Origin: Raillietiella orientalis
Taxonomy: Eukaryota
Assembly (NCBI GenBank): GCA_036172245.1
Contig: JAYWIR010000022.1
Coordinates: 3,038,001 to 3,102,000, forward strand
Reading direction: 5' to 3'
Length of the DNA: 64,000 nucleotides
The first letter of the stretch is position 1. The number at the start of each line of letters is the position of its first letter. This document shows, one piece after another, positions 1 through 64,000 of the stretch. Made by a program: the position numbers and the translations under genes. The notes beneath the pieces were generated by a model. It was not told the DNA's origin. It did no database searches and saw nothing but the letters and a program-made list of their open reading frames with translations.

Positions 1-257
1 TTCCCTTCATCATTCAGATTCGCCATTTCGTGTGCATCCAGCAAAATAAGAATCAAGGAGTCAGGATCGGAGGGGGGGGGGGACAAGTGAAAAATGCGAT
101 CACAACTTCGGAAGTGAAAGCAGTACACACATACATGTGCTCACGTATGGTTGCAACTGTGTTCGGATTTATATACACGCACGCATGTTGCTGCCCATAA
201 TGCGGCCGTCCAGTTAAATTCCCCAGAGAAGTCATGCCTACCATCCAGTTTCACTGT

Positions 258-260
<3 letters not shown>

Positions 261-289
<29 letters not shown>
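261..289. repeat. (CA)n microsatellite
   Basis: About 14 uninterrupted CA units read directly from the sequence. Confidence 0.95.
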
Positions 290-291
<2 letters not shown>

Positions 292-979
292 TCATCAGTA
301 AAATTGAGGGAAAAATTAATTTTTTTTCTGCCTTGAATCTTGATCTGGCAACGAAGAAGGATTCCACTACAGAATTGTTTCCTAGGAATTACTCACCTTG
401 CAACACAAGCACGTGGGTCGAAAGCGCACAGGTCGCATTAGTGTACTGGCGCGACACAGCTGCACACGTGTGTGTGCATCACACGCGCGGGAAAATCACA
501 CCTGGACTTGCGTTCGTGTGCGCGCGTGCGTGCGTTCGCGCGCATAGTGCGTTGCCCCCCACCCCCCTGCACTTTGGCACATTTCGCATGCGGAAAAACG
601 TGTTAGGAAGAATCTGCGCATGAATCAGTGAAATTCCTGCTTCAATCCTGCAAGTTTCCCGAGTTCCAAGCGCGGAAGACGGAATGCCGCGTTCGCATCT
701 GTAGAAAAATATGGCTAATCCTTACTGTTTCGCGAGGAGCACGAATCTTCACAAACCAACTCGAACCATGAAGAAGAAAGAAGGCTCTCTTCCCCTCGTT
801 AGGCACGTGGGCGACCACTCTCTGAAAAACGGGACCCCCCTCCCCGCCGCGGCACACAATCTTAGCTCACTCCGATGATTTCTTGGAATCCGTGGATATC
901 CTGGCAGCGGAGGTGACATCACACAAAAAACGAGCCATTGTAGGCACCTTATTGCCGGTCATCTTCGATTACTGCGTCA

Positions 980-2078
980 CTTCCCGGCCTCTCCAGGGAA
1001 TCCGATTGCGGTTGAGGGATGTTCCGGTGTCGGAATTCGAGTCAAAAGTTTTGCGGGCCCGGAGTCAAGGGTGGCTTGTCCGTAGTTTCCGGAAAGACTC
1101 CCTTCCCTCTTGGGTGGTAACTCCGCCGCGCGGTCGATCCGGAGCGGTGGTCGGAGCTTCCCCCCCTTCCTCCCCCTCCCCCACCCATCCACCTGCCTCC
1201 CCGCCTCGTTTGTGCAGCCGAAAGCGCTTCCTGCGTGTTCCCCCTTTCGAACACGGGTGGAACGAAAGGAAAGAGCGCGTTTCGTCCGGCCGAATCGAGG
1301 AAAGTTCCGGAGTCTCCTCTTGGAAACGGGAAAGCGCGTCCGACCACGGAGAGTGCGCCCACTGCATTTTCCGTGGGTAGCGGCCCCGAGGCGTTCCTTC
1401 ATCGGGTGTCACCTACGCGGGTGGCGAGAACACGCCGACGGCCTCTCTACCTCATCTGCCAGCCCTGATTTCCGAGACACTTTTCGCATCTGTACCACTA
1501 GAGACGAAGGTCAGTTCACGTGGTGGCAGAGCGTGTTTTTTTTTTTTTTGTTGTTGTTGTTTTTTTTTCTCTCTCGTCTGTCTATCTGCCTTTCTGCCCA
1601 GCACTTAAGGGAGCGCTCCCGAAGCGCCCGTGCATCCGGAGGTCCGAGTGGCACGCATACGGTGGCAAACTTTGCACCCGCGTCCGCGCCGCAGGTTTCG
1701 AAAAAAAAAAAAAAATCCTCCTGTGCATGCACCGGAACACCACGGACTCATTTTCGCCACGGCAGCCGAGCATCGGTCGTCTCTGGGCAGACCGCCCTTC
1801 GTTTTTTTCCTTCCCCTGCCCCACTGTTCGACTCATCTTCCTGCCCGCAATCCTCGTCACAACAGGATGCAGAGGGCTCCCTCCAGCGGACAGTGTTCCC
1901 TTCCCTAACCCTCCCAATTTCTCGTACACATTTTCCCTTGTTTTCACTTTTAATTTTGTTTGCCCCCTTCCCCGCCTCCGCTGCCGAGGCGAACCTCGCC
2001 GGCCCGGCCACTCGGCACGTTCCGAACGCTTTCGGTATTTCACCCGCATTTTATAACAAACGGCCTGGTTATACCACC
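980..2078 (+). mobile_element. Internally deleted L1/Tx1-like LINE remnant (APE endonuclease fragment plus 3' UTR)
   Basis: ORF 883-1380 has GRSGAVV, SSGRIEE and SDH, resembling the APE motifs GGVA, SRID and SDH. The 3' part (cccttccccgcctccgctgccgaggcgaacctcgccggcc, ~1965-2004) matches the 3' UTR of the minus-strand copy at ~16020-16060 (ccccttcccctgcgctgccgaggcgagccccgccggtc). Confidence 0.55.
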
Positions 2079-2104
2079 CGGCGCTACCTGGTGGTATAAC
2101 CAGG
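2064..2104. repeat. Perfect 15-bp inverted repeat with 11-nt loop
   Basis: cctggttataccacc (2064-2078) and ggtggtataaccagg (2090-2104) are exact reverse complements. Confidence 0.95.
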
Positions 2105-3249
2105 ACAGGGCAATGCCGCGTGTGTGCTTGGGAGCGCCGAAACGTTTCCTCTTCCCGCGAACACCCTTTTCCGTGAGGTGCTCTCACGGGTTTCGTAGGG
2201 CAAGGAAAACAAAACGAAATGCAATAAAATAAAGCAAACGGAAAACCTGCCCAGAAGGGGAAGCACCTCTTCCTTGTTTCCCCTTTTCCTCTTCACCCGA
2301 TCCGGAAATGCCAAGAAACTGCCTTCCTGGAGCGTGCGGAGGGGAGGCCGAAAGGGCGAGCACGCCACCACCAAGGGGAGCTGGGGCACAGGGGTCTCTC
2401 TGTTCGTCAGAGGAAGGGCAGCGCCCCCTCCCCCCGGTCCCCCTCGCAGCTTGATTTTTTTTTTTTTTCTTTCCGGTTTGTTCGTTTGCGGGGCAGACGC
2501 ACCGAGCCGGAAGAGAAGCGGTCGAAACATACGTGGAAGAGGAGTTCCCGGAGAAACGGCAAACACTCGATCGGGACCGCGCCGCCGCCGAAACTTTCAT
2601 CTCTGGAGCGACAGGTGGACACTTCGAAAGGATTCGCACGTCTGTCTCGTCGTCGCCACGGAAAGCCAAACGAAACAAAAGAAAACACGCGCGCGCGCGC
2701 GCGCACACACGCACACGCAAAATACCTGAGTTCGAAACTGGTGGGCATGGTACATGGAATGGAGCACCAGTGACTCCAGCACTTGAGAGAAGACTGGCGC
2801 AACACAGGGAAACACACAAACCTTCGCTCGCTCGCGGTTGTTTCCATTCGCTTAAAGCTTTTTATTCTCATCTCGAATGCCTGGAGGCTGCTTTTTTTAT
2901 CTTTTTATTCATTTTTTTTTGCGTACGTGCGAGAACGTAAAGTTGTACCCAGCACCGCTGGGCTTCACACCCATTCACTCCGCCTCGGCTCATTTTCCTT
3001 TTTTTGCGAAAAGAGTGCGCGCGCGCGAGCGCGCGTTGGGGCTCTCTGTCCCCGGAGGGTGGGAGGAGGAAAGCCGGGGGGAGCTGAACGCCGGAAAGTC
3101 CGGCGTTCGGTCGGCCCTAGCCCCCGTCCCCCCTTCCGGACGAGCTTCCGGGTTGGTCGCGGCGAGCCCGAGTGGCGCGGGGACGCGCGCGTCACGCAGA
3201 GCTGGCGTTCCCGGACGGGTGCTCGGGAGACGGGATTTTTCCTTTCACC

Positions 3250-6200
3250 TCTTTTCACCCAGCGAGGACCCCCCCCGAGGTACTCCCTGCAGGAGATGTG
3301 GCGGAAGCATCCGTCCGACGGACCGATCGCAGCGGCGGCGAAAAATCCCGCTTCCAGTGGCCAGGTGCAAGACCGGCGGGCGAGCATCCGGAAAGAAGAG
3401 ACCCCACCGTGGAAATAGGCGTGACCTATTTTTGAAATCGACGGGCGCGAAGGGAGAGTGATAGAGAGAGGGGGGGGGAGGGTTTTTCCGATAACCTTTG
3501 AGTTCACGGTCAAGAAAAAGCCGCTCTCCGTGCTGCGAGGGCGAGCCGAGCAGGTGAAATGTGCCGGGGGAACGTGACCGCCCCGTGCCCGCTCGGAAGT
3601 TGGCGTCCCCCACCCTTAAGTGCCCTCGTCCGGAGCATCCCGGAACGCCGTGGATTGGTGGCGGGGCGGCGTTATCCACGGCTTCCTCCTCCTCCACCTC
3701 CTCCTCCTCTTCTTCGTATTGTGCAAACATTGCGAAATCCTCCTCGCTCGACGGAGGGGCCGCTGTGGGACGGTTCGACCGGACACCCACGTCCACGTCG
3801 GGCGGTGCGAGAGCGAAGGAGGGTGGGCGCTCGCTACTGCTGCGCGCGCGTGCGCAGTCCCAGGGGGGCGCGCTCGGACTCTTCTGTCCAGGGGAGAATG
3901 CAGTCGGCGCGCGCGCACCCCCATGGTGACTTCGCGGTGCTGGCGCGGTCCGCTTGGCTGTCGTCCTCCCAGCTAGAGGAACCACACCTCGGACCGCACC
4001 GCGGGAAGGTACCTACCGAGCCTGGGGCGAGACGGAGGCTTCTCCGTGGGTCAAGCCATCTCTCGGGACACCCTCTCCTCCGTCTGGGCGCGGAGAGCCG
4101 CTTCACCGCCTGGGGCCGGCAAACGACTGGATTCCCGCGAACAGCCTGTCCCCGGAGCGGACTCCTTTCTTGGTCCTGGTCATCCTGGACCTCCTGGAGT
4201 GCTTAAGGAGGGGAGGAGACCGGTCCGCTGCCTCTCGGTAGGCAACGGACGTCGTCCAGGAGAGGGCTGCGCAGCAACCGTCGGCTCTCCCGAGGTCCCG
4301 GGTGTTCCCCCAAACGGAGAGGCAGGTGACGGGGGAACCGGAAATCCCGCGGCCTCGCCTGGACTGAAGTTGCCTGTAGTGTCCAGCATCACAGCGACGT
4401 GGGGAGCAGATCCAGAGGTCGAAGGAATGGTTCCAAGACCCGGAAAGAGGGGAACGCGGGTCCCACTCGATGCGGGCGCGGAGGGGGGGGGGGTTCCTGG
4501 AAACGGTGCGGCAATTCCTCTGGAAGTGTGCGGAGAACGCCCGCTAAGGATCCCGGTCCTTCGTCGCACGCAGTCCCTCCGTTCGCCCGAGAGAGCATCC
4601 TACGCCCGCCTGCGCGAAGGTGGAATGCCCGAAACCAGCGGTTCCGCGTGAGCTCTCGGAGACGTCAGCTGGGGACGCCAGAAGACCGGCTGGAGGTCTT
4701 GGAAAGGCCCTGAATTCGGCTGTGCTCCAGAGCCGTTCCATGAGAATTTGGAAGAAACGGAGAGAGAGAGGAAGGAAGGAAAGGAAAGGATGCTGCTCTA
4801 TGGTGCCAGCTGAGCTGCTGCGAAAGAGGTCTCTCCCCTTTTCGCGGAACAGACTGTTCTCTCTTCTCCCCCTCTCGCGTGGCATTCGTGACCGCGAACG
4901 GGTCACTCCCGAACGGCGGTCCGTCTCCCCCGATCGACGGACGGACGTGGGGAACGGGCACCGCGTCGAGTCAGCCTAGGGACACCTGGCCGTCTCGGGC
5001 AGAGGGATCGGTCCCGCTTCGCTGGAGGCGCTCGGAGCAGGAAACGAGCGACCTCCCGCACGCCTTTCGCTGGATCTTCGCCATGCCTGGAAGGTGCCTT
5101 CCGGAAGAATCGGTCTTGGGTTCATTCCTCCAAGGAACTGACCCCATTTCCTTTCACCTCTTTTCAGTTTCGTGATTTGTATGGTCTGGAAGAGCGCTTT
5201 CCGTTCCCTTCCAGCCCTTCCTTTCCCCCCCTTTTCCTCCTCCTTCCCTTCCCTCTCCCATTTCCCAGATCCCAAGATGCGCAAATTCTCCGACGTTCTT
5301 CCCCGGAATTCTGGAGATAGAGTCCCGAAAACAGGACGCTGAACGCTTCTTCCCGCGGGAGATCGCCTGGGGGGCGCGCGCACCGCGAGAGACTTCGCCG
5401 CTTCCACGCTTTCTGTGTATCGCTTCTGCGTCCGGCCTTCGAGGTCCGGTGCATTCCGCAGCACCGGCGTGCTTTATAGCAGTGACCGAGCGAGTTGTTC
5501 CCTCTCTGGAGAGTGGGCGGACGGACGGGAAGGCAGCGACCCCTTCCAAAAGGAGCAGACGGGGCCGAACCAGTGTCCGCTGATCCCGCTTTCCTCGAAG
5601 GGAGTGCGGTGGGCAGCACTTGACCAGAGACAGTAATGGAACCCGGCTTGGAAGCCGGGCCATCGACGGGACCGGGAAAGACTCGCGCTCCGTTCTTTCG
5701 ACCTCGGACCATCAGCAGCCCTCAAGCCGCATGCACAGGAAAGGAACGTACCAGAGGACAGTGTTTTGTCCGCCCGCTCATATCTTTTTTTGCCCTTCAC
5801 TTGGCTCTCCTTCATGGATGGAGAGGGGGCGGTCCAGGAGTCGGAGAGGCGCCAAGGGCACGCAGGGAGCCGACTCTCCAGAGGCAAATGTTTGCTCGGA
5901 GATGCAGCAGCATCGGAATCGCTTTTGCTTCTGCGAAAAAGTGCTGCTTCTGTGTCGGCTTTCTTAGGGGAAGAAAGGGAGGGGGAGGGAGGAGTAAACA
6001 AACAAACTCTTCGGGGGAATGCTCTCTCCTGAGTCCACCCTGACATCCGAGTTTTTCCACAGCCACATTCCAGTGACTGGTCTGTTCTCGTGGGGCATTT
6101 CGAGGGTGACCTCTTTCCAATCCGAGCTGCAGGTGTCACGTAGTGTCCCCCCCCCTTCCCAATCCTCCCACTCGCTGGTTCGCTTGCCGCCAGCGGTGCC

Positions 6201-7900
6201 ATGGCAGGAGTCTTCACATTTCGGCACGTTGCCTGAACGTCGGTCGCTGCCCGGGAGTGCTCGTCTACCGGTTGGCTCTTGTTCAGCTCCCTGTTCATCC
6301 CGTGCTAAGCCGCCAGCCCCTGTTCCGTCCTTGCAGGAGGGGAGGGGGGGAAGGGGTATAAGCGGAGACAGAGACCGCTTCCCCGTCCCTCTCCGTCCCG
6401 AGAAATCCGAACCCCTTCTGGAATTTGGCTTCCACTCGGCGTTGCAGCTCCTTGAACCAGACGACACTTCGATAGCCTTGGACCGCCCAAGTTCCTGAGC
6501 ACCACTGGTTGCCTCTCGCCTCCCGTCTGTTTCCTGATCCCGTCGAAGGATCTTCGAGCGTCTGTGCGGGATCGGTGTGGGCATTGATGGTGGGAGAGCT
6601 ACCACCCGAGGGACGGGAAGCCGCTTCGGTTGGCCGCGAGTGGCTCGCTCGTGGACGCACGGTAGCGCCTACCCAGCCATGGGAGGAAAGCGAAAGGCGT
6701 CTCCGAAAAAGAGGAGGTTCCTAAAACTGTGAGGGCAGAAAAGGAACAGTCGTGGAGGAGGGGGAGTTAAAATCTACGTGGAGCACTCGAAAACTCTTCT
6801 CCCTTCCCTTCTCCATCTCATCTTCCCGTTGCTGAGAATCATCCTTCTTGCTCGCTGCGGTCCGCGATGCTCTGGGACCGACGGAGGTGCACCCGCTGCT
6901 CCGAGGATTGCGCCATGAGGCACTCCAGCCCCCCTGTGGCTTCGCGCCTTTCCCGAAGCTCCCCCGCAGGCCGACGTCGCTTTCAGTAGGGGATCGGGAC
7001 TCCCTGTCAGAAGCGACGACGTCAGGTCCCTGGGTGGGAATGGCCTCCTCGGGAGCACGCTTTCGCGGCAAAGGCGGGATCTTTGGCGACACGGACCCTC
7101 GCCGCCTCTTGACACGTGGAACCCACGAGAGCGTGCGGACGCCTTGCCGTTGGACCTGTAGGTCGTGGTTGTCATCGGGGCCGCGGGCGCCTTGTTGCTT
7201 TCCTGGTGCTGCTCAAGGCCGATCAGGAGGATGAGGAACTGCCCGCACGTGGCTCGCTGCTCCTCCAGGGGTCGAGACAGAAGGAGTGCTCCACGGAATA
7301 GGCGACCCACGCAAGCCGGGAAGCAGCAGCCGACCCGCGAAGACGCCTGTCTCTGAGCGCGGACGCGAGAGCGCCTTCCTACTCGTGTGGCAACCGAAAG
7401 CAGCGCCAAGTCCCTGAACTGGTTGTCCGAATCGCGGCAACGGATGGTCTGGATGGCACGGTTCTCCAGCGCTGGGAGGACTTGGAAAGTGGGAAGGGAC
7501 GAGAGGGAGGCTGCAGTTTGGGGTCGCCATACCGGCTTCCGAGGCGAGACAGGGGATTGAGAGAGTCCAAGGGAAAGGAAAAGGAGGAGGAGAAGAGGCG
7601 TCCAGGTACTCGAAAAGAGAGCAGCTGGTTTGCGCTCGGGGGTCCTCTGCCCCGGGGCACAGCGAAGAGTTCGCATCAGTGCAACACGTTGCTTCGAAGA
7701 CCACGTGGCTCCGCAGGAAGCCACCACTTCGGAGATCGGAAAGGGGGAAGATCCACTGCCGGCAGGAGTGGATCCACGAAGACGCACCTGTGGTTCCGAA
7801 AAACATACCAGGGGGCACACAAGTCCCTTAGACTCCCAGCGCCTCGAAGTTCGAAGCTTCGCCATCTCTGGGAAACCGCGAGGTTCGAGAATTTCCTTGG
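3250..7900 (-). mobile_element. Decayed LINE 5' half (Pro/Ser-rich ORF1-like region, possible start of endonuclease)
   Basis: Minus frame ~5450-5720 reads GRKNGARVF...KPGSITVSGQ...CYK..CCGMHRTS, resembling the Tx1-type ORF1 pattern G..NG.R...P..I.V.G followed by a zinc knuckle. It lies directly downstream of the junction motif at 7911-7939. Boundaries are uncertain. Confidence 0.4.
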
Positions 7901-7910
7901 AAACCTGAAT

Positions 7911-8750
7911 CTTCGTCCAGTCACGCCGGGGTGTTTATTAATGAGAAATAAACCCTAAAACACACTGGTTCCCGACCAAAGACAAAAGAATTTCAGGGGG
8001 AGGGCCTGCCGTCATGCAGGTCGGGACACCTAAAAACAGGGAACAGAAGGAAAGGGAAAACAAATAAATAAACAAAGGGAGCATGGAGACAGGGTTTGCC
8101 GGTGTCGGCCGTTCCGTCTTTCTGGAACCGGCGAAGAACCACCGCAGCGGGTCGTGGGCGGTGTCCTCCTGGGTGCAGTAGCGTTGGAGTCAACCAGCCT
8201 CCGCCACAGTTCCTGGAGGACGCTGCAATCCAAGAGCAGATGCGGGTCGACTCCGTCGATCCTCACCTGGCACAGTTCGGGGATGCAACTCCCCCGGAAA
8301 AGAGGGTGCAGGCGTTCATTGCATTGGAGTTCCCAGTGCAGGAACATCAGCACCTCCCGGTTTCATGTCACAGGGAACACGGAAGAGTTCGAAAGCAAGG
8401 GAGGGACCACGAGTTCCTCGGAGGCGTCACTCAACAGTTCCGGCAACCGAAGGAGTCTTTTCGCCTGGATGCGCAGAGCGGCAGCATCCGCCAACTCGCG
8501 CGTATTCCAGTCGCCCAGAAGTTTCGTCTTTCCTGCGACGGTGCTGAAGAGCTCCCTCTTCTCGGTAAACAGCTGTCGTCGCTTGACTTCGGGGCAGACA
8601 GAGCTGCGGCGGCAGATGTGGCATCCAGGGTGGACAACTTAGTCGAGTGCTGCATCACTGTTTCCAGAGGATGGCTGGAAACCTGCAAGAGGAGCAACGG
8701 CGGGAGGAAGAGAACGATGGACGTTGCGCATCCAGAAGCGAGAAGCGTAG
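7911..8750 (-). mobile_element. LINE ORF2 C-terminal zinc-finger fragment plus 3' UTR
   Basis: EELVVPPLLSNSSVFPVT*NREVLMFLHWELQCNERL...C...HLLLDCSVLQELWRRL, then a T-rich UTR and AATAAA (7934-7939, minus). It is homologous to the copies at ~11070, ~11900 and ~16500. Confidence 0.75.
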
Positions 8751-8769
8751 ATGAGGACGTCGACAGATG

Positions 8770-11300
8770 GAATCCGTGAGGATAGAGGTCGCTCCTTCGA
8801 CCGGATTCCATCGTGCCGGTAACCCGCTGCGAATGGAGCAGGAAGACTCCCAAATTGGTTCGAAATTGGCTAAAGTGGGACGCGCTCAGCGATGGTGCCA
8901 ACTTGTAAGCGACAATCAAGGAAACCAAAAGTGTTCCGTCCTCCTTCTCGCCTCTGGCGCACTGTCTTTTCAGTTTGGAACTGCTTCCAGGTCGGTACCA
9001 TGGAACGGTACGGAGGATGAGACGCTGCTGCTTCTGTGTTTCTTTTAGCATAATTTGGACGAAGAGCAAGCGGGACATGGATTACCGGTTCAGGAAGGAT
9101 TCTGCGACCGAATCCTCTTCTATTCCTACCTTCTCTAGCGAAAGACGCGTCTCTTGGACATCTGGAAGGGATAGAGTTGCCAGACCGAAGCTCCTACGGG
9201 ACCACTCGAAAGGAGAAGGTCACCTTCAAGCAGATAGTGTTCACATGTGACCTCCGGCTCCGAGCGTTCAAAGAGAGGCGGTTTTTAAAGCTGGAAACTG
9301 ATAGTCCAATCTGACGATCCCAGAGGGCATCCTGGGTATCCTGCATCTTCGAGGCACTCCCTGCTTTTCTTTTCTGACACCCCCTTGCTTCTTGGGGGGT
9401 CCCTAACCACACGTCTTCGTTTCTCGGATCTTCGAGATCTCAGAGGTCCTGCAGCGGTTGTCCTTGCAATGATGGGCAGAGTCGGTCCTCCACCTCCCGT
9501 TCTTCCAGCTCGCCTCTTCCGACGCTGTCCGTAAGCGCCTTCTCGTAAGAGGGGGAGACGTCAGCATGCTGGAGCACGGAAACTGGTTTCCACTTTGGCT
9601 CTGCTTCCTGGACGGTTTTGGTTGAAGATCACCAGCTCCCATTGTTTCAAAGGTCAGACCTCTCGACCTGGGTCAGAAACTCGTCGTGTCTACCCGCATC
9701 CGTGGCCCGGCTGTTGAGAACATGACCCCATACGGTTCTTCCCATTCTCTTCACTTTCCTCGCAGGCGATGAAGCGGGCTCGTTGGCGCGACATCCGCAC
9801 GGGCTGGCGGTCCAGTCCTGCCTCGAGAACGAACCACCAGTGCGAGGCGTCTCCTCCCTTTCTTTCCTTGCAATCCCTTTGGAAACATTCCTGCGTGCGT
9901 GCAGCATTGGAGCAGAACACAAGCTTGAGCAATTGATCCAGCGGAACCAGGAACTGTTAAGCGGGAACGCGTCTCGTCCAGGCAGAAGACTCTGAGAGAG
10001 GGATCCGCCTGTTTCCAAGGAGATGCAAGTTTCCCAGGAGATCTCTCGGGTTGCGACTCGGACATTGGCAGAGCAGAAATTCCGACGCGTTCCGGAAGCG
10101 TCCGGCAAAGTTCCATCTTTGCCTCAGGAAACGCAAGTCGCTCGCGAATCCCGATGAGAAGTTTCTCAGGGAAGCTCGGAGGCAAACTGCCAAGTGTCCG
10201 TGGAAACCATCCTTCCCCAGAGGTTCGATGGTGTGCTGTCGCCGGCTGCGGCCTGTTGCATTCGGGGTACGTGATCAGCTGATAGGGAAAAAAGAGCCTC
10301 CAGGGTTCCTCTCCCCGGAACGAGCTGGCATCCGCGTGCCTTCGGGATAGCGTCGTCCCTTCGAAGGGAACCCACGAAAACACAGAACGAGCCAAGAGAT
10401 GCTCGGGAAGTCAAGAGGAGCTCCAGCAGAAAACGGGCTTGTAGGAGAAGGAGGATGGGAACCGCATGCGAACACGGGAGGCCGAGGAACTTTACCCACG
10501 CGACGCCAGCAGCCCGGACTAGGCCTTGCACCTTAGACCCTCCCGGGGATGAAGCGAACCGCCTTGGTTCCCCCTCCCCGCACCCTTCTCTCAGCTTACC
10601 CTGGAGCTTCGCCAGATTAGACGAAACTCTTGGCGCCATCAGGCACATCGCGGTAGCGGTGTTCCACCTGGACACGGTTCTGGAGGACGACGCTGGACGC
10701 GTTCTCTTCCTTCTCTCCACGGCAGGCCAAGTTTCGCTGCGTCTGAGATAGAAGAAGAACGGGGTCCTTCGAGCGAATGAGGAGGAGAACGCACAGCGGA
10801 GCGAACGAGTTCCTCTCGCGAGGAATTGCCGCTGGCGCTCCGAAACCGCCCACCCCCTACCCTTCCTGGACTCTGACGCGTTTGGCTGTCGACCCGGAAG
10901 GCGTAGACAGCTCAGCCAGATGGAGCTTCTGCGAAGTCATCCGGACGATTCCTGGAACGGTGGCGGTGGAGGAGGTGGGCAAGTGGGAAGGAACGTCCCT
11001 CGAGGATTCAATCCCCTGTGTGTGGTGGACACCTCCGTGTTCCTGCTCTGGTGGAAGAAGCAGGGATGTTCTGCCGTTTCTTCACTGGGGATTCCGGTGC
11101 AACCAGCGCAGACGCCTGGTTTCCGGGGGAGCTGCCTCTCCGAACTGTTCCAGGTGCGGGACGATGGAATCTCTACCGCACCTCCTAGTGGACTGCGGTG
11201 CCGCCGAGGACTTGTGACGGAGACTCCCTTCGGAGCTCCGTCAACCGCAGGACGCCGCATTGGACACGCCGCGACGCTTCTTCACCGGAGGCGGACTGAA
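8770..11300 (+). mobile_element. Decayed L1/Tx1-like ORF2 (RT and C-terminal zinc-finger remnants)
   Basis: SLSFLAIPLETFLRAC (~9855-9900) resembles RT LSPLLF.I.LEP.LR. RLGHWQSR lies at ~10055. FLHWGFRCNQRRRLVSGGAASPNCSRCGTMESLPHLLVDCGAAEDL* (11078-11217) is a zf-RVT-type CxxC...H...C motif. The 5' boundary is weak. Confidence 0.7.
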
Positions 11301-11312
11301 GAAGAGCGCTGT

Positions 11313-12800
11313 GATTTCACACCTGGGTGCGCAGGGGCGTTTATTTTGCTTAGGGAAAATAACGTTTACAGGAATCGATGGAGCCAAACGGCCCACCGAT
11401 TCCAATTATTACACTCAAAAAGGAGGGGGCGAGGTCAATCGCGTCCACGAAGGGGAAAAAAAAGGAAACAAAAATAGAAAAAAACGAAACAAACCATAAA
11501 AAACAATACAAAACTAACAAAAAAAATTAGTTGGGGGGGAGGGAAAGGATCACATTTCGTCGTGGGTGAGACGTTTTATCCGTTGAAGGATGCCTGCGAG
11601 TTCCTCCTTCTTCCCTTCCAGGTAGGACCACCTCGAAGCTATCCGCAGGAAGCGGATGGCGTGCAGGACAGCCCATCCTCCGCTCAGGCCTCTCTCGGCG
11701 TCGCACTTCGCCGCAACACCGCGGACGCAGCACAGCGCTGCGATTGCGGCTGCGGGCGTCATGGCGTCCCGCACGAAGAGGGGTCTCAAAAAGTCTCTGG
11801 GATCGTATACGGAGTGCGGAAGGGACACAGAGAAACGTTCCCACAGTTCCCGGAGACCGACACACTGCACTATGAGGTGGAGGAAGGTTTCCTTCTCTCC
11901 ACACCTGGCACACTTCGACGATGAGCTTACCCTCGTCCAGTGGTGCCGGCGCGTATTGCACTGGAGACCTCAGTGCAGTACCAGCTGCCATCGATTGCTG
12001 CCAATTGAGGGGAAGCAGCTCACTGTCCGGAATCACAGGGGGCACTTCGAACTCTTCGGGCTGAATGGAGAAGAGTTCGTCCCAACGTTCCAGTCCTTTG
12101 GACCGGTTGTTGCTGCTGTTGCGACAGCCAGTTGATGCGTAGTACAGCCAGCGATAGGCTTTCTGAGGGGCCGAGATCTCGCAGGAAACCTCCCACTTCG
12201 CCGGTAGGCAGGTGCCATGTAACTCGATAGCGAAGAACATCGCGACAGCGAAGGGGGTGGCTGCTGGGTAGGCTAGTACAAGTCAGCTTATTATCCCAAG
12301 CCTTCAATGTTCTTCCACTGTTCTTCTGAAACTCTTGGCAGAAGGTAATTTCTGGCAGCGGAGTCCGGGTGAGCTGGGCCCACATCCTCACTTTCTCCTC
12401 CGCCAGGCCGAAGTGTTCACAGGGAGGCATGAAATCCACGTGTTCGCTCTCTCCAGAGCAGCGACACACCGGAGTGGGAAGCCGCAAGATGGGAGGGGGC
12501 GGTGGCGGCACGCAAACAGGGTTGCGAGTCCTTCGCCACCGATCGCCAGCCAGGAGAGCAAATGTGCAGGGAAGCACCGATGGTTGGCCGGTACAGTTCT
12601 GTGCCATGGAGTTCAGTTCAGCCTTCTGAAGTTCAGTTGAACTTGAGAAGAGTGGCCCAAAGCTCCAAAGTCAGGAGTCCAAGTCCTCCGTCTGGACGAA
12701 GAGCGCACAAGTCTTTCACTCGGACCCGGGACCTCCCATTTCCCCTGGGGGCTTTTCGAAGGAGACCCTTCGTCCTTTTCACTACACCGGGGGAAGACCA
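11313..12800 (-). mobile_element. LINE ORF2 3' portion plus 3' UTR (best-preserved copy)
   Basis: DLCALRPDGGLGLLTLELWATLLKFN* (~12633-12712) matches the post-RT GGLG motif. QLVLH*GLQCNTRRHHWTRVSSSSKCARCGEKETFLHLIVQCVGLRELWERF (~11835-11990) and RFLRIASRWSYLEGKKEELAGILQRIKRL follow, then a T-rich UTR and AATAAA at 11340-11345. Confidence 0.8.
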
Positions 12801-12809
12801 GACACTATG

Positions 12810-13227
12810 ATCGCAACCATTTGCTGCATCCGCGTCACAGTGACGGACTGCTATGTGCTGGAGTCAGGTTTGCGGCGGAGGCCGCTAGCATGGCAGCAGC
12901 CCTCATGAAGACAGAAGCAAAGTGGCCTCATCTTCCAAAAGAAGTCGCCAGAGAGATCACCAGCGTCCAGAACCGCTTTTAGAAGGAATGGAACGTCTCG
13001 TACCAAAGACTCCTGTCCCCATTCTGCCATCTTTTTTATTTATTTATTGCCTCTTCCCTTCTTTCCTACTTTTGGGAATTCGGCCTGTGTGCCAGCTGTC
13101 ATCCCGGATGGATTTTGTTTTTGGCATTTCTCGTTTTTGAGAGATTCTTTTCTTCCCTTCTTCCTTGTAGTCTGTCTGTCTGTTTTTTTCCAAAATAAAC
13201 GTCCCAGCATGACCGGATGAAAACCCG
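12810..13227 (+). mobile_element. LINE extreme 3' end fragment
   Basis: LMKTEAKWPHL aligns with FLRIASRWSYL and FMRTASGWPHL of the other copies. The UTR resembles that at 7990-8130, and AATAAA at 13194-13199 is followed by the junction motif. Confidence 0.7.
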
Positions 13228-13679
13228 AGGATCCAGAAGCATCAGAGAGGGGGTTGCTGGCAAAATGAGACTCTAGTCTGAAAATTCCGAACTAACTTGT
13301 GGGAAATCATCCATCGGAATTGCGGCGGGCGCATGTCCGGGCAAGTCTTCCCCAATGAGGTGCTGATCCCGTCCTTCCTGCCTCGACCACAGGCATTCCT
13401 GAGGCTGATGTCTCAGAAATGCCTGTGGAGGCAAACCGGACAGCATGATGGACCCATGTTTGTCGCGCAGAGGGAGGAGTGCGCGTTCGAGTTGGCGTTG
13501 AGTCTACTGGCTATCCATAGAGGTTCCAGGGATCTGGGTTCCGCCCTTTTCTTAGCAGCGAAACAGGAAGCGAGGTACTTGGGAGTTTCGCGACGGAAGT
13601 CGCATCCTTTCTTGAGAGCTTGTTGCTGCGGCCTTCATCTTCTGGGGTTTCCCCGATGAGCTGGGTCTTTCGGCTGACG

Positions 13680-14320
13680 ACGAGGCCTCCGTCTGCGTGC
13701 GGAAACGAGGTACTCGGTTCCTGCGTTTTCCTTCGCTCCGCGCGCCTCTGCTTTTACAGGAACCAGAGCACCTCTTTCGCGTTCGACCACTGGTGGTCCA
13801 TCTGACCAGTTCGTAAGACATTTATGAAGGAACGGGGAGGGAGCATCTGTCAGCTGCTCTCCTGGTAAAGCACCTCGTGTTCATTCTTTGAGAGTGAGCT
13901 GTATTGCACTGTGGGCCGCGTTCGAGGGCGCGTGGTGACGCCTAAGTGTGAGCTGAAGACATTCTGAAGCGGCAGCGATAGTCATTTTTGCAGAACGTGC
14001 TGGATCACCTTTCTTCCTCGGCTTTACTCAGAAACACAGATGGCTCGTCTTGGATTTTGGAATGCATGGGAAGCTATCCGGTTCCCGAAGTTCTATCGCA
14101 ACTCAACAGATCTGCTCCGAGATCCCTCCTTTACTGAGGTTGTCTTGAGATGTCATGCGGGCCGTTGCAACGCGCTCTAGAGCCCCCAGCGCGGGATGCC
14201 CAGTCATCTTGGCATCCCTTTATCGGACACCGGAACACTTCTCTTTCTGCTCACGCTCCTGGAGGTCCCTTGGGTGGCCAGGGCTGATCGAATCAGCGAC
14301 CAGCAAACGAAGCGTTTCTC
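13680..14320 (+). mobile_element. Decayed APE endonuclease fragment of a LINE
   Basis: Across frameshifts and in the expected order: AETR, GRVV, LGFWNAW (GD[FW]N-like), then FSF...ARADRI (SRIDRI-like). Confidence 0.45.
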
Positions 14321-14419
14321 AAATTGGAGCAGCAGATGGCAAAGAACAGGAAAGGAAAAGTTGCTGAAACGCACCCATCCCTCTATCGTTGAGAGAGCAC
14401 GTAATCGTTAGGAGAAATG

Positions 14420-14770
14420 CCTACCAGCAGGATTACTGGATGCGAATGCGGAAGCACACTAAGAGCACCTGGGCTTCTCCAATGGGCACAGGAGTTTCAA
14501 AAACCCGTCTTTCCCGGTGCTGAAACGTGTGGCCGTCCTTTTCTTGGTGTTCCCCTCTTGCAGCCGAATTCCTCTCGCAAGGGAAGTGAAGGTGTCCCTG
14601 CAAGGAACCTTTCCTTGCTCTTTTGGGGAAGGCTCGAGGCTAGCATGGCCCTTTTCGGTTGGTCCAGGCAGGATACCATCCGCCGAACAAATCGCGGGAA
14701 CCCGTGTTTTTCAGAGAGACCATGGAGCGCACGTGTCAGGTTCCCAGTTTCGACGGCCGTTCGGCTAACC
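14420..14770 (-). mobile_element. Decayed non-LTR RT fragment
   Basis: LSEKHGFPRFVRRMVSCLD...F...GCKRGTP resembles RT L.K.GF...F...I..LY and GVRQG.P. Confidence 0.45.
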
Positions 14771-15894
14771 AAACTGGAAACGAATCTCCCCTAGAGAAGT
14801 CACCGAAGAAGGCTATTTCTTTTCGGGTTCTCTTCGGTGACTTCGGCGAGGTGGGGATGAGGACCCCTGGAAACGGAGCGCTGCAAATCTTGCCGCAGCG
14901 CGCCAACTTCAACTCCGCGAGCGACAAGGCGAAAGAACGGAAACGGCGAATTTGAGGAAGAGGTCGGTCGGTTGGATGGACACGGGCAGAAACCTCGTCC
15001 AAGAGGGGCGAGACCAAGCAGAGGAGAGGAAGCTGCTTAGAAAAGAGAGTGAAAAGGAGAGAGAGGCCTCCTGGAGGCTGATGAATCCGGCCAACGAATC
15101 CGCCATGCTAACCATCGGCAGCTGCCTCAAGTTGCTCACTTCCGCAGACAATTCGGTAAAAAGACCGGCCCAAGAAACGCTTAAAAAAGTGATCCAAAAG
15201 AGAATCCTCGAACCACCAGCAGACGAGGATCTCGAAGAATTCGTGACGGGGAACTTCGGAAAAACTCCCACAGGGCAGCAGGGATATCGAAAGTCTTTGG
15301 TTTAAAGGAAGGAGGGCGTGGAGTAGGACGAAAAGCCTGCTGGGAGTTTACTGATGGAGAGAGCGTAGCGTAGCGGTCGACGGCATCATCTCCGTCAGCA
15401 GCACTAGGAAAAAGTTTTACCTCCGGCGTGAGGCTGTATTAAGGGAAGACTTTTGCCGCGCGGGGCCTCCAGGGATCTTCGAGGCAGCTCCAGAGAGGGA
15501 GGGAGGAGCGACGGCACCTCAGGAGATTAGGAGAAACTCTCCCCCAGGCCACAGCTGACGTCCTTCTTGCGACGCTACGAGACGCGAGGCTAGCGCACGG
15601 GTCACTCAGGTGCAGGGAGAGGTGGGCAGTCGCACCAGCACTGGAGGGAGACCCTGCGGCGGGGGGGAAAGGCTAGCCACCGCAGGGCATGTCGTCAAAC
15701 CCCGCAATCGGGAACCGGAGGAAAAGAGGAACGCCGGAGGATGGAAGGTGAAGCGACCTGCTTTGGGAGCGGCTGCCTCCTCGATCCGATCCGACGCTGC
15801 TGCCTCCCATGAGGCGACTAGAGACATCCGTTTGCGGCGGTTGTCTCCGACGACCAGCGACAAGGGTAGGGTTTGCAAGCGCGTTCAGCGAGGA

Positions 15895-17230
15895 CGGGTT
15901 GACACCCTGTCACGCCGGGGCGTTTATTTATACAAAGTAAACATACTCTTCTGTGGCAGGACTTTTGATCTGCCAGGTTACTTATAACTAGGAGAAGGAA
16001 CCTGCTAGAAACTGGCACGCAGACCGGCGGGGCTCGCCTCGGCAGCGCAGGGGAAGGGGAGACAAACAAAAAGAAAAAAAATAAAACATAAGCATACATT
16101 AAAAAAATGGGGGGAGCAGGCTCGGGAGGGGATCACTGTGTGATGCAGGGCGTTCTCTGCATCCTTGCTGCGCTGTGGGCAAGTTCCTGTTTTATGGTTC
16201 CCAGATGTGGCCATCCTGACGCTGTCCTCATGAAGAAGAAAGCAAAATAGATGACGTCTCTGTCGTTCTGGCCTTCTCTGGCGGTGATCCATGCAGCCAT
16301 GATCCCGCGTAGATAGCAAAGTGCTGCTAAGGATGCGGCCGGAGTGATGGCTTCGTGTAGGAAGAGGAGCTTTAAAACGTCTCTGGCGTTGTCTCCGGGG
16401 GTTCCAAGGGTCGCAATAAAGCGTCCTTAAAGGAGCCGAAGGGAATGCAGTCCACTTGGAGGTACGGAAGGAATTCCCGCTCTCCGCATCTTGCAAAGTT
16501 CAGGTTCACTCCCTTCTCCCGTGTCCAGTATGCAGGTGGGCGTTGCACGGGAGATCCCATTGCAGCAGCATCAACGCCGACTCCTTCCACTTTAAGGGGA
16601 GGGTACTTATATTCATGAGCAACTGCAGGGTGCTACTGAAGGTCTTCCTCGGAAATATCCAGTAGCACGCCCCAGTGCAACCGTCACGAAGTCGAGCAAT
16701 CGGGGTCGCAGCGACGGTGAGCTGGCCTGTCGTCCACTCGCCCAGTCTTTTCGCCCTCCGGAGATCTCCACAGTAACCCCCCATCTGGCCGTAAGGATGC
16801 TGCCAATGTGCTCCCTAAGGAAGAGCAGCGCGGCGGCGAGAGAGGTTCTGCTTGCCCACGCACTCTTCACGGTATCTTCCAATCTCCCGGAACGTGCAGT
16901 TGTTGCGCGCGTACAGGAAACGTCGCACCTGTTTCGCCCTTGGTTCCTGGATTCTCGCCCACGTGCGAACGATTTCCTGCAGCCACGCACTACCGTTCGC
17001 AGGACGACGTGAGATCCATGCTTTCTTCCTGGCCAGCGTGTTCATCTGCCGCAGGTGCAGTGGAGGAGACTGCGTGGAAGGAGCGCAAGGAAGGACGCGA
17101 GTCCCACGCTGACAGTGGCTTGCTTGACGAGGAGACGTGAAGGTTGGCATGAGGTGGTGCTCCATACGGTTGCCACGAGGACAAATGTTCGAAACTGGAG
17201 TTGCAGCTCCATCCGCTCCAGCGTCAGGAG
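15895..17230 (-). mobile_element. LINE ORF2 3' portion plus 3' UTR
   Basis: LPLKWKESALMLLQWDLPCNA...ARCGEREFLPYLQVDC (~16445-16605) and FFMRTASGWPHLGTIKQELA (~16178-16237), then a T-rich UTR, AATAAA at 15923-15928 and the junction motif. Confidence 0.75.
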
Positions 17231-20175
17231 ACCTGGACTCAGCGAGGACGGAAGAGAGGGGAAACGAGTCGGTCCAGAACCCCTGAGGCGCTGGTGGCGC
17301 GGAAGCCCGACATCGTCTGAAGGCGAATGAATGAGCGGGCTGTGATCACGAAGGAGGACAACGGGAGACCAGAAAGACGCGATGGCGACGGCTGATTCCC
17401 AGTGTGGCTAGCAGGCCATCCGCGGCCTTTCCTTGCGGGACTCCCCGGCACCACCGACGCAGAGACTCTCGTGAGTGCAGCAGCGAGTAGCTTGGGTGCA
17501 AGGATACTGGACGCACCCCCCCCCCCCCTTTTTTTTATTTTGAAGGGGAGGGGAGAAAGAAGAGGAGGCAACACGCCCACATGCAGTGATAGGCGAAGAG
17601 AAAATGGAGCTGCGCGGGACTTTCGGGAGAGCGGAATGAGCCTTAATGGTGTCCCTCGGGCGTGACCGACTTCCAGCCTTCCAGTTCGATTTCCAGCCGA
17701 ACCACACGGTCGTGACGGCCATGGCGCTTCGTCCTCCCGCCGCTTCTTGAGTGTCACCATCGAGGCGGCGCGCGTTCCGGCGAGGGCGCGCTGCCCGCCT
17801 GGAACGGCGCGGTAACAGCGCGGAGTGAACGTGTAAGGCGCCCGCGGGAGAACTCTCGTCCGCCGCCCCGCAGCCCCATCGTTTCCTGGGGAAAGGGGGC
17901 TAGGCGGAGACCGCGCAGTCCCGGAGGCGCCGAAAGAGCCGAGGTCCCGCGGCCTCAGGCGCCGGGAGCACCGGCCGGTCGCATTCCTGTCTCCCGTTTT
18001 TCTCGAGTGTCCTCTCCTCTGCCTGCGAGGCGAGCACCAGGGATGCTCAGACCGCGAGAGCGGACCCCCAGTGGAAAGGGAACGGGGCTGGATCGGGGAG
18101 AGGAGGGTAGCTGCAAAAGGGGGGCAGAGGAAAGGGCAGCGCTAGCGGCGACCTTGGCGGAGAAGAGGGGGAGATCCTCGCGCGCGCAAGGGAATGAGGA
18201 AGACGCAGCCTCGCTCCCGAGATCCCCCCCTCCCTCCCTCCTCTCCCAGGCGCACTCTGGGATGCGGCGGAGGCGCCGCTGGTGGTCAGAATGCGCGTTC
18301 CCCGCAGAGACTGGGAGGCCGCCCCTCGGGAGCGCCCCCAGTCCATTACCACAGAGTCCATGCGTAGCCGCGGGCGAGGCGGGAGACGGAGACCCTAGAG
18401 ATCTGTAAGCCTCCACTCAGGCGAAGACTCTACCTGGGGCTCTCCGGAGGCTGCATCCCCGTAGCGTCCCGGAGCGTGAGCATCGCGGGGACAGAGCCGC
18501 GAGCCCATCCGCCCCCCTGGAACGGAAGCTGGGTGTCCTTGGGAGTGGCTGGCAGAGAGGGGAAGCGGAAACAGAAGGAAAAAAGCCAAACGGCAGGTGG
18601 CCCCAGCGGCAGTCTGCGCGACGACCTCGCGCGCCTGGAACCTCGAGGTTGCCTTCCCCTCGCCGCCTTCGCGGAATCTGCCCCGCTCCAGGGAGGCCAG
18701 GGCGCGGGCAGATCTCAGCAGACTCTGGGCTCGGGCGCGCGGAAGCAGCCTCCGCTGAGGACCCCAGAAATGGAAACCGTTCTCAGCACCCAATCCTGGG
18801 TTGCTGCCTCCGCCGGAATCCACTGCTCCCTTTGCCCTTGGAATGGGGAGGAAAGCAGGGAATTGACAGGTCCAGTTCTTCGTTCCAAAGCTCTTTTCCC
18901 TTAGAGGGGAACGACCTTCCGCCTCCTGATGCTCACCACCTGTTTCCTGCGGCGGCCCAGGCACCGGGGTTGGTGCAGGTGCACCCGTGTTCGTGCATGC
19001 CCTTTTTTCAACTGCGACTCGCAGTCTGCCTTCCATCGAGCATCCCTCTGGACACGATATGGGAGCACCTGCAGATGTAAGCGTCCTCCCTGGCCAGCCT
19101 TCCCCGCATACAGTCGGTCTTCCTGGTTCCCGCCCAAAAGTCTTGGAGTCTTCGAGCGGGCAGCTCTTGCGGGTGAATTGCAAGAGCTGCCCGGAAGCCG
19201 CTGAAGACATCACCCTCGAGTTTCGCTCCGCTCGCGCGCGCTTCCAGAGCCCGCCAGGTGACTCCAGGACGGGAAGGGGAAGGCGACGAATTCTTGAGGG
19301 CTGCGCGCAGCTTCGTTCCGTCTCCAGCGAACTGGTCGCATTGGCTTGCGTCGGGACGTGCACTCGCGAACGACGACGCCTCCCTCCGGGAGCGAGCAAT
19401 CGCATCCTGGACTCTGAGCGACGGGTCTGGCAAGAAGCTGGAGACGGCTAGGGGTCGGGAAGGATTTTTTTCGCCTTTCCTTCGCTGCCTGCGCCACTGC
19501 AGGCATCCGTGCATCGCGCCTCTTCCTCCGTGCTCGGCGGATGGAGATTATCTTTCATTTCCTGGCGCATTCCGACCTGGGAGTTGGTCAAAAGTTTCTG
19601 TTCTGCCAGCACGACCGCGCTCGCAAAAGCAGAGCATTCGTTGTGACCTTGGCGACCTGATGATAACGCGGTGATGAATCGGGTTTTGCCTGATGAAAGC
19701 AGAAGAAATTCTTGCAACATAAGTATGAACGAAGGTGTACAGAATGGCGGTGCGCTCGCGCGCGCACACGCACACACAAAGCAACACAACGAACTTCTAA
19801 AGATGCCAAAAAATGAAAAATGAAAATCACCAGCACTCATCGTCGGCAAGAAGCAGCGGCTGGAGGAACGCACTCTCAGAAAGCGAACGAGGCTATCGTA
19901 AAGGGGAAAGGCAGGCATCCCATTTGCCATGGCCTCGTTCACGCTTCGAAAACGCAGTCCTCCACTTCCATCCGAATCTTTCCAGATTCACGATTTTCCC
20001 GCATCTTTAGGGGGTCCGCTCCGCGTCCGATAAGTGCAAACCAAGCGTTCTCGATCTAGTGGACACCTGATCTTTGCTTGCCAAAAAAAAAAAAAACAAC
20101 GGCACAAATACGTATACGCTACGATGTACTTCGTTCCCCTTCCCCCCGATTGGAAGAGGAAAAAAACTTTCTTGA

Positions 20176-21095
20176 CCCTAGAAGGGTAAGGTGGCGTCAT
20201 ATGCGACACACAGGAACTCAAATGTGCAGGCTCTCTGTCATGGTCAGTGTTGCGAGCATGCCGTTGCAGCTACCTCTTACGAAGTCTTCCGTGTGCCTGC
20301 GGTCGCAATGGCGTGCACACCGGATGGTCTTGTTTCATTTCGTGTCCGATTGTGTCGTACACGACACCACGTCACCTTTCACATATCAAAACTTTTACCC
20401 TTAATGAAATTTTCACACAAGATGAGCGGGAAGGGTTGAGTGGACGCTGTGAAAGAGGAGAAACTGATTGGGAAGAGTTTCATCTGATGAAGACCAAGAT
20501 TCGGATGACGGAGATTCGGAAGCAGAGAGCGTGCAAGGCGACGAACTTTCAGCTGATGAAAGTGATAGGGACGGCCTTTGGGAGCTTTTTATGGAAAGTT
20601 AGACGGGGCTGGGATTAATTCGCATGTGGTGCTCACTGCTCAACCTTGGAAATCCAAATTATGAAGTTACTTCCAGGAAAACGTTCCTCCGAAATTCAGG
20701 ATACGAGCTTGCAGCACCTCATGTGGAACGCCGGTTGCAGTGCAAGAATCTGTCTCTTTCTTTGAGAAATTTGATTTTATCTGCACTGGTTGAAGAAGAC
20801 GTGAGGTTCCAACATGTTCCACAAGAACCGTTGACCGTCCACAGGCGCTGCGAAGTGCGCCCACGTTCCGCCCAACCGGAAAGGAAGGGAAAAGTGTGCC
20901 TGCTGCAGAAAAGCCACATGAGTCCAACACCGAAGACGCTGTGAACGCTGCAAAATAATTTGCAAAGATGACTGCAATTCATTAACAAGTCAGAACGTTT
21001 AGGAAAAATTAATAAATGTTGGTAATTCGAATTGGTGTCCTATATGGCACCACGTAACCACTTATGCCCCAAATCGTCACGCTACCCTTCTGGGG
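20176..21095 (+). mobile_element. Internally deleted piggyBac element
   Basis: 13-bp TIRs ccctagaagggta / tacccttctgggg (1 mismatch) start with CCC. The left flank is ttga (degenerate TTAA) and there are subterminal inverted repeats at ~20193-20209 and ~21035-21051. An acidic N-terminal remnant (SSDEDQDSDDGDSEAE) is fused to C-terminal AGINSHVV, SRKTFLRNSGYELAAPHVERRL and a Cys-rich tail (RRCEV...CERCKIICKDDC). Confidence 0.85.
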
Positions 21096-22799
21096 TTCTA
21101 TTAAATGACGATTCCTCATCATGCAGGTAAACAACTCCGGAGAAAGCGCCGCCTCGACAGAGGAGGTGGATTTGACTCACTAATTACAGGTGCAATTAAA
21201 CGCGGAATCACCGCATGCCCCGCAAATGAACGCAGCAGAGCAGATTGAAGCGGAGGGGGGGCACACCGCTGTTCCTTGAGAACACCGCGAGTTACGCGGC
21301 TGCAGCACACACGCGTCCTGCGAGCGTGACCCACGTCCGAGCGGGTTGGCTAACGAGCCCTCTATACAAAAACGCAACGTTATTTCATTAATCCTGAAAG
21401 TGCCGGCTCTTTGAAGCGATATTCATAAACTTGCGGTAATTAGGGATCCCTCGACATGTGCTGGAACGCGTGCTGGTTCGCGCGCGAATTCCCTCGAGCT
21501 GGGGAGCAGCAGCAACACAGCTGACCCTGAAAAGGGGCTTTCGATGGAAACGAGCAGGGTATTAGAAAGTGTACCATTATCCAACATAAGCGTTCACGAC
21601 AAACAAGTGTGCCGCAACCTAGTATTTCCGTATTCATTTTCTCTTTGAAATTCCAGCCCACGTTGGATGTAATTTCTTCCCGTTCTCATTATGTGCCTTT
21701 CTGGCTTCGAAACGTGATTAGCATGCCGGAATTAAGGTGCACACGGTAGTTGTCCGTGCTGCGACAAATAGATTTGGAAGGGGGAAGATGGATTTGACCA
21801 CTCGTCCTTGTGTCCGTGTTCGTTTCGTAAAATCTATTCGTAGATGCTAATGCTGTAATACTTTGGGCTCTTACATCAGAATGTTACGGCCTGTTTCGAA
21901 AAACCCGGAAACCGGCCAGAGGATTAGTTAAAGCCAAAATGCAGCTCCAGCCGCGATGAAGAGAGGAAATCGCGGACGCTCGAGTTGATGAACGGTTTCC
22001 CGCGGACGTCTTTCTCTCTTCCCCCTTCCTCCAGGCTGCTAGGAAACGTCCGCGGCGCACCACAACTGCATTGAATTTTTCGCCGAGCCCGGCCACCGGC
22101 TTTGTCCATTCGAAACGCAAGCCGAAGCCTGTCGGTAGTTCCCGCACTGCTCAGGACTTCGTTGTACCATGAGTGGACGGATGCGATCTATGGGCTCCAA
22201 GAGCACCAGCTGGCAGCCACTTCGGAAGATGAGTCCTCCTCGATCAACGGTGGTACAAACCGTGTATTTGCGGTTGAGGCGATGACACGGGTGTGTGGGC
22301 TGCAGGTGTGATCGATGTGGTCACAGAGGCCGGGATTTCATGTCCAGTCCTCGATCGGCTGGTGGACGAAGTGGACATCTCAGTGCTCGAGGTGGGAACA
22401 TCGGTAGTTCTAGGGAGGAGCGTTGCGAGTGGTTATCGTGTTGGTCACTTTGCGAGAGACCGTAAAGAAGAACGAGACCACTTGCTACAGAAGTGAGCGC
22501 ACGCCCTAGTGTACGGGGTAGTCAGCTGTCCCCCGATCCACCTTGCCACAACCGTAGCAAAATACAGCCAAGGATTGCGGACATCTAGGAAAATAAAAGT
22601 AAAAATGCTGCTTTTGTGGAGAATACGGGCACATCAGTCAGGAAGTGGATCTGAATGGAAGAAAGTGCCACACGTGTGGATCACCTGGTCGCACGAGCGG
22701 GGACTGCCCTGAAGGCGGCGGCCCGACGGAACGACGAGCAGCCGGCGTAGGTGTGGAGAAAGAGGTCATGTGGCAGGAAATCGCCTAGCAGGTGATGAT

Positions 22800-23650
22800 G
22801 CCGCTGTGGAGGGCGCTGGCCATGTGGCTCGTGGGCGTGTAGGTGCCGCTGCGGAGAAGAACTGAGATGCTCCCCCCCGCTCTGGAAGACGTGCTTTCCC
22901 GCGTTGTCACGCCAAGCGATCCCATAGGGGAAGGCGAAAGTCGGAGAGAATGGAGGGCGAGAACACATAACGTAGCTTGAATCGACGGTTGGTGGACACG
23001 AGTGAACAGGAAGACCTGGTGGATGATATGGAATGGTTCGTCGACGCAATCTCATTGAAATAGTCTCAGGAAAAGAGGAGGGGGGGGAGCCGTCTGTTCG
23101 TGATGAATGCGGACACAAAAGTGGCTTTCCGTGGTCCGTTTTAATGCTTCGGTTGTTGCAAGTCAAGGTGCTTCCGAAACCGCAGACGTCCTGTGCCGAG
23201 ACAATGTCCAAAACCAAGCGGACCCCCTTTCCGTCTTCGCGAACCAGCCGGCACAGTTGCGCACTCCGCACCTCCACGTTCCCTAGGCGACAGTTTCGAA
23301 GTTGGCTCTTGAGGTGCTGCAGATGCTCCCTCGGGGCACTTAAGCTGGACTTGCAAGGGACTCCACCCTTCAACACTAGCACCCTCGCCAGGTGGTGGCG
23401 CTAAAGGTGCGGACTTTTTCGCTCCACACCGAGGGCATTCCGAGAGCCAAGTCACGAAATCGCCGCTGCCTGGTAGACCCGGCCCGGCTCCTCGGAACGC
23501 CTCCCTCGCAAGCGCAGAAAGGGGGCGCGACCGCTCTCCCGCGCCCGACGTGAGATTAGGTCGGGACCTCAAGTGGAGCGCTTCCATCCTGAAGGGCACC
23601 CGCAGGTACCCGTCGACCACTCCCGGGATCCTGCGCCGCTCTAGATCCTG
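22800..23650 (-). mobile_element. Decayed Ty3/gypsy integrase
   Basis: YLRVP..EALH...DFVTWLSECPRCGAKK (HHCC-like region), then VCGFG...SIKTDHGKP (I.[ST]D.G) and RRTIPYHP (TT.YHPQ) in the canonical order. Confidence 0.7.
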
Positions 23651-26600
23651 GGCGAGTTGCGGAGCCTCTGGCCTGCAGGTCGACCTTCCCATCGCCGGAT
23701 CCGCGGACTCGGACGAAACCCCGAGGCAGACCCGCCGTTTACAGAGCCCTGCAGAGTCTGCTCGGCCGGCCTGATCCAGGATGGCGAACCTTCGCAGTAT
23801 CCGAACACCCTCCTGCGCGTGTCCAGGGCCAGAGAGGATGCACGTATGACCCTGAACTCCTTCCTGGTGTGTTTCTTGAATCGGGATGCCACACGGAGAG
23901 CAATGGGGGGACTCGCAGGCCCCGTGCTTAGGAAACCTGCCGCTGCAGGAAGGTCGCAGCTTTCGCCCTAGTCCCGTCCTCAAGACGATCGGGAGGTTTT
24001 GTGTGTGTGCGTGTGGGAAGGGGGGGTCTGCAGTTTGCCTCGCCCTCTGAGAGCTTCAAGGGAGATGGCGGGAAGGAAAACGAAGACACTGCATCGACTC
24101 GCAGACTTCGGGCACCCTTAGAGTGGCGAGCCGCAATGGGCGCGCTCCAAGCTGCCCCTGAGGTTCCTGGAGGAGTGAGCTCGGTGCAAAAGATGCGCCG
24201 CGAGTAGTGCACAGCTCCAGCTTCGCGTGGCAGTGGACAGGAGGAGGCAACGCCGTCCGCAGCTCGCAAGCGCAGACGCGCACACGTTGGGAACACCAGC
24301 GTCTCACAGACGGGCAGTTCGCCTGACGGGACAGCGGCAACGTGTGCAGCGTGTGGCGCTTGAAGTCTTCCCAACGTTGCGGCGAGAATACAGAGCACAT
24401 CTCCAGGAAAGATCCTCAGCACACGCACCATTGCGAGGTGGAGGTTGCCGCGCGCGAATGGGGCCCTGGGCAGCAGCAGTCCTCCGTTGCCAGGAGTTTC
24501 CGTTACGGCGTTCTTATCCATAAACTCAATCCTGCCACAAGGATCCGTCACCCTGCTGCGAGCAGAAGCCGCTCTGCTCGAATTCCCGGTCTTAATTGAA
24601 GGACTTTGATGTGAGCCTGTCCGCAAACTCAAGCCGAAGAACATGGACTTCCGCACCGCAGCGCCGGAAAGGAAGCAGAAGGCACGATCTCCAGAGATCT
24701 CGGTCTCCGAAACCCGAAAATTCCAGCTCGCCCTCGTTGACATCCTATGATGTATACGCCCGGAGGTTTCCACACCTAGTTAAGAGGTTGGTAATGATTT
24801 ACTGTGCGCATGCTTTGCCTATTTGACATTAAACTACATAAGGACCTTGACATGATTGCGACCAAGACGAACGCTATCGAACTTTCATTTTCTTTCGCAT
24901 CCACGTGAGGCTTGCCTGGAAAGAGGGTTGCTCTTATTTACAGACTCTTTGTTCTCTTCCAGAGGATTTCTTTTTCGTTCTGCAATCCTGGTGGTGCTTG
25001 TACGTGAAATTCACTTTTTCAAATCCATCTTCCCTTCCAGAGAGGACCGCGCAATTTTTCTTTGTTTGGCAGTTTGCCAGTCCATGAAAAATAATCGATT
25101 TTCCTCTCATCGTTTTTTTTTTCATTTTTTATTTTATTTTTTTCTCTTCTAAAAAAAACAAAGAAAACTGTCGTCATCTGCTTGCCATAGTTATTTGCCT
25201 TTCCTCGCTTCTATTATAAGCCATCGATCGCGAAAGTGTATGCGATAGCATTCGGACGAAGTTAATTAGGAGTTCCAGGTGTGTCACTATGGTTCGAATA
25301 GCTCTCAGTTGAGAATTAATTAGAATAAAAAGGAGAAAAAAAACACTCTAGGACAAAATGAAAAGAAAAAAAAAAAACTTTTCCCTTTCCCGGATTACAA
25401 ACTCGGAACTTTTAGGCAAGACAGCGCATTCACCACGCACAAGACTTCCCGAGCCGAAATGTGGTTGACAGTTTACCTCGTTCCCTGAAAGTTTTAAGGG
25501 AGACGCGGGAAGGAAAACGAAATTAACGTGCAGCTCTGGTAACCCCTCAGCCATGCACGACGGGCCTGCGCTTAGCAACCATTTCATCGGCTCACTGCTA
25601 GGTCGGATTCACCTCCCGAACGAGTTCAACTGTTCAGCGCGTTCGTAGAGACGCGTACGGGTTGCCACCACTCCAAAGCGGGAGAAACTTGCGTTTCCGT
25701 GGTGAAAAGCAGGGACCCCATCGCAATGGGGAATTCTCGCGCATGGGAAGTTCCGAAAGCTTGCAAGAGCAAAAGAATAAACGAAGAACGGACTTGAACA
25801 AAGCGCTTGTGAGTGGCTTGCGGTCTGTTTCCGTAAGCATAATAAATACGATCTCATATCTCTGAAACTTTCCATCGACAGCGTAGAGGGGAGGCGCTCG
25901 TGCTTTCAGAATTCCTTGCTGGACAGGCTTACCAGCATCACCAATGGATGTTTTCTTCTTCTTTGATTCCAGCGAAGTTCAAACTATTGAAGAAGAAGAA
26001 AATGATCAAGCTAAAGCGTAGAAGAAACGAAGCTGCTTTCCTCGGCTTCATCCAGCCATGGGATTCGCTCGCTTCCTTTTAATGCAAACAATCGAAAAGT
26101 CAGGTGACAAGTTTTCGCAAGTGTGCTGCCGTATGTCAATTATGAAGTGGTTTCTAGTGTGGTTTGAACTGTGTTTGCTTAGACGGTACAACAAGAAACA
26201 CCCTTGAACTGAATCATGCATGTCGATCAGAAGCGGGAAGTGAAGAGCGACTTTTCGCTCGCACACAGGCGCAAAAATACACCAACATTGTAATCTCAAT
26301 TGCTTTTCTGATGTCCACTGATAGCGTCTCCTCAAATTCTGACCTGGTTCTGACATGACTCCGGAATTCGCCTTTGAAACAAACTGCAGGAGGAGATGCC
26401 ACCCAACTCAACGGAAAGTTGATACGGTTTTGATACAACGAGAACCATACATCCTTCACGACAACATGCAGCCCTCATAGGTCTTCTGCGAGCCGCTTAG
26501 GCACCGCAACGGCCGAGTAATCCAAGTCATCAACAAGCTGACAAAGTTCTTGGACGTTTTCGGCCCATTAAACGAAAACCAAGATCAACAGTATATGAAA

Positions 26601-26755
26601 ATATCATAAAGGGATCTAGGACTGCTATCTTCCGGGAGGGAAAAAAGCGGGGGCAGGCTTTCGGATTAATGAGAACCGGCCAGATGAGAACGCCGGTACC
26701 CCATTCCCCTTCTCCCCAATTTGCACGGGAAATGAAATCGACGCACACGTTAGGT

Positions 26756-27029
26756 CAGCGTTTCCCTACGTTACGCGGAACACTGGTGTTCCGTGAAAAA
26801 TTATGAAAATAATTACATTTTTAAATGGTATTAAGTTCATTTTGCTATTTTCGTGTGTTTTTGTTTTACATGATTAGAATTCGAGAATAAATCTTTGTTT
26901 TGTTTTCTTGACTCTTATATTTACTTGCTTGATTTATTTATCATCGATCCTATGAAATAGCCGAGGTATTCTGTTAAAATTTCAGGATTTGTGCAGTGTT
27001 CCGTCATAGGAAAAGTTCGGGAAACGCTA
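26756..27029. mobile_element. hAT (Charlie-like) MITE, 274 bp
   Basis: TIRs cagcgtttccc / gggaaacgcta; 8-bp TSD cgttaggt (26748-26755) versus cattaggt (27030-27037); subterminal palindrome cggaacactggtgttccg; AT-rich non-coding interior. Confidence 0.85.
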
Positions 27030-28851
27030 CATTAGGTAAATCCATAAATGATGCTGGCAAGCCTTCCCTGCGACGCATTCTGGAAGCGCGCGTGCCCCTT
27101 TCCCCCACGTTGCAGGCGAGCTTTCAAAAAATTTCAAAAAATGGGAAAAAGTCACGAAGCTCCGCACCCAAAGTTTGCCTCCGAAACTCATCTTTGGATA
27201 AAAAAAAAAAAAAAAAATGAGATTTTCATTGATCAGCGGCATTTGTTTCTGCGCTTTCCGTGGTACGTGCGCGACGCTGCGGAAGAACTTTGACGAAACA
27301 CGAATCGGGGTAGTCAGTCGGGATCACGGGATGAGACATCAGCAAACTTGGAGAGAACTAATTACTTTCCATGCGCAAATCGCCCGGAACGTGAAAAAGA
27401 AGCTGTATGGAGCATTCTCTTGCTCAATGAAGCATTTCAACGAGACCGAAAAAAAAGCGCTGTCGGTGAAAGAAGTCAAGTTCGAAGGAGAGAGAAAGAG
27501 ACATATCGTATCTACTACTTTATCATGGTCTTGATCTAAATGGGTGTGTCTAAGTTTACGGGTAAATCCGAATTCAAAAAATTACGACGTTGACTAATCG
27601 TCAGTCTTTTGACACGTACTAATTGTGCAACCGCACTTTGAGCATGGTAGTGTTTTGGGTGCGGTTCGTTTTCTAATTGGCGAATCAAAACATTATTAGT
27701 CCGTCCGAGATAGCTCAATGTATCGATTAGAAATTCCGTTCGAAGATGCATTTGTTTATTCTTCGAGGTGGATACCCAGCATGCGCTCTTACAAGGGATG
27801 CTCATCGTCAGGAAAGGTTTCTTCCCCTGCTGGGGCGGATCTGAGGAGCGGAGGAAAACCGATCTGCAGCCTGGGTGAATTGCAGGAGAAGGATGTTTGC
27901 AGGAGAACGAAAAATTTCCCTGGTCCAGAAACTCTTGTCCCCAAAGATGAAAGTCAAGTCTTGCAGCAAGTTCCCAGAAAAATTTTTTTTCCCCTTCCCC
28001 CTCCCCCTCCCTCCCTCCCTCTCTCCTCCGACGTGTTAATAGGAGATTGATAGTTCTTTACAAATCTTCCTAATTCAATCAGAAAATGCTAACTGTTTCC
28101 TTCCTACGGAGGTGACCTTGACCAATTCATGCATTTGTTCTACAATCACGGAAATAAATGTCTTGATCACTGTGATTTTCGAAACAGTTCGCCTTCAACC
28201 CACCAGTTTACTTTCCTATATTACGTAATGCTAATCGTCGTTTCTGTAATAATTTTTTTTTTTGTATTAAGAGCAAATAATGTTGATCTGAGACGTCAGA
28301 TGCTATTAGACAGGAAGGTGTTTCGCCACTGCTCTAAGAATCTGTCGTGGATTGAAGGTTCCCGAATTTTTATAAAAAAGATACAAAAAAAAAAAAAAAT
28401 GGGCTTAAGACTGCTTCGATTGAAGCAGCAGAACGGTTCCAATCCTCGAGCTACAAGATCGCAGTCATCGGTGGAGGGTGGCTGCGATCCTGTATGATCT
28501 TGTAGACGGCCAGGATCGGAAGTCGACCTCCGAGTTCTTCCAGGAAGCAGAATCCAGGAGTGAGCAGTTCCTTTCCGGTTGTTCAAAGGAGAGGACACCT
28601 CTTCGGGTGGGGACCCTCCGTCTCCTACCATGGTGTACGGGTGTTACGCCGCTCCAGAGTGCTTTCCGAATTTTCCCTTTTGAGAAATTTCGGAAACGGT
28701 TCCTTCGCGGTTCTCTTCAGAGGAGTAAACAGGGGCGGTTCCCTTCGAGGGTCCCCCCGGAGAGGATAACGAAGGAGGATTCCCTTCGGAGACAACCAGG
28801 GTGGGAGGTGCGATCCCCCCGTCCGGGGGATCCCTCCCCAAGCGTGAGAGG

Positions 28852-29370
28852 AACGGACTCCGAGCCCTTCCTGGATTCATAGGGCGGACCCTCCCATCCC
28901 GGGGTGCCCCCTATCCTGAAGAATTACACTGAAGAATTACACGCCCCCCTGCGGGTTGCCGCGGGCGGAGGGGCGTGGAAACAAAACAGTGTGTTAATGT
29001 TTAAAAAGAGCCACGTGCGCCGCGAGGCACGCGACCGGCTCTGAGGTACTTAACGAACCAAAAAAAAAAGAAAACTCTTAAAAAAAAAAAGCTGAAAGAA
29101 AAACAGCGAAAAAAGAACCCAGGCGCGAGAGAAACGGACTCCGCAGCCCTTCCTGGATTCATAGGGCGGTCCCCCCCCCTCCCCAGGGCACTCCCTACCT
29201 TGAAGAATCACACGCACCCTCGGGTGGCGTGGAACCATGTTAAAGAGCTGCCTGAGCCGCCAGGCGCGCGACGGCTCTTGAGGTACTCAGCGAGCCAAAA
29301 AAAAAAAGAAAACCCGAAAGAAAAAAAAAAAGACCGGAAGGAAAACAGCGAAGACAGAAAAAGAACCCGG
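28852..29370. repeat. Diverged tandem duplication (~270 bp and ~240 bp units)
   Basis: Units 28852-29123 and 29133-29370 share aacggactccg, agcccttcctggattcatagggcgg, tgaggtact and the A-rich tail ending aaaaagaaccc. Confidence 0.9.
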
Positions 29371-29479
29371 TAGGATTTTCATCGGTGAAGGGGATGAAAT
29401 ATCCATCTTGCGGCGTACCTCCTTCCATCGGACACGCTTCATCCGAGAAAACGGAAGACCGCGAGCACTCGTCTGTGAC

Positions 29480-29782
29480 TCCGACGGAGACGCTTCGAGC
29501 TGACCTGCATAACCACCGACGGTGGGAAATCTTGGCAGAGGCGTGAGCGGGGTGCTGCTGCTACGGACAGCCGCCCGAACGCGCGAAGGCGGATACGACG
29601 GTACACCCAGCGTGTCTTCGGTTGGTGAGCATCCCCATCTCTCTGGGGCTCGGCTGTGTGGTGCGGGAGAGGATCGTTTCGCTTCGGTCTGAAGTCACAG
29701 CGGTGGCGGCGGTACGGTGGTGGGCGCAATGAATGACGACAAACCAGTGAGCCCCGCACTCGGGCAAAAACCACCACCCCCG

Positions 29783-29826
<44 letters not shown>

Positions 29827-30600
29827 TGGTGGTATAGGGAGGGAGGAGGGACTTTCAAGGAAAGCACGGTGTTTGGAGAAGGACAGACAACACCTTCCTG
29901 ATAGGCGCCCTCAAAATCAGTCGGCCTCTTCTGAAAAGACTCACCCTCATCCTTGACAATCAGCACTTTTCCCTTTCGAATCCGGGACTTCCCGATTCCA
30001 CCGCGGAGACGAGCGGGCATTCCTCGAACGCAAGTGCCGGCGAAAGTGTTCTTTGCCAACAGTCCGTGGGCGATAGACAAATCTTCGCCCGTTCCTCCCC
30101 ATTAGCATGAATATTGACGCGTGCAGCTTTTTACCCGTTTCTTGGGCCAATCCCTGTTTGAATTTCAAACCGAACGAATGAACTGTTCGTTCCCGATTCC
30201 TCTCCGGCGTCCCTACGCCTTTCTTGCACAAGTGGCACACCCTTCCTGGAGGCTTCACCCGTTCACCCGTGGTCTGTGGGATCCTCGCTGGCAGTGACAC
30301 CATTAATTTCCCGAAAGCAAGCCCTTTAAGGTCACGCAGAACCAGGCGCCGTTGCAAGCGCAAGAGCAAGAACACCACCCCTCACGCGGAGGAGCTTTTG
30401 CTGGACCCGTTAGCTCCTCCTTGCAAGGGCTCCCAGACCAGCGTCTCCACTGGGTCATTAAGTGCTCCCTTGATTAGCAGCTCCGCATGCGCGTTTACAG
30501 CCGCAATTACGGAGAAGATGGTTCTCCGCGAGCATTTTTAAGGCCACAGTGGAAGAAGCAGTCCAGCTGCGGCTCTCGATCCTCCAGAAGGCATTTCTCC
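29480..30600 (-). mobile_element. Decayed LINE ORF1 / ORF2-start fragment
   Basis: VSLPARIP...PGRVCHLCKKG is a zinc-knuckle-like motif (~30215-30300). After a 35-nt A/T run (29789-29823) come ARVRGSL and RSETILS, resembling the APE motifs LNVRGL and LQET. Confidence 0.4.
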
Positions 30601-32859
30601 CAGAAGTCACTTTCGAAAGCAGCAGCCCGAATTCGGAAAGGAACCCGACGCGCGCGAATGAGGACAGCCCTTTCGAATCGGAAGCGGGCGTAACCCTTCA
30701 GCTCCCGTCGGTCGCAGGCGTTTCTTTCACCGGTGCAGATCCGACCTCCGCTATCGGCTCGGGGCTGACGGGTGGACGACGGCGGCAGGCGGGGGCGGAG
30801 CGATAGGCTCGGCCGCCACTGCTCAGCGCGCCCTTCCGGGACGACCCTCGGCCCTTACGGCCCCGTGCCTCCGCCGACGCGCCTCGGGGCTCCGTCTCTT
30901 CGGAAGACGGGGAAGGGTTCCCGCTGCTGCCAGCAGAAGACCGGAGGACCCCGGAGGGGAAGCTGCTGCACCGCTGCATGACAGCTCCGGAGGAGGTAGG
31001 GAGACAGACGGCTTTCCCCGCTGCTATGTCCTTTCCGACACGGAAGATGCCACCCCCCACAGCAAGCTTTGCCTCTCGCGCCCAACAGCCAGGAGCAACG
31101 AGGCATCACCATCCGTATGGGATGCTCTGCAACGACCGGTCGGGGCAAACGCAACGAGTTCCCCCCCTTCCCCTCCCAAAAAAGGCGAGGGGGACTAGCG
31201 ACCTCCGGGACTTCCGGTGCTGGAATCCTTCCTGTGAAGAGGAGCCTCGGGGAGATGCGCAAGAGGTGCTGGTCGGTCCACTAGGAAGGAGACTGCAGGA
31301 CCACTTCTGCAAGCCACAAAACCCCTTCGGTGCCGCCGAAAGGAAGACACAGGAGCCCCGTTCGGTTCAGTCAGGGCAGGTCTTCCTGGGGAACCGACGA
31401 AGAACCGGCTGCCGTCGTCCTCGGCAGCGCGCCGTCGCCAAGGGAGCCAGTCCAGAGGGCGGGTCGCTTCCTCGGTCCGGAGCGGACCCGCCGTGCGAGT
31501 CGCAGCCAGCAGAAGGGCAACCACCAAGTCCCCCCATGCCTGGCAGCGAGGTGCCTGCGAGCAGTTCGCGGAGTCCTGTTGGGAGGTCGGAGCTCCCCGA
31601 CGAGATCACTGAGTCGGTGGCTCGAGGGGTCCGTCCACTTGACCTCCCTCCGAGGAGCGCCTGAGGTCCGACGAAACCCGCAACTCCCGGTGTCAGGTCT
31701 CCGGTCGGAGGATAGGTGCACTTCAGCGCCCCCCTCTTCAGCTCTTGGGCGCTTTTCCCGAGTTCCGCACGGAGACGGGAGGGACTCAGCCGCAACCAGA
31801 GGGGACGGCTTCAGCTGCCATAGCCAGCTGCCCCTTGAGTTTTGGGCCGGGGACCGCAAGGAGGGAGGAGAACGCCGAGAGGGAAGAAGCGCTGCAGCTG
31901 ACCCGGGACCTTCGGCCAAGAAAGGGAGGGCTGCGAAAGGGACGGCATGCCCGCAGCGGCGTCCCGGCATCTTCAGCGAGCATCCGCCCCCGCGAGGGGA
32001 ACTGGGAGACTGCGGAAGGGCAGCATGGTGGTCACTGAGGCGTGAGATCGGGGGTGGAGGGGGCGATCCGGAAGGCGGGGGTTTCCTTCCGCAGGCGGGA
32101 AGGAGGTGTGTGGGGGGGGGGAGTCCACCCATCATCGTCTACCTCCACTGTTCGTGTTCGGAAACCGCGCTCACGCCTCCAGCACCGCCCTTCCTCGAGG
32201 AATAGATACACCGAGCAGTGATATTTTCGCCACCTGGCGAGCTGGTTGGGCCCAACTCCCAGGAACACCCCGATCTCTCACCTCGAAAATCACAACCCTC
32301 CCTTCCTCCTCCGGCGAGCCGACCTCTCTTTGACCTTGCCGCCACCACTCCGCCCCTTACGCTTTCCCTTTTAGGAGAGGCCGCTGCTGTGAGCGGGGAC
32401 ACGTCCAGGCGGACAGGGAACGCGTCAACGGACCGAGGATGGGAGGTCACGGTCGAGCATGCTGGTCAGGGGAAGGGGAGAGGGGACGCCGCGGCGTCCT
32501 CGCGGAGGAGCGACCGCGGCGGAGCGTCGTGAGAGGGAAGGGAAGGCACGGAGAGGGGAGGGCACAGGTTTCACTCCCAGAATGACCCGGGACGCTCGAG
32601 GCGGCGTTGACTCCTGGTGCCAGCCTTCCTGGACCTGGACCTCTCCGTCACGAGGCAGGAGGCGCTTCCGTCGGTCAGCAACCTCCTTGCCACCTCCGCC
32701 TCCCTGACCCAAGGCAGGTGGGAGAAACCTCCAAAAGGACACCCGCAGCTCGGTCCCGGAAACTTCGCCGCTCCCGGAAGGCAGCCGGACCCTCCCTCCT
32801 TCTTGCCCTCTCCATCCGTTCCCCGTTAGGGAGAGGGGTGAGACGCACCGGAAGCCCAC

Positions 32860-33100
32860 GCCCAGAGTCCTCATCTGGTGCGTGCGGTGAGCGAAGTGGA
32901 CGCCGTCCTTGCAGGTTGTTCGCGGCTGAGCCACCCTCCGGCGTGGCCCAGCCCTCTCTTTCCCAAGGACCACATCAAGGGCAGAGTTTCGGTGAGCACG
33001 GAAACCTCGAACCTTGCCGGCGGGCAGCTGAGGAATTCGGGTCGCCCGTCCCTAGGTGGGGCGGCGAAACCCCTTCGTTGCCAGGATGCGGAGGACCCAC
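32860..33100 (-). mobile_element. Tx1-type ORF1 fragment
   Basis: TETLPLM/VLGKERAG...VAQPRTTC resembles Tx1 ORF1 LP..I.LG..RG...Y.GQP..C. Weaker related stretches occur at ~31080-31260 (+), ~37830-38060 (-) and ~43540-43800 (-); the first and last share SGQT. Confidence 0.45.
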
Positions 33101-33763
33101 GCTTCGCCTCCGTGGAACCGGCGCGGCGAGAGGGAGGAGAACGGAACGCGGACTGCCGCGCCACGCGCAAGACGAGCCTCGCCTTTCGCGCGCCACCGCC
33201 GGAAGAAGATGAGATCCCTGATCTCATCTTCTTCCGGTCACGGGCCTCCCGCAGGCGCGGGAGGCTCGAACCCGGCCGGGAACCACTGCGACCTGGCTAA
33301 CCCTGCGCGCTTCCGGCAGGGTTCCTACTGCTGCCTTCAAGAGGGGAACCCCGGGGGGAGAGGAGGGCGAACGAAGAAGGAAGAGGCAATCCCGAGGGAA
33401 GCTGCTCCTCGCCTCAGGGAATCTCCGGAGAGAGGAAGGGACGGGAAGCCGGTTGGAACCTGAGACCTAGGGTTTCACTCCAGAGGCGCGAGAGGTCTGA
33501 GATTCAGCACGCGGTCCGCACCGGGAAGGAAGGTGACGAGGACCCCCCCGAGGAGTCCGCTTCTCTGCGAGTGCGGACGACTGAGGAAGGTTTCGCGGAA
33601 GATACGAGAGACCGGAGGAAGGCAGAAGAAAAAATAAAAATAGCTGGATGAAAGATCATCTCATCTTTTCCCAATGGGCTATAAGCTGCTGCGGAGAGCA
33701 TCGTGAGCGACGTGAAGACTGCGTAAAAGAAATCTCCGGCTTTCATGCTTTTTCTTTCCGAAC

Positions 33764-33993
33764 TTCACAACAGTGGCAATATCATATACATACAAATATG
33801 AATGCGTCAATATCCATAGTTTCGCTATTTTATATATACATATAATACCAACATTATAATTAACTTTACAACAGTAGCAATATAATGTCTATCTATACAT
33901 GTATGCAAACGTGATTGCATCCATATTGAGAATATTGATATATAATTCACAACAGTGGCAATACAATATATATATATATTCTTACTGTTGTGA
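33764..33993. repeat. AT-rich island with three direct 18-bp repeats and one inverted partial copy
   Basis: ttcacaacagtggcaata at 33764-33781 and 33946-33963, tttacaacagtagcaata at 33865-33882, and inverted actgttgtga at 33984-33993. Confidence 0.9.
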
Positions 33994-34149
33994 TATGTAT
34001 ACATGTATATAATACCGAATTATCGATCAGAGTTTTCGGTAACCCTGATGGCGGCCTCCGCATGCTTGCATAAAGCTCCTATATGTGATTAGGATGCAGC
34101 CCGCTTCGTTTGGCTATTTTTAATTTCATTTGCCGGCGCCGGAGGGAGC

Positions 34150-37100
34150 CCAGCCCTCTCAGTAAGACTGCCCGCGCTAATCCCTGCCAAATTCTCCTTC
34201 CATTTCCCGAAGAACTGTTTCCTTACTCTTCCGGGACCGTCGACGGAAGGCACACAGGAATGGTGTCGTTGGCTGGGAACCCTGGTGATCTCGTGCTTGT
34301 GGTCCGAACAGCTTCAGCTGGGAGTCGCTCCCTGTACATGCGCGTCTGCGTCGGGCGCCTGTCCTTTCCGTTCCCTGATCTCGTCCAACAGTGCTCCTCG
34401 TTGCCGGGTCGGAAGTTACACAACAGCATCCTCCGAGACCCTGCGCGCGCTCGTGAGAAGGGGTAGACCCCCTGGTTACGGAAGCGGCTGGCTCCGCTCG
34501 TTTTCTTGCGCCCAGTGATTGCCGGTAACCTCTGTGAGCGCCTCTGATGGCTTGCACGCGGGAGCAATCACTGTCCGGCTCGGAACAGTGATTGCTCCCG
34601 CGTGCAAAACCGTCAGAGGACAGCAAAGAGGAGGAGGAAGGGGGCTTCCCTTTCGGGCACGGCACGCATCGGGCGAATGCGGCCCTCCGCGTGCGAGGGG
34701 TACGCGGTGCGCCCATCCTGTGACACCACCACGGAGAGGTCCCGCCGAGATTACCACGGCAGAGGACGGTGGCGGAGCAGGGGACCTGGGGAGCTTCTGA
34801 CCGCCGTCCCCGCCTGCCGCATGGGTCGCGGACGGAGCCTAGCGGGGAGAAGGGGGGGAGCCCCAGGGACGAGCGAGTGCGGAAGTGGCCGCGCTCCCAC
34901 CTTCCAGTTTCCCGAGGGAGACGGTGCTCAGTGAGGAGGACGCCCCTTTTTCTCGATAGGCGCTCAGCAGCTTTCCACGACGGACCTCCGTCCGCGCTTG
35001 AACGGCCACATCTTCGTTCCTGCACGCCTCCCGTCTCGGTGATGGAAGCGACCCGAATTCTTGACCCTGGAAGGATGGGGGGGGGGGGAGATGGCAATAC
35101 CTGCCGGAACGCAGCAAGTGGCGGAGGTGGCGAAGACAGGAGGAGGCTTGGCGCGGTGGCCGCTGGAACCCGGCCGCTGCTGCAGGAACTCGAGCGCAAG
35201 TGTCGCTCCTGGGCGCTAGCTGCTGCGACCTCCGGGCGCGAGCCTCGCCAGAAGGTCTCCAAGTCCTCTCCAAGTCCCGACGGGCAGAGGTAATTCGGGA
35301 AGTCGAGACACGCTGGAACAAAGCATCTGCGACTGCACCGCCTCTGGAGAGATCCGGTTGGACCCCCATTAGGACGCAGCGCCGGCGCAACCGAACGCGA
35401 GGGTAAACGTCCGCAGGCATGGGATGGCTCCCGATGCCAGGATGTGCGCACGCTCCCCGGAGACGAGAAGGCCTCCGCGGCGGCTATTGGCTGGCGCTGC
35501 TGCACATCGGGGAAATCAAGACCAAAGGCAGCCGGGAGGCCGCCCCGTCCAAGCCCCGGAGCCAGGAAACTGTGGAGCAGCTGTAGACCGTCCGGGCGGG
35601 AGGTCGTCTTCTGCCATTCCCGGAGGCGGGCAAACGCGTCCGCCCCCGCTCGCTCTCTCTGTAGGAGCGAGGCGTGACTTCCTTGCCTCCTGAGCTCCCC
35701 CCTCCGCTCGGCGGCACCCCACGCCGGAGTCGGCAAGAGCGACGCCGGTCCCCTCGGACGAGCGCCGCGCGCCCGGAACAGCCCGCCCCTCCTGGCTCCG
35801 TTCTTTCGCTCCCATCCGCCGGCCCCGACGCTTCGGGGGCAGATGGGCCTCCCGGATCTACAGGCGAGACTCTGACAAGGCGTGTGGGGGGAAGGGGCCC
35901 CCACCTCCGCAACACGGGTCGCCAGGACCAGCCTTTGCTTGGCCCGACGCGAAAGCGCCCTGGGCAACAGGACCTCGAGGAGGGAAAATAGACTTGCGGA
36001 CGGTGCTGCCACCGTGCGGCAGCCGCTCCACCCTCGTGAGGGCGCCGAAGCAAAGAGCCCGCTCGCTTTCCTCCGCGCCGGAGGAAAGGAAGGGAATGGG
36101 TTGACCCGCTGGAGAAGGAAGGGGGGGGGGGAATCGGCGTCCGGGATGCTGCAGGATGGGAAACGACCTGAAGGTCGCGCTTCTTTACCACCGCGACCTT
36201 TTCGGAGATCCACCCCCGTCCTTCGAGTGCTCGAGGGAGAGCCCACGCAGCCACCCTCGACCCCGAAAAGCGGATGAACAGCACAGGACCGACGGCGATG
36301 CCCCCTGGAGGTCGCCCGACGTCAGCTCTGGACGTCAGCTCCGCAACCCTGGAGGTCATCTGGACCCAGGCCAGCCCGTGGGTGGGAGAACGACCTGGCG
36401 ACAGCAGGAGCGAAGAGGGTGGAGGTTGTCTGTCTGCACCAGCCTCCTGCCACCGGTTGCCCGGGGGAGGAATCGCTGTCCGCTGCGGTCCAGCCGTGGC
36501 CGAGGAGCGGAGCTGGAGGTCCTTCGCTCCCTCCGCGTGGTCCTTTCCTGCCCTTTCTCCTTGAACCCAGAGAGCCCCCGGACGAGGGGTGCGCAGGGTG
36601 GAGTCAGCAGCCAAGGCGAAGCGGCAGGGCCTCGTTCCCCTCCTCCCCAGGGCATTCCATTGGAGTCACGCCCTCCCCTGCACCAGAATCCCAGAGTCCA
36701 TCCGGGTCGGGGGTGGAAGTCTTCCCGGCGCCCATCCCGAGTTTCCTCGCATGCGAGGGCCGGGAATCGCCGCGAGTGCCAGGAATTGCCACGAGCGCCG
36801 CTCGCCGGATGGGGATGCCCTCCCTCTCCACCCCCTCTCTCCGTCCCGCAGCAGCTGCTGGGCGCTGCGCGTAAGGCAAGCCCGAAACCCGTACCGGGCG
36901 CGAGGAGTCCGCTGTCCATGTAGGCCGCCCTCGAAAGTGCGCGAAAATCGCCACCAGTGCCCTCGCCCATGAGGGACGGCCCTCAAGGTGGCGGCGGAGG
37001 CGGCGGCCGATCCTCTTCCATTGCCCATCTGTGGAGCGGCGAAAAACTCTCTCGAGGAGGCTGCCCGGTCGGGCGGCGGCCGAGTGCGCCAGGAGCCCGT

Positions 37101-37260
37101 TCCGTGTGCTCCTTTCCCGAAGACGCGCGCGCGCTTCCGGCGTATGCGGCGTCCTCCGCAGGCAGGAGGAGAGAGCCTTCCCGGAGCTGCACGTGACCTC
37201 TGCTGACCGTTCCATCGAATGCTGTCGTCCAGAGCTCCCTACGTTTTTTTTTGTTTTTTT
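34150..37260 (+). mobile_element. Decayed near-complete L1/Tx1-like ORF2 (EN-RT-zinc finger)
   Basis: Collinear degenerate motifs across frameshifts: GRHTGMVSL, VIAGNL (GDFN), SRRDY (SRIDY), SDRRP (SDH), SGADG.P (PG.DG), ATLDPEKR (LD.EKAFD), VARGRNRCPL (RGVRQGCPLS), and PICG..EC near 37020-37110. Confidence 0.6.
34552..34607. repeat. Perfect 23-bp inverted repeat with 10-nt loop
   Basis: ttgcacgcgggagcaatcactgt (34552-34574) and acagtgattgctcccgcgtgcaa (34585-34607) are exact reverse complements. Confidence 0.97.
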
Positions 37261-38599
37261 TAAAAATGCTGGAAACTCTGTTTTAGCAGCAACTCCATAG
37301 CTCGGGATCCAGAGGTTCTCGATAAGGTCCCAGCGCGGGAGGGGGAGGGGTTCAGAGCAACGCGGGGCAGCAAGTGACGTCATCTTCCCTTGGAAGTGGT
37401 GCCCCTGCATTTTCTCTTTGGCGCGATTCTTGCTCGTTGCCGTCTCGAATGGGCAGCTGCCGCGAGCTCCAGCTCGTTGACGGGGGGAAGCCCTGGCACG
37501 AGAAAGCGGTTCCCAGAGGACGTGGCTCTTCCTCGGGGCGCTTCGGTTGTCAGCCATGGCAGCTGCTGCGTTCCCTCACGCGCTTCCTCTCCGTCGTCCC
37601 GGTACTCGAGACACGACGTCCCTTTTCCTGGAAGCACCACGAGGTCGCTTTCAATCCCGTGGGCTTCGTGTGGCATGGATCGGGCACTGAGAAAACCCGC
37701 CCCTCCCCCACTCTCCGTGTTCCTCGTCTGGGGACTCTCTACGTTACGCTGGAGGCCGGCAAGAGACTGGCAAGAGGGCTTTCCCATCCCGGAGACCTCC
37801 TCCCTCTTTGCGTCAAGCTCTCCCTCCTTACGGAACTCACGCAGAACCCGACATCCTTGCACGCTGATCCTCCCCGCAGCATTGGCATCCCTGCACATGG
37901 TGGACAGAGGACGAGGCTGTGGTGTGCATCGGACCCAGACTCACCCTCTCCACACGCATCTGACTGTGCAGCCCCTTAGTCGTCGAGACGCACGCCTGGC
38001 GGCAGCACCGACCGGCTTCGAAGGACCGAGACGATCCAGTTGTGAAATTCCAGCGCACTTTGAGCTCCAAGAAAACCCTTCGCTCCTTGAAGCGCATGGG
38101 TGAAAGGTGGCGTTGGATACTTTGACGTTCCTCTCACGCGCGCGCTCTCCTCTTGAGCACGGGCCGGTGCACGATTGTGCGTCGTTAAAGTGGCAGGTAA
38201 AGGGGAAAGCCCTTCCGGCACCGGCACAGCGCGCCGACTTTCGGAAGCGAAGGAGTGAGGGAAAAGACAAGCGAGTAAGAGTATAGAGACCTCCGGTAGG
38301 GAAGAGGGAGAGAAAAATTGGCAGGCGTCCTGCGAGGGTGCGGTGACGAGCACGCATCGACAGCTACGAGCGTGCAGCAGCACATCGGAACCGGCGCGCT
38401 CCGTGGACGACGCACGTTCTTCCTCTCTTGCTGCCTCGTTCGCTTCGTTTCCTGACGACAGCAGAAATTCCGGCCCGCGAGCCGGTCTCCACGCACTTTC
38501 CGACGCGCCGTACTTGCAGGACGTGGAAAAAACATGCCCTTTTCCGACGCCATCGACTTCGAACGCTGCGGTCAGCGCCATCCTAGGGCAGAAGTGAAC

Positions 38600-39200
38600 T
38601 GGCCGAGGGGCGAAGTTGGGACCCATGCGAAGGTAACAACCACAACGAAGCGTCTGCTGAAACACCGCGTTCAGATGCACTCGGAGCCAGGACGGAAGGA
38701 ACCACTGCAGACAAGCGGAAAGCTGGCTTCAGACGAGCAACGTTTCCTGCTTTACGGTGGTTCCTGCGTTCCCGCAGTGACCGCGTAGAAACCATGCTTC
38801 CAGAAGGCGAAGACCTCAGTGTACATCCGCGCGCGTGGGCGTCCATCCGACTCGTACCCTGAGCGCAGCGCTCCTACGGAAAGCTTCTACGCCCAGCCGG
38901 AGGAAGGCAACCGTAGCCTGCCCGTTCCTGAGAGTCTCCACTCGATACTGCGCTGCTTCCAGATGCCGCACGGTGAGCATCCATGGGAGCGACCTCTGCT
39001 CCAGTTACTCTCCCACCAACGGGACTCTCACGGCTCCATCCGCACGCAGCTCGCGCTGGAACCAAACCACCCGTCTCGCAACAACCTCGAAACGTCTTCT
39101 TCGTACGCGATTAGTCAGAGACGCCGGAAACACTTACTAACGAACGGTGACCCGACTTGAGATGGCCGCGGTCTCTTTTCGTTCGAGATTCCACCTCGGA
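38600..39200 (+). mobile_element. LINE ORF2 post-RT fragment
   Basis: FYAQPEEGNRSLPVPE...HPWERPLL resembles the L..P..EGGL.LP and HPW/W segments that follow RT in L1/Tx1 ORF2. Confidence 0.35.
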
Positions 39201-41362
39201 CCCGGTTATCGCAGCGCGCAACCGGCAGAGGTTCCCTTCCACCTGAACGTCGTCAACCGAGGGGAAGGAGGGGAGAGGGGGCGGAAGAAAAAGGAAAAGT
39301 TCTCCGTGGCATCAGTGAACGAGGAAAGATTGGCGATCCGGAACAGAGCTTTTTCCTTCCCTCCCCCTCCTGGAGAGCTCAGCCCTTCAGTGCAACGCGA
39401 AGACGCTTGCCTATTCCCGCTTTCCAGTGATGCGAGCGCACGACTGAGCTCCGTTTTTGTCCTGGATGCTTCGAAACGGCATCGCACAATTCCGAGAGCA
39501 CACTTGATTGGCCATGCGTGGAACCCGTGAAGCAGAGAATCCACCCAAACGAGGAGGCGATTTTTTTGTTTTGTTTTGCTTTCACGCGCTTCAGAGCTGC
39601 TGACAGCAGCAACAAGAAGCCACCGCAAGCAATCAGTCATTTCCCATTGAGTCCATTTAATCCGCGGAACTTTCCCCCCAAATTTCGTCACATAGGATGA
39701 TAAGAAATAACGATGATTGATGGACACACGTCACTTCGTGGAGATTTTTGAACATGATTTCAATTTGTTGCAACAACCTAAAGAATTCTAAAGGGTCAAA
39801 GACTTTGAACGTGCTCGGAGTCATTGTTCAAAAGCAGGGTCATGGAACTGTGAGCCTCAGTTTGGCATCACCTTAGAAGAGAAGGGTCCACGCTCGCATC
39901 CTCTCTGCGCTGCGATCTCTTGAGAGCGAACCCTTCCCGGCTGCAAGTGCAGAACTGCCTTTTTTCCTGTTGTAGTACCCAATGCAGAATTTTCAGGGAC
40001 TTTCAAGCTCATCGGCTAAAGATGCTGAAACACCGAAGCCTTTCCCGCGAAAATGCAGCCGCCAAGCAGTCTTCGAAAGAGGCGGGACAGCGTCGTCATT
40101 GGACGCTGGCGTTTCCGCATTCCTATGGTGGACTCCCCCAGGAACGGTTCGGCGATTTATGCACACGTGGGAAGATAAGGCGCGGTGCTTGTCAGAGCGA
40201 TCGTCCGCAGCACCCTCGAATCCAAAAAGGGACCCGTCTCGGACCCGCTCTTTAGATCCTTAAGATTTTGGATACACAGTCATCTAAAACCAAAAGACCC
40301 GGCAGCGATAGAATCCTGTCCACGGATGACTGGTTGGGCTGGGCCGGACCTCTTATGGCCTGTTTCTTGCTTGTTTGCTTCCAGCCATTTTCAGGGAGGA
40401 GTCCTTCTTGCCTATGGTTGTAACGGTAACGGCACACGTAAACAAGCCGAGCTCATCGCAATGAGCTCCAGTAGAGTCAAGCGCGACCGGGACTCCGGTC
40501 ACGCTGGCGTTCGCAGCTATTCAGATGAAACCGCGCAATTCATTTGACTTGGAAATATCGCCCTCCCTTAGACTCACCCAGCGTGGTCCTCCGGTTGAGA
40601 CGGCGCCTTGCAGCCATTCTGAAACACGCGCGGTTCAACGCCGGATGCATTCCGCGTGTGCATTCAAAGAGACTTCATCAAATAAATATCTTTTTTTTCA
40701 ATCTATATTTTGTTTTATTTTCATTCATTTTTTTCCAGTGTCTCTTCTTAGGTTTTGGTGAATCTTTCCACAGAGGTGTCCGACAACAGAGGAGGCATTT
40801 GGTTTCTTGACACTTCTTCCAGAGGGAGGGGAGGAAGAAGTGTTGTGTAACCACATCCTTTGTGGTCAACACGACACTTCTGGCCCATTAAGCTAGACTT
40901 GATTGAAACTGAAAGTGCCCCCCGCGCAGCTCCTCACTGGGAAATCGGTTCATCTGCAGGATGACCAGAGAGACATCTGCACTTTCCGGATTCACGTGTC
41001 CCTTGGCCAGTTCTTGCTTTCCCAGCAACGGAAGAGGTCATCACTCTTCTGGTGTCGATGCGTGTAGGCGGTGGGGGCGCGAGATGATCCGTTTGCTCCC
41101 GTTCTGGACCCTAAAAGACTGATCAAGTTGCTGGAAGCACTCTCTTGCAGAAGTTCATCGCGAGGATGTGCTTGGGTCGAGGCGGATTCGCCGATGTAGT
41201 CAGGAGACCACCAGGCTTCCAAGAAGAGGCGGAAGGAAGGGAGGACGTGCGCGTCTCCGCTTCCTGGTGGGCGTATCGCTCCCCGATGGAGCACTCGGAG
41301 ACCAAACTGCGTGACAACAAACCCCGAGGACGAGCCGGAAAGACAGGTTCAATCGTTTATTG

Positions 41363-42106
41363 CTACGGAGCGGAGACGATCTTGTTCTTCCTGCTGCGTG
41401 CGTGCTGATCCTTTGTGGCTGCCGAGCCACCTACCGACTTACTGCCCTCGGCGAAAGCTTCTCGAGAAAGCTTCATGGGTTTCGAAATCCTTCGGAAAAA
41501 CATGGGAAAGGAGCCTGGGTAGTGATTGTACATGGATGGCAGGAACTGGAACTGAGGGCCGTAGCGAGAGGGTAAAAGAGCGCTGGAAGACATATGCAAA
41601 GGCATCTGAGACTGCATTCCGTAGGGCATCCCGTAAGACATTCCGTAGGGCATTCCATAGGACATCCCGTAGGACATCCCGGGCCAGTGGCCCATCGTGG
41701 GATACATTCCGAACTGAGACATTCCTGGCATCGAGCTATTGCAAACACAGTCCGGTTCAACTGAAAGAGCGTTACCTGGGAGTCCGAGGACCGATGTGGC
41801 AGGCACGGAAATCAGCGGATCGACCTTCATCGACCCCTGGAGCTGGAAAATCCGAGCCTCCAAGTCAGGCAATTCGGTAGGTTTCAGGTTGAGGGGAGCT
41901 TCCTTCTCGCTTCTCCCCAAACCGGGAAACGGGTCGAGGCTTCCATCCAGCCTCCCGTCTGGATACTGGAAAAACTGCTGTCTCCTTTGCGGGGCTGGCG
42001 GAGGAAACTTTTCCTTTTCCTGGCAGAGTAGCAATGAGGTGCACCGACCCGTTTGCCCGGACCCGCAGACACACGAAGATATCAGGAACAGAAGCAGCCT
42101 CTTCAT
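41363..42106 (-). CDS. Candidate single-exon secreted protein (247 aa) with GM[S/P]Y repeats
   Basis: ATG at 42106 starts MKRLLLFLISSCVCG (signal-peptide-like). The ORF is uninterrupted, with a Met/Gly/Tyr/Pro-rich core. AATAAA (41356-41361, minus) lies 1 nt after the TAG. No homologue recognised. Confidence 0.5.
   Translation of the reverse strand: MKRLLLFLISSCVCGSGQTGRCTSLLLCQEKEKFPPPAPQRRQQFFQYPDGRLDGSLDPFPGLGRSEKEAPLNLKPTELPDLEARIFQLQGSMKVDPLISVPATSVLGLPGNALSVEPDCVCNSSMPGMSQFGMYPTMGHWPGMSYGMSYGMPYGMSYGMPYGMQSQMPLHMSSSALLPSRYGPQFQFLPSMYNHYPGSFPMFFRRISKPMKLSREAFAEGSKSVGGSAATKDQHARSRKNKIVSAP
41615..41680. repeat. 12-bp coding minisatellite, 5.5 copies
   Basis: cattccgtaggg, catcccgtaaga, cattccgtaggg, cattccatagga, catcccgtagga, catccc; encodes GMSY/GMPY on the minus strand. 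Confidence 0.95.
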
Positions 42107-45100
42107 CCCAACGCAGCTGTCGAACCTCTCGGCTTCGCGGACTTTGACGAGCTTTTCGGTTGTCCACACCAGAGGATCACCTGAGATTGAAAAAACTCTC
42201 TCGTCAGGGATTCGAGCAGCAGGGTCCCACCTCATCCCCCGCCCCCCTCAAAAGGAAGCGCTCCGACATTTTTTCGAATGCAGCGTCCACGTTTACGGCT
42301 GAGGGAAACGCACCAGCAAAACGGTCCCACACCTGACCATTAGCGAGTGGCAGTGTGTCGCGTCGAGCTGAGGTAAGCCAGAGCGGTAGCAAAGGGGAAC
42401 CGGGCAAGAAAAAACCGGCCAGCGTCAGCAAATCGGGAAAAATCAGTTACGGAAACGGAAGGAACCAGAAGAGGCTTTTGCCGTCTCAGGGAAAACAAAT
42501 CATCCGTGACAACTTACGATGTAGGTAAAGGAGGAACACTTCCGCTTATTTCGCTGCAATGCTGCTGTTGTTTTTTTGTGTGCTCTTTGTTTTTCGCTCA
42601 CTCCACACTATTTAGAAGCGCGCATTGAAAGAACAGTGCCGCTGTTACTTCCTCTGAGGCTCTTTCGCGTGCTGATGCACCTGGCTCGATATAGCCGATC
42701 GAACTGTGTGCACTCAGGTTGCAACCAGAGGACAAAAACGCCCAAATCAGGCAGGAAACCCACGGGACCCAAATGTAACGTTACTAGGAGCAGCGGTTTC
42801 GAGATCTGCCTGTGCCTCTTGGGGACAGAATCCCTCAGACTGTCGTCGGAAATGGCAGGGTGGTAAGGAGCCAAGAAATTTCTATCGGGTGCACTCGGAT
42901 CGAAAAGGTCACGATCCACCTCATCAGCCGATGACATCGGGAGAACACCTGGACAAAGGGAACAAAGTGGCAATGAATGGCGTCCTCCGAATCCCGCGCC
43001 TGATTCTGCATTTGCGATTGCGAGGCAAATTGCCTCCCGGAGCCACCAGACGCGAAATAGCTCACTGATTGATGCCGGGCTGTTAGTGCAAATGAACCAC
43101 GGGCAAGCGGCAGAAAGGCGAGGCGCCTTGTTTTTTTGTTTCGTCGCTCGGCTCACGGAAGACCTGGAGTCGTGGCAGCGCGAGGGATGCTGCGTGAGTT
43201 TTCCCGGCGCTCTTCGCATCGAACGCTTCCGCGCTCGCGTGGTTTGGATGGCGTTTCTCGGTGTTCCGCGTTGCTGCCAGCGACTGGTCCGGTTCGAGTG
43301 GATGCAAATCCGTCTTCGCGGCCGCATTCCACTTTCCCCACACACGCGCACACACACATATATAGACGTCGATCTTTGTTTTTCTCTTATAATTAGCTTC
43401 CCTCCAAAGCATTCTAGGATTCTTTGTACGAAAGCCATGTCGAGGAGGAGCGAGCCTTTGCGTCCAGGATCAGGTCTCGACGTTTGGCTCCATGCGGGCT
43501 CACGATCCACGGCCAAACTCTTGAGGTCCACCGTCCACGATCGCTCGGTAACCGCACGTCGCAGTCACTGTGGCAACAGCAAGAGGGGCTCGGTCTGACC
43601 CGAGGCGGTTTCGACCGAGTTTCTTCTGCTCCCGACCGAGACGCACGTGGGGGACGATGTGGGAGTGTGGAGCTCAGCGGTCCGCCGCCGCAGCAGCGCC
43701 GCAGACTGCGCGTGGAGGCACCCCGGCGCGTGGACGGCAGGTGCGGATGTTTCGCCATCCTGAGAGAATTCCGATCTTATCACCTGCTCCGGGTGGGGAC
43801 CACTCTGTCTGGTTGGACCATTAGCAGCGAAAATCCTTTCGATCCGAAGGCGCTCCCTCCGTAACGACGACCCTCTGGGGACCCGGGAGGAGAGCCTGCC
43901 ATGCGTCGCGCCCGCGGGGAGCCTGCGCTCAGCCTCCCCTCTGGGGGCGGTCCCCGTCGTTGCCCCATCGTAGCCGCCCCGAGACGAGCCAGAGCTTCCC
44001 TGGAGCGGCGTTCAGCCAACGCGAGCTCGGGGAGGGCGTGCCGTCCCAGACCTCAGGTCGCAGGAGCCCCAAGCGCCCACCCGGTCCGGAGAGATTTCGG
44101 GAGCGCCCTGCGAGGAAGGGGTACGCGGGACCGCAGAGAAAGCCGAGGAAGCCTCGGGGCGGGGAGGAGGGGGCACCTTCAGTGTCCCGAAGAGAGTTGC
44201 GTGTGACCTCGCTCTGCCAGCAGCAGGCTTGCCAGGGCAGCCGTCGCTGTCCCGGCGTCTCATCTCCGTTTCGAGGAGGCGGCGGTGCTTCGGGACCATC
44301 CCGGCTTCTCCCCTGGGGGTTCTCTGGACCAGGAGGACAGTCTCGGGCTCTCCCCCCGGGGACCTTCCAGAGCAAGAAGACTGCTCCGCGGCGCCAGCGT
44401 TTGGCACGCCGGGAGCAGCTCCCGCGTTTCCCAGCGCCATGGAGCGGAGGGAGACCTGGGCCTCCTCTCGCGGATGGGAGCGCCTTCTGTCCCCACGGCG
44501 GGAGTGACCCGAGGGAAGGAGAAAGCGGTCACCCACCCTCCCCCGCTTTCCCCCCCCTCCCGGGCTCCCTGCTGCTTTTCGTCCTCCTTCTGCTTCCTCA
44601 TTCTGGCCACTGAGGCGTCCCTGCACCACGCGACCCCCTTCTGACTGGGGGTCTTCGCCGCCTCTACCCCGGGCACGAGCTTGCCACTGACTTCCCTGTT
44701 CGCTCGGGGAGGGGATGGGGGGGAGGGCGGTACCCGCGAACTGAGGGGCGGAGACCCCTTCGCTCTCCCGAGACCAAGAGGTCTTTCCGGTGCGAGGGAG
44801 GGAGCCCTCGAGCGGTGCGGGGTGCAGCATCCTCTCCGCTGCCGGTCAGGATGTTCCCTGCTCCCCTGCCACCTCCGGGTCCGCCGTGCGGGCGACCTGC
44901 TGTTGCCTTAAGGGCGCGGTGGGGGGCCGCTCTTTCCTCTCCTTCTCTGGCGGCCCCGCAAGAGACCCCAGGATCCTTCCAGGAACCAAGGAACGACGGT
45001 TTCCTTCGGGGCACCCCTCCGGTTGGGAGATGGGGTCATCCCCCCCCTGGGTGAGACCCTCCATCGCGAGCCGGTTGCCTCTCCAGAGTGTCGAGAAGCG

Positions 45101-46849
45101 CGCTGCTCCCATAGGGTTTCAGAGGAGGAAACGGAGCGGATTCCTTCCGGGGTGCCGCTCCGGGGAAGAAATGATGGAGAGGTCCCTCCAGGGGGTCTAA
45201 CCGGAAGGGATAAAGAGGTAGTTCCCTTCGGGGTTCTCTCCCAAACGTGAGAGAGGGAATGGACCCCTTCCTCTGGATCCCTTCCTGGACTCAAAAGGTG
45301 ATTCCCTCCCGGGGTATTCCTTATCTTGATGAATTCGTGCATAAACGGAAGCCTTCTCAGGATCTCAATGCCTTCCGTCCACCACATGGAAGGGAGGATT
45401 TGCCGTTCTTGCAGTGAAAGAATAAGCCATTTAAAAGGAAACCCGACATCCAGGGTATCCCCCCCCCTCCAAAAAAAAAAAAAAAGGGGAGAAGGGAGGT
45501 GACTCCTTTGTGCATGATCTGAATCCAAAAAGATTGAATGATCGAAAGAGTTGTTAAAGAAGAAGCCAATCAACGTTGGTATCAGTTAGTTTCGAGTGGA
45601 TGCACCCCCCCTTCCCCCAGAGCCTCCGAGCTGGCCGTCCACCGATGAGACTGGTGGGACTCCGCTTACCCAAAGGGCTGGACTTGATCTCGAGAAGTCC
45701 CTGAACATGCACCGCCGGTGCGCAGCTACCCACCACGCGTGAGATCGACGAACGAACCGTTTCATCGACGCTTGCGAGCTCCTTGGTCCGGAGGGGTGCC
45801 TCGGACGCTGCAGGGACGGCTCCAGTATGCTGCTGCATTGGCTGCGTGGGAAACAGATCCAGGATCCGTTGAAACTTCGTTCGCCGGATGTCAATCCAGC
45901 AACACAGCGAAGGCTCGGTGGATTTGCCCCACATAACCGTTGGCGCTCTCAACAAGAACGGTGTCCGTCTGATGGTCAAGAACATCATCCTTGGTACGGC
46001 TTTTGTCGAACCACGCAGCGTTCTTAAAGGCCAAGTCGACTTCAAGAAACTCTGAAATTTAGTTTCCTGAACAACCTTTCGTGTTCCCTCTGCCTTGGAA
46101 CGAAGAAATTTTCTTGTGCTATTCGATGATGCCGCGTTTCTCGCACGAAGACGGCATCAAAGACCTGCCTTTCAAGAGGGAAGGAAATGAATTCGTTTCC
46201 TTTGCGAGGGAGAGTAGGAAAACACACACAAACCCGGTGTGTGCAGTTTCCGAAGAGAATTCGAGCAAAATTCTGTTTGATCCACCGACGAATTCGTTCC
46301 TCGATGCATCGGCATGCCAGCTTCGTACCTTGTTTCCAAGCAAATCGATTTGGTGTTCAGATTCGAAATGAAAAGGATACTACTACGGAGTTTTCGCATC
46401 ACGATTTCGAAATGTGCCTGAAGGTGTTTCCTGAAATGGCTACGAGATGTCTCACGCAATGCACGGAACGCCGAGAATCGCCTCGATGCACTTTCGAAGC
46501 CCAACTGAGTATCATCTGTGGTCTGCACCCCCCCCCCCCTTCCCCACCCATCCCACCCACACACACACCACGGCACACACACACAAAGAAAAGACGGGCC
46601 TTATCAACCTCGATGGAGAAATAACCGACCCTACAACCAATTGCTCCTTGCGGCGCCCGAGCGACGTGCGCCGACCCACGGTTGCATTCATCTCTGGTTT
46701 GTTTGGAGATTCCTTTGTGCAAAACCTGACAGTCTTGGAAAGCAAGGTGTTGAACACGACACGTAACACTGATGTACTGAAAACAAGGATGACGAATCGT
46801 CTAATCCGCACTTACGAAAATCACGGGTAGTAGTAGCCTTCGGTGTAAC

Positions 46850-47250
46850 CAGGCTCTGATTCCTAAGAAAATAAGCCGCAGGGAGTTTCTCAAGATGAAA
46901 GGATGATTTGAAAACTAAAACGGAACTCCATAGTTCAGAATATGGAGCACATCTAGAAAAGCGTCTGAACTTAACGTTACTGCAGGATTCAAAAATGCGT
47001 GTCGAACCTCACATCTGATAGAGAATTCCTAAGAGTGGTTCAAAACTTGGGATGCATTGCCAAGAGACATCACACGTAACGGGAAACTCGATGGATGGCC
47101 TCAACGGAAAGAGTAGGACCGAGTCAAAGATGAACTGATGAGCGATAAAGGTGAACACTAAGTGAATCCATCAGTCCACCCATGGATTTAGATTATCCAG
47201 GTATCTTCTTCAAGCGAACGAACAAAAATCATAAAAGAATACTTTCATTT
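46850..47250 (+). mobile_element. Decayed Ty3/gypsy integrase remnant
   Basis: LIP...ELHSSEYGAHL (H..GH.G-like), then TSDREF...LG and DG...ER-like segments across frameshifts. Confidence 0.4.
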
Positions 47251-47639
47251 AATTGGTGAAAAAAAAAATCCAAGACTTGAAATGCTTATTTTACTGAGTA
47301 AAAATTGAATTGGAAGGAATTGCGAGTTCACTTAAGCTACGAGATAAACTGAATAATATGGTACTTACTGCATCCTATTTTGTTTATTATTGTTATTTTT
47401 TTTTTTTTTTTTTACTATACGTATGGGGGCCATTCATGCCGCAATTACGAGCTCACTTTCTGTCTCCTACAGTTTTTCCGAGAACTGGCAGCATGCGTGG
47501 TTAACTTTGCTTTGCTTTGAAACCATCGAGTACATTATGTGTAATTCGATGGAGTTGACTGGTAAAAAGGGAAACAAAAGGGGGGGGAAAAAAAAAAAAA
47601 AAAACTGCTGTGTTACTGACTTCGCGCAGTTTTGTGCGC

Positions 47640-48450
47640 ACGTCTTCTGCTGGATCTAAACTTGTTCCTTCTAAATGTCTTGTAGAGCTGATTAATATTC
47701 TCCAAGAAACTGAATTTTTCCATGAGGTTTCCTTTGTGAAAGGAACCATCGGAATGGCTGACTCTTTTGTGTGGTTACTTCTGGAATTCATTAAGGTCTA
47801 TGTCGACTCAGCATTCATTTGCTACCTTTTCTTGTCAGATAAATGCTGCTTCAAATAGAAACCATCTGACTTTTTTTTTGTTTGTTTCGGAAGAGTTTCG
47901 TTCTTGTAGCGCAGTAACGAAGACCACATGGAATTTTTCTCAGCCGATTGACAAACATTTGTCTGCTTCTCACTTCTGCACGAATCCATTTCTTATTTTG
48001 CTGGTGTCTTAGTTTTGAGTTTTTTACGCGAAAATCCCGAAGCACTGGGGAAGGGGAGGATTCAATTTTGCAATCCCTCATTTGAATATACATTTCTTCA
48101 GAGGAATTTTCCAAAACCATCCTATGCTCTCTGAGTTGTGCCAGAAAATACCCTGGACGATCTTTACAAATGATATCCCGATTGCCAAAGAGGATGTGCT
48201 GATAGACGTCGCACAAAACCTGGAAAACGTCTCGAAGCAACTTTCAATTATTTCATCGAAACGGAATTTCGAATACTTATTTCCAGAATAATTGAACGTT
48301 TCGATTCAATTTCCCCGGATTTTACATGCTATACTCCGGGAAGGAGATGCTACCCGCATTTCGCCTTATTATGGGTGAAAAGAACTGACAGCACTGAATG
48401 CAGTCCTCGTTTTGAAATCGCTGTGATAATCCTATACAAACAAATGACAC
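47640..48450 (-). mobile_element. Decayed Ty3/gypsy pol (RT-RNase H) remnant
   Basis: In order: RTAFS (KTAF), CDVYQHILF (VY.DDILI), QLREH...LKKCIF (KC.F), EVRSRQMFVNRLRKIP (EVRSFLG.VNYYRKFI), RHLEG (RHYL.G). Confidence 0.6.
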
Positions 48451-50049
48451 AAAGAAAATGCGAAGCCGTTTTTCACGTGGGTCTCGGAAATCACCGAAAC
48501 GATAAAATTCTTACACTTTGAACCTGTGTTTTTTATTTATTTTTTCCCCCCTCCCTCTCTTTTATAGAACAGACATAATGCTTTTGTGTAAATTGCTCAT
48601 ATGTCATCGGCCCTGGCAAAATAATGATGATGATGATAATTCAACACATTTCCAACTACAGTTTCTCCCCCTCCCTGCCCCCTCCTCCCTTCCAAGCTTG
48701 AAAATGGAATCGGCTGAGCAGCCCAGCAGGACAGTGTGAAAATTATTGGCCTTGAAGAAAATTAAACATGCTTTTGCCTCTTTACATTTGGAATATCTTG
48801 CTCATTTTAAGATATACATCTATAAACACTGTGGTTTATAAATGTATAAAAACACTGTTCTTTAATGTACATGATCCTTGGTGTTTTCATATTTTCTTGA
48901 TTCCTGCATACTTAAAAGTTCCTTTTTTTGTTTTAGTTCACTGGTCTTTTTAGATAGACTTCTGTTCCGACGATGAATGGACCTTTAGAGAAACCCACTT
49001 ATTTGAACGTGATTACCAGAATAGGAGTCAAAAATCTTGAAATCACCTTGGTCTTTCATATGCTTTTAATGTAACTAAGATTTTTAGAAGAAACTGGCTA
49101 TTCTTGAATTAAACTACCCCTGTTTCAAAAATGTACTCAAAAGTACCTCAAATTTTAACTGAAATTTCCTCATTAGATTAATGGGAATATTTTCAAAAAC
49201 TCATTACCAGTTTCCTCGAACTTGAATGGAAAATTAAGCTTTTATTTTGAGTCACAAAATTTCGCCGTGTGAGCTTTACGTGTTTGCTTGAAATGCAGCT
49301 TCAAAATTTAAGCACGTACTATTATACAATCCAAGAAATCGAAAAATTTTCGTGCAAATAAGCTTCCGTTTCTTATACTTAATAGCTTGCAATTCTTAGT
49401 ATTGTTGATGAGTTTATCGTATATAATTCCATTTGCGATTTATGAAATCTGAAGACATGCTTTTCAAGATCAAAAGTTGGAGCAAACCTTTTAAAAGATT
49501 TTTAGACTTGTCATAGTTTTCAATGTATAACAATTTTGATGATTTCGTCCATTTGTATTCTGACATACTTTCGTGACTCACATGATTTCTGCGAATAACA
49601 TCAAGATCATACCTTATATTATATCAACATCCGACATTACTTTTGTTAATATTAAATGCATTATACATAAGTATAAGTACATTTTGAATTACATAACAAA
49701 GCAAATTCCATTTGCAAGCATTTAGAATCAAGAATGATTAAAACACATTAAAGTAGTAGGTATTCATAACTGTTACAGCATTCAAAACAGAAAACAGTAA
49801 ATTTGCATAATAATCTATAACTGATTAAGTAAGAATTGGACTTCCAGATGCATTAATCCGTACATCAAAAATATACACTTTTCTTGTAAATATAAAATTT
49901 AATCTGTTTTATGCTGTTTGCAACAACGTAAATGAAAAGCTTGCTACCCTGGTTACAGTTTAGCATGGACGTTGCGCGCTTCCTGCTCTAGGTTTGCATC
50001 CGTTGTATGTGGATTTTGTGAAGTTTTCGCCTACGTATTGTTTCAAACC

Positions 50050-50526
50050 ATGGCGGAATTAGAAAACACGGAATTCGAGGCTGGAGATGCTGGTGCTTCG
50101 ATTACCATACCTATGCAATGTTCTGCTCTTCGTAAAAATGGGTTCGTAATGCTAAAGAGAAGACCTTGCAAAATAGTAGAAATGTCGACTTCTAAAACTG
50201 GCAAGCATGGGCATGCGAAAATTCACCTTGTAGGATTGGATATTTTTACATCAAAAAAATATGAAGATATTTGTCCGTCAACCCATAACATGGAGGTTCC
50301 ATTAGTCAAACGTGTTGATTATCAACTACTGGAAATATCTGATGATAACTACCTTTCTTTAATGGATGATAATGGAGATGTTCGTGAAGATTTGAAGATA
50401 CCAGAAGGCGAATTGGGTGCACAGATCAAAGCTGAACACGAATCGGGCAGAGAAATATACTGCACCGTGCTCAAAGCCTGTGATGAAGAGTGTGTCATTG
50501 CAATTAAAACCAGTACAAATACATAA
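50050..50526 (+). CDS. eIF5A: Eukaryotic translation initiation/elongation factor 5A, intronless CDS, 158 aa
   Basis: MAELENTEFEAGDAGAS...QCSALRKNG...STSKTGKHGHAK (hypusine site intact)...CPSTHNM. The Kozak context is good (accATGG) and AATAAA occurs at 50652-50657. Confidence 0.98.
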   Translation: MAELENTEFEAGDAGASITIPMQCSALRKNGFVMLKRRPCKIVEMSTSKTGKHGHAKIHLVGLDIFTSKKYEDICPSTHNMEVPLVKRVDYQLLEISDDNYLSLMDDNGDVREDLKIPEGELGAQIKAEHESGREIYCTVLKACDEECVIAIKTSTNT

Positions 50527-53500
50527 AATCCTGAGTCTAAAGAAGTCACATGCTAACACTGAGGGTAGAAAAGTGAATGAGATTGTCTTCGTATACTGCA
50601 AACTTTTTATCATGTTTAGTCTGGACAGAAAATTGTATCTGGTTACTCAGAAATAAATTCTTTCCAATTCACTGGGGAATGAGAATAACTAGTTTTTGAA
50701 GCAGATTGGGCATTTGTGAAGATTTATTCTTGTCTTACCCTCTGAAATAAATTTTTGACATAAATTGTTTTGATTCATGTGTTTCTCAAATTAAATCAGT
50801 AATATTTGTAAATCCAAAAAAGTACAGCATGTGTTTTTTATTGTGGTTCTGTGTCATAGCTTTGAAATAATGAGTTAATAAATATTTGATATACCAGTGG
50901 GTGCAAAAGTAGCATTTTCTAATGCTGCATTTATTTTGCTTTCTTGCAATATGTATGTTTATGTTACAGTGGAGTTGGAACTGTAGCTTCATTGAAAATG
51001 ATTCATGTCTTGCTACATTGTGCATCTGCCAATGTGTAATCAAGGCTTTAGGTAAGATGGAATGTTGCAAATGAAAATCCAATTTCATTTGTAAAGGAGG
51101 TCTACATTAATAAGCATGATAGCTGATGATCATTTACTGTACATTGCATTGTCAATAGAAATACTTGATTTATGGTCTCCGAAATTCTGGCTTATACTAT
51201 AAATAATATGTTGTTTTAGATTGATGTTAATGCATTTTGAGGTGCCATCTCAAAAACATGGAAAACTGCTTTGAAATGCAAAATCCTAATTCCTGTGGGA
51301 TTTTTCTTACTTTTTTTTTTAAAAAAATTGCTCAGTTCTTCAGGCCACAACTGAAATAGCTCCCCATTTTTGATACAAACTTCACAATCTAGATGCTTTG
51401 TTTGGTCTGGGAGATGGTGCAACACCAAAACAGTATCTGTGGGCATCCGCATCCAGTTTTTAGTAACCAAGAGTATGTTGATTGAATTCCATTGCAAACT
51501 GCTTGCTGGAGGTTCATGAAACTACATGGAAGCAGTTATAATGAAATTGTCATAAGCAACTGAGGAATTCGTTTGATATGTTTGTATACTGGTGAGGCAC
51601 TTTTAAAACAAATTTGTTTAAATAATCCACTTAAATAATCCACGCATCGGTTGCTACTTAAGTGGAATCATGCTCCCAATTTTATACGTTTTCATGTTTG
51701 GTTGATGCTAAAATCCTGCCTTTACCCACCGAAATGAGTGTCTGAAGATAACTGCACCTCATTTATTTCTGTAAAATTATAGTCCCATTTATTATACAAA
51801 ATTTCCCAAATGTACAATATGAAAGCATCAGCAATTGCCTTCTCAGTTTAACTTCTTTTTACGTTTGCCTTCTCAGTCATAACACCCAATACCATGCTGA
51901 ACGTTAGGATTACACTTAGAATTACTTTACAAAGTTGGAGGAGTATCTGCAAGGAACGTGCAAAACGAAAAAATCTTACACATTCACTATACCGTGGAAT
52001 GTCTGACCGACAAATGACTTCCTGTATTTCAGTGTATCAAATGCTCAAAAGGGCTCTCAGCGTGCATTCTATAATTAGGAAAAGTGTGCAGAGCCCATTT
52101 TTTTCATAAAATTCCAAAATCCGGATTGATCTTTTGCCGAAATGTTGGGCAATGCAGCTGCAATTTCATAATTTTGCGCTGCTGTACAGCAAGCATAAAA
52201 CGTGGCCGCTTTGAAAGAACTGAATCAGAGTACGTCCCAATGTAAAGTGCAGTCCAGTTTTCACACACAGAGAATTTCCGAAAAAGAGTTCTTTTTTTTT
52301 TACAGACTGTACATTCAATAACAAAAATTTCATTATGATCGACAAGTAGTGACCCCTACGTCCAATTCATATTGTAACAGAAGCTTCGTAACGCATTTTA
52401 GAAATACACATCAATATACAGTAGAATTGGATGAAAGCACACGTCTGACTCCTGAGACTTATGTTTGTGCAACTGTACATTAAGATAGTACATTCAGTGT
52501 GAGATAATGTATATCATTGAATGATGGCAGAGACGGTGTTTGGAAATATGCAATACACAAACGATGAAAGGGAGTCAAAGAGAAGTAATTACTATTCAAG
52601 ACATAATGATAGGAAACCTCTTGAAAGTATACATTGTATTTACATTAATTATTAATGATTAATGTAAATATTTAGCAAAATGCAACTTGAAACAATGATT
52701 ACTGATTACTTTACAAATGAAAAGTAACACCCGTAATTCACAAACGGCGCAACCGAAACACCTGAACCTCAGGAACCGCGGGTTCGTTTTGGCTTAACTA
52801 TTCGATGTCCTGAAGTAATCAGAACTGTTTAAGATTCTGACGAATATTGCAGTTAAAAATTCAATGCAGTATTACAGATTCGCGCAATCGAAATACCCTT
52901 CCGGATTGTTTTTCCCTTTTAACAAATCTTTGGATCGTTAAGCTCAAGGATTTTGATACAGATTTCCAACTCGTGTTTTAATTTTTTCGACTTCTCAACT
53001 CTAACGACTTTACAAAATACGTTGCCTTTGTGAAGTAGCTCATGGTCAATAAACAAATAAAACCACAGAAAATGAATTCGTATATATATATCAAAAAAAT
53101 TATTCATGAAAATCATTGCTGAGAAAAATTGAGCAAACCCAAGGTCATGCATACTCTTTGAAAAAAAATAAGTTCATGAAAAATATTAGTCCATTGTATT
53201 TGGCAATATATCGTTAATGAAACTCTAAAAGAAAAGGTAATCAATACAATCAACTATGTCATTACTAGGGATTTAGCTTCATGGAAATGGAAATTCCTCG
53301 AAGCTTCTTAGCTTTTAAAAAATCTTTTGTTTGTTTGTTTGTTTATTTTCAGTCTGATTGCTTTGAAATCATGGATACAGTACTTAGAAATGTAGGTGTA
53401 AATTATATATACAGTACTTGCTGAAATCTTCTAGAGAGATTATTTTTCTCTTGAAACTTTTATTTTGGATGATTCCTGGTTCAATGTTCTTGATAAACGT

Positions 53501-53679
53501 CATTAGTTCCAAGAAATCTCTAGCATACCTTGTTCGCATTAACTTATGAGCTTCATTAGTAACGAAGTTTGACTACCTAATAATGGATTTAAAATAAAAT
53601 CGCTTATGACTTTTTCTGACAAAAATAAAAGAGAAAAAAGAGGTTTGCTATTCATTTCTCAGGTCCCTAGATATTCATC

Positions 53680-53960
53680 CGATCGTAAAATATTTCGACG
53701 TCAGACTCCGTGATTTATTAGCATGTGCTCAATCAAGAATCTCTTGCAATCTCTAGCTGTTGTTTCTATTATATCCCCTTTAGCTATAATCTTTTTTCTA
53801 ATAATGTTCCATGGATTACAGTTAATGATTTCTTTCCTCTTCTTTGTATTTCAGGAGTTTTAATATAATGTTTTGAGCATTCTGTGATTGTGCTTTGTGA
53901 TAGCCATAAGAATTTACATCAATTCATTTCAAAAAGTATATTATTAATTAAATCTTCCAT
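53680..53960 (-). mobile_element. Possible highly decayed gypsy integrase fragment
   Basis: PWNII...TTARDCKRFLIEHMLINHGV*RRNILRSD resembles PW..I and TA......L.E.I...HG.P..I.SD. Confidence 0.35.
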
Positions 53961-55180
53961 AATGATTCTCATATTTTCACACCGAATCAGTCTACCCAGA
54001 TACTTTCTTTCTTTCATTTTTTCTTTGTTTCATATTTTAGCCTCAAGGTAAATATAACTTCATGCTAAAATTCTGTTTATCAGTTATGAAAACTTCATTT
54101 GTGAAGAATAGTATTATGTTAGCAAATTGGGAAAATTGGTTACTTTACGGACTATTCACTTAATGACTTTTTCCATCTTTGTCATTTTCTGTAGCTTTCA
54201 TTCTTCAGTGATAACCACGTATGCCCACTTTCAATCCACTAGACACTAAAAAGTTTTAGCCCTGTAAGATTTATTTCATCAAAATAGTTGCTTCTTTCCA
54301 ATTCCCTCTGACTTTTTTGAACTCGAATATCTCGTCTCAAACCCTTCTGTGCTGGCCATTTTCTCGTCAAATCTTGGAACTCTCTTTAGTGACATCTATT
54401 ACCTTTTTATTGTTTCTTATTTCTTTTGTCACCGTATTAGGAAGTATTAGAAAGTCTCAGAGAAGTGTTGGAATGTTTTAAATGGATTTGGAACTAAATA
54501 TAGGGGATCTGTGGATCCGAAGATTGTTTTCAACAATTAGAAGAAATCATGTTAAAATCTGTACTAAGACTATCACAATACAATGGAAACTCTAAATACA
54601 TTGCACTGACCAGTGGAAACTAAAGTCTTAGTTTGAAGATATTGAAGACTTTTTAAAGATTTGCAGAAAAAATATATGATTAGAATGAGATATTCTCAAT
54701 TCTCATTTGAGTTGATTTTATGAACTAGATTCTGTCATCAACAAGAACACTTTGAAATCTGTTTGTTCAACTGTTTTGATGCATTGAATTTAGGAAATAG
54801 TATATCTGTGAGTTTTATGTATCTCATAGCGAATGGATTCTTCCAAGAACTATTAGTTGGTTAGAAGTCTAAAGAGGATCTTGAAGGATTCGTGTAAGAG
54901 AATCGAAATGATCTTTCGAAATTATCGGCTAAAGCAAACACTCAACATTGGAAACCAAAATGAGAGGTGATGGATATCACTAAAGAGAATCAACAAAATA
55001 GGTTTATTTTGTTTTAGTGATACCTTTTTGTATCATAAGGCTTGAATGAAAAGTCATTAGCGTCTTTTTTGGTTTTTATTTTCCAATAAATTTCGTGCAT
55101 GTGGCAATGGGTTTAAGCGTGGAGAAACATGATTAGGGAATGTGGAGAAAATCTGAATTTTAAAATACATCCTTATCGAC

Positions 55181-58100
55181 ATGAAAATTACCAGGAAAGA
55201 TCTTTACATGAACATACTTGATGTTGTGTTTTCACCATCAGCAGAATTTTTATGTAGTGGAAACAATTATGGAGAAATAGCAGTTTTTTCGTAAGTATAC
55301 TTACCATTATTTCTCGTTTGCACACACGAATAAGAATCCAAACGTAATTTGATAAACGTGACGTCAGTTTTCCAGATTATCCAGAAAATGAACCTTAATT
55401 ATTCTGTATTATTGTCAGATTGTTCAGTTATTACTAATACTTTTTCATATGGAACGCTTCACCCTTGTTTTGTTGTTTAATGTTTTTTAATTACTTAATA
55501 TTCTTTATTTATTTATGGATTCCACTCCATAAACAAACCTTACAACAATACCTCCTCCATAAACAATACCTCTCCATAACTTGATTATGTCATGTAGTAT
55601 ATCGTAATTCTAATTTCTTCACGACAAAATATTTTTCTAATTTGTATTTTATGGCAACTACAGGTGTGCTTTTTTTGGTTCTACGGGAATAGTATGTTGT
55701 AGTGCCAAAACAGGAAGTATGTTTTGCTTATTCATAAGTTTAACCAAGTAAAATTGTTGAGTTTGGAGAAGCAAGGATAGAGATTTGAGATACTTAGTGT
55801 ACTCATTTAATATGTATACTTTTGAATTTTGATCATTATGAGTTCTTTCATAAAAGTAGCATGATTCATATCAGCAATTCAACTGCTTATCCACCCTTAC
55901 GTATTCGGATCTTTTATGAGAGAAATTGTAACATAAAGAATTTATTTTCTTTAGATTCTAAGTTTAACAAGCATGTCATTTGTGTTCCCAAGGATTTATT
56001 GAAAGCATTTATTGAATTCATATTTCAGAAAGGTAATTCATATTATTTTAGAAACAATATAACATTTCAGAATTTATTAAATCAAAAATTATAATCACCT
56101 AACTAATAAAGTCAAATTCTTACATATTTTAGAGTGCATGTTGGAATGCTTTTAAGTAATTCTGAATATTTTTTTCACCCATTTCAAGCAAAATGGAGAA
56201 TAAAAGTATATACTTAGAATGGGTTTTCCTGCTAAAGTAGGTTTAAAAGTGAATTTGTTCATTCAATGAATAGTTTACCTTGGTATTTATTTAAAGAATG
56301 ATTGCTGTTTATATATTCTAATCACTCAATTAATATTTTAGGTTTTCTAGTTTGTTCTGTAGCTTTGATCATGTTGATCCAATGCTTTAATTTAGATGAA
56401 GTTTAGAGCGAATTTCAAATTTTCTGGGTACAAATTAGTTTAGTTTATGTATGATCATTACCAGAGTATTCTTTAATTGGTGAATTAAATATAAAGACAA
56501 AGAAAAACAAGAATTCACAGTTTACTTTTTACTTATTAAGAAGTGGAAGTCTTTTCGAGCATTACAAAGTTCTACCTTCAAAATAGCAAATGTATTACTG
56601 TATTAGATGAATGAAATGTGATTTATGATTGAAGTTTGATCTTTAGTTGAAATGATTCATGACAGTTGTCAAAGTTTTTCACAACTTATAGGGCATGATA
56701 TGTGGACTGAACTTCTTTGTTTTTGGTATTGAAACGAACAGCAAGAAACATGATGTGAAAGTATTTAACAATGTACAGTAAATATTTGATTGTAAAGGAG
56801 TGCTCCATTAATCTGTCTGCTTTGTAATAAGTTTCCCAGTCAAGTGCATCATGGTGTGCTGGAAAAACAAAAAGGCTTATGTACTTATATGTTTGACTTA
56901 TAATGAAGATTTTGATTAAAAATCTTTGTATTTCCTATTAGTAAGTTGTTAAGTGCCAACAAAGCTATACTCTTGTAGGAAGTTAAGAAATGACTCCGTT
57001 AGAAATTATTGTACTTATCCTTGGATAATATTTTATTTTAGCTGATGTGGGATCAATTCAGGCAGGAACACAAAGCAGATTTGATAAATAAGATTTACAC
57101 CATTTTTCACAAATTAATGACTTCTGGAGGATTCACATAACATCAAAAATTGATTATTGGGGTGGGAATAAAAAGGCTATTGCCTTCATTTGAAAGCATT
57201 TGCTTGCTGCTTAAAAATAGAAAATCAATTGGTTAGCAAGAACAAATTTAAAATCTTACTTTCGGTTCTTGATGTTTTGATACTGGATTTGTTGTTTATT
57301 CATTGCTTTTTAAGGAGTCTGAAGTCAAGTAGAACCCTTGTAGTTTGCAAACAAACTTCACATTGTTTCACTGATTGATTATATGAGTTAGGAAATGTAT
57401 GCATTTTTTTTTTTTTGTAATCTACTTCATCATTTCAGCCTTTCCAATGTGTTGACACTTAATGAAGCACCAACTAAGGACGATCTTTCTCCATCATTTA
57501 CATTCTCTGCTCATTCAAATTCAATTTATACACTTGCATGTACAGATACATTCCTGATTTCTGGAAGTGTAAATGAAATCCATGGCTATAGATGGGATGA
57601 ACTTAGAAAAGAGAAATCAGGCAAGATCTCATGGTGCATCAACCTTCCTTCAAATGCGTAAGGAACATGTTACTCTTTACTTATTACTTCATGCATGGTA
57701 GTATAAATATTTCATTTTTCTTAATGATGGCTTTGTAATTCAAAGTAACACATGTCTTATGCATAGGTATACATTGGAAAAACCAGAAGTCAATTGCATA
57801 GCAATTGAAGATGATTGTTTATATGCTGCCTGTGGTGATAACAATATCCATATTTTTGATTTGGGAACTGGCCAGCTGATGTCTACTCTTCATGGGCATA
57901 CTGATTATGTTCATTGTGTTGCAGTCAAGTAAATTACGTTTTGAAAGCAATTGTTTAAAGTTATGCATGAAAGTTATTTTTGAGGTTTTTAACATTTTTC
58001 AATCAATTTCGTGATTTTGCGGTGTTAATATTTCAGAAATGCATTTTGTGTTTCTGGTGGAGAAGATGGAACGGTTCGATTTTGGGATAAGAGAGATCAC

Positions 58101-58617
58101 CGTGAAACATTGCATCTGGAACCATACAAACATGATAAAACTGCAAGAAGTAAACAAGGAAAATGGATTTCTTGCCTCGATGTGAATGAAGACTGGATGG
58201 TATGTTGTAATTCAATAAATAACACTAACTATAGTTTTATCTCCCTAGGTATGTGGTGGTGGACCAAATCTATCTTTGTGGCATGTTCGAGTTCTAAAGC
58301 CAACGTCAGTCTTTCCTCCATTAGATTGTGCAATGTATTCTGCTTTACTGCACGAAGACCAAGTGATTGGAGCAGGCAGCTGTCCATTTGTTTACTGCTG
58401 TAATTTCAGAGGAGAAATTTTGGCCCAAATTCCTGCCTCAGCATCTTGTGTTTTCTCAGTGGCATTGCACTCTAATGCCCCTTTGGTAATGTTATGTGTG
58501 TGTGGATCTTGTGATTAGATTTTTTAGGTGATGGCTATTGGAGGTACCTGCCATCAAATTGATATTAGTACTACACTTCGTTATCGAGAATTAATTTTAT
58601 CTGCTTGCAATTCTTGA
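55181..58617 (+). CDS. THOC6: THO complex subunit 6 (WD40), six exons, 326 aa
   Basis: Exons 55181-55290, 57439-57657, 57767-57928, 58037-58199, 58249-58485 and 58528-58617 are all GT-AG and total 981 nt in frame. Motifs FSPSAEFLCSGNNYGEIAVFSLS, PEVN, GHTDYVHC, SGGEDGTVRFWD, GKWI and DWMVCGGGP are characteristic of THOC6. Confidence 0.95.
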
Positions 58618-61600
58618 AAATTGTTGGCATTTGGAGACAACATTTATATCTATAAAGTCGCTACCTGGATGAATTTCATGTATTAATGATTGCAGTTTGT
58701 CAGTTCATACAACATGCAGAAAGGAACTGAAATTACCATAGATATGGTGAGATGAAGAAAAAAAGCATTGTGAACTTGATGGTTCAAATTCCCGCAAATA
58801 GTGAATGTGAAATTTTCCATTGAATGACTCCCTGGTTTCATTTGGAAATATGTAATTTAGTGATGAAACGATTGTACTTATAATTCGTGTTATATGGCGA
58901 TTGATGTATGCCGTTTTTATCCAGAAATTTATATGTTGGAATGCATATTGCGTTTTTGTAAGAATAGAAAAAAAAAATCATTTGCATATCTAGCAATATA
59001 CCTATTTTCATATATTGTTCCATATTTGGCGAATTCCAGGAAAATTGCACTTTTAAGAGAAAGTGTAATCATTATATGCATGTAAGTCTGTCAGTATCTG
59101 TGTTAAAGATATTCCGGGAAACGCTAATCGAAATCTGGAATCAAAGTTGGTAACAACTCGTTTGCAAAATGTGTGTTTAGTTTTAACACCGTGCTTCTGC
59201 TCCTGCGCATTTATTTCCGGGATTTCTTGGATTAAAGAACAAAAAATCCTGTAGACAAATAGTGATCAACGGCTGGAACACATTTTTGTTAGAGTGGAAA
59301 ATTGCTTTGTCATGTTCGCTATATTGTTATAGAAATAGTTCAATTAATCTCATTAGGAGTATATCAGTTTGGTTACCATGTTTTTTTTCAAGGAATGAAA
59401 GCTGATGCAGTTTTCCATCATCTACCTAAAGCTTGGAGTAACTGTTTGACATGACCTTGAATTAATTAACCAAAAGGTCATTTGAGCATCAAACTCAATA
59501 AGGACACAAGGGGAGAAATCTTTACCCAAAATGCACGTTTCGTAATAAGAAAACATGTATTTTTATGGAAATCACATACAAATGAATATGCTTGCGTTCT
59601 TCAATAGCTATTTTTGCTAGAAATAATTCAAAATCACATTTGCCTAATAAGCAAAAGCATGTAATTGTTATTCCCAACCATGTTGAACCATTTTTTCTCT
59701 CCTTGGGATTAAAACTTCCCTTAGTACTGGCACAATTATTTGATTATTTATATTAGTTTAGAAACAATAAAACAAAAAATTATCTGAATATAAAAAATGC
59801 ATATGGGCTTATACATCATTTTTCCTTTGATTAGACACTGATAACCTAATTAAATCCTATAAGCCGTAAAACATGAGATACTTTGAAGCAGACGGATTGA
59901 TGGTGTATTTTGATGAAATGCAAAGATGGTTTTAGAAGTCTGAAATTCCTTCAAAGAGAAACTACCACAAGCCTAAAGTTTTACATCACAGAAAGCTCAA
60001 TCTATCGTAGAATCATTTGAAGTCACTCAATCACTTTGTTTCCAATTTTTCAAGCCTTGTATAGTGATTTGTCAAAACTAATAACTATAGCTGGTGAAAG
60101 AGCCATTGCTGTGTTTACCAGACATTACTGAATGCTGTGGAAGCAAAAGTTAATGAGAAATATAACTCCCAAGATGCAAAGAGAATGAGGACGTTCATTT
60201 TCTAGTATTTCAATTATCTTGAAAACGAGGTAATCTGTGTGTTTTGTCAAAAGTTGCAAAAACATGATATACCTATGTGTGTGATTTAGTCATATGATAG
60301 CCATTACATCGGGAATTATGGAAGACGCATGTCTTAGATGGGATATCATGCAAAAGTATGAATTCTGTTTTATGGTTGTAGGATTCATAAAGATGTTGAA
60401 TCGCACAAAAAACAGGTAGTGATAATTAATTAATAAAAAAGTTGTCGCGATTCGGATAATCAAGAAGCACATGGTGAAAGATCAAAGGATAGAAAATCAA
60501 TGATGGTTGTTATGTATAGTTATTACCATCGGACAGCGGTAAAGCAGGCCAAATTTTCCAAGAATGACACAAAAAAAAGGTATTAAAATATCTTGGATAT
60601 CCTTTGATATGCATGTGGAGATGCGATCCAAGATAAGGTTGATGTTGGTAAAATTTTCATGTTGGTAAAATTAAGGTTGTTCAATAGCTAATTTTAATCT
60701 CGATAAACGAATAATTGTTGCATGAGATACCGAAGACATCACTACCAAAACAATCTAGCTGTGATTCTTTTAACATTGGAAGTCAGTGTGTCCAAACAGA
60801 CATCTTATTCTTTTGTCCCATCTTTTAAGAAGTAATGATTTTTGCTATTTGATATGGTATGCAGATTCATTATTGATACATCCAAAACGATGAATCATTT
60901 GGAAAATGTCTTTGGAAATAAAAGCTTGGTTCTTTAAAATTGTTCTTAAGAGCTACGAGTTGCGAAAAAATTCGGAATTTCTTCAGTCTTTGCAACCGAC
61001 AAGGTGTTCTAGTAGTGAGGCACACGAATTTTCTCTAGAAGCTATGGGAAAGTAAACAGGAATTTTCAAGATTAATGAACTTTCATGGGTAAGCACCGTC
61101 CTCAAATCCAACAGACAATGCAGGCTATCGCTAGATAAAAATCATAACAGACTTTTATATGATAGACATATCCAAAGAATAGAAGAATACAGTGTATAAG
61201 TCTCATTTGAAGAGATTGAAATTCGGAAATTATGGTTCATTTTTTTCTATCCTCTGGACTTAATCAAAATTTAGTGATGCATTCATGAATCAGTGCTGGA
61301 ATGGATATGTAATTACTGCAAGAAAAAATTGCTTGCTAGCTTATGTTGGTATTTATTATACTCAGCAGCCCACATCTTTATATTTATTAACTCGTATGCA
61401 TTGAAAGGAAGCTTTCTTTGGACTGAATTTCTTGAAGACTAGCATTTGGGAAGCTCTCTGAATCTCATATGCTGGGAGCATTCTAGAAGTGTCTTTCAGA
61501 ACAGCTAAAGACATTCAGCCTTTCAGTCTTTCTGGAATAAGCTTTCAGCTTCAGTCATGTATTTCACGTTGTAAATTTCTGTCATACAGCAAGTCATCCT

Positions 61601-63035
61601 CGAAACTTCTTCGTTATACGTTTAAAGCAATTTATAAAGGAATTAAGACTCATGTCTAAAGAAATGAGAGCTTTGATGAGAGCAGTGATTTACTTCTATA
61701 TTGAAATGAATCCTTCCATCTTGCAGGATTTGCATATCCATGATTCCCCAGAATACCAAAGTAGCGATGCATACTCTGATTTTGTTTGTCTGATTCCAAA
61801 CTGTTTACTGTTTCGCACATTTTCAAGAGAAATATAATTAGCCGTTAAATAGCTTCCAAACACTATCGTTTGATGGATTGGATTGGGGGATGTGGTTTCG
61901 ATTTTAAATACTTTAAATATGTATGTGTGTGCAGAATCATACACATAAATATTTAAAATAAGATAGTCATTACATCGAGAATCATGGAAGAAACGTACTT
62001 TAGCTGAGATCTCATACACAAATAAGAGTTCTGTTTTGTGGAAGTAGAATCCATTAAAATGTCATCTACTCTTACGAGAAAGCCTACTTGTCGTTCCAAT
62101 TCGGTGGGCTATCTTTCGTAGATGGCATTCCTCAATTCTGAAAATCCTTCATTTGCATGCTTTGTTTTCTGTACTGAAACTGGAGTCCTTTTCTCCATTG
62201 ACTGGTAAATAATAAAATTTAATAACTTGTTCCTCTTTGCTGTCACATCTGCCGAGATGGTAAGAGTACGGGGAATTACAGGAAACTGGTTCCTCTTTTC
62301 CTCTGCCCGTATCCTTAGTAATTGATTTTCTCTCTTTTTTTCCGTCTTTTTGTCCGATGGTGAAGGCTCGACCGGGGAATTTGCAATGAATTCGAAAAAA
62401 CAAAAGTACTCCTCAACCCTCATCGCTGACAATTCGATTAATTTTCTGAAAATTGGAATCAAGGAGTTTGGCATTTTCTCACCTAATAATTTCAATTGCA
62501 ATTGTTTTTATATCCCGAATACGTCAATGGTTATCCTCCATTCAGTCAACTTACATGAGCTGATGAATGCCTTCCTTCCTCTGTGCATGCAGTTGAATAT
62601 GATTCCTAGGTTGGATACGTTCCCTGTTTAGTTATAATGTTGAAGTGTACATTTGAGTGTGAATTTTTTTTTTTTCTTTAAGCAAGGTTATCGAGGTCCT
62701 GCACATCAGCGTAGGCGCGAACAGAAGGTTTAGTTTACAAGTAAACTCCGTTTGTTTGTGTCCGTATGTGTCCGTACCTTTGGTTTGTAATTACAAAGTT
62801 GAAGTTGCGTCAAGCTGTGTTGTACAGTTCATAAATTTTATCGATCATATGGTTTGCTGTTTGAATCTCAGTGAAGAAACCAGTAACATGTCCCCCCTTG
62901 TTTGTATTCACGTTCAACAATTCTTAATTTATCCATTGATAGGAGCTGTATTTGAGTTTTCGAGAAACTCTTAGAAGAATCAAATTTAGAAGTAGAAAGA
63001 GGTGAATAAAATATAAAAGTAGATAGGATTCAAAT

Positions 63036-64000
63036 ATGAAAACTTATTTCAATGTGTACAGTATTTCCTTACTCATCATCGGTTGTTTTTCGATTCTAAT
63101 TATGTTTTCAAGCATGAAAATTGAATTTGCCACTCAAGCAATAACTGGCTTGCGAGCTTGCATTGTAAACAATATCAAAAGAGTTCAACCTTTCCTTGTT
63201 GAACTTTTAGAAGATTCTGAAATTAGGCTGCTAACAAGAGAAGAATTATACACATTTAGAGCAGATAATAAAGAAAACAATCCGATATATATTTCTTTCC
63301 TAGGCAAAATATATGATGTCACCAAGGGATCTAAACATTATGGTCCAAGTGGAAACTATAAATTTTTCACTGGTAATGCTATATTTCTCAACTGTACATG
63401 TAGTTTGTGGAAGCAGTAATTTGCTACACACCTTTTTAAATGTAGGTGTTGATGCATCGAGAGCTTTTGTAACTGGTGACTTCAGCCCAACAGGTCTTAC
63501 AGATGATCTTCATGGTCTAGATAAACAGGAGTACAATGGCATTCTTTCTTGGATTCATTTTTACGAAGATCAGTACCCTTTTGTAGGTATGTTAAACTGA
63601 TTTACAAATCAGTGACTTTTTAAAATGAAATCAAAGGGAAGTTGATTGGTCGCTTCTATACTGCTTCTGGTGAACCAACATCAGAGTTGCAGGAAATCAT
63701 GTCTTTGATAGATGAGTCTGTAAGATGGAATCAGAAGAGTACTTTAGAGAAAAAAAATTTCCCATCATGCAATATTGAATGGAGTAAAGAAAAGGGGACT
63801 AGGTTGTGGTGTTCCAAACAAAGGTAAGAGTGTGCATACAAAACATGCGGTCATTACCAAAGAGTCCAGTGGTGGTGTGCCCAGGGATTGGATTGGTGTA
63901 CCTAGACTGTTATTCCGAACTGGTCAACCTATTCGTTGTGTTTGTGTGCAAGAATCCATGTCCAATACAGATTTGTTGAAACTAATCCAAGGTGATGAAG
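63036..64000 (+). CDS. CYB5D2: Neuferricin (cytochrome b5 domain-containing protein 2), 3' end beyond window
   Basis: Exons 63036-63372, 63446-63586, 63637-63823 and 63870->64000. The protein has an N-terminal hydrophobic segment and YISFLGKIYDVTKGSKHYGPSGNYKFFTGVDASRAFVTGDF, YPFVGKLIGRFY, FPSCNIEW, WCSKQSGGVPRDWIGVPR and RCVCV. Confidence 0.95.

What the first reader, a model, noticed from the sequence alone, without database searches (positions are those of the whole stretch)
7911..15928. LINE family whose 3' ends carry a conserved ~33-nt motif instead of a poly(A) tail, suggesting head-to-tail or self-targeted arrays
Seen: four diverged LINE 3' ends finish with the same motif: aataaacaccccggcgtgactggacgaag (7939->7911, minus), aataaacgcccctgcgcacccaggtgtgaaatc (11345->11313, minus), aataaacgtcccagcatgaccggatgaaaacccg (13194-13227, plus) and aataaacgccccggcgtgacagggtgtcaacccg (15928->15895, minus). 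None is followed by poly(A), and the motif looks better conserved than the upstream UTR. Three are followed by same-strand 5'-type remnants: an ORF1-like region below 7900, an ATG-led MSLVASWEAAA stretch at ~15830 and an EN fragment at ~13700. Known: Tx1-clade LINEs are often sequence-specific, and HeT-A/TART form head-to-tail arrays. Inference: the motif is either a conserved 3'-terminal RT-recognition element or a 3'/5' junction of a tandem-arrayed or self-targeting family.
Basis: partly seen in the sequence, partly recalled or inferred. Interest (0 to 1): 0.7.

Follow-up and report, generated by a model that had tools for sequence, protein, structure and literature searches.

The report
Hairpin-ended LINEs that target their relatives
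The motif is the exact, poly(A)-less 3' end (AATAAA, a small hairpin, four bases) shared by a whole group of L1-like jumping genes, many of which insert at their own fixed spot inside related jumping genes; it is not a head-to-tail junction in this window.

Summary
The four motifs are real. A degenerate version has 1,746 genome matches (control 0). Target-site duplications (TSDs) start 30 nt after the first A of AATAAA, so the motif is the element's 3' terminus: AATAAA, C, GC hairpin, four bases, no poly(A) (A-run ≤4 in 219/223). It closes L1-clade LINEs (intact copy: CCHC ORF1, APE-RT-zinc-finger ORF2). In the window, TSDs show that the 'downstream 5' remnants' are interrupted host DNA; one host is an R2-like element on the opposite strand. 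One copy sits antisense inside another at its family's recurring site. Genome-wide, about ten of 16 families prefer one position in sibling LINEs or in a tRNA-derived SINE; one has 95/102 ends on target or in dimers. Head-to-tail dimers exist only as a by-product of re-insertion (22/102; 7/81). The endonuclease lacks about 17-20 residues around the L1 target-probing hairpin. Stringent 3' stem-loops, Tx1 targeting of other transposons and Zepp nesting are known; coding-motif cross-targeting was not found in eight literature searches. This scan already found the hairpin end, the cross-targeting and the short endonuclease on other DNA of this genome.

The parts
7910..8675 (-). Copy 1: 5'-truncated L1-clade LINE (ORF2 from about aa 947, UTR, terminal motif)
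   Evidence: blastx and profile hits to ORF2; bounded by a TSD
7910..7939 (-). Terminal motif of copy 1 (30 nt, decayed)
7898..7909 (-). 3' copy of the 12-bp TSD of copy 1; the 5' copy is 8676-8687 (11/12 identical)
11316..12799 (-). Copy 2: 5'-truncated LINE (family N, from about aa 804), inserted antisense into copy 3 at ORF2 aa ~1141, the recurring site of this family
   Evidence: same site in 5 of 8 N-type ends seen by eye
11316..11345 (-). Terminal motif of copy 2
11369..11403 (-). Upstream family-specific hairpin (H1) of copy 2
   Evidence: predicted fold
11012..11315 (+). Copy 3, left part (ORF2 aa ~1057-1141); ends in a degenerate TSD (11307-11315, 7/9 identical to 12803-12811)
12803..13223 (+). 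Copy 3, right part (rest of ORF2, UTR, terminal motif); reading frame continues the left part
13194..13223 (+). Terminal motif of copy 3; candidate TSD 13224-13236 / 10999-11011 (10/13, weak)
14841..15302 (+). Host: decayed R2-superfamily (restriction-like endonuclease) LINE fragment, region after the RT domain
   Evidence: 93 other genome matches; homologous to L253/L254 ORFs; L254 ORF matches R2 proteins, E 5e-10
15899..17238 (-). Copy 4: 5'-truncated LINE (family B, from about aa 839), off its family's usual SINE target
15899..15928 (-). Terminal motif of copy 4
15885..15898 (-). 3' copy of the 14-bp TSD of copy 4; the 5' copy is 17239-17252 (13/14 identical)
15954..15975 (-). Upstream family-specific hairpin (H1) of copy 4

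Best explanation
The motif is the 3' end of a genome-specific radiation of L1-clade LINEs that work in the 'stringent' way. Shown: the inserted DNA ends four bases after the hairpin's GGGTG; a 9-16 bp TSD follows; there is no poly(A); the hairpin stem is shared by all families while loop, last four bases and an upstream hairpin are family-specific; many families prefer one site, mostly inside sibling LINEs; dimers are separated by one TSD. Inferred: the RNA is cut and tailed after AAUAAA, ORF2p grips the terminal hairpin and starts cDNA at a fixed distance from it, so that at most the first one or two A's are copied; the endonuclease, which lacks most of the L1 groove-probing hairpin, nicks a family-specific sequence that is best matched by conserved codons of relatives; because left flank plus TSD survive at the 5' junction, a second copy can insert there and make a head-to-tail dimer.
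For: TSD found at 71 of 223 sites versus 13 with a control query; first TSD base fixed (base +3 after GGGTG matches the 5' flank in 8/66, +4 in 29/66, +5 and +6 in 59/66); A-run ≤4 in 219/223. Inserts with TSD range from about 40 nt to full length, all with the same end. Intact element L057; best solved relative human L1 ORF2p, E 3e-45, R2 2e-13. Stem constant, loop variable, one family extends the stem by a pair. Fixed targets: A antisense aa 65-66 (11/23), C antisense aa 498-499 (7/16), D antisense aa 1080-1082 (13/33), E and K antisense aa 308 (5/14, 3/12), J antisense aa 281 (2/5), F sense aa 165; B antisense in a tRNA-derived SINE (20/35). Genome-wide by eye: F 73 on target + 22 dimers of 102; A 59 + 7 of 81. 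Independent events: same site, different 5' truncations with TSD for B, C, D, G; empty and filled sites coexist (F site 25 full-length, 4 other, 20 empty of 49; A site 17, 2, 36 of 55). One dimer traced by coordinates on C26: 856114, 861988, 867903. Precedent for loop-specific hairpin binding by ORF2p: PMC4176376.
Against: No RNA or activity data: binding of the hairpin and the way the RNA end is made are inferred. The terminal stem hardly varies, so it shows no compensatory change (0 of 7 pairs). Specificity is uneven: G has 2 of 21 on one site, H 0 of 4, and D, C, E, K are mostly off their site. Off-target sites share only about 4-9 bases with the preferred site, which seems too little for 80-90% targeting in A and F, so a further determinant is missing. 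TSDs of copies 2 and 3 in the window are degenerate. Family names are my own labels from UTR patterns; 17 of 223 sites were unassigned.
Confidence: 0.8

Rival explanations
1. The hairpin makes the RNA end rather than being read by the reverse transcriptase: a structured, non-polyadenylated 3' end, in which AAUAAAC may pair with an upstream U-rich tract, and copying simply starts at the last base.
For: Fixed end and no A tail; AATAAAC can pair fully with the upstream 30 nt in 64 of 222 sites versus 0 in a control segment; an upstream stem of ≥7 bp in 128/222 versus 33 (UTR control) and 68 (downstream control); one compensatory pair in the C/D/K clade, UA 16 / CG 11.
Against: The pairing of AATAAAC is absent in C, D, E, K, G, yet the hexamer stays invariant and about 22-24 nt from the end, the usual spacing of a poly(A) signal (recalled); the last two bases are nearly always AA. 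The single compensatory pair may be one inherited event.
Confidence: 0.25
2. Target choice is helped by RNA: read-through transcripts from on-target copies carry the target sequence after the hairpin and pair with the nicked strand, so each family inherits its site.
For: Endonuclease lacks the loop that sets selectivity in L1 (PMC1950540); very high on-target rates in A and F; mismatches between TSD copies cluster at the first two bases (13/126 versus 0/126 at the next two), and the 3' copy has the family's usual base in 7 of 13 against 2 for the 5' copy. Co-transcription with the target is mentioned as strengthening specificity in PMC4494074.
Against: Off-target sites also resemble the preferred site on the left of the nick, which RNA cannot read; the edge excess may come from my TSD finder, which tolerates edge mismatches; the one case of 'same endonuclease, different target' was a single chimeric copy.
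Confidence: 0.15
3. The recurring sites are copies of a few composite loci spread by segmental duplication or as one unit, not repeated targeting.
For: Most F and A on-target copies are full length and sit in near-identical hosts on a few repeat-dense contigs; some loci are plainly duplicated (L023/L024).
Against: Different truncation points with their own TSD at one site; D hits the same codon in P, E, C, G, J and B-like hosts; A fills at least four sequence variants of its site; dimers. Duplication can still inflate the A and F counts.
Confidence: 0.07
4. The motif is the 3'/5' junction of HeT-A/TART-like head-to-tail arrays.
For: 22 of 102 F ends and 7 of 81 A ends are followed by the family's own 5' end.
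Against: A TSD lies between the units; no arrays longer than two were evident in the listed coordinates; none of the four window copies is followed by a 5' end; matches are spread along contigs.
Confidence: 0.04

Closest known systems
Stringent L1-clade LINEs: monocot 1a (LINE1-1_ZM with ZmSINE2/3) and L1-1_CR (PMC3472496)
   Same: L1-clade elements whose last ~45 nt are far better conserved than the rest and fold into a hairpin.
   Different: There the stem varies with compensatory changes and partner SINEs share the tail; here the terminal stem is nearly invariant across ≥15 families, AATAAA precedes it, the end is fixed, there is no A tail, and no partner SINE was identified.
Stringent L2-clade LINEs UnaL2, ZfL2-1, ZfL2-2 (PMC4176376)
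   Same: 3' stem-loop with constant stem and family-specific loop; model for ORF2p binding.
   Different: Different clade; those tails end in short tandem repeats; several families here share one loop sequence.
Tx1-clade target-specific LINEs: Tx1 in Tx1D, Tx1-Mar in Mariner-N4_AMi, Tx1-8_Crp and Tx1-4_AMi in LTR elements, Tx1-9_AMi in Harbinger; SINEU-3 tandems sandwiching a TSD (PMC4494074)
   Same: APE-type LINEs that prefer a site in another transposon; tandem copies separated by a TSD.
   Different: Targets there are DNA transposons, LTR elements, RNA genes or microsatellites; here they are conserved coding positions of sibling LINE families, a different one per family.
Zepp and Zepp-like L1 elements of green algae (PMC8226300, citing Higashiyama 1997)
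   Same: L1-clade elements inserting into existing copies and building nested clusters of 3' ends.
   Different: One family nesting in itself, one cluster per chromosome, Zepp ends in poly(A) (PMC3472496 table 1); here many families cross-target at base-pair-fixed sites and copies are also dispersed.
Human L1 endonuclease (PDB 1VYB, 7N8K; PMC1950540)
   Same: Same fold (Z 25.7, rmsd 2.3, 211 aligned) and catalytic motifs.
   Different: About 17-20 residues shorter around the betaB6-betaB5 hairpin, whose removal much reduces L1 activity.

Membership tests
L1 clade (L1/Tx1 group) | ORF1 plus ORF2 with APE endonuclease, RT and C-terminal cysteine motif | tested here: met
   L057: zf-CCHC in ORF1, Exo_endo_phos and RVT_1 in ORF2
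L1 clade (L1/Tx1 group) | RT closest to L1-clade proteins | tested here: met
   Best solved relative L1 ORF2p; 25 genome RTs form one clade (0.977) inside a 0.98 clade with frog, lizard and tick proteins among 144 sequences
L1 clade (L1/Tx1 group) | TSDs and 5' truncation (TPRT signature) | tested here: met
   71/223 versus 13 control
Relaxed (mammalian-type) L1 | Poly(A) tail at the 3' end | tested here: not met
   A-run ≤4 in 219/223, longest 6
Tx1 clade | RT grouping with named Tx1 elements | not testable with these tools
   No named Tx1 among the 120 listed hits, best identity 34%; sister group unresolved, support 0.26-0.39
Tx1 clade | Target preference (one target type in >20% of flanks, the criterion of PMC4494074) | tested here: met
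   Met by A, B, C, D, E, F, K, J; not by G (2/21) or H (0/4)
Stringent-type LINE | Conserved 3' stem-loop | tested here: met
   covariation absent in the terminal stem
Stringent-type LINE | Stem-loop needed for retrotransposition and bound by ORF2p | not testable with these tools
   needs assays
Stringent-type LINE | Partner SINE sharing the tail | tested here: inconclusive
   The SINE targeted by B was not followed to its 3' end; unassigned ends were not resolved
Zepp-like L1 | Insertion into existing copies | tested here: met
   into sibling families; same-family hosts not shown except dimers
Zepp-like L1 | One cluster per chromosome (centromeric) | tested here: inconclusive
   Young A and F copies crowd on some contigs, but ends are dispersed on C1; no chromosome map
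HeT-A/TART-type telomeric arrays | Long polar head-to-tail arrays at chromosome ends | tested here: not met
   dimers only, interior positions
HDV-like or hammerhead ribozyme | Match to Rfam ribozyme models | tested here: inconclusive
   no ribozyme family at E≤1 in the window or E≤5 in seven loci; divergent ribozymes can be missed

The most novel reading that the evidence does not exclude
A guild of L1-clade LINEs shares one RT-docking hairpin but has lost the endonuclease loop that reads the target, and picks its sites inside relatives' conserved codons partly by pairing of read-through RNA with the nicked DNA, i.e. an RNA-assisted, re-programmable targeting in an L1-type element.
Probability: 0.15. 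Interest if true: 0.85.

Novelty: new variant of a known kind. Interest (0 to 1): 0.62.

Why it matters
It offers about ten closely related LINE families (endonucleases 46-66% identical to L057's) with one shared RNA end, different precise targets and intact young copies: a ready panel for asking what sets target choice in APE-type retrotransposons and where reverse transcription starts when no A tail is copied. It also gives a base-pair explanation of how LINE-only islands build up, and a case of transposons using each other's conserved codons as safe or competitive landing sites.

Tried and rejected
RNA evidence: no run was listed for L054:1000-8000, so no reads were laid. Metagenome scan for the motif: 0 matches. 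Rfam: nothing meaningful. A TSD candidate for copy 2 at 11734-11745 (11/12) was rejected because ORF2 similarity runs straight through it. 'Same endonuclease, different target' (L243 versus L244, 97-98% identical up to aa ~510) was rejected: L250, with L244's target and 3' half, has a different 5' half, so L244 is a single chimera. My propagated label 'F targets C' was wrong; the hosts are K-type, 98-99%. alone suggested that most F copies are tandem; its last pattern letter excluded the single on-target class, recovered. Host segments 6000-7897, 8688-10998 and 13224-14800 gave no Pfam, PDB, atlas or protein-database match; RT-like motifs that I see there by eye are recalled, not tested. ARAGORN at relaxed score gave mostly noise; the SINE call rests on A-box and B-box-like sequence in the alignment. 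Placement as Tx1 could not be tested. Literature searches for LINEs targeting sibling LINE coding sites found none.

Full report
Observation. Each closes a 3' fragment of ORF2 and a U-rich UTR. In the window a 12-mer core has 4 perfect matches against 0.99 expected with one mismatch allowed. In the genome (G000, 210 Mb) an exact 20-mer has 454 matches and a degenerate pattern 1,746, both with control 0; these are lower bounds, since copy 1 of the window does not fit the pattern. Mean identity between representatives of 16 families is 0.90 in the motif and 0.55-0.63 in UTR and ORF2 segments. That figure is biased by how I chose sites, but a search on UTR plus AATAAAC alone returned the hairpin in 72 of 73 listed ends (by eye).

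The element. Locus L057 holds an intact copy: ORF1 of 636 aa with a CCHC knuckle, ORF2 of 1,201 aa with APE endonuclease, RT and a cysteine motif, a 326-nt UTR, then the motif. The best database relatives are at most 34% identical in RT; the best solved relative is human L1 ORF2p (E 3e-45; R2 2e-13). In a tree of 144 RT sequences the 25 from this genome form one long-stemmed clade (0.977) inside a 0.98 clade with frog, lizard and tick proteins; the sister group is unresolved, and no named Tx1 was available.

Where the element ends. Among 223 non-redundant ends in the fetched loci and the window, 71 have a TSD upstream, against 13 for a control query taken 60 nt further on; 65 of the 71 are 10-16 bp. 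With 66 TSDs in register, the third base after GGGTG matches the 5' flank in 8, the fourth in 29, the fifth and sixth in 59 each. The element therefore ends four bases after GGGTG, 30 nt from the first A of AATAAA (31 in family K). The A-run there is at most 4 in 219 of 223 and never above 6. Inserts from about 40 nt to full length share this end. The stem is constant, the loop varies, and family K adds a pair; the stem shows no change on both sides. Upstream, a family-specific stem of 7 bp or more occurs in 128 of 222 ends (controls 33 and 68), and AATAAAC can pair fully with an upstream U-rich tract in 64 of 222 (control 0), but not in C, D, E, K or G. No ribozyme model matched.

What follows the motif in the window. 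Copy 1 (minus, 8675-7910) has a 12-bp TSD and copy 4 (minus, 17238-15899) a 14-bp TSD, each with one mismatch, so the sequence after them is interrupted host. Profiles of this group's ORF1 and ORF2 find nothing below 7900, at 13700 or at 15830. The plus-strand ORF 14841-15302 has 93 other genome matches; two of these were fetched, and they are homologous to it; the ORF of one matches R2 proteins. MSLVASWEAAA is thus read on the antisense strand of an R2-superfamily host. Copy 2 (minus) sits inside copy 3 (plus) at ORF2 aa ~1141: the frame of copy 3 continues across it, with a degenerate TSD (7/9). Five of eight ends with this family's last bases lie at the same codon position (by eye). The TSD of copy 3 is weak (10/13). 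The remaining host DNA could not be named.

Targets genome-wide. Families (my labels, from UTR patterns; 17 of 223 unassigned) prefer different sites, numbered on L057 ORF2: A antisense aa 65-66 (11/23), C antisense aa 498-499 (7/16), D antisense aa 1080-1082 (13/33), E and K antisense aa 308 (5/14, 3/12), J antisense aa 281 (2/5), F sense aa 165, in the codons of the GDFN motif. B lies antisense in a tRNA-derived SINE in 20 of 35. G has only 2 of 21 on one site (the UTR of C) and H none of 4. Larger lists, counted by eye, give F 73 on target, 22 dimers and 7 others of 102, and A 59, 7 and 15 of 81 family-A ends among the first 100 of 138 matches, 19 rows being dropped as not family A. Hosts are other families: F in K-type copies (98-99%), A in a J-like element (96%), in an unlabelled family (98%) and once in D; D in P, E, C, G, J and B-like copies. 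The events are independent where it can be checked: one site, different 5' truncations, each with its TSD. Empty sites coexist: among the first 100 rows, the F site is 25 full-length, 4 other and 20 empty of 49 places, the A site 17, 2 and 36 of 55. Duplication may still inflate the A and F counts.

Head-to-tail copies. They exist, but as dimers with one TSD between the units; on C26 the 5' junction, tandem junction and 3' end lie at 856114, 861988 and 867903. Left flank plus TSD survive at a 5' junction, which explains re-insertion. Of 85 listed matches on C1, 80 are more than 50 kb from its start.

Endonuclease. The spacing between the GDFN and SDH motifs is 63 residues in L057 against a median of 83 in 58 database relatives. 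Relatives with short spacing keep the TW...RLD segment, which all 12 full domains from this genome lack. The model (pLDDT 93) has a short helix there and no hairpin and matches L1-EN best (Z 25.7). In L1 this loop matters for activity and selectivity (PMC1950540). Earlier notes differ on whether the loop or a connector is lost; I could not superpose residues.

Mechanism. Shown: fixed end, TSDs, no A tail, family-specific sites, dimers. Inferred, at about 0.8: ORF2p binds the terminal hairpin, as in ZfL2 (PMC4176376), and starts at a fixed register on a transcript processed at AAUAAA; the endonuclease nicks a family-specific sequence best met by conserved codons of relatives. Open: off-target sites share only about 4-9 bases with the preferred site, too few for the rates in A and F. 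RNA-DNA pairing would fill the gap; mismatches do cluster at the first two TSD bases (13/126 versus 0/126), but my finder favours edge mismatches, the left flank is also conserved, and a seeming natural swap was a single chimera.

Comparison and novelty. Hairpin-ended L1-clade lineages (PMC3472496, first third of the text read), Tx1 families in other transposons with TSD-separated tandems (PMC4494074, passages and section 15), and Zepp nesting (PMC8226300, passages) are known. PMC1950540 and PMC4176376 were read as passages; other papers were seen only as listings. Eight searches found no report of LINE families each targeting a different conserved coding position of sibling LINEs. The library lacks most subscription papers and Repbase, and the supplements of PMC4494074 were not read, so precedent may exist. 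This scan noted the hairpin end, the cross-targeting and the short endonuclease on other DNA of this genome; I had reached each from my own calls before reading the matching notes, and they are not independent support. Verdict: the motif alone is a variant of a known strategy; with the target network it is an unusual and directly testable system. Interest 0.62.

Noticed in passing
L054, L057, L052, L055: first 15 nt of full-length copies: Families A, C and F start with a shared short motif, GTGC(A/G)GACGTG, a possible internal promoter element; likeness to initiator/DPE motifs is recalled, not tested.
   Followed up: no
alignment A2, columns 25-48 (C, D, K, P families): The element upstream of AATAAA can be drawn as an H-type pseudoknot; one pair is UA in 16 and CG in 11 of 29 sequences.
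   Followed up: partly
L014, L162, L168, L171 flanks; window about 28550-29380 and 44970-45310: A tRNA-derived SINE-like repeat of several hundred bases, the target of family B, with related pieces in the window; its 3' end was not defined.
   Followed up: partly
window 14841-15302; L253, L254: A multi-copy R2-superfamily LINE (93 other matches) hosts copy 4; in L253 and L254 such elements abut L1-group fragments in antisense.
   Followed up: partly
L243:3694, L132, L152: A K-type family inserts in sense near the end of ORF1 of another family, a second sense-oriented target besides F.
   Followed up: partly
L244: Chimeric copy: 5' half 97-98% like one K-type family, 3' half like another, switch near aa 510; suggests recombination or conversion between nested copies.
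   Followed up: yes
G000 contigs C26, C33, C53, C72, C74, C76 and contig starts: Young, full-length, on-target A and F copies crowd in dense nests; most 5' junctions at these sites are full length (25 of 29 for F, 17 of 19 for A), unusual for LINEs.
   Followed up: no
window 1864-2004: A further small ORF2-end fragment of the same LINE group (69-82% to other copies).
   Followed up: no
window 46000-64000: Sharp drop from about 58% to 30-37% GC; an uninterrupted eIF5A ORF at 49936-50526.
   Followed up: no
window 41363-42247 (-) and 34177-36321 (-): Long stop-free frames, one with a 12-nt tandem repeat (41615-41681) coding an SYGM-type repeat; not examined.
   Followed up: no
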